This document shows positions 1 to 64,000 of a DNA stretch of 64,000 nucleotides, in pieces (positions within the stretch are counted from its first letter, which is position 1; the number at the start of each line of letters is the position of its first letter). A model generated the notes under the pieces. That model saw only the letters and a list, made by a program, of their open reading frames with translations, did no database searches and was not told the origin of the DNA. Position numbers and translations under genes: made by a program. Location of the stretch: positions 5,864,914 through 5,928,913 of the forward strand of contig NC_134034.1 in the NCBI RefSeq assembly GCF_964204645.1, given 5' to 3'. The DNA comes from Tubulanus polymorphus. Its lineage: Eukaryota > Animalia > Nemertea.

Positions 1-3000
1 ACCATTTTCCAAAAAAAACTGTTGATGGGACGGTTTGGATCTCTCCTTTTTTCACTAAGGACAAGTATTTTTTGTTCGTGGTGTGTACTTTCTGCAACTC
101 ACCCAAGGTTGGTTAGGAACAACCTGTATATTTCCCATAGATTCAGAGTGGATGACTTTTGGTAGAACGTCCTGGTCTTTTCCCTGTCATGAATTGTGAG
201 CAATCCATCTGTGTAGTAGTATCTTTGGTAATATCTGTATGTAGTGACTGATGAGGGCCGGACAAACAAATGGCATTCTGCAGAACGTGTACTTATTGTT
301 CTGGCAGCTACTGCGAGTGTTGCAGTTGCAGTAGGAGTGGTTCTCAATTCCAGCAGTGTCCGTAGGAAGCTTACTCGTACGGCGATTATCAGTGGATCTC
401 CTCGGTAGCACAGAAGGTGTTTTTGACAAGCAATCAACAATGGTGACTGGCTTGCCAAAGGAGGATTCGGGATTTGAATTCCCTGCCTACGTTGATTCTA
501 CCTAATATGAAATCTAAAAACATTAAAACATTTATGAACATTGATGAAATTAATAGTTATTTAGATGGTTAAGAGGTGAGGCATAGAATGTTAACCAACC
601 ATTGGGTAATGGTCATCATATTTAACTCTTGAAGCTGAATGTTTGAGTGATGCATTACCACAGGATTTCCGACAACGCCGTCACTGATATGCTTGAACGC
701 ATGTGAGATAAGAATCCATTATGTAACTCGCACTCCTGCAACAGTTTTTGAGGCTGGATACTTGGCACAGAGCTTCACCATATTGTAGTCTCCATGTAGC
801 AATTTCAAGTTGGCCACTGAGCAATTGCTGAATTTGGTCCCAGATAAGCTTTGAAAGTTATCATAAACACTCAATCACCTTAAACAAATAGTTCATTTAG
901 GTAAAACCATGTGCCCTTCAAATTGTGAAATCTATTGTAATGTCAAAATTAAGCTCAAAGATTATATCATTTAATATTCAATTGGTGACTTTCGAATGAT
1001 GATTAGTTCAGTAATTTTGAAATGAAACCTAGAGAAATGAAACAGTAGATTAAGCTTACCCTGTGAACTTTCAACTCCAAAGGCAAGCCACAACGTTTCT
1101 TTGTAGCTCGAAATCTACCTTCACTGAGAGTCGGTTGATGGCGTGGTTTGATGATGGAGCTCTTGTCATATTCGTCCAAGTTTTGCCACAGATTGATGAT
1201 TTCATGAGATTTATTATTTGTTAGAGCCAGTGAATTTTCATCTAGGTTTACCAGTTTCTCAGCCATTTCCATATCCAGCAATACCGTCTGGTCCAAAGAA
1301 TCCCGAAAAAAAAAAAATTTTGAAATTATATCCTGTTGTAATCAGATGAATCTGAAAATGTACTGTACAATGGCAACATCAACAACATCGACAATACTGT
1401 CACTACTTTAATGAAAACCATTTTGATAGAAAACCTTCAACTCCTCTGGGGGACATTCAATATAGATGGAACATTGGATAGTTCAAAGGGTTGCAGCTCT
1501 GGAGGATCAAGGATCGGTAATAGTCATTCTGGCACACCATCATTGGGCTCTTGATGCTCAGTGAATTTTCCATTACCATCGGAGTATCCGTGGACATGGT
1601 GACAACTGAAAGAATTTAGGGTGCTGATGGTGTCACTCAGAGAAACTACAATGAAAATAATACACAAAACCATTATCCTAAGGTCAAAATGAAATGGATT
1701 CAGTGATTGTCTGAGGGCTTGTCACAAAATCAACAGGAATCAATTATAGGAATGGACCCCACTTAACAGAACTGAAATGAATTGAATTATTATTCAAACA
1801 ATTTTCTAAGAACATTATGACTTACAGAAGTCTTTAGCCTCATCAGTTGGCACAGTGATTGTTAAGTCTTCTACAACATACAGAGGCAGCGGCTCATCAA
1901 CAGGGCTGTCACTCAATTCTTGGTCAGAAGAGACACTGGTACTTCTCTTATGGCCGTAAAGATGACCAATACCTAAAGGTTCACCAGTGTAAAGCAATCA
2001 CCCTTGGAATATTGGTAAAAGCTTCTTCCTAAGGAGAGTTTGACTTAAGGAGGAAATCTGTTTTGAGTAATAGCTATGATCGCTTGATCCTCGTGCCAAT
2101 TTGCTAAACCATTGACTAGGTACATCTGGATCATACGATTGACTGATTAGTTAGAGGAAGCTACAAGAGAAGATTTTGTATGTTTAAATTGTTTATCATA
2201 CCTGTAATGAATCGATTTTGAAGAAGGTGGAATGATTCTAATGACGTCGGACCATGAGCACATCTGTAGATAGGCAATGTCATCGGTCCCTTCTTGGTTG
2301 TTCCGGTTAGCATGTACAACTGAACGCTAGGTGGCTCCTGCAGGTAGGCAAAATGTTTAACTTGAGACTTATAGATCTCCGCCATGCGCTCATTGTTAAT
2401 GAGCGGAATACCGAAATAGTCTTTCCCTTTGTCGCTGAAAAAGAGAGCTATAAGCTGACAGAGTAGGCGCACAGTAGTATCTCTTCCACATGTCGTACAT
2501 TGTCGAGCAAACTCAGCCAGGGAAATTTTCTCATCTAACTGGTGGTCACTGAGACCAGTGATAGGCTCTTTCAGGGCTAATTCCTCACGCTTCGCTCTCT
2601 TTAAAAGTCAAAATCCTCAGGGTCCCACTCAAAGAAACACCGGCTAAGGCCTCTTATAAAACTCGCGTAAAGCCGATATGAATCTGTAGTACACCCTGCA
2701 GAGAACTGCTGCATGAAATTCCAAACATTCAATATGATAATGATATCTGTCCAAGGGGCTTGGTTTGTTTTCAGGACCCTAGGGCCACAACATTCCCGAT
2801 CAGTGTAAATCACCTCAGGGGTAGCACACCAGCAGTATCATACCCTTTGATTAGGCCATCGATCATTTGACCATAGCCCTCGCCAGTATTAAAAGCAGAC
2901 ATCAGGACCTGGCCATGCTCGTTCCCTACATTGGTACATTGCATCGTGGTCCACTTGGCATGACCAACAAACTTCTTGACTATTTTCTTAGTCAAGTCAC

Positions 3001-3870
3001 TTTTGAGAATTCAACCAAACAGGGATGTAATGGTTGCTTTGACTTCGTCCAATCTCACCAACACATCACTGCTGTACACAAGCATGAGCCACTGGAACTG
3101 CGGGATGTTCAAAGGCTGTGGATGGTCAGCCTTAGACAAGCCTTCACGCTCTGTTAGATACAGTGAGATACGCTTGAGGTAAGCTTCGCCATGTTGCCCC
3201 TGCAGCTTCTGGATCTGGGTAGTGCTGTAACCCAGACCTCTCTGATAAAGCAGTCATACAACTTTATTATTACACCCATATGTCTGTGTTAGTATACTGG
3301 GGAACTGTAACAGCTAGTTACGGACGCCTAGTTGTTAAATGATCCCTGTAGTCTTTCCAACATATATGCCTCTATAAATACAAGACAAAATATTTAATGA
3401 AAAATTATCCTTAAATTAACACATTGTAGTCTGCAAGTGACACTTTAACATGGGCTTCTGACATTCCAAACTTCTGTTGTGATGAAATAATGCGAATCGA
3501 TATCAAGTGCTCTGCCGCAACTGCTTGTATAAGCCTGCTGTTGTCTACTCTCTCACTGTCATATTACGACTGAACATCTAAGTTGAACATGCCACAGTTG
3601 TCGACGCATCCACACGAACAGGCGATAGGCCAAGTAAAGCTCGACGTCAGGTACCAATGGCTGTGGAGGATTCCACCAAAGCTGATTCACGCATCTAAGA
3701 TCCATCTCCGGCTTCTAACTCTTGGTTTTCATGAAGAGGGTTTTGGTGATCTACTTCTTTTCACCTTCGGACAGAGTTTGCACCATTCTGGAAAAAGCAA
3801 GCAATGGTGGTTATCGATCGCTGTTGTCATAGTCGGTGAAGTTGTAGTCGTAGTGGCTAGATAGAGAAAG
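1..3870 (-). mobile_element. Decayed DDE transposase gene of the DUF6729-associated (MULE-like) DNA transposon type
   Basis: Collinear broken ORFs carry family motifs: TKKIVKKFVGHAKWTTMQCTNVGNEHGQVLMS (2810-2995), YTDRECC..LNVWNFMQQFSAGCTTDSYRLY (2601-2813), LPIYRCAHGPTSLESFH..NRFITG (2161-2472), YTGEPLGIGHLY (1815-1997). Many stops and frameshifts; runs off the window start. Confidence 0.6.
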
Positions 3871-3934
3871 AAAAACAGTATATAAGTACACTATCTCCCT
3901 CATGCTTGAGGTTTATAAAATAAGAATTTAAATC

Positions 3935-4420
3935 AGATCGTGACATGTTCTATGATTGTGGTAAGTTTCACGGTCATTGGGTTTGTTCACTTGCGGTCAC
4001 TAGGGGACGCTGCATAGTTTAATCACTTTGTACTTTCATATATTGATACTTATGCATATTTTGTCACCACAATAAATTGCTAAGTTGTAGTTCATAACAT
4101 GTTCTATGATAGTAGTGAGTTTCATGGTAATTGGTTATTCTTAATGGTCACTAGAATAACTTAGTATTTCCTTATTATACCTAGGCATATTTTGTTTCCA
4201 TAATCAATTGCGAGATAATTTCCACTTTATATTGGTACCTAGACATATTTTGTTATTGCAGTCAATTGCATAATTGTAGCTCGTGACATGTTCTATGATT
4301 GTGGTGAGTTTCAAGGTCATAAGTTTTTGTATATGGTCGCCAGGGCGCATTGAATTTGTATGATTGTTGAGCACTTGAAACCACTTCCCAAATGGGCATG
4401 GTGTCCCTGGACCCCTAGTT
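3935..4420. repeat. Non-autonomous repeat with three diverged internal units and terminus GGCATGGTGTCCCTGGACCCCTAGTT
   Basis: ACATGTTCTATGAT..TG.T.AGTTTCA.GGT.AT recurs at about 3943, 4097 and 4286. The terminal 26-mer at 4395-4420 recurs inverted at about 51211-51236. Confidence 0.5.
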
Positions 4421-4671
4421 CTGTAATGTAGTATCATTGCTTGTCCATACAGACAATATCTCTTCATAACGATTTACACTTAGAGCCTTAATAGCATGTT
4501 TTTGCCCTAAACTGGCAGACCAGTTATTTCTTCTAAAGGGTAACTTTACAATAGACATGTACATGATCATTCCAATAGCTTTTCTTTAGTCTTCATTTGT
4601 AACCGCAATATAGCTTTGTATAAAATATCCGAGTACATATAGTATTTAGTAGAATAGTGAAATTGTACCGC

Positions 4672-6000
4672 TTAACTCTTTCCCAGCCATGAGCCATTAT
4701 AATGGCTTATGGCAGGGAATAGCTAGTATATCTAACAATAGCGAATAACAAGCCATTTTGTTTAGGTCCGGGTCGATGGAGGGCTGTTGGAGGGGGTCAA
4801 TCTTCAAAATATTATGGGTCACAAAAAGCTCATCCTTGTCATGTTCTTTCTAGTAAAGTTGAAAAAGCTTCAGAACAAGTTTTTGTTGTAAACATTAGAC
4901 TTTGGGGGTCCAAAAGCAACATCTGTCCTTGGGGGTGAAAATATGGTTCGAATCCCAAAAAATCTAAATTCTTTTTTTTATGTATGACCTTTTTTAAACA
5001 TTTTTTTCATTTATTATATTTATGTTAATTCATACAAATTACGTTGTTCTCAGTGTTTTACGAATTACAATCTTCTTCCGCTATGGTAGAAATCGAATCT
5101 GTCTGGGTGAAGTGTTGGCTGGTTGACGCAAGTATCAAAGATATATTTTACAGACTGAAACCACACACCTATTTGGTGAAATTGAATGTTCAGACGTTTT
5201 AATGGAGGCCCCTGGGCTGCACGTCCACGTTAAACTGGTGGGGGTAACAGGGTAATGTTCCCATAAGATGGAGAAGTAATTCTTCGCAAAATTTCATCAG
5301 GGAATATCTTTTGTCGATATCTGGTATTTTCAGTTTTTCCAATACATAGGCATTGGTGATATAGTAGTTGTTCATCTGATCATGTAGGCCTAAATTGTAA
5401 TGCTGCACACCTCGGATGTCTCGGCCTGAGGTGGTATTCAACTTCTCTGTGCCGCTAAAGAGGAATCTTTTCTCGTAAAGATTTTCAGCCAATGGAATAC
5501 TGGTAAAGAGTCTGCGGCAGTTAAGTGGTGACCCCTGTTAGCAATCGGAGCCGCTACATTTGGTTTGGCTGGTAACAGAAATTCTAGTCTCGCAAACTCC
5601 GTTAACGTCTCTGCCGCAGTATAGCTTTGCATTCAATGAATACCCGGAATGCGGGCAAACGAGGCTTTTCACCATAATGCCCCATTTTGTCTGCTTTTTT
5701 GGGCAATACATCTTCAATATCGCTTGGCCCTTGTACCCGTTCATCGATTCATACATACTCAGCTCGCAAAGTGGAATATAATGATGCTGATTGTTCTTGA
5801 TGATGTTCTCTGGGAGTGGAGTTATCTTATGACTTATGTGGTCCCTCGGATGAGTTTGACTAACATGTAGTGCAGTGTGAAATAAAATTTAGAATCTACT
5901 ACGTGACATCGTATCCCAAAAAACAGCACTTGTGTGTTCCATGACGTCGACCATTAGGTCTTAATCGAAGGTCACCTGATGATCCCCATATTCACAGACC
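4672..6000 (-). mobile_element. piggyBac (PGBD/DDE_Tnp_1_7) transposon relic
   Basis: YESMNGYKGQAILKMYCPKKQTKWGIMVKSLVCPHSGY (5538-5756) matches the piggyBac DESM..FKG....QY.P.KP.KWG motif. YN..HDQMNNYY..NAYVL at 5199-5492. TTAA followed by a palindromic terminus at 4672-4722. Confidence 0.75.
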
Positions 6001-7039
6001 TGGGAACCATTCTGTTTTCCCCAGAATCATTACGTAAATGAAAGTGAAATTACGGTGTTACGTTTATCCAGAAATGTTACGTATTTCAATTAGATTCAAA
6101 ATCTGGGAATATTTTTCCATAACGTTTAAATGAATATCATTTATTACACGAATAAAAGTTGTTATATTGTTCATTTACTTGCTTTCATTTACTTGCTTTT
6201 GTGGTAAATTGATAGAAAAAGATTCGTTTGAAACTATTTGAACAGAATTAATTATGCATCCGTCCGGTGTCATCTTGACGAAAAAAACTTTTGTATCGAT
6301 ATGCGGATGAATTTTAAACAATACTAATTTGCATTAAAAAACGTCGTACTGGTGGACCAACATTATGTAGTTTATACTTGGAATCGGAATCGAATGCATG
6401 TTGCGATGCGGTTAAATCGCTACAGTCCTGCATCTGTACGGGTATCGTCTTGTTAACCCTACGTCATAATTGCGCTGCAATATGATGTTTAGATATGTTG
6501 TTGAGACAATTTCCCATCAGAGTAGCTACAGATTGTCGCGGCATCTATGAGTTCTATCAGCGCACCAGTTTCATTCGCACGTGGCAGTGGCCTTGTGTTG
6601 AATGGTATAGTTAGTAAATGTCACTGAGAGTCTTCGACCGAAATTGTTGCCAACCCGACCATATAGAAAGTTTCTGTCTAGTTGCATATGGAGCATTTTA
6701 GTATATGAATCAATTAAGATGATTGACAGACACGGGTGCGGTTATATCAGCTGTCGAAGACGTTCGATGTAAACAGTAATATAAAGCACATGTGCGATGA
6801 AAGCAGGGACATCAAACTAAGAAGCACTGAATTTTTGAATTACATGTGATTTGAAAAGGCGTCTGTGCTGGTTTTTCAAAAAGTCGAATCTTAAATGACT
6901 CCTATTGCATATTCCTAAGCCTCTGGAATTGAATTGAATTCGACACAGTAATTCGCCTCTAATTTGCGATGAATCTTCTTGAAAATTAGCTTGAAGATTG
7001 GGTGTGGCGAGGTGTCCTCCCCTATTGTGAAAAAAGGTC

Positions 7040-7385
7040 ATGGGTGATCAAATATGGCTGCCATTGGGGTGACCATCTTGAATTTCTTGTTAGCACAATG
7101 CAGCCCCCAATTCTTGGTGGATTTACGTAAAATTTGGCGTGAGGATCAGGGTAGGTAAGTTATCCATGCCTATTGTATATGGAGGTCATCGGCTTTTAAA
7201 CATGGCTGCCAGTTCAGCCATCTTTAATTTCTAGCACGAAATGGCCTGCAATTATTGATACATTTTCATGATACAAGGTGTAAGAATTTTGGTAGGTGAG
7301 ATGTCTACCCCTAATTGAAAATTGAGTTCAAGTATGGCCGCCAGGGTTGCTATCCATCTTGGATTTCGTTTCAGCACAATGCCTA
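7040..7385. repeat. Non-autonomous interspersed repeat with ATGGC(C/T)GCC / CCATCTTG cores
   Basis: Three diverged units with atggc(t/c)gcc followed by ccatctt...tt...agcac, typical of Helentron-associated/pearl-like repeats. Confidence 0.4.
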
Positions 7386-10032
7386 CACCAATTGTTCATG
7401 CATTTTTTCATGTATTGTGTGATCTTTGGGGCAGCTAAAATGGGCTTTTCTTGTCTTGTAAGGATAAATGAACAGAAAATGAACATCATCGCCACATAGC
7501 CTATACCATCTTGACTTTTTATATACTTGTTTCATCGTTACAATGTCAATCTTACTGTAAAACTTTGAATACTGGATCATTCTTCTTCTACTGCGCCATG
7601 AAGGTATAAGGCCTGTGGGCCTCTTGTTATAATGGTCCGCCAAGTTCATCATGACAGTGCAACCTTTGCAATTGTCTGGTAAGTTGTCATTTTCTGCCCT
7701 CGTGTAGACATTGCAAACAGTACCCGCTAATGGAATCACAAAGGCACCGAACTTTCATAACCCTCTTAATCTGTTCCAAACTTTCATATCCCTCTTAACC
7801 TATTTCTTGGCATTTATTGTTTCCAGGCTAAACGGCCGTCAAACTTGATCATCGCTCCATCCACTGACATCGTTTGCATAGTTGTTTGTATGGAAGGTGT
7901 CAGGGGCCTTATTGACAAGGTATCGAACTTCAGTTATCGCTTGCATCTTTATCACTGGGAAGTGAACATTGACTATTCGTTTCAGGGCTTTGCGCACGTA
8001 AGATATTCATATATGCCATTCATAGTAATAGGCTTTTAAAAAAGCCTTCCCTTGGTTTGCAAGAATGATACGATACGATAGCACAGCTAACACCCGCATA
8101 ATTGGGACACCATCCTAAAAAGAGTCTCCGCCTTAAACCAGACAGACCATGCTTTCGTAAAGACAGAGAAAACAATTTTTTCTACGTTCTTAAATTTTAT
8201 TTTTGAGAAAATACAACCAACCGACCACCCACTGAAGATGTATGCGCTTCTAACATGTGTCACTTAATTACCCGGTAGTTGCTTTGCGGTTATTGATCTA
8301 CTCACTATTGCTAGCTTTGTGAAAACCTGCCTTGACGCATTGCCCAGGTTTAGTTTTCAATGAAACTGGTTACATTACAAGCGGCTGCTGGGCATGATGA
8401 GGCTACTGGTATAAATCTTCTAAATCATGAAAAGGCCTATTAAGAGATCATTATGAATTATAATCATTTTAATGGTCACTGTGTAGGGGCACTGAATCAA
8501 TGAGGTGATACAATTTAAACGCTATCATGGAAGAGTTTGTAATGAGTTCAAGAAAATTGATTGAATGTAATGAGCTGGTACCTGGGTATGACTACCTGTT
8601 CACATCTTCTATATCTGTTGGCTTCTTATGAACTTTCGCTTTTGCGAAGTCCATTTTGTTATCGCATATGAAACTTTCTTCCTTTGGTACAAAATAACTT
8701 CCAATTGAGGCTTAGTTTCTCTTCGGAACTTTTAAAACATTCAATACAGTAAGAAAAGCTCTACTATTGAATTTCATCGGAATCCGTTGCTTATTTATTG
8801 ATTTAGTTATTTATTAGTTGTTGGAACTATATTTCGTTTCGGAAGAACACATGCCCTTTTACGTATATTCATGTTTTACACATGTGCGCGGTACAGACTC
8901 GCTGCTATGTGATTTATTGATCTGCGCATGTATATGAAAAGTGCGCTTCGCGCGTGGACTATTTAAAGTTGTCCTGGGACGGCAAATGATTCAACTGCCA
9001 GGGTTGGTCGCGGACAGCCGCGAAAAGCAAAGGATTTTATAGATGGGCAGTAGAATTGAGAAAGGGGAAGTGAAGTGTCTTGGAAATCGTTCAATATACG
9101 AAAGTAAATTGTCTAACAAACTTCGTACACGGAGTATGAAATAAATGGAATCGTCACACCATGAATGTGAAGTTGTCTATTAGTCAGCGGGAAAAACCCA
9201 CTACCATGTATATTCGTGGTGAATAGTCATTCAGTTGTGTGTGATGGAGATCGTATCAGTAGACAGATTTTGATGAAATCTTCTTCATTCAATCAGGGGG
9301 GGGGGGCATCTTGGGCTTTTTGATTACTTGGAGCACGGATTCTCTGAAATTCGGCCAATTGAACTTCATGCCGAAAATAGATATGTTTCCATTCATAATT
9401 TGAAAAAAAGACATTTTTTTTCTTGATATTTTCTGTCCTTATTTTCGATCTAATTGTCTGTATAAAGGGTTCTCCCATCATTTGAATCTAATCCATTTTC
9501 ACTCTTTTTCTTTTGTTCTGCTTTATAGAGTTCCAATGTTAAATTTTGATGCTGATTAAACATAACTCATGTAAATTTAGGAAAGTCCATACTAAGAATT
9601 TCGTTTTTTGTTCTGTACTGCATTCATGCCTGTGGGATGTGGAGTCAGTAACGTGACTAATGCTAGTGACAAACTGTGATAAGGTATATTTCATTTCAAA
9701 CAACTATCTGGACAAACACATTTACTGTTTCATTAGGGAAGGTACTTTATTAGATCGGTTTGTGGAGGTGGTAATTCAACATGGCCTGGAACTTTTTACA
9801 GTCATTGAATTATCGAAAGATCCGATAAATGGGGTTAAATCCGCTGCAAAAATAGATCCGGCAATTTGTATTCAAGATTATTTCAGATTATATTGGGTTT
9901 ATATTGGGTTTGAGGGTCCTCCCCCAAGAAAATTTGGAAAATTTGAAGCATTTTCCGAGTATCTGGAACAGTTTTTATTTGTAAGGAATAAATGAAAAAT
10001 AACCAGAATATAAACATGACCAATGGATTTAT

Positions 10033-10359
10033 TTAATAAACTTTCCGAATATCTGAAGTCTGTTCAGACGCATCCACAAATTCATTTGCAACGTCCACGA
10101 GGTCCATGCCTTCTAGAATTTCGCGCTGAGAATGAAGCATCATAACGTGGTTTAAACGGTTTTGGTTCATGGTGGATCGCAAATAGGTCTTTACTCTTTT
10201 CAAAACACTAAACATTCGTTCACTTTCCGCATTTGTCGCTGGCATGACGAGAATCAATTTGACGATCCTATGGACTTCAGACAATAAATTTTGATGAGCG
10301 GGTGTAAGAGTTTTTTTTGAAATATTTGATAATTTCTGATATACTCCCTTTGCGATCAT
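10033..10359 (-). pseudogene. hAT transposase C-terminal dimerisation domain fragment (ZMYM1-like)
   Basis: LILVMPATNAESERMFSVLKRVKTYLRSTMNQNRLNHVMMLH is the canonical hAT SER.FS...K...R motif; upstream domains are missing. Confidence 0.85.
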
Positions 10360-10979
10360 CGGGGATGTTTACTGAAAATGATGGGCGCGATAAATGTGCA
10401 AACGCTGGACAGTTACGGCCGGATTCTCAGTCATTCACGAAAGAGTCACATGTTGACGATATGTTAACTGTAATTTTGAATGATCTGCAGAGGATCCCCG
10501 AATTCTAGTTGATTCTGCGATGAACAAAACTAGCGATGCGTTGTGTAGGTATAGCGTCCCAGAATCCAGTTGGTGATAGCAAGTAGTACGCATTTCTCTG
10601 TTTTGAAGATCTTTCGATTACTGACTGGAAATAGCTTTGTGACAGAATTTTGTGATACAATGATAGTAACGTGAAGATCTGACATCAGAGCAGTGTTCAG
10701 TCAATAACACAACACAAATACAGTTAACCTTGTCAACCAAAAGAAAAAAATTATCATCATCCAAAATAAGTTCAGGTGTAACTGAGATTATATATTTGTC
10801 CACATAAAAATTTATCCAATTCATCTTCATGTTTCAGTTATACTAACAAACAAAAATTTAAACCTATGAAAATGAAAATTGCAGATTAAACCATTTGTAT
10901 GGTCGAAATAGTTTGTTGCGACTGTAAAACCACCCGCCTGTGATCAGTGACTTTGTAATAGTAACTCCTACCATAACAG

Positions 10980-11580
10980 CTCGACTTCATCTGCATCATT
11001 CCCTGCAAACTGAGATGTATTGATCTATTATCACATCCGTCTAATTGTTAGAGAATACCAAAATGACTTCAAAAAAGAATACAAACACACCTCAACTTCC
11101 TCTGCGGCATTCCCAGCTGACTAAGATGTATTGAAAAAAATACAAACTATCATCACGTCTGTCTAATCGGTAGAGAATTTCGATATGACTTTAAAAACAA
11201 TAAAAAAGAAGGAAAACATACCTCGACTTCATCTGCGGCACTCCCAACGGACTGAGATGTATTAAAAAACATACAAACTATTATCACATCCGTTTCATTG
11301 GAAGAGAATTTCGAAATGACTTCAAAAAAGAAAAAAACACCTCAACTTCCTCTGCGGCATTCCCAGCGGACTAAGATGTATTGAAAAAAATACAAACTAT
11401 TATCACGTCTGGTTCATCGGTAGAGAATTTCGAAATTACTTTAAAAACAAAAAAAGAATGAAATCACACCTCAACTTCATCTGCGGCATTCCCAACGGAC
11501 TGAGATGTATTGAAAAACATACAAACTATTATCACATCTGTCTAATCGGTAGAGAATATCGAAATGACTTCAAAAAAGAA
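10980..11580. repeat. Tandem array, ~120-bp unit (array 1, ~5 copies)
   Basis: Unit ACACCTC(G/A)ACTTC(A/C)TCTGCGGCATTCCCA.CGGACT.AGATGTATTGAAAAA..TACAAACTATTATCAC.TC.G...AGAGAATTTCGAAATGACTT is repeated. Confidence 0.9.
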
Positions 11581-11735
11581 ATATAGCTGCATAGCAGCGA
11601 TAACGTGTTTCTGCCTAACTGGTTCATATATCGCACTGGGAAGCGTCATCGAAATAATTGTAATCAGTTAATAACATATGACTTATCTCCAAGAAGCGCA
11701 ACCTGGGTCAACAATATCCTGGATAATGTGGATCC
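11581..11735 (+). repeat. Dispersed repeat head ATATAGCTGCATAGCAGCGATAACG
   Basis: About 155 bp homologous to 48854-49010; more diverged copies at about 13741 and 45455. Confidence 0.7.
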
Positions 11736-12469
11736 AGCTACATACAACGGCTACCACATAAAACGTATTGATGTACCGAAATGGCTATGTAGAAGATATG
11801 GTCCTTTCAAAGTCCCCTGGTGGCAGTTGCATGAACTAGTCTGTCGCACATGCTCTCCTTGCGCGTTGTGATCCATAATTTCGTTAATACTAGGTTGATC
11901 TACCTTTATGCATCAATTTGTTCAGTGAGGAATTTGCATTCAGAAATAAACAAAGATTTTTAACAAAGTTGTTTTGTTTTCATTAATCGGTGATAGTTCA
12001 CATATTGCACATATGTTTGAAAACGAACTTAACCACGTATACTCAATGAACATAAATTTACTTCAATCACAAAGAGGGAATTATAGGTTACAAAATTATT
12101 GCATTGTCTGGATTCGAACATGATGTGGCATCAACTGTGTCGACGTCTTTGAAGCGATTAAGGTAATGTTGAGTTCATCTGCCAAACAGAAGTTATACTG
12201 GTAGTACAAAATGGTGGCGATAGATGAAACAGAAACTGGAAATGACGGATCAGGACTTATATCAGTCCGATTACGTGAAAACAAAATGGCTTTTTTGAAT
12301 GGCTCACATATGAATCAGATAGCGGGAATTGACGTGTCCGGACTGATACGAGTCCGAATCCGTGATTTACGGTTGAGTTGACGCTCAAGGTCGTCCGATA
12401 ATTTTAGGCTTTTCAGGGCGCACTTTATCAATGGATGACAATTCTGCAAGAGCAGCAGAAACCTTAATG

Positions 12470-13700
12470 AAAAGACACCTCGACTTCATATACGGCATGC
12501 CCAGCAACTGAGATGTATTGGAAAACATACAATCTATTATCACATCTGTGTCATCAGGAGAGAATCTCAAAATAAACACGAATGAAAACACACCTCGACT
12601 TCATCTGCGAAGTTCCCAGCGGATTGAAATATATTGAAAAACATACAAACTTTTATCACATCTGTCTCAAGAAGAGAATTTCGAAATGAATTTTAAAAAA
12701 TCATGTTAGAACACACACCTTGACTTCATCTGCAGCATTCCCAGCAGACTGAAATACATGTATATTGAAAAACATACAAACTATTATCACATCTGTCTAA
12801 AATAAAAAAAGAACACACACCTCGACTTCATCTGCGGCATAACCAGCGGACTGAACTATATTGAAAAACATACAATCTATCATCACATCTGTCTCATCGG
12901 TAGAGAATTTCGAATTTACTTTTAAAAAAGAATGAAAACACCTCGACTTCATATGCGACATGCCCGGCAACTGAGATGTATTGGAAAACATACAATCTAA
13001 TATCACATCTGTCTCATCAGGAGAGAATCTCGAAAAAACACGAATGAAAACACACCTCGACTTCATCTGCAAGGTTCCCAGCGGATTGAAATATATTGAA
13101 AAACATACAAACTTTTATCACATCTGTCTCATGGAAGACAATTTCGAAATGAATTTAAAAAAATCATGTTAGAACACACACCTTGACTTCATCTGCAGCA
13201 TTCCCAGCAGACTGAAATACATGTATATTGAAAAACATACAAACTATAATCACATCTGTCTAAAAAAAACATGAATGAAAACACACCTCGACTTCCTCTG
13301 CGGCATAACCAGCGGACTGAAATATATTGAAAAACATACAATCTATCATCACATCTGTCTCATCGGTAGAGAATTTCGAATTTACTTTTAAAAAAGAATG
13401 AAAACACCTCGACTTCATCTGCCGCATTCCCAGTGGCGTGAGATGTATCTAAAACATTCTGCGGACTGAAATATATTGAAAAACATAAAAACTATTACAT
13501 GTATCACATCTGTCTCATCAGAAGAGAATTCCGAAATGACTTAAAAAAACAGAGTGAAAACACACCTCAGAGTTGATCTGCAACATTCTCCAACGGACTG
13601 AAACGCATTGAAAAACATACACACAATTATCACATCTGTCTAAAAGAAATGAATGAACACACACCTGGACTTCATCTGCTGCATTACCACACGACTGAAA
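12470..13700. repeat. Tandem array of the same ~120-bp family (array 2, ~11 copies, with a ~460-bp higher-order duplication)
   Basis: Same unit as 10980-11580; block ~12475-12935 is nearly repeated at ~12937-13400. Confidence 0.9.
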
Positions 13701-14749
13701 TATAAAATATAATAACGGGTTTTAACGGGTTTTTTTTTAACAGCAATAACGGGTTTTCTGACTAGTTGGTTGAAATGTCGTACTTAGATTCGGACGAAGT
13801 CAGTATTAAATCAGTAAATAAACGACGGTTTTTTATAGGAGCGCTATCTAGAGATCAACACTAACACGATATAGCGATCAATGTGCTTTGTGATCAATGT
13901 GTCAAAATAGGATAAAGAAGATGTAGTGTTAGATATCATTTGGCAATTGTCAGATTGTTTGGTGGTAACAATCGATCAAAGCATCTTCAACATTTCCCAT
14001 TCAAAACCTCTGCATAAGTGCTGATTTTGCCGAACTGGACACAACCGAACTGGACATCCTGATTCCGATTTGGCTGTAGAAAAGGTTAAGGGTACAGACA
14101 TACATAACTAACTATTATGACCATACATAAAAGCGTATCGAAAACTTTAAGAAGACAAATTATAAAATTTTATTTGATTTGAAATAGTGATCATAGAACA
14201 GAATAATAGGATTGTCAAACATGTTCAATAAATATGTCCAATCCGACAGTTTCAATTCAATTCAATATTTATTTCACGGAAAAGCAGAACAATCAAATCC
14301 TAAGAAAGCTAAACATATTTAAAAAAGAACGAGAAAATAAAAAAAATTTACAAATGTTATAGCGCGCTTTTCAATGTGGGCCTTGCAAAGCCTTAAAGGC
14401 CTCTAACGCAGGCACCCAATGAAAGAGAGAGAATAAAGAAGAAGACAGAGAGAAAAAAGGAACAGATGAGCTCGTGCTTGAGAGAATTTATAAGTACAGT
14501 AGAATGGTTTAGGGAATACTTGTATTGTTATAATAATGAGAAGCTAAGTTGATGTAATGGCAAATTTGGAGCAATTGTAACAGGTTGGTTTGTTGCAGAT
14601 TATGTTCGTATTGTATTTGGAGGTGAGATGTGACTTTAGATGGCGTTTAAGAGTATGTTTATTCATGTGCAGCATTTGCATTGAGAAGGGAAGGTTTTCC
14701 CAAATTGAGAAAATTTTTGAGAAAGATTTAGTGCTTGTATTTGGTTGAT

Positions 14750-17696
14750 TTAGAGGTAGACAATATGTGTGATCATGTAGGTGTTGATAGTGGGAGAAAG
14801 GTTTTCAATGGTAAAGATGTTTTTGAAATGATGTGGTGACGATAGTAAAGTTTGATGGATGAATATGGTGGTTTTTTGTATGAGGATGTAGTTTATTTTG
14901 AGAATGTTTAACTTTTTGAAGAGAGGATCAGAGTGGGCGGTATAATTTGATTTGGTTATGATTCTGACAATTTTCTTCTGGACGAGTTGGCATTTGTTGT
15001 TGTGTTGCGAGTGACCCCATGCTAGTAGCCCGTAGGTTAGGTGAGGATATATGAGGGTATAGTAAAGTGTAACAAGGTGTTGATAGTCGAGTATGTTCTT
15101 GGTTTTGTTTATTATTCCAGTGATCCGAGAGATTTTTTTGTGTATTTTTTCGATGTGTGATTTCCAATTGAGATTTTCGTGTATCGTTAGACCTAGGAAG
15201 TCTGTTTGCTTTACTCGTTCTATAACGGTATCGCCTAATTTGATGTGAAAATTGTGATGCAAGTACGGTTTTCTTTGGTAGTTATGAAATATAATGTATT
15301 TAGTTTTTGTATGATTAGGTGTTAATCTGTTGGCTAGAAGCCAGTCATTTAATTTTAAGAGATCAGTATTTACATTTTGTGCGGGAGTGTTGAGGTTCTT
15401 ATGAGATGAGATGCAATTTGTGTCGTCTGCAAATAGAATGTAGTTTAAATGGTCAGTACAGCGGTAGATGTCATTGATGTATACGAGGAATAAGAGTGGG
15501 CCAAGGATGGAGCCTTGGGGGATGTGAAGAGTGTTGAAGGGGTTGAAGAATTAAATGAAACGTAGTGTTGCCTGTCAGAAAGATAAGAGGAAAACCAATT
15601 TAAGGCTGTTCCTCGAATACCGTAATGTTCAAGCTTTTTGAGTAGAATTTTGTGGTTCAGGGTGTCGAAAGCTTTGGAGAGGTCTAAAAAAATACCAATG
15701 GTCCAATTGTGGTTATCTAAGGAATTAGTAATTCTGTCGATAAGTTCAAGAATGGCATGTTCCGTAGAGTGGTTTGGTCGAAACCATGTTGATTTGGGAA
15801 TATTTGTTTTTCAATGAATTTTGAGAGTTTTTGGTGAACGAGTTTTTCGTATATTTTTGATATTGAGTTGAGTAGCGATATTGGTCGATAGTTATTAACT
15901 AGATCCTTCTCATCCTTTTTGTGTAGGGGAATTATTTTGGCTGTTTTAAGATGATTTGGAAAAACCCCTGTTTTGAGAGATTGATTGATAAGGTGTGTGA
16001 GAGGACAAGAGATATAGTTAATGATTTGTTTTAATGTATGCGTTGAAATGTTATCTTGGCCAGATGAGTGTTTTTGTTTAAGATTCCTTACAACATCTAT
16101 GACATCTTGTTCACAAACTGGTGAGAGGAAGAAATTTGAATTAGATTTGGGCACTTTATTTAGGTAAAAGTCTGATGAAAACTGGGGCTTAGGTAAATTG
16201 TTAGCCAAGGTTTCGTCAATTTTGTTGAAGTGACTGTTGACAGAGTTAGCGATTACTGCTGGGTCGTCTGTATCAGTGTTATTGATTTTGAATGAGTGTG
16301 TGATGTCTTGCTTGTTGTTTGTTTTGTTGATTATTTCTTTTAAGATTTTCCATGTGTTTTTGATGTTACCTTTGCAGATTCTAAAGATTTTTGATAGTGC
16401 TGTTTTTTTGCTGCTCTGATAATAGAGTTAAGTTTATTTTTATAGATTTTAAAGTTGTTCTTTTCAACTATTTGAAGAGTAGGGTTTTTTATCGAGAGTA
16501 AATGTTTATATTTTTTGTCTTTGTTGTATATTGATTGAATTATACCTTTCGTTATCCAAGGATTTTTGGGTGTGTTTATTTATTGTGTTTGAATTTCTTG
16601 GTTATTGTTTCAGATCCAATAATATGATTAATAGTCGAAGAGAAAGATTCAAAGGTATCGTTAATTGGGGTGTCATCATCGTAAAGGAGTGCTTGGAAAT
16701 TAGTTGTTCTTAGTTTTTCACAAATGTTTTTCATTCCTTGTTCGTTGATTATCTGTTTTGTGTTGGAGGTCTTGCTATTATTTGTTTGTTTTTTGGATAG
16801 ACTGCAAGCGAATGTGAAAAAATGATCTGAGAGTGGTGTAGTTAAGATACCCGAGTGATAGTTGTTGTGTGAATTGGTGAAGATATTGTCTATTAGAGTG
16901 GCACTTCGATGAGTTACCCTAGTTGGTAACGTGATAAGAGGAGTCAATGAGTTTGTGGTCATAATTTCAAAAAATCAGGAACTTTGTGGATTTTGAGTTG
17001 ATTTGATAAGATCGATGTTAAAGTCATCACAAATAAGTATTTCTGAGTTGATGGATTTTAATTTGGCAATTTCATTTTCAAAAGCCTGAAGAAATTAAGT
17101 GTATTTGATGCTGGCGGCTTGAAAATAATTCCTATTATTTTTTGTTTGTGCTTTTCATTATGTTTCCATATTTTGATGAATTTCCATTGAAAGTGTGTGT
17201 TTTGGTCTGTTGTTGGTTTGTTAATGAGTGTGCATTCTTTATACTGAAAGTTTTTTGAAAGGAATAGTCCTATCCCAACTCCATGGGAGTCTCTGCAATC
17301 TGATATGAAGTTGTAGTTTTGAAGATTTATTAGTATTTCTGTTGTGGAGTTTAGTTTAGTCTCTTGTATGGCTATTGCATCAAAAAGTATTTCATTTTTG
17401 GTTTCAAGTATATTTAAGAGATTTTGAAGTTCGTTTAGTTTGCCTAGAATACCATTACAGTTCCAGCTAAGGATATTGAAGTCGGAATCATTAAGATAGG
17501 ATAGATTCAAAGATTCAAGGTCGTAGTGAGGTGAACTATTTAGATTTAGAGATAGATTTTGATGCTGATCGTTGAGAAGCGAAGTTAGGTTTAATTCTGT
17601 ATTGTTATATTGGTGATTGTTTAAGATTTGAGCTCTAAGGTGGTTGAGTTTGTTTTGAGTGGAGACCATAACAAAGGTGCAGACGATAATTAACAC
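14750..17696 (-). pseudogene. LINE ORF2 (AP endonuclease plus reverse transcriptase), broken into several frames
   Basis: ORFs 17058-17696, 16576-16962, 15717-16208 and 14750-15262 are collinear pieces. Confidence 0.9.
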
Positions 17697-18195
17697 GCAC
17701 TAATAATAAACACTAGGTTTAATTATGATTATGTCGCCGACTCTCGACTCACAGAGTGAGGAGGTGTCATATTAATGAGAAGGCAAATTTGGTATGTGGC
17801 AGGTGAATGGGTAATTAGTGATTAGTGGATTAAATTTGGAATCAATTATTTGAGATGAAGGATGAGTAGAGTTTGTAAAGTAAGTAGAGTAAAGAATAAA
17901 AGTGAAATATTGAATAGAGAGATTGTATATAGGATAGAATGAAGATAGTTTGTACGTATATGCGCAAGTAAAAAGAGTAGATATCAAACCAGAAATATGC
18001 ACAGAATATGCACAGAAAACACAGTCCAGTTGAAGTAGTATTAGTCCAGTTGAAGTAGTATCACAGTTCAAAAATTAAAATCTAAAAGTTCGTTGATTAG
18101 TCCGAGAGATGATTTATCCAAGTAATTGTAGCAACAGCGATTTTAGTTTATGGGTTGATCCAGCGTTGTCCATACGTCGAGTAGTTGAGAATCTC

Positions 18196-18876
18196 CTAGA
18201 AGAGGGTGGGTTCAGTGCTGCTTTCCAAGTTAATGCTACTTTGTAGATACTGTCTTTTTTTTACATGTTTATTGTCGTATAGTTCATCCTTGGTAACATG
18301 ATGTCTGTAGAATTGATAATTGTTCGATTTAGTTAAAGATTCTAGCCCCTGGTTTATACTGGCGACCTCTTCTTCGGATTTGTCGTTCCTCGGTAGGATA
18401 GACGCAATTTTGATTTTAGCCTCGGGCCAGGTTTTCTTAACTGCTTCTACGGATTTTTTAAGTTCTTGTACTACTTTCGCTTCAGTTTTCGTATCCCAGT
18501 CGTTCGTTCCACAGTTTATCAGTATCGAATCTGGATTGCATGGTTTTTCTTCGTTTCGTTGTGCAACGATGTTCTTTACCTCTGAGAGGGTCGGACACGG
18601 ATATATGATCGTTTTACGATTATTTTCAGAAAGTCCAGAAGGTGACACATATTTTCGGTTGCTGTCCGCGATAACTATACCGGTAACATTTCGTGGTTGG
18701 TCTTGGGTGTCCGTGATTGTGCGATTTGTCGTCGTTGTAGTTGGTTCTGTAGTTTTCGATTCCAGAGTTGTGATTCTTTGAACTAATCCATCGATGATAT
18801 TTTCGAGTTTTTCGATTTTGTTGTACAGTTCTAAATTGGTTTCACGAAGATCGTTGATTTCGTTTTTTGCTGCCAT
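18196..18876 (-). CDS. LINE ORF1p: coiled coil plus SGNH/GDSL esterase domain
   Basis: 226-aa open ORF with heptad N-terminus, IADSN (block I), INCGTND (block III) and YDNKH (DxxH). Confidence 0.85.
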   Translation of the reverse strand: MAAKNEINDLRETNLELYNKIEKLENIIDGLVQRITTLESKTTEPTTTTTNRTITDTQDQPRNVTGIVIADSNRKYVSPSGLSENNRKTIIYPCPTLSEVKNIVAQRNEEKPCNPDSILINCGTNDWDTKTEAKVVQELKKSVEAVKKTWPEAKIKIASILPRNDKSEEEVASINQGLESLTKSNNYQFYRHHVTKDELYDNKHVKKRQYLQSSINLESSTEPTLF

Positions 18877-19572
18877 TGTTGAATTTTATGATACAAGCTT
18901 TCTGTGAGGTTTTGGAGAGCGCGCGAGAATGCGTGTTAATCGCTTGCTGTCATTCAGTCAATCAGCCATTACTGAGAAATATTAATTTTAAATCTTAAAT
19001 CACTAGAAATGTATTTTGAGCACTGCTCATTAGACCGGCACTCATTCATGCGCATAGGCAGCTAGCGTCTTTCAGTTCAGAACCGGTTCATCGTACGTAA
19101 AACTGCTGCTTTTACCCTCTTCAAAAGTTATGAACTAGATAGTATGACATTCAAATCAGCAAGGCATCTTGCTCGCTGCTTGGCAGGTATATTTTAATTA
19201 AATCTTGTGCCACAGGTTTGCATTTCATGTTTAAGTTCAATATTTTTTGGCAAAAACAATCACATTCAATCCAATTCATTCAGTGTATTTCTCAAGTATT
19301 TATAGCTGTAACCACAATAGTAGCTGCAGGCTGGTTGTAGTTTCCTTGGTGCGCTTGACAAAATAAAGCAATTTGGAATGGATACCTGCATATAAATATT
19401 ACAAAGTTTTGATCTCATGAAAGGCTTTCTATACCCAAACATTAACCTAAGACTACAATTAAATGTATTTGCAGTGTTGATGAGTGTCTTCCATTTATGC
19501 ATCACTATGTATATGATGAAATCTGACATACTTGCAAAAGAAAGTTATCTTACAATTTTGTTCTATTTTTAG

Positions 19573-22500
19573 TGAAACATACATCAGCCAGTTTGTGTCT
19601 TAATGAGGTGAGACTCCAGTCCTAGCGGTCTTTAAATGCAAGTGTATTTTGTTTAAATGAACACTGCAATGAAAATTGGTAAATGATGGCACTTGCTCGT
19701 GGTTTGTTGGTTCTTATATGTACCTTTTTGTTTTTTCTCTAGTCATATGATCCGGATGTAAGGTAAAAGGAAGCAATCTAATTTGACCAAAAAACTGTTA
19801 TGGATGTATACGGTTGTATTCCATTCATAGAAACACATGTTCCTACATATTTTCAGGACTGATATGGAGATGATGCTGGATAGGCTGGCACCAGAAGTAT
19901 GTAATGAAATCTCAAAACATCACAACTTTCTTACACTGCATATTGACCCAAAAGGCATAATTTGAAACAATGATTTCTCTAAAATCCCTCAAAGTATAAA
20001 TGACCTTTGACTGCCAACTTTCTGAATCACAATACACTAAAACATTCTGTGAATACTAGGGTTAAGTGATGGGAAAATTCTTTTGTCAAAAATTGTTAGT
20101 TTAGATTTATTCTAAATGAATCATTAATATTTCTAAGTCAAAACAAGAAAATGATACCAAATACTTAGTTCTTTGTCCTGTATATTCCCGTACCACAATT
20201 TCTATTTTACTTTTCATTTTAGAATGCACCTTACCAACATACAGCAGAAGGTGCTGATGATATGGTAAGGGGAACACCTTTCTGTTTATATACTTCTATA
20301 TGGTAATGTTTAAATAGACTTCAGTTTGAGATATAAGATAGCTGCCTATACATAAACTTTATGCATATGTATATGGAGCTGCCTATACAGCTATTGATTC
20401 GAGTCCTTGAAAGTACTGATCGGATCTGTTTCACAGGAGTAAGTGGGTAAAGTTCCACACACCGTCATGACGTCCATGTCTTTTGAGGCCAATCCTGTGA
20501 TAATAGATATAGGATGACAAATGAGTTTCGATTATTTGACCACTTCATTTATAACTAATATTACCACCGGTACACATCCGCTCTTTTTGGCTGGTAATAA
20601 TGTTATTTATGGTTCAATGGAAAATGGTTGGATTCAAGATCAACTCATTGATATTGGAAGTTTATTATATCGAATGAATATCGAATATAATATGAATAGG
20701 TTTGAGTGAACAATTGTGGTTAGTTGGTGTTGTTATGTTAGCTAACGATATAGTACTGTAGTACAAGTATTTACGATGCCTGACATTAAGGTGTTTGATG
20801 AGTGTGGAAAATCTAAAATCTTGAACAATCAGCAATGAAGATAATGCTTAACTAATGCTGTATGAATGCCGATATGCCATCTCTGTTATCTAGAATCTGC
20901 GTGGTTTTAAGTATTTAGTACCCGCTTACAAATATATTTAATTTGTTTGCAGCCAGCACATGTAAAGAATGCTTTGCTCGGTTCAAGTGTCACGATACCT
21001 ATTAAAAATGGACAGCTAGTTACTGGTACATGGCAATCGTTGTGGTTTTGCGAACACAGGCGTTCAAAGCGTGAGTTGTTTCTGCAACAGACTAGTTGAA
21101 AAAAAAAATTTCAAATTTCATACTGGGGAATGAACGCAGCAAGAGAAATGTCACGTTGTCACTGATTGGTTGTTATTGCAAATTTGGTATTCGTTGTTTA
21201 GCTTCTCTGAAATCCTATGGTTTCATTCGAAATCTTTCTTGTTTTCTGAAAACAACAAGATGAAGTTAAAAATCTCCTTTGTTAAGTTAAACAAAGTATC
21301 TAACGTTTGGCAATGCTCATTCGCTGGAGAAAAAGCGCTAACATTTTTTGTAATTTCGAGGGTTTGGTGCAACATGGTGATAAGTGCTTATTTCACACTT
21401 TCGAGAAAAATGAATTTAAAGATTTGATGAAGATTCACAGAGTCCATATACCGGTATGAGATACAATTCCAATTGAATTAAAAATAATACAACACCATCT
21501 TATGAATACTTATACAGAATTTTATTAATATTAATCTACAACTAATTAGTAAAATATTAATTAATGTACTTAACACCTTGTTGCGTACAAACATTTTTTT
21601 ATTGAATTCTCCGCGATATGGTGACAAGTGACAGTTATAACCATGTTGCATGAAACATACAACTTCCTAATTTATGTACAAACGGTTTAAGTGACACTTA
21701 ACACCTTTGGAAATGAACATTTATGACTTCACTAAAATATATAAAAAAGCATTAAAATGATTAACTAACTACAAGTATCTCCACCACAATTCAACGCAAT
21801 TATGTCCTAAATCATATGATTTTTATATGTCAAATATCTTATATCTAAAGTTTCTTTTCACCTGACACCATGTACTGTCAATTCATCAGTCATCGATGTC
21901 ACTGTCTGGGTCATCAGAGACACTACCCGTGGGAAGTTTTGAGAAGTAATCGTGGTACTCCTCAGGAACGATTTCCTTCTCACAAAGCTTAATAAGGTCC
22001 TTTTTCTTTGCGCTAGAAATTGGCAGTTTTACGCTGTAGCCTGGCTGTAAGCAATAGTTCGAAATACTTTTCGCCCTAGTACCAGGTTGCACTTTAATCT
22101 CAATCAGTTTTGGATCGAAATCGTATCCCACGAACAGACTACAAGCCGATTCTCTTCTTACTTGTATCCATTTAATTTGAAGCCAATGAACCTTTTCTTT
22201 TTGTGTGCCAATTTTGGTGTTTCTTATACAGGATTTCACAAAATCTTTGAAGTCAAATACATCCGTGTATTTCATTGGTATGACAATATACGGTCGAACT
22301 TTCCTGGCATATGTGATGACTGTGCTCCATTGAGAAGGAAACACCTCAGTCCTTGCCTTTGCCTTCTCAATAGCCGAATGCATACTGTTCTAAATCGACG
22401 AAACGAATCCTCGAAAATCTATTGAACACGAAAGCACAGCTACATTTCAAACTCAGCGTGTTTATTTTAGCAACTAACGATGCTGCACTATGCCATATAA

Positions 22501-25500
22501 TGCCGGTTTGCTACAAATATGAAAATATATATATAAGTAATCAATTCAATTTATGCAAAGAAAACTAACCCACAGCAAATCTAAAAATTCGTTACTTACA
22601 ATTACTGTAGCTCCTCGAGCAAGTTTCTACGAAAATGACCAATGCTCAACTGTGAGATATTCAATATATACTGTATATATAATGTACTAGACTTAGTAAC
22701 AACAAAGCATGGAGAGGTTCAATGAAGGGTTACAAATCCTACAGTACTAAAGCTAAACTCGACTACAATAAAATTCTATAGCAGCAAACCGGACTTCAAT
22801 TTACAACACAGCACCTCCTAAACATCCGTATCAGACGGTGTTTGAAAATATAACGATATCATATTACAAAGATTACATGATTACTTCAAATACATATTAT
22901 TGTCGTATCAAATATAAGTAATTATCTCGCACATACAAATACAAATTTAATCAAGATAATTATACAATACTCTCTTCCAATACGCAAAGCTTAACTACTG
23001 GTCGAACATATTCTGACGAAGAGGTTTTTACTTTTACCGAACGAATTCGTCCATCATTAGGACTAGGATAAACTTCAATAATACGACCCAATGGCCATTG
23101 ACCACGAGGAATGTCTTTGTCTTTGATTAACACTAAGTCACCTAATTTGACATTTTCTGTATTTTCTAGCCACTTGCTTCTCATGGTTAAGGGTGGCAAA
23201 TACTCTTTCAGCCAGCGACGCCAAAAGTGGTCTGCCAGAACCTGGGACTGACGCCATCTTTTTCTACTGTTGATTTCACGCTCATGAAATACTCCAAGGG
23301 CCACGACAGAACTAGCACCCCCGTGTAAAAAGTGGTTTGGTGTAATGGGTGTAAAATCTGCAGGATCCACGCTATTATAAGTTAAAGGTCGACTATTAAC
23401 AGATGCTTCCACCTCTATAAGCGTTGTTCGCAGCACGTTTTCAGGAAATGATTGTCCTTTAAGGACTGATTTGATAGCCGCCTTTACCGTTCGAACCAAT
23501 CTCTCCCAAACCCCACCAAAATGGGGGGCACAGGGACTATTAAAGGTCCATTTAATACCCTTTTCATGACAAAAATTAGAAATACGAGATTGATTTAATT
23601 GTGTTAAACATTCTCTTAACTCTCTCTCAGCTCCAACAAAGTTGGAACCATTGTCACTATAAATATGACTCGGCTGACCACGTCGCCCAATGAAATTCCT
23701 CAGAATTAGTAAAAATGTGTCAGTTTCCATTGAGTCAGCTACTTCCAAATGTACTGCACGAGTTACTAAACACGTGAATAAGCAAACCCATACTTTGATT
23801 GTAGAACGCCCTCTTTTGATGAATAAAGGGCCAAAATAGTCTACCCCACTAAATTGAAAGGGTCTGCAATGACTAGTAATTCTATGTGCGGGTAAATCCG
23901 ACATAAAAGGAACTCTAGGCTTAGCTAATCGACGACGACAACTGAAGCACCGCGAAATCGCACGCTTTGCGACAGATCTAGCTTTAATTGGCCAGTACTT
24001 TTGACGAACTAATGAAATCAAGTGCTCTGGACCAGCATGGAAATGAATAAGGTGTTCTTTTCGTACAAGAAGCTCCGTGATATGATGAGAGAAAGGGAGA
24101 AGCAACTGATGGCGCGCCTCTACGGAAACATTTGGAGCATTGTGAATCCTTCCACCTACTCTGATACAGGAGCCATCAAAAACTGGATCAAGACAGCGCA
24201 AAGAACTATGATCCTTTAACTTCCCCTTTTTAAGGAAAGAGAACTCCTCTGGGAATGAGTCACGTTGGGCTTGAGAAACTAAGCATGTTTCCGCAAAATC
24301 AAAATCTTCCACTGTCAAAGTTTTTGCTTTTACAGCTGTATATCCCAAACGTGGAACGTGTAATTCCTGATAGCCCTTAAAATCCAAGCTGTTCTGCGTA
24401 ACAAAGGGTTCCAACGAGAATAATCCTCCGGCTGTACAAGACCCGTTAAGTCAATGACTGGCTCAGCCTGAGGAAATGCTAAGACTTTATTCACTAGCTT
24501 AGTTTTCTTGAGATTTTCATCTATATCTGAAATGATACCTAGATCAGGCTGAGACGGCCATTGCTTTTCAGGAACACGGAGAAATTCTGGACCTGCAAAC
24601 CAACGATGCGAAAAAGTCAGATCAGAAGCTAAAAGCCCCCTTGAGCAATCGTCAGCAGGATTCGACTCGGATGCAATATACATCCACTGATTAACCGATG
24701 ATATTTCACGAATTTCCCCCACTCTATTGGCTACAAAAATCTTGAATCTTTTTTTTTCATTACGAATATATCGTAAAACAGTTTGTGAGTCAGTCCAATA
24801 AGAGACTTCAATGTCACAAATTTCTGACAGTTCTCGCTTCAAAACCTCACCCAAACGAACCGACATAACTGCACCTTGCAGCTCCAATTTCGGCATGGTT
24901 AAAGGATGTTTTGTAGGAGCTAAGTGAGTTTTTGAAGCGAGAAAGGTAGTTTGAAATGAACTATCAATCAAATAACGCAAATATGCTACACTACCAAATG
25001 CCCTCTCGGACGCGTCACTAAACAAATGCAACTGTACATTACTAACAGAAGGAGAAAACAACTCATGGTGACGAGGAATTTTCAGCTCATGCAACAACTT
25101 CAACTCATTTTGCCATTCATCCCAGGTTACCAATAAGTCCCCAGAAATATCTTCATCCCATTCGAACCCAGACCGCCATATATCTTGAATCAAACACTTG
25201 GCCCTAAGTATGAATGGTGATAGGAAACCTAATGGATCAAAAATGGATGAGACAGCGCTTATGATACCTCGTTTAGTAAGTTTAACATCTTTGATAACAG
25301 GTTTAAATACAAAGGAATCATTCTGAGCGTTCCATTTCACACCTAAAGTCCGTTCTACTGATAAGTCACCTAAGTCTAGGTCTAACGAAGGGTTAGCAAG
25401 TTCTTCAGGGTGAATTTGGGATAGGACCCATTTACTTGATGACATCCACTTTGTGAGATGGAAACCTCCTTTAGCAAGAATATCTTTTACCTCATAAGCT

Positions 25501-28500
25501 AATTGCAACGCTTTGCTATCACCAGGAAAATCATCCACATAGAAATTTCGCAAGAATTTACAGCGATGCTACTAAAACAATCAATGTTATCACGAGCTGA
25601 TCTTTTTAGAGCGTAATTCGCACAACAAGGCGAGTCTCGAGCACCGAAAATGTGCACCAACATCTTAAAAACCTCTGGAGAACCATATGAGCCATCTGGC
25701 CGCCAAAGGAATCTCAATGATTCAGATTCGCTTTCAGAGGTTCTCACTTGATGAAACATCGCTTGTATGTCCGCAACAAGCGCTGTTTCAAATAAACGAA
25801 ATCTTTGTAAGACACCAAACAAACTATTTAACAGATCAGGGCCTGTCATTAGTAAGTTGTTTAACGAAGAACCCCTGAACTGCGAAGCTGCATCAAACAC
25901 TACCCGAACAAGCCGGGTAAATTTTTTCGAGTTTCGGTGCTCGAGACTCGCAATGGTGAGGAAGATACCAAGTTCTAGGTGTCGAAATAATTTCTTCCTC
26001 AGGAGTCAACTTTCGAGCATACCAGGCGGAAATATAGCCATTAAGTGTATCACAATAGCCATTTTTAATTACAGAATCTTTACACAGGCGGTTTGTTAGC
26101 AAGTCAAATCTTCTCTTAGCTAATGGAAAGTTATTTGGTAAAACACTATTTTCATCTCTCCATAGCATACCTACTTGATAATGATCACCCACAAGTTGGG
26201 TTGTTTCTTCAAGAATTTTAAGAGCTCTTTGATCTTCAACCGATCCAATCTTATCAGGGTAAGTTACACCAAAGGATTCTGTTGACCAAAAGTTCTCAAT
26301 TTGTCGTGAGAGTGAATTTTCATCAACAAGAGAGCATTCCGAAACAATTGAATGGACGTGAACATCGCACAAGTCATTTGACATGTTCCCAAACAAACAC
26401 CACCCTAATCTAGTCCGAATAGCTAAGGGCTGATTTGATGTCCCTTCCCTTACCTCTAATTGTATATGTGCCCTAGGTACATTTGCACCCAAAAGTACTT
26501 TAACCTGACGTGGGAATGTATCAGGAAATCGCAGACCCTCTAAATGTTTCAACTTATGAGGAGAAAATTCATTATATTTCTGAAGTGGACAACTGATATT
26601 ACCAGATGTAGTCCATGCTTGGGACACATGAATGATTTCTGACAAAGGATCATTGCTTCGAACGGTAAAGGAAACACGGCGAGATAACTGTGCATCTCTT
26701 GAGTGAAGTGTGTTGATAGTCAATACTTGTTTTTTACCAGACAACCCTAAATCAATAGCCAGATCTTCACGGATTAATGTCACGTCACTCCCAGAATCCA
26801 GCAGACCATACGTCGATATACGTCTTCCGTTAGCACCCTGAACCACAATCGGCAAAACCTGAAAATACACGTCAGAACAATTACTATCGAGACCAAGAAC
26901 TATATTGCGTTCTATTGCGCTAGGTGCTACACCTTGACTACTACTGGCTTGCGATTCACTATTACAAGTGTCTAGATTCTGAGTTTGATTCCTTTGTTCA
27001 ATATCATTAATTTTGATTTTACGTTTAACATGAAGCAGTGTATGATGTCTCTTGCCACACCCTGGTTCTTTACAGCAAGAAAGAGATTTGCAAGTCGCAA
27101 TGAAATGACCAGGTGACAAACAATTAATACACAAACGTAATCTCTTGACTAGAGCAAATCTTTCATCTACCGATTTATCAATGAAATCTCCACAATTACT
27201 CACAGAATGACTACCTGAACAAATAACACATTCAAATATTTTCCCACCTGACACGCAACTGCTAGACATCTGTTTCGTGGAATTATTCACATTGATTTTC
27301 CGTGATCCTAAAGCATTACTAGAAAAATTATTACGTTTCAATTTCAACCTATTTTGTTGTAATGAAAATGGACCGAAGTCAGCGTCAACACAATCTTTGA
27401 GCCAACTTTCTAGATCAAACAATGTAGGATCTCGTTGTCGAGATATACGTCTAACGAATTCGTTCCATTTTGAACGCTTGTCAATCGGGATACGTTTTAC
27501 AACTTTCTGTAATAAATCACTACTGCCAATTTCAGAAAGATAATTCATTTGTTTTAGAGTAATTAAGCAATCTCTCACACTAATGTAAAAGGAACGTAAT
27601 GATATTGAATCATATGAATTTGTGGGTGGACCGTTCGTAATTGATTCAATATAAGCCTAGCTACGTGTACTCTGTGTCCAAACACAAACTTTAGCTCCTT
27701 AAGGGAGCGTGCATAATTACAACCACTAAACCCAAGACCTTGAATGAGCTCTCTGGCCTCACCTTTCACATGCGACTGCAGAAGGTCTTGACGTCTGGAA
27801 TCTTTGATCCCGGGACGATTATGTACTTGCACATAAAACTGCTCAATGAACCTTGGCCATACAAGTGGTGAACCGTCGAACATCGGGAGACCAACTTTCG
27901 GTAAATCTCTATCAATCTCCATCTTGATAACGGCTTCTTCCAGGGAGGTTGAAGTGAGGTTGATGATTCCACATTTACTATAGTTTCGACTCCTTCGACC
28001 AAATCATCGATCCACGCATCAATGGTCCTAAGCGACGAGTTGTTTACAGCATTCGTCACGACATTCTCTGAAAGATCCTCTGCAACTGGATGCGACACGG
28101 AAGATGTAGACGACGCTTGGAAAATGGGTGCATTCGGATCAAGAGACGAGTCTCTTTTAGCAAAATTGTCTAACCTTTCTAAAGCAACCATAGCTTTATC
28201 GAAATAACACTCCATCCAACGCCCAGCGGTTTCGATTTCTTCTTCATTCTCGAGTACAGACATGAACTTGTCGTGAGCAGTTTGCAGATTTTGCAAACAT
28301 CCAGTGATACGTTGCTTTGCCGGTTCAACAGCCGCCGATATGCGAACTGAATCCGCAGCATCAATAGCACGAGTAAGCCAACCAGCGAGACTTGTACGAG
28401 TGGCTTTCAACGACTTACTTTTACTAGTATTTGAATCTTCGTTATCGGTCATGATGAGCTTTCGAGTAATTCAAACTATAATGTTCTAAATCGACGAAAC

Positions 28501-31500
28501 GAATCCTCGAAAATCTATTGAACACGAAAGCACAGCTACATTTCAAACTCAGCGTGTTTATTTTAGCAACTAACGATGCTGCACTATGCCATATAATGCC
28601 GGTTTGCTACAAATATGAAAATATATATATAAGTAATCAATTCAATTTATGCAAAGAAAACTAACCCACAGCAAATCTAAAAATTCGTTACTTACAATTA
28701 CTGTAGCTCCTCGAGCAAGTTTCTACGAAAATGACCAATGCTCAACTGTGAGATATTCAATATATACTGTATATATAATGTACTAGACTTAGTAACAACA
28801 AAGCATGGAGAGGTTCAATGAAGGGTTACAAATCCTACAGTACTAAAGCTAAACTCGACTACAATAAAATTCTATAGCAGCAAACCGGACTTCAATTTAC
28901 AACACATACTGTCGCATTCCATCTGACTGTGCCCTGATTCTAGAAATTTCTGATTTATTGTCTGAAGTTGTGGATTTTCTCTGAGTGCCAACAGTTAAGA
29001 GCAGGCTACGAATTGGTTCCAGTTTGGACCACCACATGTGTCAGAGTAGTACGTGATTATATCAACCATTCTGTTTGATTGGCATACTGAAGCTGTATTA
29101 CGAAGTAAACATCACAGGGGCTTGTAAACTGGCTTGGATTTTACTTCCGGGTTGTTGATAATCTCGCGAGAATGGCGCTAAATTTAAACTGCAAATAAAT
29201 TCAAAATATCACAGAAATACCTCGTGTTGATGTTGTTTATTTATCCACTATAGAGTTTTGATAAACAATTGGCTGTTAAGGATCAGTATCAGCGGGCGCG
29301 ACACCTTACTATATTAAAATAACAAGGGATGAAACGGCTTCGCTTTTGCCTGTGACCGTATTGATGCGGCGGAAACCACTGCGCATGCGCGGCAACTTTC
29401 CGAAAGGTTAAGATCAGTTCAAGTTCAATTGATTCTTCTCAAAAACCTATGTCAAGCCAAGGCAATCACACTTCTAAGGAAATTATCAATTTTTGAATTG
29501 ATGTAGAAAAACTATAATGTGTAGTTTGATTGACAGCTCACAAGCGCTCGGAAGTTGCTGCGCATGCGCAGTGGTTTCCGCCGCATCAATACGGTCACAG
29601 GCAAAAGCGAAGCCGTTTCATCCCTTGTTATTTTAATATAGTAAGGTGTCGCGCCCGCTGATACTGATCCTTAACAGCCAATTGTTTATCAAAACTCTAT
29701 AGTGGATAAATAAACAACATCAACACGAGGTATTTCTGTGATATTTTGAATTTATTTGCAGTTTAAATTTAGCGCCATTCTCGCGAGATTATCAACAACC
29801 CGGAAGTAAAATCCAAGCCAGTTTACAAGCCCCTGTGTAAACATGTGGCGATTTCATTTGAACCCCTTTTGCCTTGGGTTTCATCCCATAAATGACATAT
29901 GCCTTGGCCATCTCCAAGAGAATTAACACTCAAGTTATATACACAGTTTTCTCGAGTTGTATAGTTCGCCCACCTTAGAACAGGGTGTAGTCAGTACTGC
30001 TCCTAAATCAAAAGTCGCTGTGTATTCCTGTGTATTCTTCAATATGGCCTTCATCTTATCTTTCTCTTTTTCCAAGCGTGCTTCGATTTTCCTCTCTTGA
30101 TGACTGATAAACTTTTTCTCTGTGGCATCATCCAGGCTTCCTGCTTCAGATTTCATTTCATAAAGATGACAAGTGCTGCATTTGTCCCCCTTGGGCTTAA
30201 AGAAAGAAATGTTGAACTCCTCACAGAAAATCTTCCTGTATTTTGACTCTGTAACGTACGTCTCGCTATTCTTTTTGCAGTACTCAACATATAATTTCCA
30301 CATTCTGCTTATGTTGAGGTCACCGGAGATATACACTTTCTTAGTATCTTTCCTGGTATAGTGCGACTCGACCTTGGGGAACATTTCTATGTGTTTTCTT
30401 ACATTATCGATCATCTTTTCACTAATCTTATTGTGGGGAGGCGTCCTTTTATTTTGGTTTGGGACAACAATCTCATGCTGTTTTCTTTTCATTGCTGTTT
30501 CCACTGGCTTGCTGGAAATATCTATTGTATCAAGGAAAAACTTTTTGCAAACCCTATGACGGGTACTACCATTCATGAGATTATATTGGTTGTAAGCTTT
30601 TCTTTTTCCTTTAGAACGAGCTGGTGTTACACTGTCGACCATTGAAGCAATAAAATCCAGTTGCCTGTCATTCGATCCCAAACTGTAAAAGCAGTCAAAA
30701 ATCTCTCGCCTTACCTCATCAGGAATCTGATTATTGCAATTAAATCGACATTTACTACAGTCAGTATTTTTCACAGATTTCTTTTCAACAATTTTGTTTG
30801 TTCGCGAGATGTATTCTTGACCTGACACTTTCAGTCTCTTATTGACATTTCTTCTCCACAGTTCTGGGTCAGCTTTAGTTTTCCTTGCTCGTTTTGTCTT
30901 TTTTGGAGACTGGTACTTAGCTCTTTTATATGGCGTTAGAATCCTGCATTAGTTGCCAGTTGCAGGTCTTGTTCATCATTCTGAAGCGGGTTACCTCCCT
31001 CTTGTGTCACAGTTAGATTATGTATCAACGTCCCCTCCCCTTCATCCATCTGAGCATCAGTCACTAACGAAGGTTTTTGGCCCTCAGTTAGATTATTTAT
31101 CATCGTTCCGTCCTCTTGATCCATTTCGGTATTAGTGACCGGTGATTCTTCTTGCCTCTCAGCTTCATTATTTATCGCTGTACCATCCTCTTGGTCCATT
31201 TGCTCGATTATAGTTTGTTGATTGTTTGAAGGTTCTGTTTGTTTACTCTGGTCTAGCCTGGTTTGTTTTTCATTAATAAAATTTTGATGTTTATATCTTA
31301 TTATACATGTCTGATATATGATGGATTGGTAAGATGTTGGACTTTTTACTGATATAATGCCATAATAATGTTCTTCGCCAGGAACAGCAAGATAAGCTAA
31401 TGGAACTACAGGTATTTCTTTTTCAGTTTTCTGCATATTTGATGGGCATACCTCACATACAGGAGAGAGTACGCTGCTGGAGAATATTTGAATTCTACAA

Positions 31501-33475
31501 TTGAATATATTTGCCACAGCCAATGGGATACAATCTGTGATCTCATTATTCCATATTCCATTTTGTCTGATATTGTGAATATCCTTAACAAGTCCTAGCA
31601 TCTGCCTTTTCTCTGAACCGGTTCTGAATCCAAGATATTTCTTTTTGTTACTAGAAATATGATCACACACATCATTCCTGAACAGATCAATATTGAACTG
31701 ATCGGCCTCATCGCAGGTCTTTAGAAATGATTTAAAGAAACAGTTACCATCGGGATAACTTTCAATTTGTTTCATATCGTTGCTAATTAATAGATTATCC
31801 AATCGTTTTAAGTGATATTTTTTCATCATTTGATTGATTTTCGATTCTTTCTTTGACAGGTCTTTAGCCTTTTTCAGTCGAATGTTGACATCAGTCTCTT
31901 CCAGGACAATGCTGCAATCTGAGTCTGAAATCTCGCTTGGCTGATGATAATCTTCATCATTATTATCATCATCACCATTTGATGATTCATTTTCATATGG
32001 ACGCTTATCCACTCTGATTATCCACTACTCTATTATCCGCTTATCCACTACTCCATTCTGATTCTCAAAACAGAAAATATAATTGGGGTTACATATTTGG
32101 TTTTGTATTATGCAATATTAAGGTCATTAATATTCATAATCTATTTTTTGTTGAGCAAATATAATTAACTTACCATCTTGAATTAAATCTTTGCCACTGT
32201 CATCGTTTCCAGTACAGGATTCGTGATTGATAGAAATAACTGTAGATATCAAAATATCAGAGACGTTGAATTCAGAATCTGAAATTCCATTATCGGACCA
32301 TTCGATCTGTGACAGAAAGCACAAGTTTAGTTTTACATATTAAGAAAGAATCTATTTCTGTAAAAACCACTTTAGAAATCTCATTTAAAAAACCATAAAC
32401 GTATTAATGACAAATTGCCGCATGATCGGAGATTCGTCTGTAGCCTAGGGAATTGGATGGTAATATTGTGCATTGTATTAAGCTAGCCACATTAGGCGAA
32501 ATACAAGCTGTGTCTTTTTACATGGTTCAAATATGTTGCATATATGATAAATGTTAAATTTCTTCAAAGATTATTTTTAACATTAATACAGAATGCTTTG
32601 AATTAACACACAAATTTATCTTAAAATTTATTTAGTGAATCAAAATTCATGATTTTACATTAAAATATCACTAAAATTTCACTCACCTCAGCCATTATGA
32701 GTAAGGAAAATTGAACAGCATCTACTCAGCTTGCAAAATATATACTGCAAAGCCTATACATGTATATAGTTATATTGACCCCATAACAACAGGATTAAGC
32801 AATGAATCTCCTGATACACAAGATGTTAAGTGATAAGAAATTTAGTTATAGCTACACATAAGTTGTATGCACAATAGAGATAAGTGACACTTATAACTCT
32901 GTTGCATAAAACCACATGCACTTAAACCAGTTGTGCAGTAAACAAATGTTTAAAAATCACTTAATCCATTTGTACATAATTAATTTACTAATTAATCAAT
33001 TATTAGATTGGGAATAAAATTTCTCAAAAGAAGCAGGACATACATAGGAAGCTTGTGATACCAATTACTCAATTTGACCAAAAAAATGCACTTATCACCG
33101 TGTCGCACCAAACCCTCGATTTGTTCTTTTTGAGACCTTTGCGCTAACGATTTTATCTCCACTCAATAAATGCAATACTGGATCTAACCCTTCACGAAAC
33201 CATCCAATTGACACCAAATGTAAAAAATGTTTTTTTTTAGAATAATTGATGGATTATATCGAACTTAACATTTATATGGAAAATTAAGGACATTTTTAAT
33301 ATAAACATAGCCAGTTGCTCTCGAATAGTCGAATTACGTAGAATGGAACTTCTTTTAGGTCAAGACTTGTTGAAGTAAGTTTACATTGTTTTCTTGTGTG
33401 AATGTTTCAGCAAAATGTTTTGTCTTTTCAGATTCAAGACAGGTTGTTGTTACCATACAAGGACAGACTCAATGA
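19573..33475 (+). CDS. yjbQ: UPF0047 / YjbQ family protein, spliced host gene (5' exons not securely located)
   Basis: Exons 19573-19607, 19743-19762, 19857-19896, 20223-20264, 20953-21070 and 33432-33475 all have AG/GT borders and consistent phases. They give KHTSASLCLNESYDPDVRTDMEMMLDRLAPENAPYQHTAEGADDMPAHVKNALLGSSVTIPIKNGQLVTGTWQSLWFCEHRRSKHSRQVVVTIQGQTQ*, containing the HTSASL..NE, EG.DDMPAH.K and GTWQ....E motifs of YjbQ. Confidence 0.93.
21886..22383 (-). pseudogene. Sola1 transposase, C-terminal part
   Basis: MHSAIEK..PSQW...KLPISSAKKKDL..LC...IVPEEYH.YF..L; rejoins ECDS at 28910 once the BEL element is removed. Confidence 0.85.
22386..22808 (-). repeat. 3' LTR of the BEL/Pao element
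   Basis: No differences found by eye against 28482-28904. Confidence 0.95.
22960..28452 (-). pseudogene. BEL/Pao gag-pol polyprotein split over six frames
   Basis: ORFs 27766-28452, 27575-27922, 25893-27578, 25499-25900, 24330-25553 and 22960-24414. Confidence 0.93.
28482..28904 (-). repeat. 5' LTR of the BEL/Pao element
   Basis: Gag ATG at 28452 lies 30 bp downstream on the minus strand. Confidence 0.95.
29113..29837. mobile_element. Foldback MITE with ~285-bp TIRs and 7-bp TSD (P/Galileo-like)
   Basis: CACAGGGGCTTGTAAACTGG...CCAGTTTACAAGCCCCTGTG; TAAACAT flanks both ends; removal restores the Sola1 codons EIATCLLR. Confidence 0.9.
29935..30828 (-). pseudogene. Sola1 transposase, N-terminal/central part
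   Basis: 297-aa ORF; continues with stops at 29838-29934, 28910-29112 and 21886-22383. Confidence 0.85.
30936..32012 (-). CDS. OTU-family cysteine protease (deubiquitinase-like) domain ORF inside the Sola1 element
   Basis: PDGNCFF catalytic Cys motif, R..VCDHI helix, G.W....DCIPLAVAN.F.C.I.I, and LAY.....EEHY catalytic His motif; acidic low-complexity flanks. Confidence 0.8.
   Translation of the reverse strand: MDKRPYENESSNGDDDNNDEDYHQPSEISDSDCSIVLEETDVNIRLKKAKDLSKKESKINQMMKKYHLKRLDNLLISNDMKQIESYPDGNCFFKSFLKTCDEADQFNIDLFRNDVCDHISSNKKKYLGFRTGSEKRQMLGLVKDIHNIRQNGIWNNEITDCIPLAVANIFNCRIQIFSSSVLSPVCEVCPSNMQKTEKEIPVVPLAYLAVPGEEHYYGIISVKSPTSYQSIIYQTCIIRYKHQNFINEKQTRLDQSKQTEPSNNQQTIIEQMDQEDGTAINNEAERQEESPVTNTEMDQEDGTMINNLTEGQKPSLVTDAQMDEGEGTLIHNLTVTQEGGNPLQNDEQDLQLATNAGF
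33432..33475 (+). CDS. yjbQ: Terminal coding exon of the YjbQ-family gene
   Basis: ttttcag|AT TCA AGA CAG GTT GTT GTT ACC ATA CAA GGA CAG ACT CAA TGA; joins the phase-1 C of exon 20953-21070. Confidence 0.88.
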
Positions 33476-34054
33476 GCCCATTGATCAGTAGCTTGGTTTT
33501 AATTCAATGTATCTGGTTAAGATATTTTATTTGTAAGACATAATCTTGTTGTTAGAAATATAATTGAAAAGGCTATTTAAATTAGTTTCCAAACTACATG
33601 TAGTGCGTATGACAATATCAATAGAGTCTTGGTTTTGTCTTGTCAATGTCTTTGGCTAAAAACATACAATTTTAACAGTTTTCGACTGACCGAATTTCAT
33701 TAATCAACACCCTGACGAAGTTATGCTGAAACCAAGTACCTATAGGCACCTAGCAATCATTTGGATGATCCCCCTTGCTAATCCACTCGATTCTTATTTA
33801 ATGAACACAACATCCACTGGTGAAGTAACGAGGATTGAAAATTCACAAGATCGTTTCTATGTCGAATGGAAGAACCTAAGAAGGTACACACTTCCTTCTG
33901 GGTGCGATCTCTGTATTCTAGTAGGGAAGGATTATATAATAATGAATTCTCTTCCCATGAAATTATAAGTTCGGCTTCATTATCACTAGCTGACCATACG
34001 AGTAAAATCCCACAATAAATGAATTAAGTGATAAAATGTTAATTAAAATATATA

Positions 34055-34096
34055 AAAAATATTTCGGGTGGTTACTACCACCCTTCTTCAGTCTAA
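34055..34096 (-). ncRNA. Minimal hammerhead ribozyme core in the Penelope pLTR
   Basis: CTGAAGA-A-GGGTGGT(AGTA)ACCACCC-GAAA; stems I and III are weak. Confidence 0.65.
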
Positions 34097-34290
34097 AATG
34101 ACTTGCCGAATACAAACACAGTATTAATACATGAAATATGAAATAAGACACGAATCGCTGCACATTACGTTATGGGGACTAGAGCACTGACATAACTTGA
34201 AAGAAGTTTATTATGGGGGCTGAAACCATTATTGAGTTTGACAGAACGATCTGAATGAGTAGTAATCAAAGCAGATTCATCTATATGTCG

Positions 34291-36140
34291 TTAAGTGTGA
34301 CTACTGTTGGGAAAAATAATATTGGCTCCAGAAAAATCAAAATTGTGTGCGGTAACCAAAGAATGAGAGACTACCCCGCTTTCCAATTTAACCCCATGGA
34401 ATACATCTTGTTTATGTTCTTTAATACGTTCCTTAATATTCCTACTAGTTTCCCCAATGTAAAAATGGTTACAATCAGAACAGTTAATTTTATAAACTCC
34501 ACAATGGACATTAGGGCTCAGATTGTTATTGGAGCAAAAATTAGAAATTTTGTTATTATACTTGAAAAATGAATCGGTATTTAAATGACGAAGAGCCGGT
34601 TTGAATTTGTCAAGGCAAGGGACAAAGGGAACTATAATTTTGTTTTTTGGTTTAGACGAGTCAATAGGATTACGGGGTTGAGCAGGAAAGAAAAATACTT
34701 TTTTGGCTTTGTGAAGGGCTTTCACTAAAATCTTGTCCGGGTATGCAAGTTTTTTAAAACTGGATTGAATATGCAAAATCTCATGATCTAAAAAGTTTTA
34801 TCACAAATCCTATAAGCCCAAAGGAAAAAACCTTGAACAACGGCCACTTTAAGGTAAGTGAATGAGAAGAAATGTAGGTAGGATCACAGTTAGTAGGTTT
34901 ACGAAAAACAGAGAAACCTAATCTCGAATAAAAATTATGTATGAGAACATCCAGAAAGGGCATTTTTCCGTCAATTTCCCACGCAAAGGTGAACTTCAAG
35001 GAAGGATAAAGGGAATTAAGATATGTCGAGAAAGATTCGAGGTTAAAATCAGTTGATACTAAACATAAAATGTCATCAACATACCTGAGCCATAGAAGAG
35101 GCGCAAACCCAGTGTATAGGGGTAAAATTTCCGATTCAATATGTTTTAAGAAGAGGTTAGCTAAAATCGGTGAGAGGGGTTGCCCATAGCAAAACCATAA
35201 ATTTGCTCAAAGAAAATGCCATCGAATTGAAAATAGGCTCTTCTATCACATAATTCGAAAAGGTCAATGAGACAGGAAAATTCAAATTTAAGGATGGAAG
35301 TTTACGTTTAATGAAATCTAACGTTGGTTCCAGAGGGATGTTGGTGAATAGAGAGACTGCATCAAAAGAGATGAACTTGTTACCCTTGGGGGTAATGTGA
35401 CGTAATCTTTGTAATAAATCCATATTATGTTTGATATGAGAACCAGAGAATGACCCAAGTAAGGGAGAAAGCATTTTGGCAATAGATTTAGAAAGATAAT
35501 AAGAGGGAGAGCCTCTGCTTGAAATTATAGGGCGTAAAGGGACATGACGTTTATGAATCTTGGGGAGGCCGTAAGCATAGGGTAAACTGGGTAATCGGCT
35601 GGTAAATTTCATAATGAATTTCTTATCAGTAGGATGTTTCTTAGACAGGTTTTCTAAATCTTTGTTAAAATGTTTTTGCCAATCTTTTAAAGGATCTCGT
35701 TTGAGCTTCTTATAAGTATTAGAGTCAGATAAGATATCATTCATTTTACTTATATAATCAGTCGAATCAAGGATAACTATTTTACAACCTTTGTCAGCTT
35801 TAGAAATTTGTAGTTCTTTAAAGGATTTAAGTTCTGAAAGCGCGATCATAAAACATTTGGGAAAGAATTCACGTTGCACACGAGTCAAATTGTCAAAAAT
35901 CTGGGAAATGTTCATAAAAACGAAGTTGTATTCAAAACTCCCTGAGCGTGATTGTTCAAGTGATTCCATAAAATCAATGATGTGTTTCTTGTTGTGTGGT
36001 AACGAGATATTTAGTCCAAGTCCGAGTACTTGAAGGTGAGAGTCTGAAAGTTTTTTAGACGATAGGTGGACCACATTATCCTGGTTGCAATATTTAGTCC
36101 ATGGGCTGTTGGTGATAAGTCTGTGAAGTTTAAAATCCAA
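34291..36140 (-). pseudogene. Penelope RT-GIY-YIG ORF, frameshifted
   Basis: ORFs 35157-36140, 34781-34999 and 34291-34776. Confidence 0.9.
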
Positions 36141-36415
36141 TTCGGTAGATTTCCTCCTCCTGTGAAAATCGCAAAAGTTTTTAACACCGGATCTAAGTCT
36201 GTTCCATAAATATAAATCAGGTATTATACGACTTATCGCGGCGCGTTTATAACCTTGCTTCAGTCGTTATCATCTGAAACCTTTGACAGGTTTGGAAAGT
36301 CCAGAGAGACAAGTTGAGTTACTCTAAATTGCGTATCGTAATTTATTTCCAACTTGGAACTCCAAGCGGTGTATGCTTGCTTGTAGCTAAGACAAGACAA
36401 AACTAACTAACTAAA

Positions 36416-36686
36416 TGTTACATTTTCGGCTATATATATATATATGTACAAGATTAATTGAGGAGTGCAAAACTAACAATGGTTGTCGGGTGACGAGACA
36501 TAACATGTTTTTCATAGGTGCGACAGATAGAACAGTTTGAGCAGGACAGAGACATAGCAAGACAAAGACAAGGAATGAGGTGCGACAGACAGATAAATGA
36601 CAGGCTAATTAATAATTCACAGGCAACATGTAGCAACAAACTGTACACAAAGAAAATATGAAATTTACACTATAATATTCCCCTTT
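36416..36686 (-). repeat. Probable single LTR with polypurine tract
   Basis: TGTTACA...TATAATA bounded segment; AAAGGGGAA precedes it on the minus strand (36678-36686); no partner LTR in the window. Confidence 0.4.
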
Positions 36687-38194
36687 GCTGCCGAGAAATT
36701 TGCTCCGGCAAATTAAAGATAAATTAAATAGTATGGCGACAAAGATGAATTGAGATTTTGAATAAGTCATGAATTGTTTGAATATAATGATTAAATATAT
36801 ATGATCAGATTAATCTTAAACGAGGTTAAACCAAAATGCCAATGCTGAATGACTTGCTAAGATACCTAGATACTGACTTTCTTAAAATAATCTTATGCTC
36901 CTAGTTACATAATTTTTTTTTAGATGCAATTAATCACATTTAGTTCACAATTCATGGGTGTAACTATATATTATTTCAAACAGCGACAATAGCGCAATAG
37001 TACATTGAAAGTGTAAATGTGTAGATCGTCAATTTATATCTAGAATAAAGTCGGCAGTTTGATTCTAAGAGTATTTGAATGTATAAGATGATTAGAAATA
37101 CAGCTAGTTATTAAGTGATACGCACATACGTAAAGTATGACTGTTTGTGTTAACCTGAGGTGATGAGACAGATCTCAGTTGGCTTATACAAATGCGAGTT
37201 ACATAGCAAGAACAATTAATTTGTTGGTAAATGAAAATACACTATAACTAATAAAGATATTGCAAATCAAAATAAAACATAGCAAGTAACATAAGGTTGC
37301 ATTGAGTGGCACACAGTTAAATTTGTCTAGATTTAAATCCATGCGCATTATGTTTGGTTGATGAAATGTTCCAAGAATTTAGTGTTATATTTATGCTGAA
37401 TAATAATCTGGCTGAAGAACGTAATTACGATTAATATTCATAGATTCATTAATTTGCTCCTGCATATGCGTGTGATTTTGACTCAACTCGTCCCAGATGT
37501 CGTTAAATTTCTGGAAACATGATTCGAGTTCACGCATTTCAATTTTATAATCGCATAATTCCAGTTTTGGTTGAATATAATAATTGCCTATTGTTGCATA
37601 GCCTGTTTTATCAACTTCTGTAAAAACGTCAATGAAATTAAAGCAAAATTCACATTTTTCTGCGGCACCGATTGGATCAGCTTTTCTTTTCTCCAACTCA
37701 GATAGTTCAGCATTTTCAGTTTGAACTGATGCGCAGTTGGATTCTATTTCGATTGAAGAAATGCTTTGGATATGAGTCGGATCTGTTTGCGGAAACTGTA
37801 GATTTTATTATTTTTGTTTGTGTAGCAGAAACAGAAAGTTGGCGACACTTAGCTTCGGAATAAAGATCGGTCTGAATGCCAGCTGCAACTAGTGGTGATT
37901 TCTCTTTCGGCTCCGGATCTTTTTGTTTGTCGCTTTGTTGCATTCGTTTCTTTAGAAATGCGTTCATTCGATTTTAGTCACGCTTAATGGTATTCGGTGA
38001 TTTTCTATTACGTATGCGTACCTTTTCGTAAGTCTGTGGTGTATTTGTGTCGTTGTCGTCCTCGGAGTTAGCACTAGCTGTTTCCAAATTCCAAGCTATG
38101 TCAGTGCTCTAGTCCCCATAATGTAATGTGCAGCGATTCGTGTCTTATTTCATATTTCATGTATTAATACTGTGTTTGTATTCGGCAAGTCATT

Positions 38195-38236
38195 TTAGAC
38201 TGAGGAAGGGTGGTAGTAACCACCCGAAATATTTCT
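38195..38236 (+). ncRNA. Minimal hammerhead ribozyme core in the inverted pLTR copy
   Basis: CTGAGGA-A-GGGTGGT(AGTA)ACCACCC-GAAA. Confidence 0.65.
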
Positions 38237-38632
38237 TATATATTTTGATAAACATTTTATCACTTAATTCATTTATTGTGGGATTTTACTCGTATCGTTT
38301 TATCACGGATATTGCATTCTGCAATTGATTCAACTAGCTGACAAAGTTGACTCGATGGAGGTCACCATTTTGCTATCACGTTTACCGTCAAAGAGCTGTG
38401 ATTGGCTGGTTAATACAGCGCTCGAGGTGACTGATCGTGTTAACCGGATGCACTAGGCGATTCAAAATCCTCTGCTTCAATTCCAAAAAATGCTAGCCAA
38501 CTCATTTTATTAGCTGTCTGGTCTAAAAATCACTTGTTAGTAGAATTATTTAAAAATTTTATACAAAGGCGGCCGGCTATGTGTAACATTAACTTGGGGA
38601 AAATGAGAAATAAGGTTTATAAGGTAAATAAT

Positions 38633-39000
38633 TTTTAGCCCACTTGGGACTTTAGTCCCAGCGGGCTATTGCGTTCACTTTTTGTCCGTCGTCCGTCCGT
38701 TCGTCCGTCCGTCCGTAGACGGAATCCAGTTATTTTGGGAAGTTTAGAAGACGCTTCAAGGTAAGGTCTTGATATTTGGGTTATACATGTATCTACCCTA
38801 GACACATCTTCAGCCCAAAAACTGTCATAATCAAGATGGCCGACTGGCAACCATTGTTGTTTGCCAAAATCAGCACTTTTTATACGTTTTTGAACTTTTT
38901 GAGGGAAATTTTGAAGACGCTTTGATCAATTACCTTGATCTTTCGTATGCATGATAAAAATTGGGTCGATCGGACTCAAGATGGCTGTCCTATGACCTTT
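38633..39000 (+). mobile_element. Helentron-associated (HINE/DINE-1/pearl-like) non-autonomous element
   Basis: T-run, then TAGCCCAC.TGGGACT..AGTCCCAG.GGGCTA hairpin, (GTCC)n microsatellite and CAAGATGGC cores. Confidence 0.7.
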
Positions 39001-39319
39001 TTAGTGCCCAAAAATGTCAATTTTGGCCCGGATTCTGAGTCCTGGTTTTTGAAACGCTTTTCTACTTTGAGAACCGATATCTCTCGTCGATATCTTACGT
39101 TTTACCTATTGTTGTATATAATGTTGACGATTGTGCCCTAGCTCCTAGAATCCGGAATATAAAAAGTATACTTAACTTAACTCTGTAGTTTGCCTTTATC
39201 TTGTATAATATGAGTATATGTTTATTCCATTGTCCGATAATTTCTTCTATAATGTGTAGTTATAATCCAGCGTAAATCCTATAGTCAACCCGTCTGATCC
39301 GGTGAACGCCCAAAACTCC

Positions 39320-40440
39320 TCCCAACAGAACTTACCCAGACAAAACTCCGCTATTTCTTCTCCTGGACAAAATTCCTCCATTGGGTGGACATTTTTCCTC
39401 TATGACTACGCTGAATAAAATTTGATTAAAATACGCTGAATAACATATATTACATCAATTTTATTTACATGAATAGGATTTACAGTTATAAAAATAGAGG
39501 GAATATATACAGGAGAGGAGAGATACATTGAATACAGTGTTTCTACAAAGATATTTTTCAGAAATAATCAAATTTTACGCTGTTGATTTTTCCAGAATAT
39601 AGATATGTACAGGTAATATAGTTATGAAATATCCAAAAACCTATAATATATATATAGAGCATTAGGTACCAGTATTGGTCAAAATGTTCTTTAATCTAAT
39701 GGAACGATACATTAAATTTGTCCATGAGTAATACTGATTTCAGTTCACCTGTTATATACAGAAGTTTTTAGAAATGATATAATTGATATACAGAGCATTT
39801 TAATATGAAAATATAAAATGCAATATGACCCGTCACTAGCACATATATATATATATATATCTCTGGAATATAATACACGGATAATATGTATTTAACTTAA
39901 AATGCGCATTTGGCCAATAGTACGTTAAGAATAGACCTATGTCTTTTGGCTGTTATTATAGTCCAAGCACAGATTCCTGAGACGTATTTGTAAGTCCATT
40001 TATTTCTTTCGTTGACGTTTCGCAGGCCGTTGCCCTGCTTAATCATGTTCTTGAGTAACAGTTATTGTTCTAGAGTAACAGGTTACTGCAGTATTATCAT
40101 GTTGGAAGCACAGAATTGTTCTCTGCACTGATGGGTGCTTATGTCCAACTAGGTTTTATTGTTCCACACCTCGCATATGTTATTAGTCCTGGCATCACTA
40201 TTTAGAGTAGCCTCGTGTGCATTCCATTTTTCGGTTGGGAACAGGAGAGCGCCTCAATCGCAGGATTCCGTTCGGAGAACGAACAGGTCTGTATAGTCCA
40301 TTTACATAAACCGAATTAAAATAAGTCAAGGATCTCCACTGCATCTTCTACAGCATTCTCCACAAGATACTGGATAAGTTAATAATCTCCTTTGGTGGAC
40401 GGTTGGCCATCTATAAATCTTGTAAATAAGAGATAACCTC
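39320..40440 (-). mobile_element. MULE/Mutator transposon 3' relic
   Basis: YFNSVYVNGLYR..WNAHEATLNSDARTNNICEVWNN..LVGHKHPS (about 40130-40330, across frameshifts); CAAAA.TCC subterminal repeats at 39311-39380. Confidence 0.75.
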
Positions 40441-40964
40441 TTGGGGTACTGTATATATTGTTTGTTTTATAAACATTTCAAAAAGAGTATTATGATAAAT
40501 AGTATTTAAAGAATATTATCATATCTACATGTAAATTCTGAATCTTTGCCTTTTTCCCTAACTATATGTCGGATTTACTATCGTCTGATGAGGACTGGAT
40601 TTTAGTGTGCATTTATCGGATTCTGTGACCTTATATTCCCTGGAGAATCTTGTGAGTGGAAGTATTTTTTTGGCATCATGCAAGTCTTTGGAAATGGAAA
40701 AGCATTGAGGGCTCCCTTTAGTGGGAGAGGCCAGTAATTGGTGAATTCTGCTCATTTTATGTGGTTGGTATCTATTATTCTCTTTAAAGCTAAATGCCTG
40801 CGCAGGTCGGCTGCGGAGGCCGGAAATGCTTGTAGTGCTGGACAAAGCTGTATTTCCTCAGTCGGGGAAAAAGCTAGAGGATTTTTATTTTATATAACTT
40901 ATTCATGAATCTCCTATAAATTCCTGGTTCACAGTTTTTCACATCTATGCACTCTCATTTACTT

Positions 40965-41305
40965 CATCCTCTCCCGGCAGGGATTCGAACCTGATGGCAT
41001 CGAGATTCCCGCAGCACCCAACCCTGCCATAATTGACCGTGTGCGCAGATACATGCGCAGTTCAGATGATGTGATTTTTAGCCAATCAGAAATCCGGTTT
41101 TATTTTAGCCCGGGTTTTCCCATTTATAGTTCTTCCTTGAAATTTGCCTCAACGATTATACAAAGAGCATTCTGATTGGTGCCGCCAGTTTTCGTTCGGA
41201 AAGCTGCGCATGTATCTGCGCGCCCGGTCTACTGATGCAGGGGTTCGTGCCGTGGCTGAGCGTAGTGATGCCATCAGGTTCGAGTCCCTGCAGAGGGAGG
41301 ATTAT
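40965..41305. repeat. Inverted pair of tRNA-like (Pol III B-box) sequences around a symmetric core
   Basis: GATGCCATCAGGTTCGA(A/G)TCCCTGC on both strands; inverted TGCGCAGATACATGCGCAG and CCAATCAGAA; partial third copy at 63323-63387. Confidence 0.65.
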
Positions 41306-41769
41306 TTACTTGGGTGACTCGTGAGGACATTTATTACCATTCTAACTGAGGATTGAACTCAATAACCTTATTATCACCAGAGGAAGGCTTGACAGGTTTT
41401 TTTGCGCATTAAATCTCATGGAGGAAACCAAAGGATTTCCTCTTCTAGCTTCTCTACCTCCCAGATGCTAGTGACGTGAGTGAACCCATGAAGCGTCGCC
41501 TATTAAGATAAATCGCTAATAAAATACTCATCAGAACAGACAACTCCTGCAGCTGTGTCTGCACCGGTAGGCCTCCCGTACGCAACCGTAGGCCTCGCGG
41601 TGTCACAGGACGACGCTCAATAAAAAAAGTCTTGGAGGCTCCGACTCCCGAGTCCTCGTGTCTACGCGGGTTTCTCCGTCAGTGGGTCCGTCCGGGTCCG
41701 CTCGTCCTTCTCTTGAATAAATGGAATTCGAATATTGATTAACATACAGTTTGAAAGGTAAAGATTATA

Positions 41770-43207
41770 AATCTGATACCTCAAGGGCGAGCAGATATCT
41801 TATATAGATTTCGCTTTTTGATGAACATTATACTGACAATTTTTGAATTTTTCATACGTTCTTGATGTATGAGTACGGAAACTATAGAAGTCTACTCTAC
41901 CTTCCCATTTGCCACGTATTTTGCAACGTTCACAGGCGTAGTATCCATTGTGACTAACTATACATTTAATGAATCCTCTCGCCGGACATCAGAAACAATG
42001 ACTTAATTGATATTGCATAGTTCCTTCCATCAATCGTGATTCCAGATTCTTGTAAACGAGAAAACTCCTAAAGAAAATCGTGCAGGTACTGATTCACATT
42101 GTTCGGCTTTGAGTCTCCAACCCACAGAGCAATAGCGAATGGTTCAAAACTTGAAAACGAGCTAAGGATTGGCCAAAATTGTTTCTTGGATGATTTATAC
42201 AAAGGGAGACCATCAACATTAATGATCAACTGAAATGATTCCTCCTGCACATGTCTATATTTAGTTGAACTCAAACACTTTTAACACAGTACTCAATTCC
42301 AAAGTTATAATAATCGCCACCACTTAGTTTAGTAGTTGTTATACCCCTAGGCCTTTTCAATCAAGTACGACTATCTTTTGGTAATTGGTGACCGAAATCA
42401 CGAAGAATCTTACGTAATTAATTGATGCACTCCTGTGTACACTTGCTCTCTATAGCCCATGTAGCCAACTGATGATGCAGACTTTGATCTTGATCATCAA
42501 CTACACTGGAAGAACTTTCCTCAGAATCATGCAAAATAGGATCAGACTCAGGATCAGATACAGTATTTTGGTTATTATCAGATTCAGATGTTTCATCATA
42601 GCTAAAATCGGATGTATCAAGAAATTCAAATCCTGCGTTCGGCTGTTCTCCACTTATTTGAGCTACTGCTTCGAGATTTGTATTATCATAATCTTCACGA
42701 TCTATTATTGAATCACTGGATTCTAATTCAAAATTTTCATCATCATGGCACAGATCATTTCTAACTTTAGCATCAATAACACGCCATATCTTTTCTTTAC
42801 CAACAGACATTTAATAATGATATTATGCATTCTTTGCTACAAGATCAACACAGGATTTTTTCTGAAGCATCTTGTAATCGGCACAAGAAGTAGCACGATC
42901 AAAAATTACTTTTGCACCGGCACTGGACGTATCGGCCCCACTCCGCGCGGTTGCGCCACCGCGCGGGATTTATGCGAAGCAGCAAACACAAACATGGCCA
43001 CTCTTTCAATTTTCAATGATAGAAATCGTGTGTGCATTTCAATTATTTCGGCTGTTAGGGTTTTAAGGCACAATATAAGTTGATGATGTGATATGGCGAT
43101 GTTAATTAATGATAATTCCGCAGTGAAGCTAGTCACGAACGGTGCCGATTGAGTGTACAGCTGCCAAAAACACTGAAATGTGCGTAGTTGCGTAACTATT
43201 TGCAGTG
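41770..43207 (-). mobile_element. EnSpm/CACTA transposon 5' relic
   Basis: INVDGLPLYKSSKKQFWPIL..GDSKP..YLHDF (42068-42274), FIKCIVSHNGYYACERC, LATWAIE..LPKDSRT; CACTGCAAA terminus at 43207. Confidence 0.85.
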
Positions 43208-43817
43208 AATTGCAGACGAAACATGAAGCCTTAACGGCCGTTTAAAAAAATATTATACCAATCGCAATTGTAAAATAAAAATGAGATAGAACCTAAGTTA
43301 AAATTCTGGCCATTTCTAAAATGTTATTACAAATTTTTAGTCAGTGCCGAACGTTTAGTTTTCCAACAATAATGAGGGGTGGTAGGTAGTCATGCAATTC
43401 AAGTCATCATTTATTACACGTTACTTCCGTGTTGTTGAAAATCTCGCGAGTCCTGGACCAAACCCCATTGAACAATGTGATCTGTGTACTGGCCGCAAAT
43501 GTACACAGATCACACTACGCTACCCATTACACACTCCAGTACCCACAGCTTTCATATATCCATCCAAATATTTAAAGTGTCTTTCTTCCTGGTTTTAACA
43601 GTGCATAATTTCTTCTCTTTTTTGTAAGACTGTTTGCCACAAAAGAAGCATACATCCCAGTTAGTTTTTTCACGTTTCGGACGCTGTGCGTGTATTTCTG
43701 TAGGGTACACTTCTGCTCAATTCTAAACTTCGTTTAACAACTTTTTCTACAATTGTTCGACTGGTATAGGAACAATAGCAATTTCTGTGGTAGATAATGT
43801 TCTGCTTTTCGGACTTC

Positions 43818-44560
43818 ACACGCGTTCACACGACGAAATTTAGACTGGTCTAAATTTGGTTCGGTCCAATTTTAGACCGGACCAAGCGTTCACACGGGCA
43901 AAAATACCGTTCCAAATTAGACCGGTCTAGTTTAGACCGTTCTAATTTGGCACGGTTTAAAAGAGCGAGCCAGGTCCGGACAAGATTTTGGACCGGTCTA
44001 AATATACTTGTGTGGACAGAAACTGGTACCAGGTCCAGTCTAAATCGTAATTCTGAATCTCTGCGGTAGATGTTGCAACCTCTGCGGTAGAGTGTGAGTC
44101 CAGTTTATTAAGTTTTAGATGCTTTTATTACCGTTTATGTACTTATTTTAAAGTACTCTTTTCCTCCCTATTCAATGGAAATGTTTGGAGCGTAATTCGT
44201 ATTCGTATATTGCGATCATCATCCGTTTTACTGCCGTGCTTTGAACCGTGTTTAAATGATATTTTCATCATGATAGAATAAAATCGAATTCGCAAAAATG
44301 TCTAAACCCGACAGAGGATCGAATTGGTCAAATGAAGAATGTCTTGCTCTACTTGGAATCTGGAAGCAAGACTTCATCCAGGTGCAATTAATTATTTTAG
44401 CAGATGGCGACATCTTATGGGCCCGGTGCCGAGCGATTTTATCACCGCGTGTCGAAACGCCGTGTGAACGCTCACCAAAATTTGGTCCGGTCTAAATTGA
44501 GACCGGACCAGGTACGGACCCATTTAGAACGGCCTAACTAGTTGTCGTGTGAACTCGGCT
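43818..44560 (+). mobile_element. Harbinger/PIF deletion derivative with Myb/SANT (trihelix) fragment
   Basis: GTTCACACGAC inverted ends, AGACCGGTCTA subterminal repeats, RGSNWSNEECLALLGIW (44298-44495). Confidence 0.75.
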
Positions 44561-45434
44561 TAGATAAATCACGTTTGTATGATCATGTCGTTGCTCAGCA
44601 CTTTTTCTGAGGACAACATATGTAGTTGGCGTTGCTTGTTGGATATCCACAGAGTCTGCTTTTTGGCATAGCACACATTTCCGACGGTGGACTTTTTCAC
44701 GGATCGAACCAGCATTTATAGAAATTGTCGTTAAGGGATTTGTGATCACCATGTCGAATATCTAAAATTAGAGTATGATATATATTGATAGTAAAAATGG
44801 CTGATTTTTGTTCAAACAATTCTAGGCCTATAGTTATGCTTTTAGATGAGCTGAATTTTAAATTAGTTCAAATATATTAAGATTAAATAGATTGATGATA
44901 TGGACAGTTTCAAATTATGTTCTTCTCCAAATTTCTTCTACTACACTTTTTTTAGTAAAATTGTGCAGTTCAAATAATCAGGAAATAGGCTTGTTCTTGA
45001 AAATAACTTTTGCTGTTTTCATTTAATCATAAAACTGGATGTCATAAAAATCAGTAGACAATTGTTAAGTAAAATGTATGCATATAGGTTAACGAATGCA
45101 AATAATGCATACTTACATTAAGGAAGAACTAGAAGAATTCTAAACCAGAAAAACATCTTTCAGTGAAGACAACCATTTTGAAAAAAAAGTTGCAACGGCC
45201 TCTTATTGTTCCATCTGTCGCCCCGTGGAGACAGAATTTTTCAGCTAGCATTTATATTTTTCGAGAAACCTGGGTATAACGAGGACAATGTTGATGTTTG
45301 AAATGAATGACGTTGTTGCCTTGGAGTTTTACGGGAAACTGCACCAGTTGTCAAGATGACAACACCCTATAACCTACAGATGAGTAACTAAGCTTTCGCA
45401 TGATACCAAATTTATCCATAAGGTATCCGGGTTA
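44561..45434 (-). mobile_element. 5' end of an Academ-like DNA transposon (tentative)
   Basis: KCVLCQK...L..SAEQRHD N-terminal motif (44534-44752 ORF); terminus TAACCCGGATACC. Confidence 0.35.
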
Positions 45435-46064
45435 AACGAAACCTAAAAATATCAAATTAGCTGCAAAGCAGCGATGACGGGTTTTCTGCAAAGCCATTCA
45501 CTAGGATGATGGGAATTGTAGTAAATTGAAATACTGATACATATAATAAAATGCATTGACAGAATTGAACCTAATATGCAACCACTGTGTAAACGTCAAA
45601 CGTGATTCAGCTTTGAAACCTGAACATACGCGGACATACAGTCAACAAATATGAATTTATTCGACCAGGACATTATTTTGGCATTCAAACATCATGATCC
45701 TGTATTATCACCACGCTAAAAATGGATCTGTCCTATTAAGAACTCATCTTAAGCACCCGCTGAGTCAATAGATTGAGTGAATTTACAGATAAGAACGATT
45801 TGGAATAGATTTCAAGAAGTTAATCTTTTTATTGAAATATTAGAATAAATACATATATCGTAGTGTAGATCCAATCAATAAATTGCGCAGTTTTCTTAAT
45901 TAGCATAAAACCTACGGCTAACATTTTATATTTAAGGATTCAGTCATGTTTAGATAGTTGGTTTGATCAATGATTAGGGTTAGGGCGAGGTGTAGGCATA
46001 ATAGGAGTGAGCATTTTATCTTGATACAACGGACCACCGGTTAATGTTAAGTTAATTTAAAATG

Positions 46065-46620
46065 TTAAGTATAATTCACGCTGTTCACGATCTCTACACT
46101 GTAAATATCATCAGTATACATAACACCAAAAATATAACTCATTCACTAAAATCAAAGTCGACTTACTTTTTTAAGGTACACGCTGACGATGTCCACGCTA
46201 AAATCTAAGTCTATTAAAAGGCATAGTAAGGTACCACGTTGACGATGTCCGCGCTGTCTACACTAAATTCAAAGTCTACACTATAAGGCATAGTAAGGTA
46301 CCACGTTGACGCGATTTCCACGATGTTTACTCTAAAATCAAGGTCCACTATAAGGCAAGGTACCACGCTGACGATGTCCACGCTGTCTACACTAAAAATC
46401 AAAGTCTATACTCTAAGGCATAGTAAGGTAACACGTTGACGATGTCCACGCTGTCTACACTAAAATCAAAGTCAATAATACTATAAAGCATAGTAATTAG
46501 GTACCACGTTGACGATGTCCACGATGTCTACACTAAAATCAAAGTCTTCAACACACAGTACATATACAAGGTACCACGCTATCACAGTCGATTACACTAA
46601 GTCAAAGTCTACTATAACTC
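46065..46620. repeat. Tandem array, ~60-68-bp unit (~8 copies)
   Basis: GGTACCACG(T/C)TGACGATGTCCACG.TGTCTACACTAAAATCAAAGTCTA.A.TATAAGGCATAGTAA. Confidence 0.9.
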
Positions 46621-47566
46621 AGTACAACGATTTGGTGGCGCTACTAATTAAAAACTCATCCAATTCAATTAAACATTATTTACATGTTACAAAATCAACA
46701 TTCTCCATTTACATGATTTCAACTAACAAATATGCTCCTCTGGGACACCCAAGCTGCAGTCGTACCAACAATTCAATTCAAGATTTATTGCTTCCGTATA
46801 ATTACAAAGATTTATACATGGGACAGACATGGCAAAAGACAAAGAGACACTGACACTGATGGTAAAATAACAGGAGAAAAAAAAACACATTTGAACAGTA
46901 CAAACAGTTGATTACTTATGTTAATCACATTATGTTAATCACATTTACAAAAATACAAACAATAAAAATAAAAAAGTTGAGCGATTACTATTGATTGTCA
47001 CGTTTAGATATAAAATCATTCACAATATTGAATATAATCTTAGCAATTTCTGAGTCCCCGCCCCCTGATGACAAAATGACTAAATCAAATCAAGATACTG
47101 AAACGAAGGGGCGATTATGGTCATAGATTATGGTCATTTCTAATTTGGGAGAAACAAGGGCAAAGTAGGGGAGGTATACCGGCCCGTTTTAACAGCTAAG
47201 GAATGAGCACTCGGGCGTAATTTGGTCAGGGTCTCGTGGGCTAGAATGTTGAGAGAGACTTTCAGGTAATTTTCCATGAAAAAAGAGTGTTTAGAGAGTG
47301 TCGAGGCTATTTGCGGAGTTTCGGGTATTTTACGGAGTCGTTGATTTTATGTAACCAGGAGCAAGCATCTGACTTCGACATTCCATCCCATGCCGTAAAA
47401 AAAGTTCGACTATCGTCGAAGTTGACTCGTCCAACGACTTTGGAGGGAGTCCGCAAGAGGTTTTCGCTGTCACGTTTTTCATAGCCATTTTTTCTTGCTT
47501 CAGCTTATTGGCAATTCTTCCAGCAAATTTTCACCTGTGTCTGGACCACTCTCGTCGCGACTCTTA

Positions 47567-48337
47567 AGGCTGGCTTATGTCGACAAGCAACGCGACGCCT
47601 ACCGACGCAACTGGGTTTATCGCCGCTTAGCGGCAACTAGCGGCCTACGAGAGGCCGCCAGTTGCTGCTCTATCGGTTCGACATAAGCTGGCTCGTCGCA
47701 AGCCGTATCCGGCTAGATATTCTATGTTCTATGCCCATGTTCTACTCCGGCCTACAGGCGGACAGTAGCTTTCGATCGCAGCCGACATAAGCTCAACTGC
47801 GACGCGACGGAACTGAGCGCAGGGGTTCCAGCCAATGAGAGACCGCATATGCATAGTACAAATTTTCACCGCTAGTTAGCGTCATTCGTAATTAAACTTT
47901 CAAATTCAAGTAGTTCAAAACGTAAACCAAACCTTCAGCACGGCAGGGGACTGGACCGAAGATCTAGAAACGAAATTGGTATAATTATGGTGTGAGCGGC
48001 CATCTTTATATAATGTCGCTAGTACGTTGTATTCAAAATAGAATCAGAAAGATCAAAGTCTTAAAGAAATAGCTTTTCTAATAGAAATATATTTCCTAAT
48101 AATTCAAATTTATTCTCAAAATGCTTATCACGTGACCATTTGAGCCGTTGCAGTTGCTAGTAATCGCAACCGACATAAGCAGGGAAGCAACTGGGAGGAT
48201 ATCATATGCCGCTAGTCGGCATCAGTTGCTGCGAATCGGAGCGCAATCGACATAAGCTGTGCTGCGATCGCAGTTGCTCTCAGTTGCGTCGGTAGGAGTC
48301 GGTAGGCGTCGCGTTGCTTGTCGACATAAGCCAGCCT
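47567..48337 (+). mobile_element. Harbinger/PIF non-autonomous element with MADF/Myb fragment
   Basis: 40-bp perfect TIR AGGCTGGCTTATGTCGACAAGCAACGCGACGCCTACCGAC; TTA TSD; WTEDLETKLV*LWCERPSLYN at about 47952. Confidence 0.9.
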
Positions 48338-50379
48338 TTAACTAACTACCTACGGACAAGTCTATTTATTTTCTATTGACGTCGATCTTGTTGGGATATT
48401 TCGCTTTATTTTCGGCGTACATACATGCCATTTTGTTCGTGTTTGTTATCTCTTTATGAAAATGGGCAGTGTATACCATGTGATCTGGGTGATTTTTTTT
48501 TATTGGGAAGATACATTGCCAACACGTGTTTCACTACGCGGGCCGACCGCAATGGTTGTGCTATCATAGGTCCAGATAATTTCCAAACCACATTGACGCG
48601 TGCGGCAGTTGCTGGAAAATATTTAACAACTAAACAAGTAGATAGAACTAATTATTTTTGATTGGTGTCTTGGCAACAAAAAGCTGCTCTTTCCCCTATG
48701 ATATAATTGACGCGTCCCTGCCTCACTGCGCATGTGTGCAACGACATCATAAACGTCGCGATGGCGGTCGTTCTCGCCGATTTAAAGCTCAATTTTCGAG
48801 AATAGGCCTACTTATCAATCCTTTAAATCGGTGCAAAATTAATATAAAAACAAATATAGCTGCATAGCACCGATAACGGGTTTCTGCCTAATTGGTTCAT
48901 ATGTCGAACTGGGAAGCGTACGAAGATTTCATCGAAATAATTCTAGCCCATAACATATGACTATTGCTAAGAAGCGCAACCTGGGTCAACATTATGCTGG
49001 ATATGTGGATATTAGGAGTCCATTTGTCAAAGCATCGAAGCAATACAGTCCAACCTGTTTATGTCTCAGATCGAGCGCGCGGGGCAGGGCCGTCATTATA
49101 TTGCTGACTTATCCAAATTATACTTACACAGCGCAACGTTTTTCAGTGTGTCAACTCCGTCGTACTCTGCATTATAGGACAGTGAGGAATTGAATTTTAG
49201 CCACCTGAGCCCTTGGCTTGTTTCGAAAAGACTTTAAATGACTTCACAGAATTTTATAATGAGTCTAGGACTTTCTAAATTTTTGAAGAATGCTTTCTCT
49301 GGTTTTGGGATAAATTAAAATTCACTCCTGAATACATTAGTAAAAAATTAGACAAATAGATTCTTATCTTATTGAAAGAAATTCTACTGAACACAGATTT
49401 TGAAATGAATTATGTGTCGATTGATCCAGACGAAATAATTACAGCTAAATCAACTGACGATCAACAAGTTGGAGTTTTCATTTATCTTCGGATAATTGGT
49501 CTACCCCTGATGATACAAGCATTTTGGCGACATCTTTTGAAACCTCAACACTTTATCTGCGCGCGTCAATTAGTCAGCCACAGTCGATTTTCATGCCATC
49601 TGACCGGTTTCCACCTGTAATTAAGCAATCTAATGTAAGAATTACTCAGTTATGTAATAGAGGAGTGAAAGAAAGTATAATAAATATTTAAATAATGCGT
49701 TTGTCGTGAAACATCTACTATATCGTAGATATACTACTATATCGTAGAGCATAGACACCGACCGTTAAGCCATGTGGTATTGGTATTTTAAGGGCTATTC
49801 GGTTTACTCCAAAACAAGTCTCTTTAAAAGATAGACTTTTAAAAGCTTCATATCAAGGGTATATCGTAGGACTCTTGATGCTCGTGAACTATCATCCCAT
49901 AATAACAATAAATCAAATTCTGCATGTACACTAGCACGACTGATTACTGGTCCAAATATTTAAACATGACATTAGAAAAAAAAACAATTAGGCCTACACA
50001 AAACGTCAAGTACATACAGCATCTGAGACGCTTAATTTGAAACGTACACTGTGGTTAAAATATATTCCCACCAGCTGCAAGAATCGGCAAAGGAATTGAA
50101 GACCGTAGTGACCAGTTTATTCCACGATTGATAGCTGGGAAGAAAGTAATCGAAATAAATAGTCGTATACATAAGTGTAAACCAGTCCCTTACTAACTAC
50201 TAAGGCTTTCCAATGGCTCTAAACACTACATTAAGGGCCTAAATCTATTCTAGGCGTATCTCCCAAAAGGCTAGGCATTAAGGAAGTAGGTAGCCAACAA
50301 TGATCATTGCTTTGCCGAGTACTCATTTGCTAACATATGTACTCATATCATAGCACCACCCAGTGGAAAGGTAACCTTA

Positions 50380-50818
50380 ACTGCAGTTAGTTGCCAGGTA
50401 GTTTTCGGCGCATGAAAGCAACTGGCTGGATACAATCAGTTGCTCGAATTTGTCGATGTGAACGAGCTTACGACTGGTTAGCGTCCATCTATCTCCAGTT
50501 CCACCCAGTTGCTCATGTTCTACTTTTGAGCAACTAGTTGTACTCAGTTGCTCTCATATCCGTCGATGTGAGCGCTCCATAATCAACAACGCATGGTTGT
50601 AACTGACTAAAACAAAGCTATTTGTCATGTGACTTGTGATGCCCTCAAGAATATTTGCTAAACCACATCTCAGTTGCTGTCGATGTGTGCGCTATGGACC
50701 TAGCGACCGGCATGAGCCACGCAGTTGCTGGTTTTTACTAAATTTTCGATGTGCGCGGGGTACTCGCTCACTAGCAACTAGTTGTCTCCAGTCGCTTTGT
50801 CGATGTGCGCTAGGCTTA
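50380..50818. mobile_element. One-ended Harbinger-type MITE
   Basis: Five TCGATGTG and several CAGTTGC subterminal repeats ending GTCGATGTGCGCTAGGCT-TAA. Confidence 0.55.
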
Positions 50819-50845
50819 ACATTCCCTGGTTAGTGGATTCTCACC

Positions 50846-52770
50846 TTAAATTGCATAAACTCTGCTGTCGTTGTCATCATTCCGAGTCGTCAAGTGAACG
50901 CGGAAGTAAAATACCTTTCCACAGAAGCAATGGCTTTGTGATTTTTTGATTTTCGTTGATTGTTTCTTTTTTTCAATGGGTTTTCTGGTTTTATTAGCCA
51001 CCACACATTGCAGTGTTTTTCGCATATGTGCTAAAAATAAGGAGAAATAACTAAGGGGCCGTCCATAAAAGACATCCACGCTATAGGATGGAGGGGGGTT
51101 TGATTTTTTGGCCTTTTGTAGACAAGGTGATATGGATTTTATGTGGACATAGGGGCAGGGGGGGTCAAATTTTCCATATTTTGTGTGGACGTCTTTTATG
51201 GACAGCCCCTAACTAGGGGTCCAGGGACACCATGCCAACTTGAGAAGCAACTGGTGATATCCATATGATAAAAGCATAGCGTACCTATGAAACTAAATAA
51301 AATATATAATTCAATCTATGTTAAGTGACATATTCTTCAGTTATCATTCATTACCTTCTGGTTTAAGTTTTTTCGCTCGGAGTGCTATTGGCGAATTGAT
51401 AGCAAGTGCATCGAAACCTGTAAATATAAGATAAATACTAATGATAAATATGTATATAAATAACAGATGCGTAGTAATTAGAGAATTTTCATCTCTTTCT
51501 ACAAAACTATGCATCATTAGAGTACGGGTATGAGAACTTTCTTACCTAGATCCTGGGCATCATGTAAATCGGTAAAAATTCTGTCATCCACATTCTCGAC
51601 TGAAGTTTTTACTGTGTTGTTTTCTTCTTTGCTTTCGTCCAAATTCTCGACTGTAGTTATTACTGTGTTGTTGTTTTCTTTGCTTTCGTCCAAATTCTCG
51701 ACTGTAGTTATTACTGTGTTGTTGTTTTCTTTGCTTTCGTCCAAATTCTCGACTGTAGTTATTACTGTGTTGTTGTTTTCTTTGCTTTCGTCCAAATTCT
51801 CGACTGTAGTTATTACTGTGTTGTTGTTTTCTTTGCTTTCGTCCAAATTCTCGACTGTAGTTATTACTGTGTTGTTGTTTTCTTTGCTTTCGTCCAAATT
51901 CTCGACTGTAGTTATTACTGTGTTGTTTTCTTCATCTGCTGATATCTTATGACCAGTTGATTCTACAACATGAATGTACTTCATAATACATGTACTCAAA
52001 GATTTTTACTTTCCAAAAAGAAAGAAAAATAGAGGGAATATAAGAATTTACCAGCAATTCTTTTAAATAGGTCTTCAGGAACATTGTCTTTTGGTATAGT
52101 TGTTGCAGAAAGGGTTCTTCTATTAAATCTGGTTGTTCCTGTTGTTCCACCCATCAATTTTGCATCTTTGCGAAGCTGTGCCTGGGTGAAGCGAACATGA
52201 CTCTGACGATCCTTCATTATTTTGTAAAATTCCGTAATACGCACAGCTATTCCTGTATCCATTTGTTTTCCTCCAAAATGGCACGAAACCACTTTAATCA
52301 TAGAACTTATCTAGTAGTAAAGTACACGCCAAAATTAGCAAAAAAATACCAAAATACTACCAAAAACATATCAAAAATTTGTGTATATATGCATACCTTA
52401 TCTCTTGCCAGAGTGCCAAGCGCAATTTCTAAAACTTCCAAGAAGATGGAGTCATGGCACCTATCTTTCTTCAGCTGATGAGCAAAAACTCCTGATTTCA
52501 AGACTACATTCTCAAAATGTGCCATAATTTCCTCATCTGTTGCATTAAGTCCAATTGTATCTCTGAACTGCAAAAAGTCACAACTTATACATAACTGATT
52601 TTTTTAAAATGAATGATATCATCTTACATTTAATTCGATGAAATAATATTTCAATCATAGAATATGTTTTACTCACTTTCTTGGCATACGTCAATAGCAT
52701 TGCATAATCCTGATCACCATCCACGAGTGTACAAGCTTTCAGCTGAATTTGACCTTGACCCTTGACAGTG
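50846..52770 (-). CDS. Spliced gene of unknown function (5'-truncated), with a coding minisatellite and a C-terminal Zn-finger-like motif
   Basis: Exons ~52770-52677, 52567-52397, 52310-52052, 51962-51546, 51417-51355 and 51030-50846; five GT-AG introns with consistent phases (0,0,1,1,1) and no internal stop. Confidence 0.7.
51055..51209. mobile_element. 155-bp PIF/Harbinger-type MITE
   Basis: TIR GGGGCCGTCCATAAAAGAC.TCCAC / GTGGACGTCTTTTATGGACAGCCCC; TAA TSD. Confidence 0.85.
51580..51933 (-). repeat. 51-bp coding minisatellite, (ENNNTVITTVENLDESK)x6 plus one degenerate copy
   Basis: Near-identical in-frame units inside exon 51962-51546. Confidence 0.95.
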
Positions 52771-53836
52771 GCGTACGTGCGCGTCCTTAGTTACCGTGCG
52801 TGAACTTGCTGATTATATTTTTGCGCTGCGCTGTGTGTCATAATATGAATTTTCAATCATTGTTCTAAATCTTTAACAGATATTCATTCAGGAAATCTGT
52901 TTTTGTGGTTTTTAGATTGATAAAATCATATTTCATTATAAAAATACGCAGTGGTCCTCCTGGTGGTGATTTTCCTAAAATGGCCGCCGTCGGCGATGTT
53001 TTCAATAATTTTTGACGTCAAATTCAAAGATTTCACAGGATAACACTGGATTATGTGCATACGATATCATATTTGATATTGGCAACAGATGAAGGAAGAT
53101 AACGATGGCTTAATTGGTGTAAATGCGTACGATAGATGCTGTATTTGCCTCTGAAATGCAATATTTCTGTTCTATTTCCGGGTTCTCGAGTCGACTGACC
53201 AGCTGACAGTAAGTACTGCTGATACGTGTGTAGGCTTTTAGTTGACTTTGTAGCTTACCAAAACCACCTGAACCATTTCTTTACGCAAAATGATAAATAG
53301 GTATGGTAGATTCTCTTTGTATAATGGCAGATAATTCGACATTCAATAGTAAAATGATACTCGAAAGACCTCCTGTCCTGGAGGACTGGACCTGGTGTAG
53401 TAGCCGTAGGTCACCGCAGCTCCACAATACTAAAAAGTTCATGCTGATACTTTGAAATGAAAAGGCCTAATGCACCGAAGCTGTTTCGGCAGAATATGTG
53501 ACATGAATTTTTATCCGAATATAGGTCTATTGCAGACTGTACCAGGACTGAACTCAGATTGGCTATGCCGTAAAGACTTTCCAGTCGAAAATAAGTGGAC
53601 CAGAATTTCATGTTTTAAGAAAAGGATGGAATTCACCAACAGGAAAGATGATTTGGCTGATAATGTGGCTGTGGCCACAGTTATATCTCGGTAAGTCAAT
53701 ATCTCATAGGCCTACGAACAGACGTAAGCACGAAATTCTGATTTTTTAACCTCCCTGCCCCATGTACGAAGTAATAACTGGTAAGCAGATTATATCTTAA
53801 TTGTTTACTTTATTCGTATAGGACTATAGGCTACGG

Positions 53837-54260
53837 CTGACAGTAGAGCGAGCGGGAGGGAATAAACCCGAACATAACTCTATGGTTTAAAAACCATAAA
53901 GTTGCCCATTTCCCATCCACTTCTCTACTGTCAGACAAACAGATATATAGACAGACATAGACAGACATAGATAGACAGAATACATTAATAGTTAATAGAC
54001 TGACAGTAGAGCGAGCGGGAGGGAATAAACCCGAACATAACTCTATGGTTTAAAAACCATAAAGTTGCCCATTTCCCATCCACTTCTCTACTGTCAGACA
54101 AACAGATAGATAGACAGACAGACAGACATAGATAGACAGAATACATTAATAGTTAATAGACTGACAGTAGAGCGAGCGGGAGGGAATAAACCCGAACATA
54201 ACTCTATGGTTTAAAAACCATAAAGTTGCCCATTTCCCATCCACTTCTCTACTGTCAGAC
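53837..54260 (+). repeat. Head-to-tail array (~2.6 x 162 bp) of a hairpin plus (GACA)n Helitron/Helentron-like unit
   Basis: Units start at 53837, 54000 and 54161; each has CTGACAGTAGAG...CTCTACTGTCAG inverted ends, a central TATGGTTTAAAAACCATA palindrome and a (GACA/GATA)n tract. Confidence 0.85.
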
Positions 54261-54342
54261 ATCACGGTGAAAATATTACTATCACTCCGAAAATGCACAT
54301 AACAAAGTATAGGGCCTAGATGTTTGGTACTTGATTGAAAAT

Positions 54343-57036
54343 TTAGCTCTTACTACATTTTTGACATTTTCGTTCATTTTGTTTAGTTATAAAAAATCCA
54401 CCGCACAGACATTTGCGTGGAACAGTTTCGATACTTAGCGTTTTCGTAGTATATAGACCCTGATTAATGAAGATTAACTTGGTTCGTAGAATATTGTCCC
54501 TTATAGTGCAATAAACTCGTCCATCTTTATTGACACTAGCATGTTTAGATTCCAGTCCTTGTTCGCCAAACATGCCAATTGTCCTCCAGACACGAACAAA
54601 TTCTGGTACATGATAAATTAGCATGTGCATTTTCGGAGTGATGTTTGTGTCCGGAAACGCGTTCGGATACCACATACCGAAATCATCACAAAGCCTACCT
54701 AGTTCTTCAACTTCAGAATTTTCAAGGAAACGGTTTGCCGTATATAATGTATAGATTGAGTGAAATTTCTCAAACAAAAGTTGGAATAATGACTGAGTAG
54801 CTGGGTCAAATTCTAGTGCTTCACATAATTTACGCGGATTATTGATTCCTTTTGATTCATCGATTTTGAACATTTTATGGATATGATTGCCGACAAAACT
54901 ATTCGAATGGTAGGCCTGTCGATCAATACCAATCTCAGATAGGATATTGTTGAGTTTTTTTTGGGTCGGTCCTTGAATACTATTAATTTCTTTGAAAATT
55001 TCATTCAGAAGAGATTGTTCCGGGGCTATTTGTGTTTTCAAAGTTGAGATGTCTTTTTTTAGCTTTGTGATGATGATGTTTTGTTTTTTTATGATAGAAT
55101 CTGCTGATGGTTTGCGACCAGTAAAACATTCTATACACCTAAATTCATCAGGATTCGATACGCATTGTTTATGAAAGGGTAAGTTGCAATCTACGCAGTA
55201 TGTATATTCATTTGGGTTTGCATTTTCAATAGAGCGAATGAAGCAGATGGATGCCGTGCAGTCAATTACCGATGAACCTTTACGGTGGGAAATTTTCATG
55301 AGATTAAGTAATTGGCTGGATGATTCAAAAGACAATTGTTTCGATTCGATTTCTAGTCTTAATTTTGAAACTACTTCTGATTGGTCTTGCCATTTTTTGT
55401 TTAATTCAGGGTTCGATTCCCTTAAGTTTGTCTGGTCGTGTTCTTTGCACTTGTTTTCCATCATCTCAAAGAAACAGTGGCCTAATCCTAGGGAAATATG
55501 GAGAACTGGAGGAACGAGATGAAGCATGTCTGATGGTTTGAATAGCATTGATGATGAAATACTCAAGGTTTCTGGGCCGAATGATTGTGGTGATTTTGAT
55601 GAATTTTCGAGATATGATGCGATAGTACGGTTTTGATATGGATGGGAAGATGGATTGTGTGGTGTTCTGTTCTTTTTCCTAAGATCTTCAAGTTTTACTT
55701 GGCACCATAAACAGGGATAGGTAGCCGAGGGCCCCTGGTGACCCATGCAGTTACACAGATATGCATAATCCCCAATGAGGAACATCCTAACAGGCAAATC
55801 TAATTTTCTATTATCAATCATTGTTGATATAGTGATATCATTAGCATCGATTTCATCTTTGAAAATCCCGAATACCGTTCTCATATTCTCAACAATATCA
55901 GTGCCTTCAAAATAGCCAATCATTTCGCTGGCATCTGCACTGTTGTTCCCTTCCCCATTTATAACCGAGTATATCATTTTTGTACTACCCCCTCCCTTGT
56001 CAATACCCACTTTGACCCAAACTTCATTGTGAAAATTTGGATGAAAACTCATTTTCTTTCGGTCAGATAGATTTTGTACAGTTCTTTGAATTTGTAACTT
56101 CAAATTAGTCAGAGTTGCATGAGGAGCTGTCTTTTTTTCATGGGTTCTCGAATTAACTTCTAATTCTGTTTGGCCTACAGTGATATAGGGGGTGAAAGAT
56201 TTTCCCCTCTGCAAGATCTCTTGTCGGATTTTGTTTGCAGATGGAAAGATTGGCGTTCCATAGCTTTTTAGAACCCGTTTCAAGTCGAAAAGTCGTCTCA
56301 TCGGCAGACGCAGAGCAAGTTTTAATTCAACAGATTGCGATGCGGTTAATGGTTTGAGTAGATGTAATTGTTGAGAATGGTCTATTGCAGATTTAGATAA
56401 TTTGGGATTGTGTGATAGAAATGTTGAAAGCGTGATGCTGCTCTGATATGAATTGATTGGTTTAGCTGATATTGTGTCTAATACATTTTTCATTGTCAAT
56501 GCTCGAGCTTCTAGAGTTTGGGAACTTGCCGCTGATGATGGGACATTAGGGATGCTCAATTTGCAAAACTTTTCAGGGCGAGACTTCGTTAAGTGACGAG
56601 CATCGAAGATGCTATTCATATTTCCTCCGCATATTTCTAATAAGCTTTTATTTCTGATTAGAGATTCATATTGTTCGTATTGCAATATCTGATTTTGTAA
56701 CTCTTCTAATTTCTGATCTTTAATTTTGATTTGCTCTGCTAAATTTACATTTTCTGATTGCAAAACCAATTCCTCACTTTCTATCCGTCTCATTTTCGAC
56801 TCAAGTAGTTTGATCTTAATTTCTTGTTTATTTTCAGTTGCGGTGTTCTCCGTTTGACAGCTGCGATCCTCTTTGAAATGATAGGTCGGTACAGATGTTT
56901 CAACGTTGGTACTTGGTACATACATAACAGGGGACGTAAATGGAGTACTGGTAAATGGAGGCTGAATATTTGATTCTTTTTCGTCAAATGAAGTTTGCGA
57001 TTGAGGAGAAAACTGGCTAGACACACTTTCACTCAA
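54343..57036 (-). CDS. Intact Chapaev/Transib/RAG1-like DDE transposase with an inserted PHD finger
   Basis: 897 uninterrupted codons: KVGIDKGGG (D1), IGDY (D2), YPCLWC (ZnC2), PPVLHISLG, RQAYH..FVGNH, TPKMHMLIYH (ZnH2), GEQGLESKH (E); C4-H-C3 insert CTASIC..CVDC....H..C..CIEC; CACGGTG terminus at 54263, 80 bp past the stop. Confidence 0.85.
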   Translation of the reverse strand: MSESVSSQFSPQSQTSFDEKESNIQPPFTSTPFTSPVMYVPSTNVETSVPTYHFKEDRSCQTENTATENKQEIKIKLLESKMRRIESEELVLQSENVNLAEQIKIKDQKLEELQNQILQYEQYESLIRNKSLLEICGGNMNSIFDARHLTKSRPEKFCKLSIPNVPSSAASSQTLEARALTMKNVLDTISAKPINSYQSSITLSTFLSHNPKLSKSAIDHSQQLHLLKPLTASQSVELKLALRLPMRRLFDLKRVLKSYGTPIFPSANKIRQEILQRGKSFTPYITVGQTELEVNSRTHEKKTAPHATLTNLKLQIQRTVQNLSDRKKMSFHPNFHNEVWVKVGIDKGGGSTKMIYSVINGEGNNSADASEMIGYFEGTDIVENMRTVFGIFKDEIDANDITISTMIDNRKLDLPVRMFLIGDYAYLCNCMGHQGPSATYPCLWCQVKLEDLRKKNRTPHNPSSHPYQNRTIASYLENSSKSPQSFGPETLSISSSMLFKPSDMLHLVPPVLHISLGLGHCFFEMMENKCKEHDQTNLRESNPELNKKWQDQSEVVSKLRLEIESKQLSFESSSQLLNLMKISHRKGSSVIDCTASICFIRSIENANPNEYTYCVDCNLPFHKQCVSNPDEFRCIECFTGRKPSADSIIKKQNIIITKLKKDISTLKTQIAPEQSLLNEIFKEINSIQGPTQKKLNNILSEIGIDRQAYHSNSFVGNHIHKMFKIDESKGINNPRKLCEALEFDPATQSLFQLLFEKFHSIYTLYTANRFLENSEVEELGRLCDDFGMWYPNAFPDTNITPKMHMLIYHVPEFVRVWRTIGMFGEQGLESKHASVNKDGRVYCTIRDNILRTKLIFINQGLYTTKTLSIETVPRKCLCGGFFITKQNERKCQKCSKS

Positions 57037-58977
57037 TAGGCTCGTATTTCCCCATTTTGCATTTCCTATTGAATCAATAGATGGTAAAATACAATCAATT
57101 TCAATGAATTAATTTTCATGCATACGAGTCCCTTCATTTATAAACCAATGTCGATCATTATCAGTTGAAATAAAAGATCAATGGAAGTGTACATATGGTA
57201 CTAATTAATTTAGTTTTGTTGTTTTCTCATTAATCCATATATTCATAAATAGGAAGTATTAGTCACCAGTTAGTAAATATAATTCAACTTACCTAACCAT
57301 TTTTATCATAATTTCTTTCCATTTCAAATATAAGACCCACAATAACATTATACGTAGAACATTGTGTCTTTACACTTGCTAGGGTTCATTTGAGTTCTTA
57401 AGTTTGTAGTTAACAACAATCCAGAATAAATGCCAATGGAATAGTGGTGAGAGTTCTACCCTTTTTTTATTGTGGGTTGTTGTCACTCATAAACCCTCAA
57501 ATTCTCAGTCTCACTCACTGGCAGTCATCATAATATAATTACTTCACCTCCTTTTTCTGAACAATTCTTAAATATGAACATGTGCATTGTATACATTGTA
57601 AACCTGAGGCCTGTTTTCCAAGAATACATACGAGACTCGTATTAATGTTTCAATACTGATATTGGCTTAGGGGGGAATGGGTTAATAGGCACAACAGGAG
57701 TAGACTATACACGAAACACATTTATTTGAGAATTGCCATTTAAGATCTTCATGATCCCTAGATACTTTGATTCAGAGCATGTTTAGAAATCAGTTCCTTT
57801 TTGAAAAATAAATCAGAACTTAAAAAGTCAGAAAATATAATTATTGTTTTTATTCAATCAGAAAATAAACTTAATTTAAATAACAAATTCCAAAGTTTAT
57901 TTTTCACTCTCATTTGAATGCAGCTATAGATTATATTTTTAACAAATATACTTACAAATCAAAAATCGAAAATGTATACCTTATTCATGAATAACTAACT
58001 TGCCAGCAAAATGCAATGGGAACAGCCGAGGCATAGGCATGATTCATAGTTGGCATTTTGGGAGTGAAGAATGAAACTACTGGGACATAAAAAGAATTGT
58101 ATTGATATACGTACTTGCTTCGATCATTTTTTTTACTTTAGCTTTATTTTTCTTACTTTTCTGGTTGGACCCATAATAAAGCTTACGTTTGCCTTGACCA
58201 ACTTTCCTGTCAAAATTTTCTGCCATTCTGAAATTGAAATCATGCCAATTCAAGTAACAAAGTAACCGCTTATTTGTAAGCATGAGATGGTTTTTCAACT
58301 TAGCATACGAAATTAAATTGTTGGTTTACCTCACCTGACTAAATTAAAAATATGGCTAGACTGCAGTCTAAACGATATCAATATCAACACTTGCGGTTGG
58401 ACTCTTGACACTGCGAATCTGAAATTATAAACAAAAAACTACAGCTTAATCAAGGAATTTTTAACTTTTTGGTATAGACTGACACTGCGACTGCGAAAAA
58501 TCTGAAATTATAAACAAAAGTACAGCTTAATCAAGGAATTTTTAGCCCGAGGAGAACTTTTTAGTATGAAATACATTTTTCGGCCTACCTCACTAGACGA
58601 TATTGAAGGGCCCCACCCGACGGCAGCCTGCCACTGAAGGACCACGAAAAATCTGAAATTATTGAAGTTACATGCATGATTGATCAATTTTTTTATTTCA
58701 AAGTCCAAGAAAAAGTTTTCGATTTGAAAAATGACTGATTTTTGAGCCTACCTCACGAGACGATATCTTATTTTATGAGTACAGTAGGAATTTAAACGAC
58801 GAAAAATATCCTGAAAGAGAAAAGTGGATATTCGAACAGAAAGTCTAAAAGGGGACTACTATTTGATTTGGCTTTGCTTTTGGACATGAATCAGGCCTCT
58901 CTACTATTGAACATACGATTCAATATGAATTATCTCTCATGGATATCACTAAATTCGGTGTTCAAATGAGGCAAGGC

Positions 58978-59580
58978 CTATAAAGATAAAGATACTGCGA
59001 ATTTGAATGATGATCGAAATCGACTAAAACTTATTTCCGGGTTAGGAGCGACACGATTTCTCAGCGATACGGCGATTCTATCTAACTATCATTTTAAAGC
59101 AATAGAAGATGGACATTATGTACTGGTATATTTTCAACTACTCACCCGTACACAACATGAAACGATCTAAAATACTTTTGGATGGATAACTGCCAGTATC
59201 TGCGTAGTTCCATCGGCGTCATTTGAACCAATACCCCTGCTATTTCGTTGTTGCTCTCAACCAAGGCTCTCTCAAGGGTATGTGGGTGATACGCATCCCT
59301 TTCCTGAATAAACACTTTCCTAAAACATATATGAAAAACTAAATGAAAGATCATGTCCCGATAAATCCGATGAAAATCTGCAAAAATTTGCTTACACTTC
59401 ACGGTCTGGTTCATATGGAGAACAGAAATTCAAAATCATGCCGGAACCATCACTAGACGTTATGAGGCGAACGATTTCGAGAGAAAAATTAAATCCTTCT
59501 AGCCACTGTGTTCTACGTTTTTTTTCTGTATAATTTTCACGTACTCTGAATGCATCGCCAAATTCATTATTGCCAGCCAT
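58978..59580 (-). CDS. Candidate spliced orphan gene (~150 aa)
   Basis: ATG exon 59580-59396 (GTAAGC donor), exon 59319-59146 (GTGAGT donor), tentative exon 59077-58978; phases consistent; no recognisable domain. Confidence 0.45.
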
Positions 59581-60944
59581 CTCTAAAAAATAATGATAAT
59601 AATAATAAGTCTTTATTTCGTACAAAAAGTACAGACTGTAAGAGGAAAGATAAGAATACGAAAATGCAAAAATTCACATGAAGAACATTTTTACAGACTG
59701 AATAATTAAAGAACATAGATTCAAATATAAATGTAGGCTACATGACTTAATAGATACAGTAATAATTGATTAGGTCTTTTATCTCATTTTGGCTGAATAG
59801 AAAGTTAGGGGATGGATAGAACAGTACATAAACTAAGTCAATATATGCTGGGCTGCTTCAATATATTCAACTGTGGATGGTGAGAACTGGATATCAGGAA
59901 TACTGGTTTGGAATAGAAATCTGTTAAATTTGTATCTATTAGAAATATGATTTAAACTGCTACTGACAACTGCTATTGCCACAAAAACTTAATACTGGGT
60001 TATCGGAGTTAATACATGATTGAAGAAATTTCCAAAATCTACGATGCAATTTAACTTCAATGGGTTCATCATTACACAAAAGATATAGAATAAATAGCAA
60101 AATATATAGCATAAATATTTAGATGATATGTTATATATCATTTGCCATGTTACTGCAATTAAATTCTATATTCAATTATATATCATGATAATCTCTATGT
60201 ACTTACCCAGTAAAACAGTTAGAGCGTTCAGGATAATCTAAATGTACAATCTAAATTCTTAAAAATCCTTCTGTATAATCAATGATCCGCTAATACGAGT
60301 GTCTATTCGAAGTGATGATGATCGGTTTGCAATTCTCTGTCTACTGAAAGTTTTCAATAATGGTCCCACTTTATACAGTAAGTCCTTGAATATTATTGGT
60401 TCGAAGAAATGTAATATATCATTGTTCAGCTCATTTATTAATTCAAATATTAGTGTACTAATTGGACAAGTGGTGCCTCAATGACACACCTGTTAGACAT
60501 AATTAAAAACTAGTCTTTTAAATTAGATTAGGCATAAATCAATGCCAATTAATCTAATGTAATGAGAGACACCCTCACTCTTATTTCAGGATTAACGAAT
60601 TTATGCCATCTGGCAAAATTTCAAATTTGCAAGAGGTGCCAGTCGATTCAAATATATGAAACTTTTGAAAAATAAAGAAAATTCTATACGCAATTTTAAC
60701 AGTCGAATACGCAATGCAGATTCTTTTATGAAGAGGTACATTTCCATTTCAATTTTCTTCGTCTTGGCCTTCATGAAGATCACATGCTCATTAAGGAGAT
60801 CCTGTTGTGTAAATCTTCTTCCCTTCGCTTTGCTTTCTGGAATGAGAAATGAATTTATGATTGTGCGTTGTTTGGATTGACTAGACGTTTTATGAAACAT
60901 TGAAACATCCGACAGTGTTTAGATTCAATCAACGAGCATACAAT

Positions 60945-62025
60945 ATCATATCATATCATTATTTACCAACAAAGAAGGCCATAGGCCCATGTACAGACAG
61001 CCTCATTATTTTAGAGTCTTAATGTCCTTTCTGATATAAGTACCTACTTAAACTACCTCTCTTTGCTGTTCATTATGAGGGTGCCGCTATATAAAATAAG
61101 TCTTACGTAACGTTTCAAAGATTTGTCTAAAATTTTCTATAAAAATAGTTTTTTCGTGTTGCTGTTGAAAATACTAGTGCTCTCTGTATCTATTTCTACG
61201 CGCTTTTAAGTTTTCCTGATTGTACTGTGGTGTGGATGGCAAAGATATGGCTGTAGAATTAGACTCCTCGGCTGAAGAGCCGCCGTTGTTTCACTTGCGT
61301 TAATGTCAATCCATTCATCATCTGACGTAACGTCTGGTTGATACCTGACATCATTTCTCAATATATTCTTTATTCCTAGCTTTTCGGTACCAATTTTCAG
61401 TTCGTTAGTACTACCTTCCTCATCTCTCAGACTTTTGTTGGTGATATGACATGCCTCTCTACCACATTTTTTGTTGTTTGTATTGGCGTCTTTGTTCTTG
61501 TGTCCAATTCGGAGTTATTCCTATCTTAAATTCACAATCCTTGCGTTTGCGTAGTTTAAAGAATGCCTGCAAAATTCCTTCTTTTTCTGTGGTGCTAAAA
61601 ATCACCCGTAAAGGTCTTGGGGTACCATGGTCTTTGCGTTAACCTAACAGTGTTATATGCCGGGGTTTGTGGATTTTTCCTTCAAGTCCTAATACTTTTA
61701 TTATGTCTTATATGATATTCAATTAGAGTTTTCTTGATCGATACTGTTAGTAATTTAAGGTCCCTTCGCATTGTGTATTATGATGTGTGTTTTTCGCTTG
61801 TCTCTTTCTTCTAAATCTCGTTTGAATTTTTCTAATTGCTCGATCCAATCAATTTCTATGCATGTTTTTAATTTCGTCAAAGATGATATGAGACAAGTCC
61901 TCAGCAATAACAGTTTGACGCAGATCTAATTCTACTTGTTATGAGACGTACTTTTTACGAGCTGAGAATTTGCTTTAAGTTTATCTTCCAGTGGTTTTGG
62001 TCCATGTTTCAACTCCGATATTTCA
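60945..62025 (-). mobile_element. Internally deleted, decayed CR1-type LINE
   Basis: ORF1 motifs LEERDKRKTHIIIHN, RPLRVIF and GITPNWTQEQR; EN remnant VGTYIRKDIK; (ATATG)n tail at about 60945-60960. Confidence 0.6.
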
Positions 62026-62029
62026 TGGC

Positions 62030-62580
62030 GTCACGGTAGAAATTACCAAATTTTGACAATACGAAAACTATTAGACGACGACGTTCTTTACATTCACATT
62101 TATTCGAAACAACTATAAAACTGGCCACGTCATGCGCAGGTCTCCTTTATCTTCCCAATAGGTCAGGTGACCGAGTCCTGCGAGTGACGGAAACCATTCA
62201 TACGTATCATAATACATGATTAACAGAATCAGCGATCGTATCATATTTAACATGAACCATATAACATGCCCTCTGCAAAAGTGAGTTATTCTCAAGACAA
62301 CTCAAAAATGCACATTTCATAATGATACATTTTATATTGATTACACTCGCGATAGAGCATCAGCCACAATATTATATCGACCTTTGATGTGTTGAATTAC
62401 TAAGTTGTGACTTTGCACCAACATCGCCCATCGCATTAGTCTCCTGTTTTTGTTTTTAATCTTCTGCAAGAAAACTAGAGGGTTATGATCTATAAAAATA
62501 TAGACAGGTAGACCGTTAGTTACGTACACTTCGAAATGAACGAAGAGATAAGCATTCTTTCTCTATAGTTAAATAATTAA
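62030..62580 (-). mobile_element. Ty3/Gypsy 3' fragment (RNase H end plus probable LTR 62030-62329)
   Basis: IDHNPLVFL..KNKNRRLMRWAM.VQ....I.HIKG..NIVADALSRV* (62341-62529). Confidence 0.8.
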
Positions 62581-63099
62581 GTTGAGATTTATTGTCAACT
62601 TGAAAAATATGGCAAAACCATCATGGAGCAGTTAACGCTATTTTTTTAAGTTTACTTTATAACTACATGTAGATAAACAATTTATGCATCAATTTTCAAT
62701 ATGCATCAAGACGGATCGATTTGTCCTGTTTATATAATGCATATAATATTGTGTCATACTATCAAATGGAGATTAATCTGAAATACATCTGGATTAGATA
62801 ACATAGCGATAAACGAGAAAATGTTGACATTTTAGGCTTGACATTGATAAGATCTGACGAACGACTTGACAATCAATTTCTAATTAAATCATGAAATAGA
62901 TGAGCCAAATTACACTTAGCATCTAGTTTAGTCATAAAATGCGTATTGCAACGTATCATGAAAATTAACAGGAACTAGAAAATTGTACTATGCAATTACT
63001 GACTGTAACACTAGACACGAATTGCTTAAAATATTGCATGGTTGTGAAAAATGACACAACAGAATGTAGTACTCAGTACTCAATAAGTATCGGGTACTT

Positions 63100-64000
63100 C
63101 TAAAGTACGAAACTACGAAATTAAGAAATATGCAACGAAATTACGAAATGCAAAACGAAATTAAGAAATGCTGAAGTACGAAACGAAATACTATACGAAA
63201 TGCTAAACTACGAAACGAAATGGTCCTTTTTTCGCGGGTCCTGCTAAAGTATAAAATGAAATACGAAACGAAAATTTTGTAATTTTTTGCGCTATAGCAG
63301 CGGATTCGTGGAGCTGGCTTAAACATGCGCACCCGGTCTAGTGTGGCAGGGTTTCGTGCCGCGACTGAGTTTAGCGATGCCATCAGGGAGAATGATCTGC
63401 GTATGCTCATATACAACTGGAAGGTAGCGATTAATAAATTACGGGTTAGAGAACGAAGTGTGCCTTAAAATATATCCTGCAGTGTTTAGGCTAAAAAATT
63501 GATACCTCGTTTCTCCTCTGCTGAGGAGCTTAAAAGTCTGGATTCTGCAGGGGATGCGGATTCGAAAAGAAAATTCACGGCCGGAATTTTTTTCAAATTG
63601 CTCTTCACTACGCTGTTAAGCGGTAAAAAGATCGTCATGTAGTCCGTGTAGGGCCTATCATTTCACTATGCTTTACCGCGTCTGAGTTCGTGGAAATGGC
63701 GCAGCGTATTCATTATTTGTTTTTGAGAACATCCTACAAGTTTCTACTAATTGTAGACGTTTTTAAAACCCTCCAGTTTAAGAAAATAAATTCTTGAATA
63801 TGGTACTTTCAAAAGATCATTTACATGCACCGCCGAGATTTTTACAGTCCCGTAGCGTCATAACGAGCTTTGACCATAGTATGGGCGTGTGTTTGAAATG
63901 TGACCATTTCGTTTCGTATTTCGGTTCGTATTTTAACACTACTGGCAAAAAAATTTCCATTTCGTAATTTCGTTTCGTATTTCGTAATTTCGCTCCATAT
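63100..64000. mobile_element. Foldback-type element with (ACGAAA)-rich inverted subterminal arrays, incomplete at the window end
   Basis: ACGAAACGAAATGGTC at about 63210 and GACCATTTCGTTTCGT at about 63902; multiple ACGAAAT / ATTTCGT units. Confidence 0.6.

What the first reader, a model, noticed from the sequence alone, without database searches (positions are those of the whole stretch)
29935..32695. Sola1 transposon encoding an OTU deubiquitinase-like domain, probably fused to the transposase
Seen: inside the Sola1 TIRs, an OTU domain (DGNCFF...EEHY) lies immediately upstream of and co-oriented with the transposase. The OTU frame stops at 30936 where the transposase frame opens (LTPYKRAKYQSPKK..WRRNVNK..SGQEY), so a one-base indel or a splice would join them. 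Two upstream exon candidates exist (ATGGCTGAG|GTGAGT at 32695-32687; 32306-32174 ending |GTAAGT), though their join to the OTU ORF is not in frame as read. Known: OTU domains occur in Helitrons and viruses, and Ulp1-type proteases in other DNA transposons. Inference: a cut-and-paste transposase with a tethered deubiquitinase that could counter ubiquitin-dependent silencing or degradation. The residue two after the His is Y rather than the usual D/N, possibly post-insertion decay.
Basis: partly seen in the sequence, partly recalled or inferred. Interest (0 to 1): 0.78.

Follow-up and report, generated by a model that had tools for sequence, protein, structure and literature searches.

The report
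Sola transposase with built-in OTU deubiquitinase
This is a dead copy of a cut-and-paste jumping gene from a widespread invertebrate lineage whose intact relatives encode the transposase and a ubiquitin-removing (OTU-type) protease domain as one protein, which likely lets the transposase strip the host's ubiquitin tags from itself or its surroundings; such pairings are known in other jumping-gene families but were not found in print for this one.

Summary
Confirmed and extended. An 11.8-kb Sola1-type element (33118 to 21357, minus strand; 31-bp TIRs; AAAT duplication) holds an OTU domain (Pfam 28.8 bits, cut-off 23.3; OTUD1/OTUD3/Otu2 fold, Z about 16) upstream of a DDD transposase. This copy is dead: two frameshifts, a stop, a MITE and a BEL/Pao LTR element break the gene, and the residue two after the catalytic His is Tyr. 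The fusion is ancestral: 50 of 176 relatives carry the same OTU ahead of the transposase in one predicted protein, 20 with both active sites intact. Cys is kept in 29 of 30 and His in 34 of 35 at 29% mean identity; OTU and transposase trees agree. Two clam Sola1 proteins carry an unrelated herpes-type (VTD) deubiquitinase in the same slot. The scan noted like fusions in other superfamilies, none in Sola. Activity and substrate are untested. New variant of a known kind.

The parts
21357..33118 (-). Sola1-type DNA transposon, whole decayed copy: 11,762 bp with two nested insertions, 4,506 bp without them
   Evidence: TIRs and 4-bp AAAT duplication; five collinear tblastn segments to the intact relative P0001
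33088..33118 (-). 5' terminal inverted repeat (31 bp, begins CGAGGG)
   Evidence: (I4); same terminus in relatives L027, L028, L029
21357..21387 (+). 3' terminal inverted repeat (29 of 31 match)
33119..33122 (-). Target-site duplication AAAT (AWWT), outer copy at the 5' end
21353..21356 (-). Target-site duplication AAAT, copy at the 3' end
32687..32695 (-). Candidate coding exon 1 (ATG, 3 codons, GT donor); no RNA evidence
   Evidence: sequence; with exon 2 it gives an N-terminal E-W-S-D motif like that of 6 of 25 OTU-bearing relatives against 0 of 56 others
32174..32306 (-). Candidate coding exon 2 (133 nt, starts IEWSD); join to the OTU exon out of frame at the best acceptor
31359..31850 (-). 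OTU domain with its long N-terminal helix; Asp 31751, Cys 31742, His 31370, His+2 Tyr 31364 (Asp or Asn in most relatives)
   Evidence: Pfam; lineage HMM E 4e-47; AlphaFold model pLDDT 93; Foldseek and VIA-align; residue table
30940..31358 (-). Acidic low-complexity linker with a 75-nt direct repeat (31010-31159)
   Evidence: D2; linkers of relatives run from about 0 to 377 aa; linker disordered in the model of P0007
30936..30948 (-). Frameshift between the OTU frame and the transposase frame
   Evidence: contigs of runs X1, X2, X3 cross it without a gap, so it is in the genome and not an assembly error of the window
29941..30939 (-). Transposase N-terminal half: paired TPxK/SPxK sites, basic stretch, Cys-rich region, first catalytic Asp at 30009; ends in a second frameshift
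   Evidence: 48% identity to P0001 residues 578-910
29838..29963 (-). Transposase piece after the second frameshift
   Evidence: 67% to P0001 residues 904-945
29113..29837 (.). Inserted MITE, 725 bp, 286-bp perfect inverted arms, 7-bp duplication
   Evidence: (I1)
28905..29111 (-). Transposase piece with second (29042) and third (28913) catalytic Asp and an in-frame stop at 28997
22386..28904 (-). Inserted BEL/Pao-type LTR element (label from ORF motifs, recalled), 423-bp LTRs, 5-bp duplication; absent from another allele
   Evidence: (D1); a contig of run X1 joins 22380 to 28905 and skips 6,524 bases
21886..22389 (-). Transposase C-terminal piece to the stop codon
   Evidence: 52% to P0001 residues 1010-1168

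Best explanation
This is a decayed copy of a Sola1-type cut-and-paste transposon from a lineage whose intact members encode an OTU protease domain and the DDD transposase in one chain, and the OTU domain is likely an active deubiquitinase tethered so that it would remove ubiquitin from the transposase itself or from proteins at the transposition site. Shown: element anatomy, single-chain fusion in relatives, OTU fold, conserved Asp-Cys-His-Asp residues, co-divergence of the two domains, and breakage of this copy. Inferred: the OTU was gained once and kept by selection on catalysis. It cleaves ubiquitin chains in cis on a flexible tether. The main benefit is a longer life of the transposase against proteasomal removal. 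The paired CDK-type TPxK/SPxK sites that follow the linker in most of this lineage may be the phospho-signal that the DUB counters, though they could equally regulate the adjacent basic (likely nuclear-import) stretch.
For: Fusion: the 7 best of 12 long relatives have OTU plus transposase in one protein; 35 of 161 and, after an OTU-profile search in which 18 of 18 hits carried a downstream Sola transposase, 50 of 176. Four DNA loci show one stop-free frame across OTU and transposase, and L029 is a whole element with CGAGGG TIRs and an ATAT duplication. Catalysis: Cys in 29 of the 30 relatives that cover it, His in 34 of 35, His+2 D/N in 31 of 35, at 29% mean identity; 20 of 50 have both active sites intact by motif. 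Fold: best hits OTUD3, OTUD1, yeast Otu2 and OTUD5 (Foldseek E 1.6e-7 for 4bou; Z 16.6, 16.4, 16.2). Single gain: a 36-member transposase clade (support 0.93) holds the window, 27 OTU proteins, 8 with short N-termini and no long N-terminus without OTU. 9 of 11 strong transposase splits recur in the OTU tree; Mantel r 0.70, 0 of 2000 permutations. Tether: residues 243-278 of P0007 are disordered between two confident domains. Convergence: two Mercenaria Sola1 proteins carry a VTD-type DUB domain (Pfam Herpes_teg_N 32.6 and 41.5 bits, cut-off 25, QC and DPH motifs present) in the same N-terminal slot. Helitron VTDs cleave K48/K63/K11 chains in vitro, and the authors propose protection from proteasomal degradation (PMC9741609, passages).
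Against: No activity was measured. As of 2022 no transposon OTU had been tested (PMC9741609). Most Sola1 transposases lack any DUB (111 of the 146 relatives kept in the tree had neither OTU nor VTD, though 86 of those have short, possibly truncated N-termini), so it is not needed for transposition. The substrate is unknown: a conserved triad fits any protease role. Most relatives are gene predictions without transcript support. One OTU protein (P0151) falls outside the 66-member clade and gives the one strong tree conflict. The CDK-site link (29 of 47 against 1 of 90) is a clade trait, not independent evidence, and 10 of 47 OTU proteins lack such sites. This copy cannot work: it has two frameshifts, a stop, two insertions and His+2 Tyr.
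Confidence: 0.55

Rival explanations
1. The fused OTU is an active DUB that acts mainly in trans on chromatin or repair proteins at the donor and target sites (for example H2A-ubiquitin or damage-signal chains), relieving silencing or steering repair of the break, not stabilising the transposase.
For: The same fusion and catalytic evidence as above. Bao et al. 2010 propose a role in DNA repair during transposition (PMC2836005, passages). The transposase would carry the domain to TIR DNA.
Against: No reader domain (PHD or the like) was found in the OTU-Sola1 proteins scanned. No test here separates this from the cis model.
Confidence: 0.27
2. The OTU is a polyprotein-processing protease that cuts the acidic N-terminus or itself off the transposase, as proposed for Medicago MULEs.
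For: Suggested for OTU-MULE fusions (PMC1702500, one passage). A long disordered linker separates the domains.
Against: The linker varies from about 0 to 377 residues, and no shared cut motif is visible in the alignment. No 2A-like motif in 176 proteins. Most Sola1 work without the domain. The fold is closest to ubiquitin-specific OTUD enzymes.
Confidence: 0.1
3. The OTU is passive cargo or a separate insertion into this copy and plays no part for the element.
For: In this copy the two frames are not joined, and the element is full of insertions.
Against: The same OTU subfamily precedes the transposase in 50 of 50 relatives. Catalytic Cys and His are among the most conserved columns (97%) at deep divergence, and the two trees agree. 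A 74%-identical OTU sits in a sister element's predicted protein (P0163).
Confidence: 0.04
4. The frameshift at 30936-30948 is a programmed or spliced switch that makes OTU-only and OTU-transposase products.
For: The break is present in all three runs laid.
Against: Relatives read straight through this point (xTPxK in frame). The copy has another frameshift and a stop, so decay is the simpler reading.
Confidence: 0.04

Closest known systems
Ginger1 DNA transposons with OTU (Bao, Kapitonov, Jurka 2010, PMC2836005; abstract and passages read)
   Same: Cut-and-paste element with TIRs whose transposase carries a Pfam PF02338 OTU domain in the same protein; the OTU and Ulp1 proteases are interchangeable between families; a role in transposition was proposed.
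   Different: Ginger1 has a Gypsy-integrase-type DDE enzyme with the OTU at the C-terminus and CCGG/CCGT targets. Here the enzyme is a Sola-type DDD transposase, the OTU is N-terminal and the target is AWWT.
Sola1 transposons (defined by Bao et al. 2009, not held; AWWT hallmark as cited in PMC3845634, passages)
   Same: 4-bp AWWT duplication, short TIRs, DDD transposase with DUF7869 matches in relatives.
   Different: No protease domain is mentioned for Sola in any paper that my searches returned; most Sola1 relatives here lack it.
Helitron/Helentron OTU and VTD deubiquitinases (Erven et al. 2022, PMC9741609; abstract and passages read)
   Same: Transposon-borne DUBs of two unrelated classes that replace or accompany each other; VTD activity shown in vitro; protection from the proteasome proposed.
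   Different: Those are rolling-circle elements; that paper does not mention Sola (0 hits). Here both DUB classes occur on a cut-and-paste Sola1 transposase.
Medicago MULE transposases with C-terminal OTU (Babu et al. 2006, PMC1702500; one passage read)
   Same: OTU-superfamily protease fused to a cut-and-paste transposase.
   Different: MULE superfamily, C-terminal position, polyprotein processing proposed.
OTUD-subfamily DUBs: human OTUD1, OTUD3, OTUD5 and yeast Otu2 (PDB 4bop, 4bou, 3tmp, 7pl7)
   Same: Best fold and profile matches; same D-G-x-C and H-Y-D/N layout.
   Different: Only 15-20% identity; no donor gene is identified, and linkage specificity cannot be transferred.

Membership tests
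Sola1 DNA transposon | 4-bp AWWT target-site duplication | tested here: met
   AAAT on both sides in the window; ATAT on both sides of L029 and on the left of L027 and L028; hallmark cited in PMC3845634
Sola1 DNA transposon | Terminal inverted repeats | tested here: met
   31 bp, 29 of 31
Sola1 DNA transposon | DDD catalytic triad in an RNase H-type transposase (definition recalled) | tested here: met
   Asp at 30009, 29042, 28913, aligned with conserved columns of relatives. The P0007 model matches IstA, TnsB and MuA transposases only weakly (E 4e-4 to 3e-3)
Sola1 DNA transposon | Transposase groups with Repbase Sola1 references and not with Sola2 or Sola3 | not testable with these tools
   No Repbase set is held. 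The Sola1 label rests on the TSD and on recalled motifs; relatives match Pfam DUF7869, which bears no superfamily name
OTU cysteine protease (PF02338) | Profile match above the curated cut-off | tested here: met
   28.8 against 23.3 bits
OTU cysteine protease (PF02338) | OTU fold | tested here: met
   Model pLDDT 93.3; Z 16.6, rmsd 2.8 A over 148 residues to 7pl7; Z 16.2, rmsd 3.0 A over 140 to 4bou
OTU cysteine protease (PF02338) | Cys-His-Asp/Asn triad in this copy | tested here: not met
   Cys and His present, His+2 is Tyr
OTU cysteine protease (PF02338) | Cys-His-Asp/Asn triad in the lineage | tested here: met
   Cys 29 of 30, His 34 of 35, D/N 31 of 35
OTU deubiquitinase | Cleaves ubiquitin conjugates | not testable with these tools
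   Needs Ub-PA, Ub-AMC or di-ubiquitin assays
Ginger1 (OTU-bearing) | Gypsy-integrase-like transposase, C-terminal OTU, CCGG/CCGT TSD | tested here: not met
   No integrase Pfam hit, OTU N-terminal, TSD AAAT
Active autonomous element | Intact reading frame | tested here: not met
   Two frameshifts, one stop, two insertions

The most novel reading that the evidence does not exclude
Sola1 transposases have twice, independently, put a deubiquitinase at their N-terminus (OTU in this lineage, herpes-type VTD in a clam lineage). In the OTU lineage the domain sits next to paired CDK sites, so the transposase would carry both a cell-cycle degradation signal and its own eraser: a self-deubiquitinating, cell-cycle-gated transposase.
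Probability: 0.2. Interest if true: 0.72.

Novelty: new variant of a known kind. Interest (0 to 1): 0.44.

Why it matters
Ubiquitin and SUMO proteases keep turning up on unrelated transposases, yet what they do is untested for OTU. This lineage gives a clean system: many compact, single-frame elements with both active sites intact, close Sola1 relatives without the domain, and a branch with a different DUB class in the same slot. That makes the question 'do hosts restrain DNA transposons by ubiquitinating the transposase?' directly testable, and a stabilising module could be useful for transposon tools. The copy in the window is itself only a fossil.

Tried and rejected
No whole genome is held, so no family consensus or dN/dS among copies could be made. 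No RNA holder listed. In run X1, only the locus's own contig, the other TIR end and a 33-base piece were laid on 29842-33160 at 80%: no second close copy was seen, which contigs cannot prove; X1 may be the window's own sample. A single-sequence search with the OTU region for longer proteins found 0 of 356 candidates; the 5-sequence profile then found 18. No relatives in viral contigs (0 of 79 pattern matches). The OTU HMM hit only 4 of 29 loci; the other 25 are Sola1 without OTU or cut short. My TIR scan of 13 loci gave matched ends for L029, truncated ends for L027 and L028, and for L001 a different TIR whose flanks did not give a 4-bp duplication. An assembly error at the frameshift was rejected. 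2A-like motif: 0 of 176. ESM Atlas nearest clusters were viral OTU proteins at 0.93-0.94, a lead only; I draw no viral origin from it. Literature: searches with Sola or Sola1 plus OTU, 'cysteine protease', 'ovarian tumor', Ulp1 or Ginger, and transposase plus deubiquitinase plus 'OTU domain', gave no paper linking Sola to OTU. Term look-ups in PMC5751038, PMC10294476, PMC4455052, PMC5753468, PMC6446971, bioRxiv 2021.09.26.461848 and bioRxiv 2026.06.17.732966 showed none (passages only; supplements not read). A vertnin search gave nothing useful. Bao et al. 2009 and Repbase Reports could not be read and may already note the domain. No complex was predicted, as no ubiquitin sequence was on hand.
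Full report
Observation. On the minus strand a 362-codon frame (32024-30936) holds DGNCFF and EEHYYG, and a 337-codon frame (30948-29935) begins LTPYKRAKYQSPKK. The first matches Pfam OTU at 28.8 bits against a cut-off of 23.3. Both lie inside inverted repeats that begin CGAGGG at 33118 and 21357 (29 of 31 bases match), each flanked by AAAT. AWWT duplications are cited as the Sola1 hallmark in PMC3845634 (passages).

Anatomy. tblastn of intact relatives gives five collinear pieces: OTU, transposase 30939-29941, 29963-29838, 29111-28905 and 22389-21928. Between them lie a frameshift at 30936-30948, a second near 29945, a 725-bp MITE (29113-29837, 7-bp duplication) and a 6,519-bp BEL/Pao-type LTR element (22386-28904, 5-bp duplication). 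There is also an in-frame stop at 28997. The three catalytic Asp codons (30009, 29042, 28913) remain. A contig of run X1 joins 22380 to 28905, skipping exactly 6,524 bases, so the two outer parts are one element and the LTR insertion is polymorphic. Contigs from all three runs (at most two samples, one study) cross the OTU-transposase frameshift without a gap, and X1 keeps the His+2 Tyr codon. The copy is therefore dead in the genome, not misassembled. Without the insertions it is 4,506 bp.

5' exons. The two exon candidates have good splice signals. Together they would start the protein with an E-W-S-D motif; W[SP]D occurs in the first 30 residues of 6 of 25 OTU-bearing relatives with long N-termini and in 0 of 56 others. 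This supports them, but the join to the OTU exon is out of phase at the best acceptor (32063) and a stop lies at 32027. A weaker in-phase acceptor at 31924 exists, yet the sister protein P0163 is similar upstream of it. No RNA was available.

The fusion is ancestral. A search with the transposase half for longer proteins returned 12 hits. The 7 best carry OTU and transposase in one chain (5 of the 7 above the Pfam cut-off, 2 below), the eighth carries a partial OTU, and 4 carry none. A full HMMER search found 8,034 relatives and listed the best 150; of 161 distinct proteins then held, 35 had the OTU ahead of the transposase. The reverse search, with an OTU profile, gave 18 hits, all followed by a Sola transposase. 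The total is 50 of 176, all 50 with a downstream transposase, and 20 of the 50 have both active sites intact by motif. Named hosts are molluscs (Mytilus, Mercenaria, Batillaria, Littorina) or symbiont MAGs. An unchecked note of the scan calls this window's genome likely a ribbon worm; I did not test that. Four DNA loci have a single stop-free frame across both domains, and L029 is a complete 6.4-kb element with CGAGGG termini and an ATAT duplication.

One gain, long kept. In a FastTree tree of 146 relatives plus the window (15 of 161 dropped for short alignments; midpoint root), a 36-member clade with support 0.93 holds the window, 27 OTU proteins and 8 proteins with N-termini too short to tell. 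A wider 66-member clade (0.93) holds 33 of the 34 OTU proteins in the tree, along with 4 long N-termini without OTU. For 37 of the 50 OTU proteins with both domains well covered, plus the window, OTU and transposase trees share 11 of 35 splits (shuffles: mean 0.2, maximum 2). Nine of 11 strong transposase splits recur, one strong conflict involves P0151, and patristic distances correlate at r 0.70 (0 of 2000 permutations). This shows co-inheritance, as expected of a fused gene. I ran no formal one-clade test, and losses or a second gain at the edge of the clade are not excluded.

The domain is built as an enzyme. At 29% mean pairwise identity, Cys is kept in 29 of the 30 relatives that cover it, His in 34 of 35, and His+2 is D or N in 31 of 35 and never Y. 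Cys and His are among the most conserved columns. The AlphaFold model of the window's domain (pLDDT 93) matches OTUD3, OTUD1, yeast Otu2 and OTUD5 best, as does the sequence profile. In a model of intact P0007 the OTU and transposase are confident domains joined by a disordered linker. The transposase part matches IstA, TnsB and MuA only weakly.

A second DUB in the same slot. Two Mercenaria Sola1-type proteins begin with a Herpes_teg_N (VTD) domain above the Pfam cut-off, with the QC and D-x-H motifs, in a clade apart from the OTU lineage. Two unrelated DUB classes at one position point to selection for deubiquitination as such (inference).

Mechanism. Most likely (0.55) the tethered OTU removes ubiquitin chains from the transposase or its complex and so prolongs its life. 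This follows the proposal for Helitron DUBs, whose VTD domains cleave K48, K63 and K11 chains (PMC9741609, passages). Paired CDK-type sites right after the linker in 29 of 47 OTU proteins, against 1 of 90 without OTU, would fit a phospho-triggered degradation signal; but this is a clade trait and may instead regulate nuclear import. Action on chromatin or repair proteins (0.27) is the main rival and was proposed for Ginger1 (PMC2836005). Self-processing (0.10; PMC1702500) is less likely given the variable linker. Passive cargo and a programmed frameshift are nearly excluded. None of these functions was tested; most Sola1 lack the domain, so it is accessory.

Novelty. OTU fused to a cut-and-paste transposase is published for Ginger1 and Medicago MULEs, both C-terminal, and OTU/VTD exchange for Helitrons. 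Six literature searches found no report for Sola, but Bao et al. 2009 and Repbase Reports were not readable and no supplements were read. The scan's earlier notes list like fusions in MULE, hAT, Ginger, RAG1-like and other elements but none in Sola; these are unchecked and gave leads only. The Sola1 label rests on the TSD and recalled motifs, not on a comparison with reference sequences.

Verdict. A real feature, correctly read: a fossil copy of a widespread, apparently undescribed OTU-Sola1 lineage, with an independent VTD-Sola1 branch. It is a new variant of a known kind, useful mainly as a clean test system. Interest 0.44.

Noticed in passing
P0084 and P0087 (Mercenaria mercenaria XP_053395869.1, XP_053396810.1): Sola1-type transposases with an N-terminal herpes-tegument-type (VTD) deubiquitinase domain, catalytic QC and DPH motifs present, in a 6-member clade (support 0.96) apart from the OTU clade. 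Not found in the passages of the VTD paper read.
   Followed up: partly
window 30939-30910 and relatives: Two or more full CDK-consensus sites ([ST]PxK/R) just before the basic stretch in 29 of 47 OTU-bearing proteins, against 1 of 90 without OTU and 0 of 2 with VTD.
   Followed up: partly
N-termini of OTU-Sola1 relatives: Short acidic motif ending in xPL ([DES][DE]xPL) in 12 of 25 against 4 of 56 others, and W[SP]D near the start in 6 of 25 against 0 of 56; possible host-binding linear motifs, partner unknown.
   Followed up: partly
L027, L028, L029; P0003, P0005, P0021, P0165: These elements and proteins are filed in bacterial MAGs (Sedimenticola sp., Ca. Thiodiazotropha), some named as OTU proteins; likely host-animal DNA binned into symbiont genomes (inference).
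   Followed up: no
window 22386-28904: Young BEL/Pao-type LTR element (LTRs identical over the 300 nt compared) inside the transposase gene; polymorphic, since an allele without it is in run X1.
   Followed up: partly
window 29113-29837: MITE with 286-bp perfect arms, CACAGGGG ends and a 7-bp duplication; very many related contigs in the runs. The duplication length suggests the P superfamily (recalled, untested).
   Followed up: partly
window 33993-38298: Broken reverse transcriptase plus GIY-YIG-like frames (34291-36266) between 210-nt inverted repeats; looks like a Penelope-type element (label recalled from motifs).
   Followed up: no
window 54343-57108 (minus): Open 921-aa frame with motifs recalling RAG1/Transib/Chapaev-type transposases and a Cys-rich finger (label recalled, untested).
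   Followed up: no
window 14750-18885 (minus): Fragmented LINE (endonuclease and reverse transcriptase pieces, with an upstream esterase-like ORF1; labels recalled from motifs).
   Followed up: no
P0163: Closest relative (OTU 74% identical): its predicted protein runs from the OTU His motif directly into the catalytic core and lacks the transposase N-half; an internal deletion or a gene-model artefact.
   Followed up: no
window 40966-41302 and 51517-52005: A small palindromic element, and a 20-codon tandem repeat array.
   Followed up: no

Follow-up and report, generated by a model that had tools for sequence, protein, structure and literature searches.

The longest open reading frame in the window, by which we mean the whole 64,000-nt stretch of Tubulanus polymorphus DNA analysed here, very probably encodes the transposase of an autonomous Chapaev DNA transposon that is young and low in copy number (features in Table 1). 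That its product is a DDE transposase of the RAG1/Transib/Chapaev type, as an earlier note on this DNA had proposed from the letters, is shown by its predicted fold and by a profile-based sequence match. The note had also singled out this frame for its length, and the runner-up indeed reaches 561 aa. The listed frame opens at a TTG, codon 38 being the first in-frame ATG. All the motifs that had been pointed out are present: the catalytic motifs GIDKGG (D346), IGDY (D423) and EQGLES (E825), the zinc-ligand motifs PCLWC (C442/C445) and H804-x4-H809, the PPVLH and RQAYH blocks, with L512-H513 as the LH motif, an internal cluster C593-x4-C598-x15-C614-x2-C617-x4-H622-x2-C625-x8-C634-x2-C637 and a C-terminal cluster C876-x-C878...C891-x2-C894. 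These motifs are invariant among five paralogous subfamilies whose mutual identity is just 41-48%, and most of the DDE, C(2)C, LH and H(4)H residues are kept in at least 90% of 51-96 relatives.

Table 1. Positions in the window of the transposon copy, its transposase gene and their parts.
Feature	Coordinates	Strand	Basis or remark
Chapaev-type DNA transposon copy	52722-59072	minus (transposase)	blastn against three to six copies, 99.0-99.7% identity
True element terminus, 5'-CACGAGTG	52722-52729	plus	exact boundary common to seven copies, flanks unrelated
Internal tandem array, period ~161-164 bp, 2.6 units	53837-54261	.	Tandem Repeats Finder
Transposase ORF, intact	54343-57036	minus	897 codons plus TAA stop; aa 1-71 predicted disordered
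C-terminal Cys4 module CxC-x12-CxxC, aa 876-894, two short strands	54355-54411	minus	
ZnH2 (H804, H809), E825 and CTD-like part, aa 705-872	54421-54924	minus	profile and fold alignment
Insertion relative to RAG1/Transib, aa 540-688	54973-55419	minus	AF2 secondary structure
Cys4-His-Cys3 PHD-type finger, aa 593-637	55126-55260	minus	ligand conservation and profile
RAG1-type core up to LH motif, aa 160-513	55498-56559	minus	VIA-align, profile alignment, Pfam
N-terminal long helix, aa 72-129	56650-56823	minus	AF2 secondary structure
Non-coding 5' part of the element	57037-59072	minus	no ORF >80 aa

The structural match to the Transib/RAG1 core was found with all three references, namely RAG1, amphioxus RAG1L (BbRAGL) and HzTransib. 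The AF2 model of the transposase (pLDDT 86.5) retrieved them in Foldseek with E-values of 5.6e-14, 5.4e-10 and 2.5e-07, respectively, the next fold following at E 0.1, and the corresponding VIA Z-scores were 27.8, 25.7 and 25.6, the P element transposase scoring 12.7. In the superposition on RAG1 460-1007 the rmsd was 4.0 A for 454 residues, and some of the alignment rows took in the NBD; just 11-14% of the sequence is identical to RAG1 in the fold alignments. At the sequence level the family profile matches RAG1 with E 3.9e-15, and the profile alignment places D423 on the second catalytic Asp of RAG1, E825 on its catalytic Glu, C442/C445 on its zinc CxxC and H804/H809 on its zinc H-x4-H. The part up to the LH motif comprises NBD-like, DDBD, pre-RNase H, RNase H (D346, D423) and ZnC2 (C442, C445) regions, and aa 705-872 align by profile with the RAG1 blocks NGNY.., LHktlaH and sEGnES. 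Judging from the model, the helix at aa 72-129 is probably a coiled coil serving dimerisation. The C-terminal Cys4 module is kept in four paralogues, and the VIA alignment with BbRAGL reaches model residue 895; in the model it would thus occupy the place of the zinc-binding C-terminal tail (CTT*) described for invertebrate RAG1L (PMC7204232), the likeness being one of position.

The PHD-bearing insertion

Between the ZnC2 and ZnH2 ligand pairs, in the helical domain, the chain carries a 150-residue insertion, a coiled-coil hairpin that consists in the model of two antiparallel long helices (543-586 and 645-687) flanking a zinc finger. The insertion aligns structurally with generic helical hairpins alone, not with RAG1 or Transib, and it is missing in 46 of 96 relatives. 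The earlier proposal that the finger is of the PHD type agrees with profile searches. Its eight ligands, those of the internal cluster given above, are invariant in 47 sequences, the first pair being an atypical C-x4-C in place of the usual C-x2-C. Searched against solved structures, the module profile found DPF3 with E 3.7e-10; the top 60 matches were all PHD fingers, among them the histone-reading ones of DPF3, BPTF, KDM5B and KAT6A (E 1e-8 to 4e-10). The Pfam PHD model scored 30.8 bits (cut-off 24) at the homologous position of one relative (P0025) and reached the cut-off in another (P0024); for the window protein alone, phmmer against the PDB gave E 0.2 and Pfam PHD no match. A model of the isolated module (pLDDT 79.7) folded into two strands and a helix, and its best Foldseek matches, weak as they are (E 0.05-0.5, TM 0.35-0.47), were almost all PHD fingers.

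The aromatic-cage position two residues before the PHD His is, as had been noticed before, a Pro (LPFH), and it holds Trp in 11 of 46 relatives. Since the cage Trp is replaced in this way, H3K4me3 is not the expected ligand in the Tubulanus subfamily. It is conceivable, with a chance somewhat short of even, that the module, a zinc knot derived from a PHD, has lost histone reading and instead caps the coiled-coil stalk structurally or makes protein-protein or DNA contacts in the synaptic complex, for example holding the two protomers or the target DNA. The scarcity of the cage Trp across the family, its replacement in the Tubulanus transposase and the unusual spacing of the first ligand pair point in this direction, as do the best structural neighbours, which are UHRF1-type PHDs that do not read H3K4me3; PHD-like domains without histone binding have reportedly been published too (PMC9640981, PMC12713335). 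Against such a loss of reading speak the profile matches to bona fide histone-reading fingers, the canonical C-x2-C-x-x-W-x-H signature kept by many relatives and the retention of the module across a deep clade with few losses.

This spread also bears on the novelty that the earlier note had implied. An exhaustive profile search recovered 4,146 relatives, where a word-based protein search recovered none, and about half of the closest 96 carry the internal PHD, which is clade-wide in a FastTree tree of the relatives that is unrooted and built without a RAG1 or Transib outgroup. Identity to relatives outside the T. polymorphus genome is about 20-30%. The nearest protein-atlas clusters (score 0.96; DUF1280 in 97% of members) are nematode DUF1280 proteins, distant in sequence and known from automatic annotation alone, which likewise combine DUF1280 with a PHD and are auto-named 'Zinc finger PHD-type domain-containing protein'. 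Our literature search found no paper discussing the internal PHD or the architecture of these nematode proteins. The claim of novelty is weakened, because an internal PHD is standard in about half of the 96 relatives and is already auto-annotated in nematodes; the earlier note had itself named such a family norm, if already described, as removing novelty.

Placement among Chapaev transposons

Chapaev elements are part of the CMC group and, among the branches of the group from which RAG1 arose, the one least studied. They reportedly go back to Kapitonov and Jurka in 2007 and the CMC-Chapaev grouping to Yuan and Wessler in 2011; in the usage of Kapitonov and Koonin, Chapaev falls within a 'Transib superfamily'.

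The sole Pfam match of the window protein is DUF1280, at aa 218-390 (80.1 bits, cut-off 25; E 2.4e-22), which 48 of 51 relatives match as well. DUF1280 has been equated with Chapaev transposases and placed in a clade with RAG1 (PMC3985635). The hallmarks listed for Chapaev, namely target site duplications (TSDs) of 3-4 bp, CAC/GTG termini and the motifs C(2)C, LH and H(4)H (PMC4079192), are all found here: the TSDs are of 4 bp, the termini read CACGAGTG...CGTCGTG in 6-7 copies and the motifs are those given above. Chapaev transposases have also been described with an N-terminal Chapa zinc-finger domain, with or without a RING (PMC4411706). Such a domain was not found in the Tubulanus ORF, whose N-terminus is not Cys-rich, and the 2 kb upstream showed no homology; likewise, when the N-terminal extensions of 67 relatives were compared by tblastn with a full-length copy, nothing able to encode a Chapa or RING domain turned up upstream of the ORF. 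The Chapa (RAG1_imp_bd) domain, which is like the RAG1 N-terminus, occurs in just 6-7 of 51 relatives, some of the relatives having RING fingers too, and is therefore not universal among the family sampled. In the papers searched, neither Nemertea as a host phylum nor this particular Chapaev family is described.

Concerning possible 5' exons, the donor proposed earlier near 57297 (ATGGTTAG/GTAAGT) combined with the sole obvious acceptor, an AG at 57067-57066 (junction 57066/57065), appears to give an out-of-frame product and was rejected. In two other subfamilies the open frame lacks an ATG in its first 170-200 codons, which makes splicing plausible there.

That the element belongs to Transib proper, or else to the RAGL (RAG-like) transposons reported from nemerteans, and not to Chapaev is very improbable. 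In favour of this assignment, the fold is no further from RAG1 and BbRAGL than from HzTransib, and RAGL transposons do occur in the nemertean Notospermus (PMC7204232). However, the TSD is of 4 bp and not 5 bp, the Pfam RAG1 families remain unmatched even at E <= 1 next to a strong DUF1280, the C-terminal motif is unlike the Cx2Cx3GHx4C of the CTT, little of the sequence is identical to RAG1 when the folds are aligned, and the element has neither a RAG2-like gene nor any second ORF >112 aa between 52722 and 59072.

Ends, copies and mobility

The ends of this Chapaev element were found by comparison of copies. The window copy retains its low-coordinate end in full, and at the high-coordinate end, upstream of the ORF, about 436 bp are gone, terminus included; since the sequence past 59072 is single-copy in the genome, a deletion, not a nested insertion, accounts for the loss. 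Complete copies close at the opposite end with ...CGTCGTG-3', from which it follows that the terminal inverted repeat (TIR) is only about CACGA. An inverted-repeat search around the ORF had found no long TIR, and the repeat of about 5 bp emerged from the copy comparison. The number of units in the tandem array varies among copies, as seen in staggered multiple blastn matches (L026, L027). A scan for bacterial promoters and terminators, irrelevant for a eukaryote, stayed at chance level.

The heptamer-like CACGGTG that had been taken for a terminus is present, at 54263-54269 on the plus strand and 73 nt past the stop, but it does not mark the end of the element: the motif occurs 2 times in the window against 2.83 expected by chance, adjoins the tandem array and is internal, some 1.5 kb away from the real end of the element at 52722. 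The genome-wide copy search suggested along with it did yield element ends and 4-bp TSDs, though not with the heptamer as an end.

The Tubulanus polymorphus genome holds seven copies, 99.0-99.7% identical, 3 of them with intact ORFs. Target sites were scored in complete copies, which excludes the window copy with its lost end; 5 of the 6 are flanked by perfect 4-bp TSDs, all different (TGTC, ATAG, ATGA, TAGG, GATA), and the sixth agrees at 3 of 4 bases. Two copies at different sites, each with a different perfect TSD, have a +1 frameshift and an 18-nt deletion in common; the presence of this derivative at two sites therefore argues for recent mobility and not domestication, and the sequences indicate that a defective copy was mobilised in trans. 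The genome contains several further subfamilies, each with multiple identical intact copies. The window copy, with its ORF intact and one terminus lost, could itself supply transposase in trans while probably being immobile. Thus, of the two fates offered earlier, recently active or domesticated, the near-identical copies and the mobilised derivative bear out the first. Co-option by the host, which would make the product a RAG1-like recombinase with its own chromatin reader, is scarcely credible: an intact ORF in a copy that lost one transposon end and the NCBI annotation of paralogous loci as protein-coding 'uncharacterized protein' would fit it, but the family is multicopy, near-identical and flanked at non-homologous sites by its own TSDs, several more subfamilies show the same pattern of identical intact copies, a defective derivative was mobilised and the truncation is a deletion private to the window copy.

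Proposed mechanism and comparison with known systems

For the transposase of this Chapaev element it is tempting to propose a cycle in which a dimer, formed through the N-terminal coiled coil and the DDBD, would bind the CAC termini, excision would proceed by nick-and-hairpin chemistry, by analogy with RAG and Transib, and integration would take place with a 4-bp stagger. The PHD module would most likely act in cis, using a histone tail to tether the transposase to chromatin or to license it there, as an analogue of the RAG2 PHD, which acts for RAG1 in trans. The broader idea of a clade of RAG1-fold transposases with their own cis chromatin reader, in which the stalked PHD would bind a histone tail and license or target cleavage and integration, is rather doubtful, and our literature search found no paper describing or testing such a reader in RAG1-fold transposases. 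If it were true, the coupling of RAG-type cleavage to histone reading would be ancestral to the Transib/Chapaev/RAG lineage or have evolved in it repeatedly.

The Tubulanus element is an ordinary, well-preserved Chapaev transposon, valuable as a specimen and not as a new kind, because the PHD feature is common to a whole clade of animal transposases. With copies that are intact and almost identical, ends and TSDs that are defined, and evidence for mobilisation in trans, it is a practical start for a first biochemistry of a Chapaev transposase. Besides, the stalked PHD, common to a large clade, lends itself to a natural test of recurrence in the combination of RAG-type cleavage and chromatin reading, a question that bears on the evolution of the RAG1-RAG2 partnership.

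Among known systems, Chapaev has the same 4-bp TSD, 5'-CAC...GTG-3' termini, very short TIRs, DDE triad and accompanying motifs and DUF1280; the Tubulanus subfamily differs in having an N-terminal coiled coil and an internal coiled-coil/PHD insertion in place of Chapa/RING. HzTransib of Helicoverpa zea is likewise a single-protein transposase with a RAG1-type core, matched over 414 of 480 residues, but it is without the NBD-like extension and without any coiled-coil or PHD insertion, and Transib elements have 5-bp TSDs, longer TIRs and a CACAATG-type heptamer, unlike the element described here. With RAG1 the transposase has in common the order and fold of the core domains from NBD to CTD, with the Asp, the Glu and the zinc site aligned, and the element termini also start with CAC, like the RSS heptamer; on the other hand, the element has a TSD of 4 bp against 5 bp and no nonamer, 12/23 spacing or RAG2-like partner. 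In both systems a PHD finger goes with the enzyme: in RAG it belongs to RAG2, a separate subunit, and recognises H3K4me3 by means of a cage that contains a Trp, whereas the Tubulanus transposase has it in cis, carried on a stalk within its RAG1-like chain and lacking the cage Trp.

The transposase and its RAG1-like core

The element is a further member of an already known transposon type, very probably Chapaev, and its open reading frame encodes a RAG1/Transib/Chapaev-like transposase with a built-in PHD finger. As had been claimed from the sequence, the frame is the longest in the window, with 897 codons; other sizeable ORFs, at 22960-27578 (-) and 29935-32012 (-), encode 484, 407, 561, 297 and 358 aa, 561 aa being the runner-up. 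As listed, the ORF opens with TTG and its first ATG is codon 38. Every motif named in the earlier note was found in it, in the order stated. The residues concerned are invariant across five paralogous subfamilies (other transposase groups of the same genome) whose mutual identity is just 41-48%, and are therefore conserved features rather than products of chance.

Features of the transposase and of the element carrying it (aa, ORF codons; other coordinates, window unless a copy is named)
Feature	Location	Strand	Description
Transposase ORF	54343-57036	minus	897 codons + TAA stop
Catalytic motifs	D346, D423, E825		GIDKGG, IGDY, EQGLES
Zinc-ligand motifs	C442/C445, H804/H809		PCLWC, KMHMLIYH
Further motifs	in ORF		PPVLH, RQAYH
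PHD-bearing insertion	aa 540-688		two long antiparallel helices predicted, Cys cluster between (AlphaFold2 model)
Internal Cys4-His-Cys3 cluster	aa 593-637
C-terminal Cys module (CxC...CxxC)	aa 876-894		C876-x-C878...C891-x2-C894; after CTD-like region; conserved in paralogues
CACGGTG 'heptamer'	54263-54269		beside internal 161-bp tandem array; not a terminus
Internal tandem array	53837-54261		161-bp period
Variable array, C2 copy (L026)	about 6442-8669
Variable array, C5 copy (L027)	about 2498-3582

The sole Pfam match was DUF1280 (aa 218-390, E 2.4e-22), the domain of Chapaev transposases, which form one clade with RAG1 (Majorek et al., PMC3985635). An exhaustive profile search retrieved 4,146 relatives at E <= 0.001, and the Pfam content of 51 relatives comprised DUF1280 (48/51), RING (7/51), PHD (7/51) and RAG1_imp_bd (6/51), this last being the RAG1 N-terminal region, the 'Chapa domain' of Kapitonov and Koonin (PMC4411706). 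Nothing resembling the N-terminal domains of relatives was found upstream of the ORF. The paralogous loci of the nemertean Tubulanus polymorphus are labelled 'uncharacterized protein' by NCBI.

The AlphaFold2 model, built on a 96-sequence alignment, is confident (pLDDT 86.5, pTM 0.73). When this predicted structure was compared with the PDB by Foldseek, the only significant matches were RAG1 (E 5.6e-14), amphioxus BbRAGL (5.4e-10) and HzTransib (2.5e-07), the next fold being Hermes at E 0.1. VIA-align placed model residues 228-872 onto RAG1 460-1007 with Z 27.8 (rmsd 4.0 A over 454 residues), and gave Z 25.7 for BbRAGL, 25.6 for HzTransib and 12.7 for the P element transposase, so that the structural check proposed in the earlier note matched both RAG1 and HzTransib. 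RAG1 was also matched by sequence with the family profile (E 3.9e-15), in three collinear blocks: aa ~160-260 onto the RAG1 'RQHLLSLTRRAQKHRLR' stretch; D423 onto the Asp of 'GtgyDEK', with C442/C445 onto the CxxC of 'YiCtLC'; and H804/H809 onto 'LHktlaH', with E825 onto 'sEGnES'. We take these sites to be, in mouse RAG1, the nonamer-binding domain, D708, C727/C730, H937/H942 and E962. The ligands do stand in RAG1/Transib order in this alignment.

The PHD-bearing insertion and its distribution

Against the PDB, the insertion between the catalytic blocks retrieved generic helical hairpins only, with no RAG1 or Transib match. A Cys4-His-Cys3 cluster occurs at the equivalent position in 47 of the best 150 representatives, many of them with the canonical W-x-H, and a profile of the module alone matched PHD fingers exclusively among solved structures (DPF3 at 3.7e-10, also KDM5B, KAT6A, KMT2D and BPTF), which upholds the proposed built-in PHD. 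The Pfam PHD model recognised the homologous stretch of one relative, P0025, at 30.8 bits (cut-off 24). Modelled in isolation (pLDDT 79.7), the module is predicted to form a two-strand sheet and a helix, and almost every Foldseek neighbour is a PHD finger, UHRF1 first, at weak E values of at least 0.05; this is consistent with a PHD but not decisive. The substitution of Pro for the Trp two residues before the PHD His was confirmed for the present subfamily, for which an H3K4me3 cage is consequently not expected; Trp occupies this position in 11/46 relatives.

The survey of relatives weakens the novelty implied for this architecture, which is standard in a large clade. The segment from LH to RQAYH is long and Cys-rich (median ~209 aa) in 50 of 96 near-full-length relatives and short and Cys-poor (median ~131 aa) in the other 46, to which most of the N-terminal RING fingers belong. 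In an unrooted tree of the core only, the sequences that lack the PHD fall in essence into a single clan with strong support, the remainder being PHD-bearing save for three or four isolated losses; the PHD label requires 4 changes, against 32 when labels are shuffled, and the tree is compatible with both a single gain and a single loss. Automatic annotation already shows the combination: the nearest protein-atlas clusters, mostly of nematodes, bear the automatic name 'Zinc finger PHD-type domain-containing protein', and 97% of their members carry DUF1280. Our search of the full-text literature, whose scope did not extend to the original Chapaev accounts in Repbase Reports, found no description or discussion of a PHD inside Chapaev transposases. 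The element is of moderate interest: it offers an amenable system for a feature of RAG1's transposon relatives that has yet to be studied.

Element limits, copies and recent activity

Comparison of near-identical copies with 10-kb flanks revealed a repeated unit far larger than the ORF, extending over 52722-59072 in the window. Its low-coordinate end, 5'-CACGAGTG, is common to seven copies with unrelated flanks, and complete copies finish ...CGTCGTG-3', leaving an inverted repeat of only ~CACGA. Perfect 4-bp TSDs, all different (TGTC, ATAG, ATGA, TAGG, GATA), bound 5/6 complete copies. The heptamer-like terminus of the earlier note has to be abandoned: CACGGTG has two occurrences in the window, where chance predicts 2.8, and adjoins the internal array. 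The transposase is the only ORF in the element exceeding 112 aa. The window copy diverges from the others at 59072, its last ~436 bp, second terminus included, being gone; since the DNA beyond is single-copy, this is a deletion rather than a nested insertion. This copy is a probable source of transposase but, with one end missing, is unlikely to move itself.

The array just downstream of the ORF, of 161-164 bp units, differs greatly in length among copies (2.6 units in the window copy against ~6-7 in C5 and ~13-14 in C2). The C5 copy also carries ~836 bp near its low-coordinate end (element positions about 495-1330) not present in the window, C2 and C12 copies; this stretch is either a nested insertion in C5 or was deleted from the rest. 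The 3' UTR and the H-x4-H coding sequence (ITPKMH) are complementary over a perfect inverted repeat of 20 nt (54281-54300/54623-54642, 322 nt apart). Present in 3/3 intact copies of the subfamily and missing from four diverged subfamilies, the repeat probably arose as a small inverted duplication, and the transcript could fold there into a long-range stem. In two diverged subfamilies (among L018, L019, L020 and L029) the frame is open yet its first 173-197 codons lack ATG, which suggests that a spliced 5' exon may supply the start codon.

Searched in all six frames, the assembly that contains the window (268 Mb, 77 contigs) yielded 55 matches to the transposase, among them three full-length intact copies at 99-100% identity and several subfamilies at 43-48% identity with multiple intact copies each. 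Seven element copies are mutually 99.0-99.7% identical, and three keep an intact ORF. Two C12 copies (L006, L007), ~104 kb apart, share an identical +1 frameshift and an identical 18-nt deletion; their flanks and their perfect TSDs differ. A defective derivative has therefore moved after breaking, implying that functional transposase was provided in trans. Of the two fates envisaged in the earlier note, domestication is thus unlikely, near-identical copies and the mobilised derivative favouring a recently active transposon. The 18-nt deletion is in frame (ORF nt about 1884-1901, downstream of the frameshift) and removes PHD-finger codons around NPDEFR. The distal 5 Mb of C12 (about 6.7-11.2 Mb) holds about half of the 55 matches, and C8 (about 2.4-7.6 Mb) many others; these regions may be rich in transposons or favoured as insertion sites.

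Proposed mechanism and comparison with known systems

The DDE core is of RAG1 type, its catalytic triad and zinc site both intact. The element has CAC termini, makes 4-bp TSDs and has been mobilised recently, a defective copy included. The transposase would dimerise through an N-terminal coiled coil and a DDBD-like region and excise by nicking and hairpin formation, as RAG and Transib do, while the NBD-like and C-terminal zinc modules would assist end recognition and the PHD, on its stalk, might tether the enzyme to chromatin or license it.

In invertebrate RAG1L a zinc-binding C-terminal tail, CTT* (Cx2Cx3GHx4C), contacts the TIR beside the heptamer (PMC7204232). The C-terminal module described here matches it in position but differs in motif, the model aligning with BbRAGL as far as residue 895, and by analogy it may bind the TIR. 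With RAG1 the transposase shares its fold (Z 27.8) and the aligned Asp, CxxC, H-x4-H and Glu. Assignment to Transib or RAGL proper is contradicted by the 4-bp TSD, the zero Pfam RAG1 matches and the lack of a RAG2-like gene.
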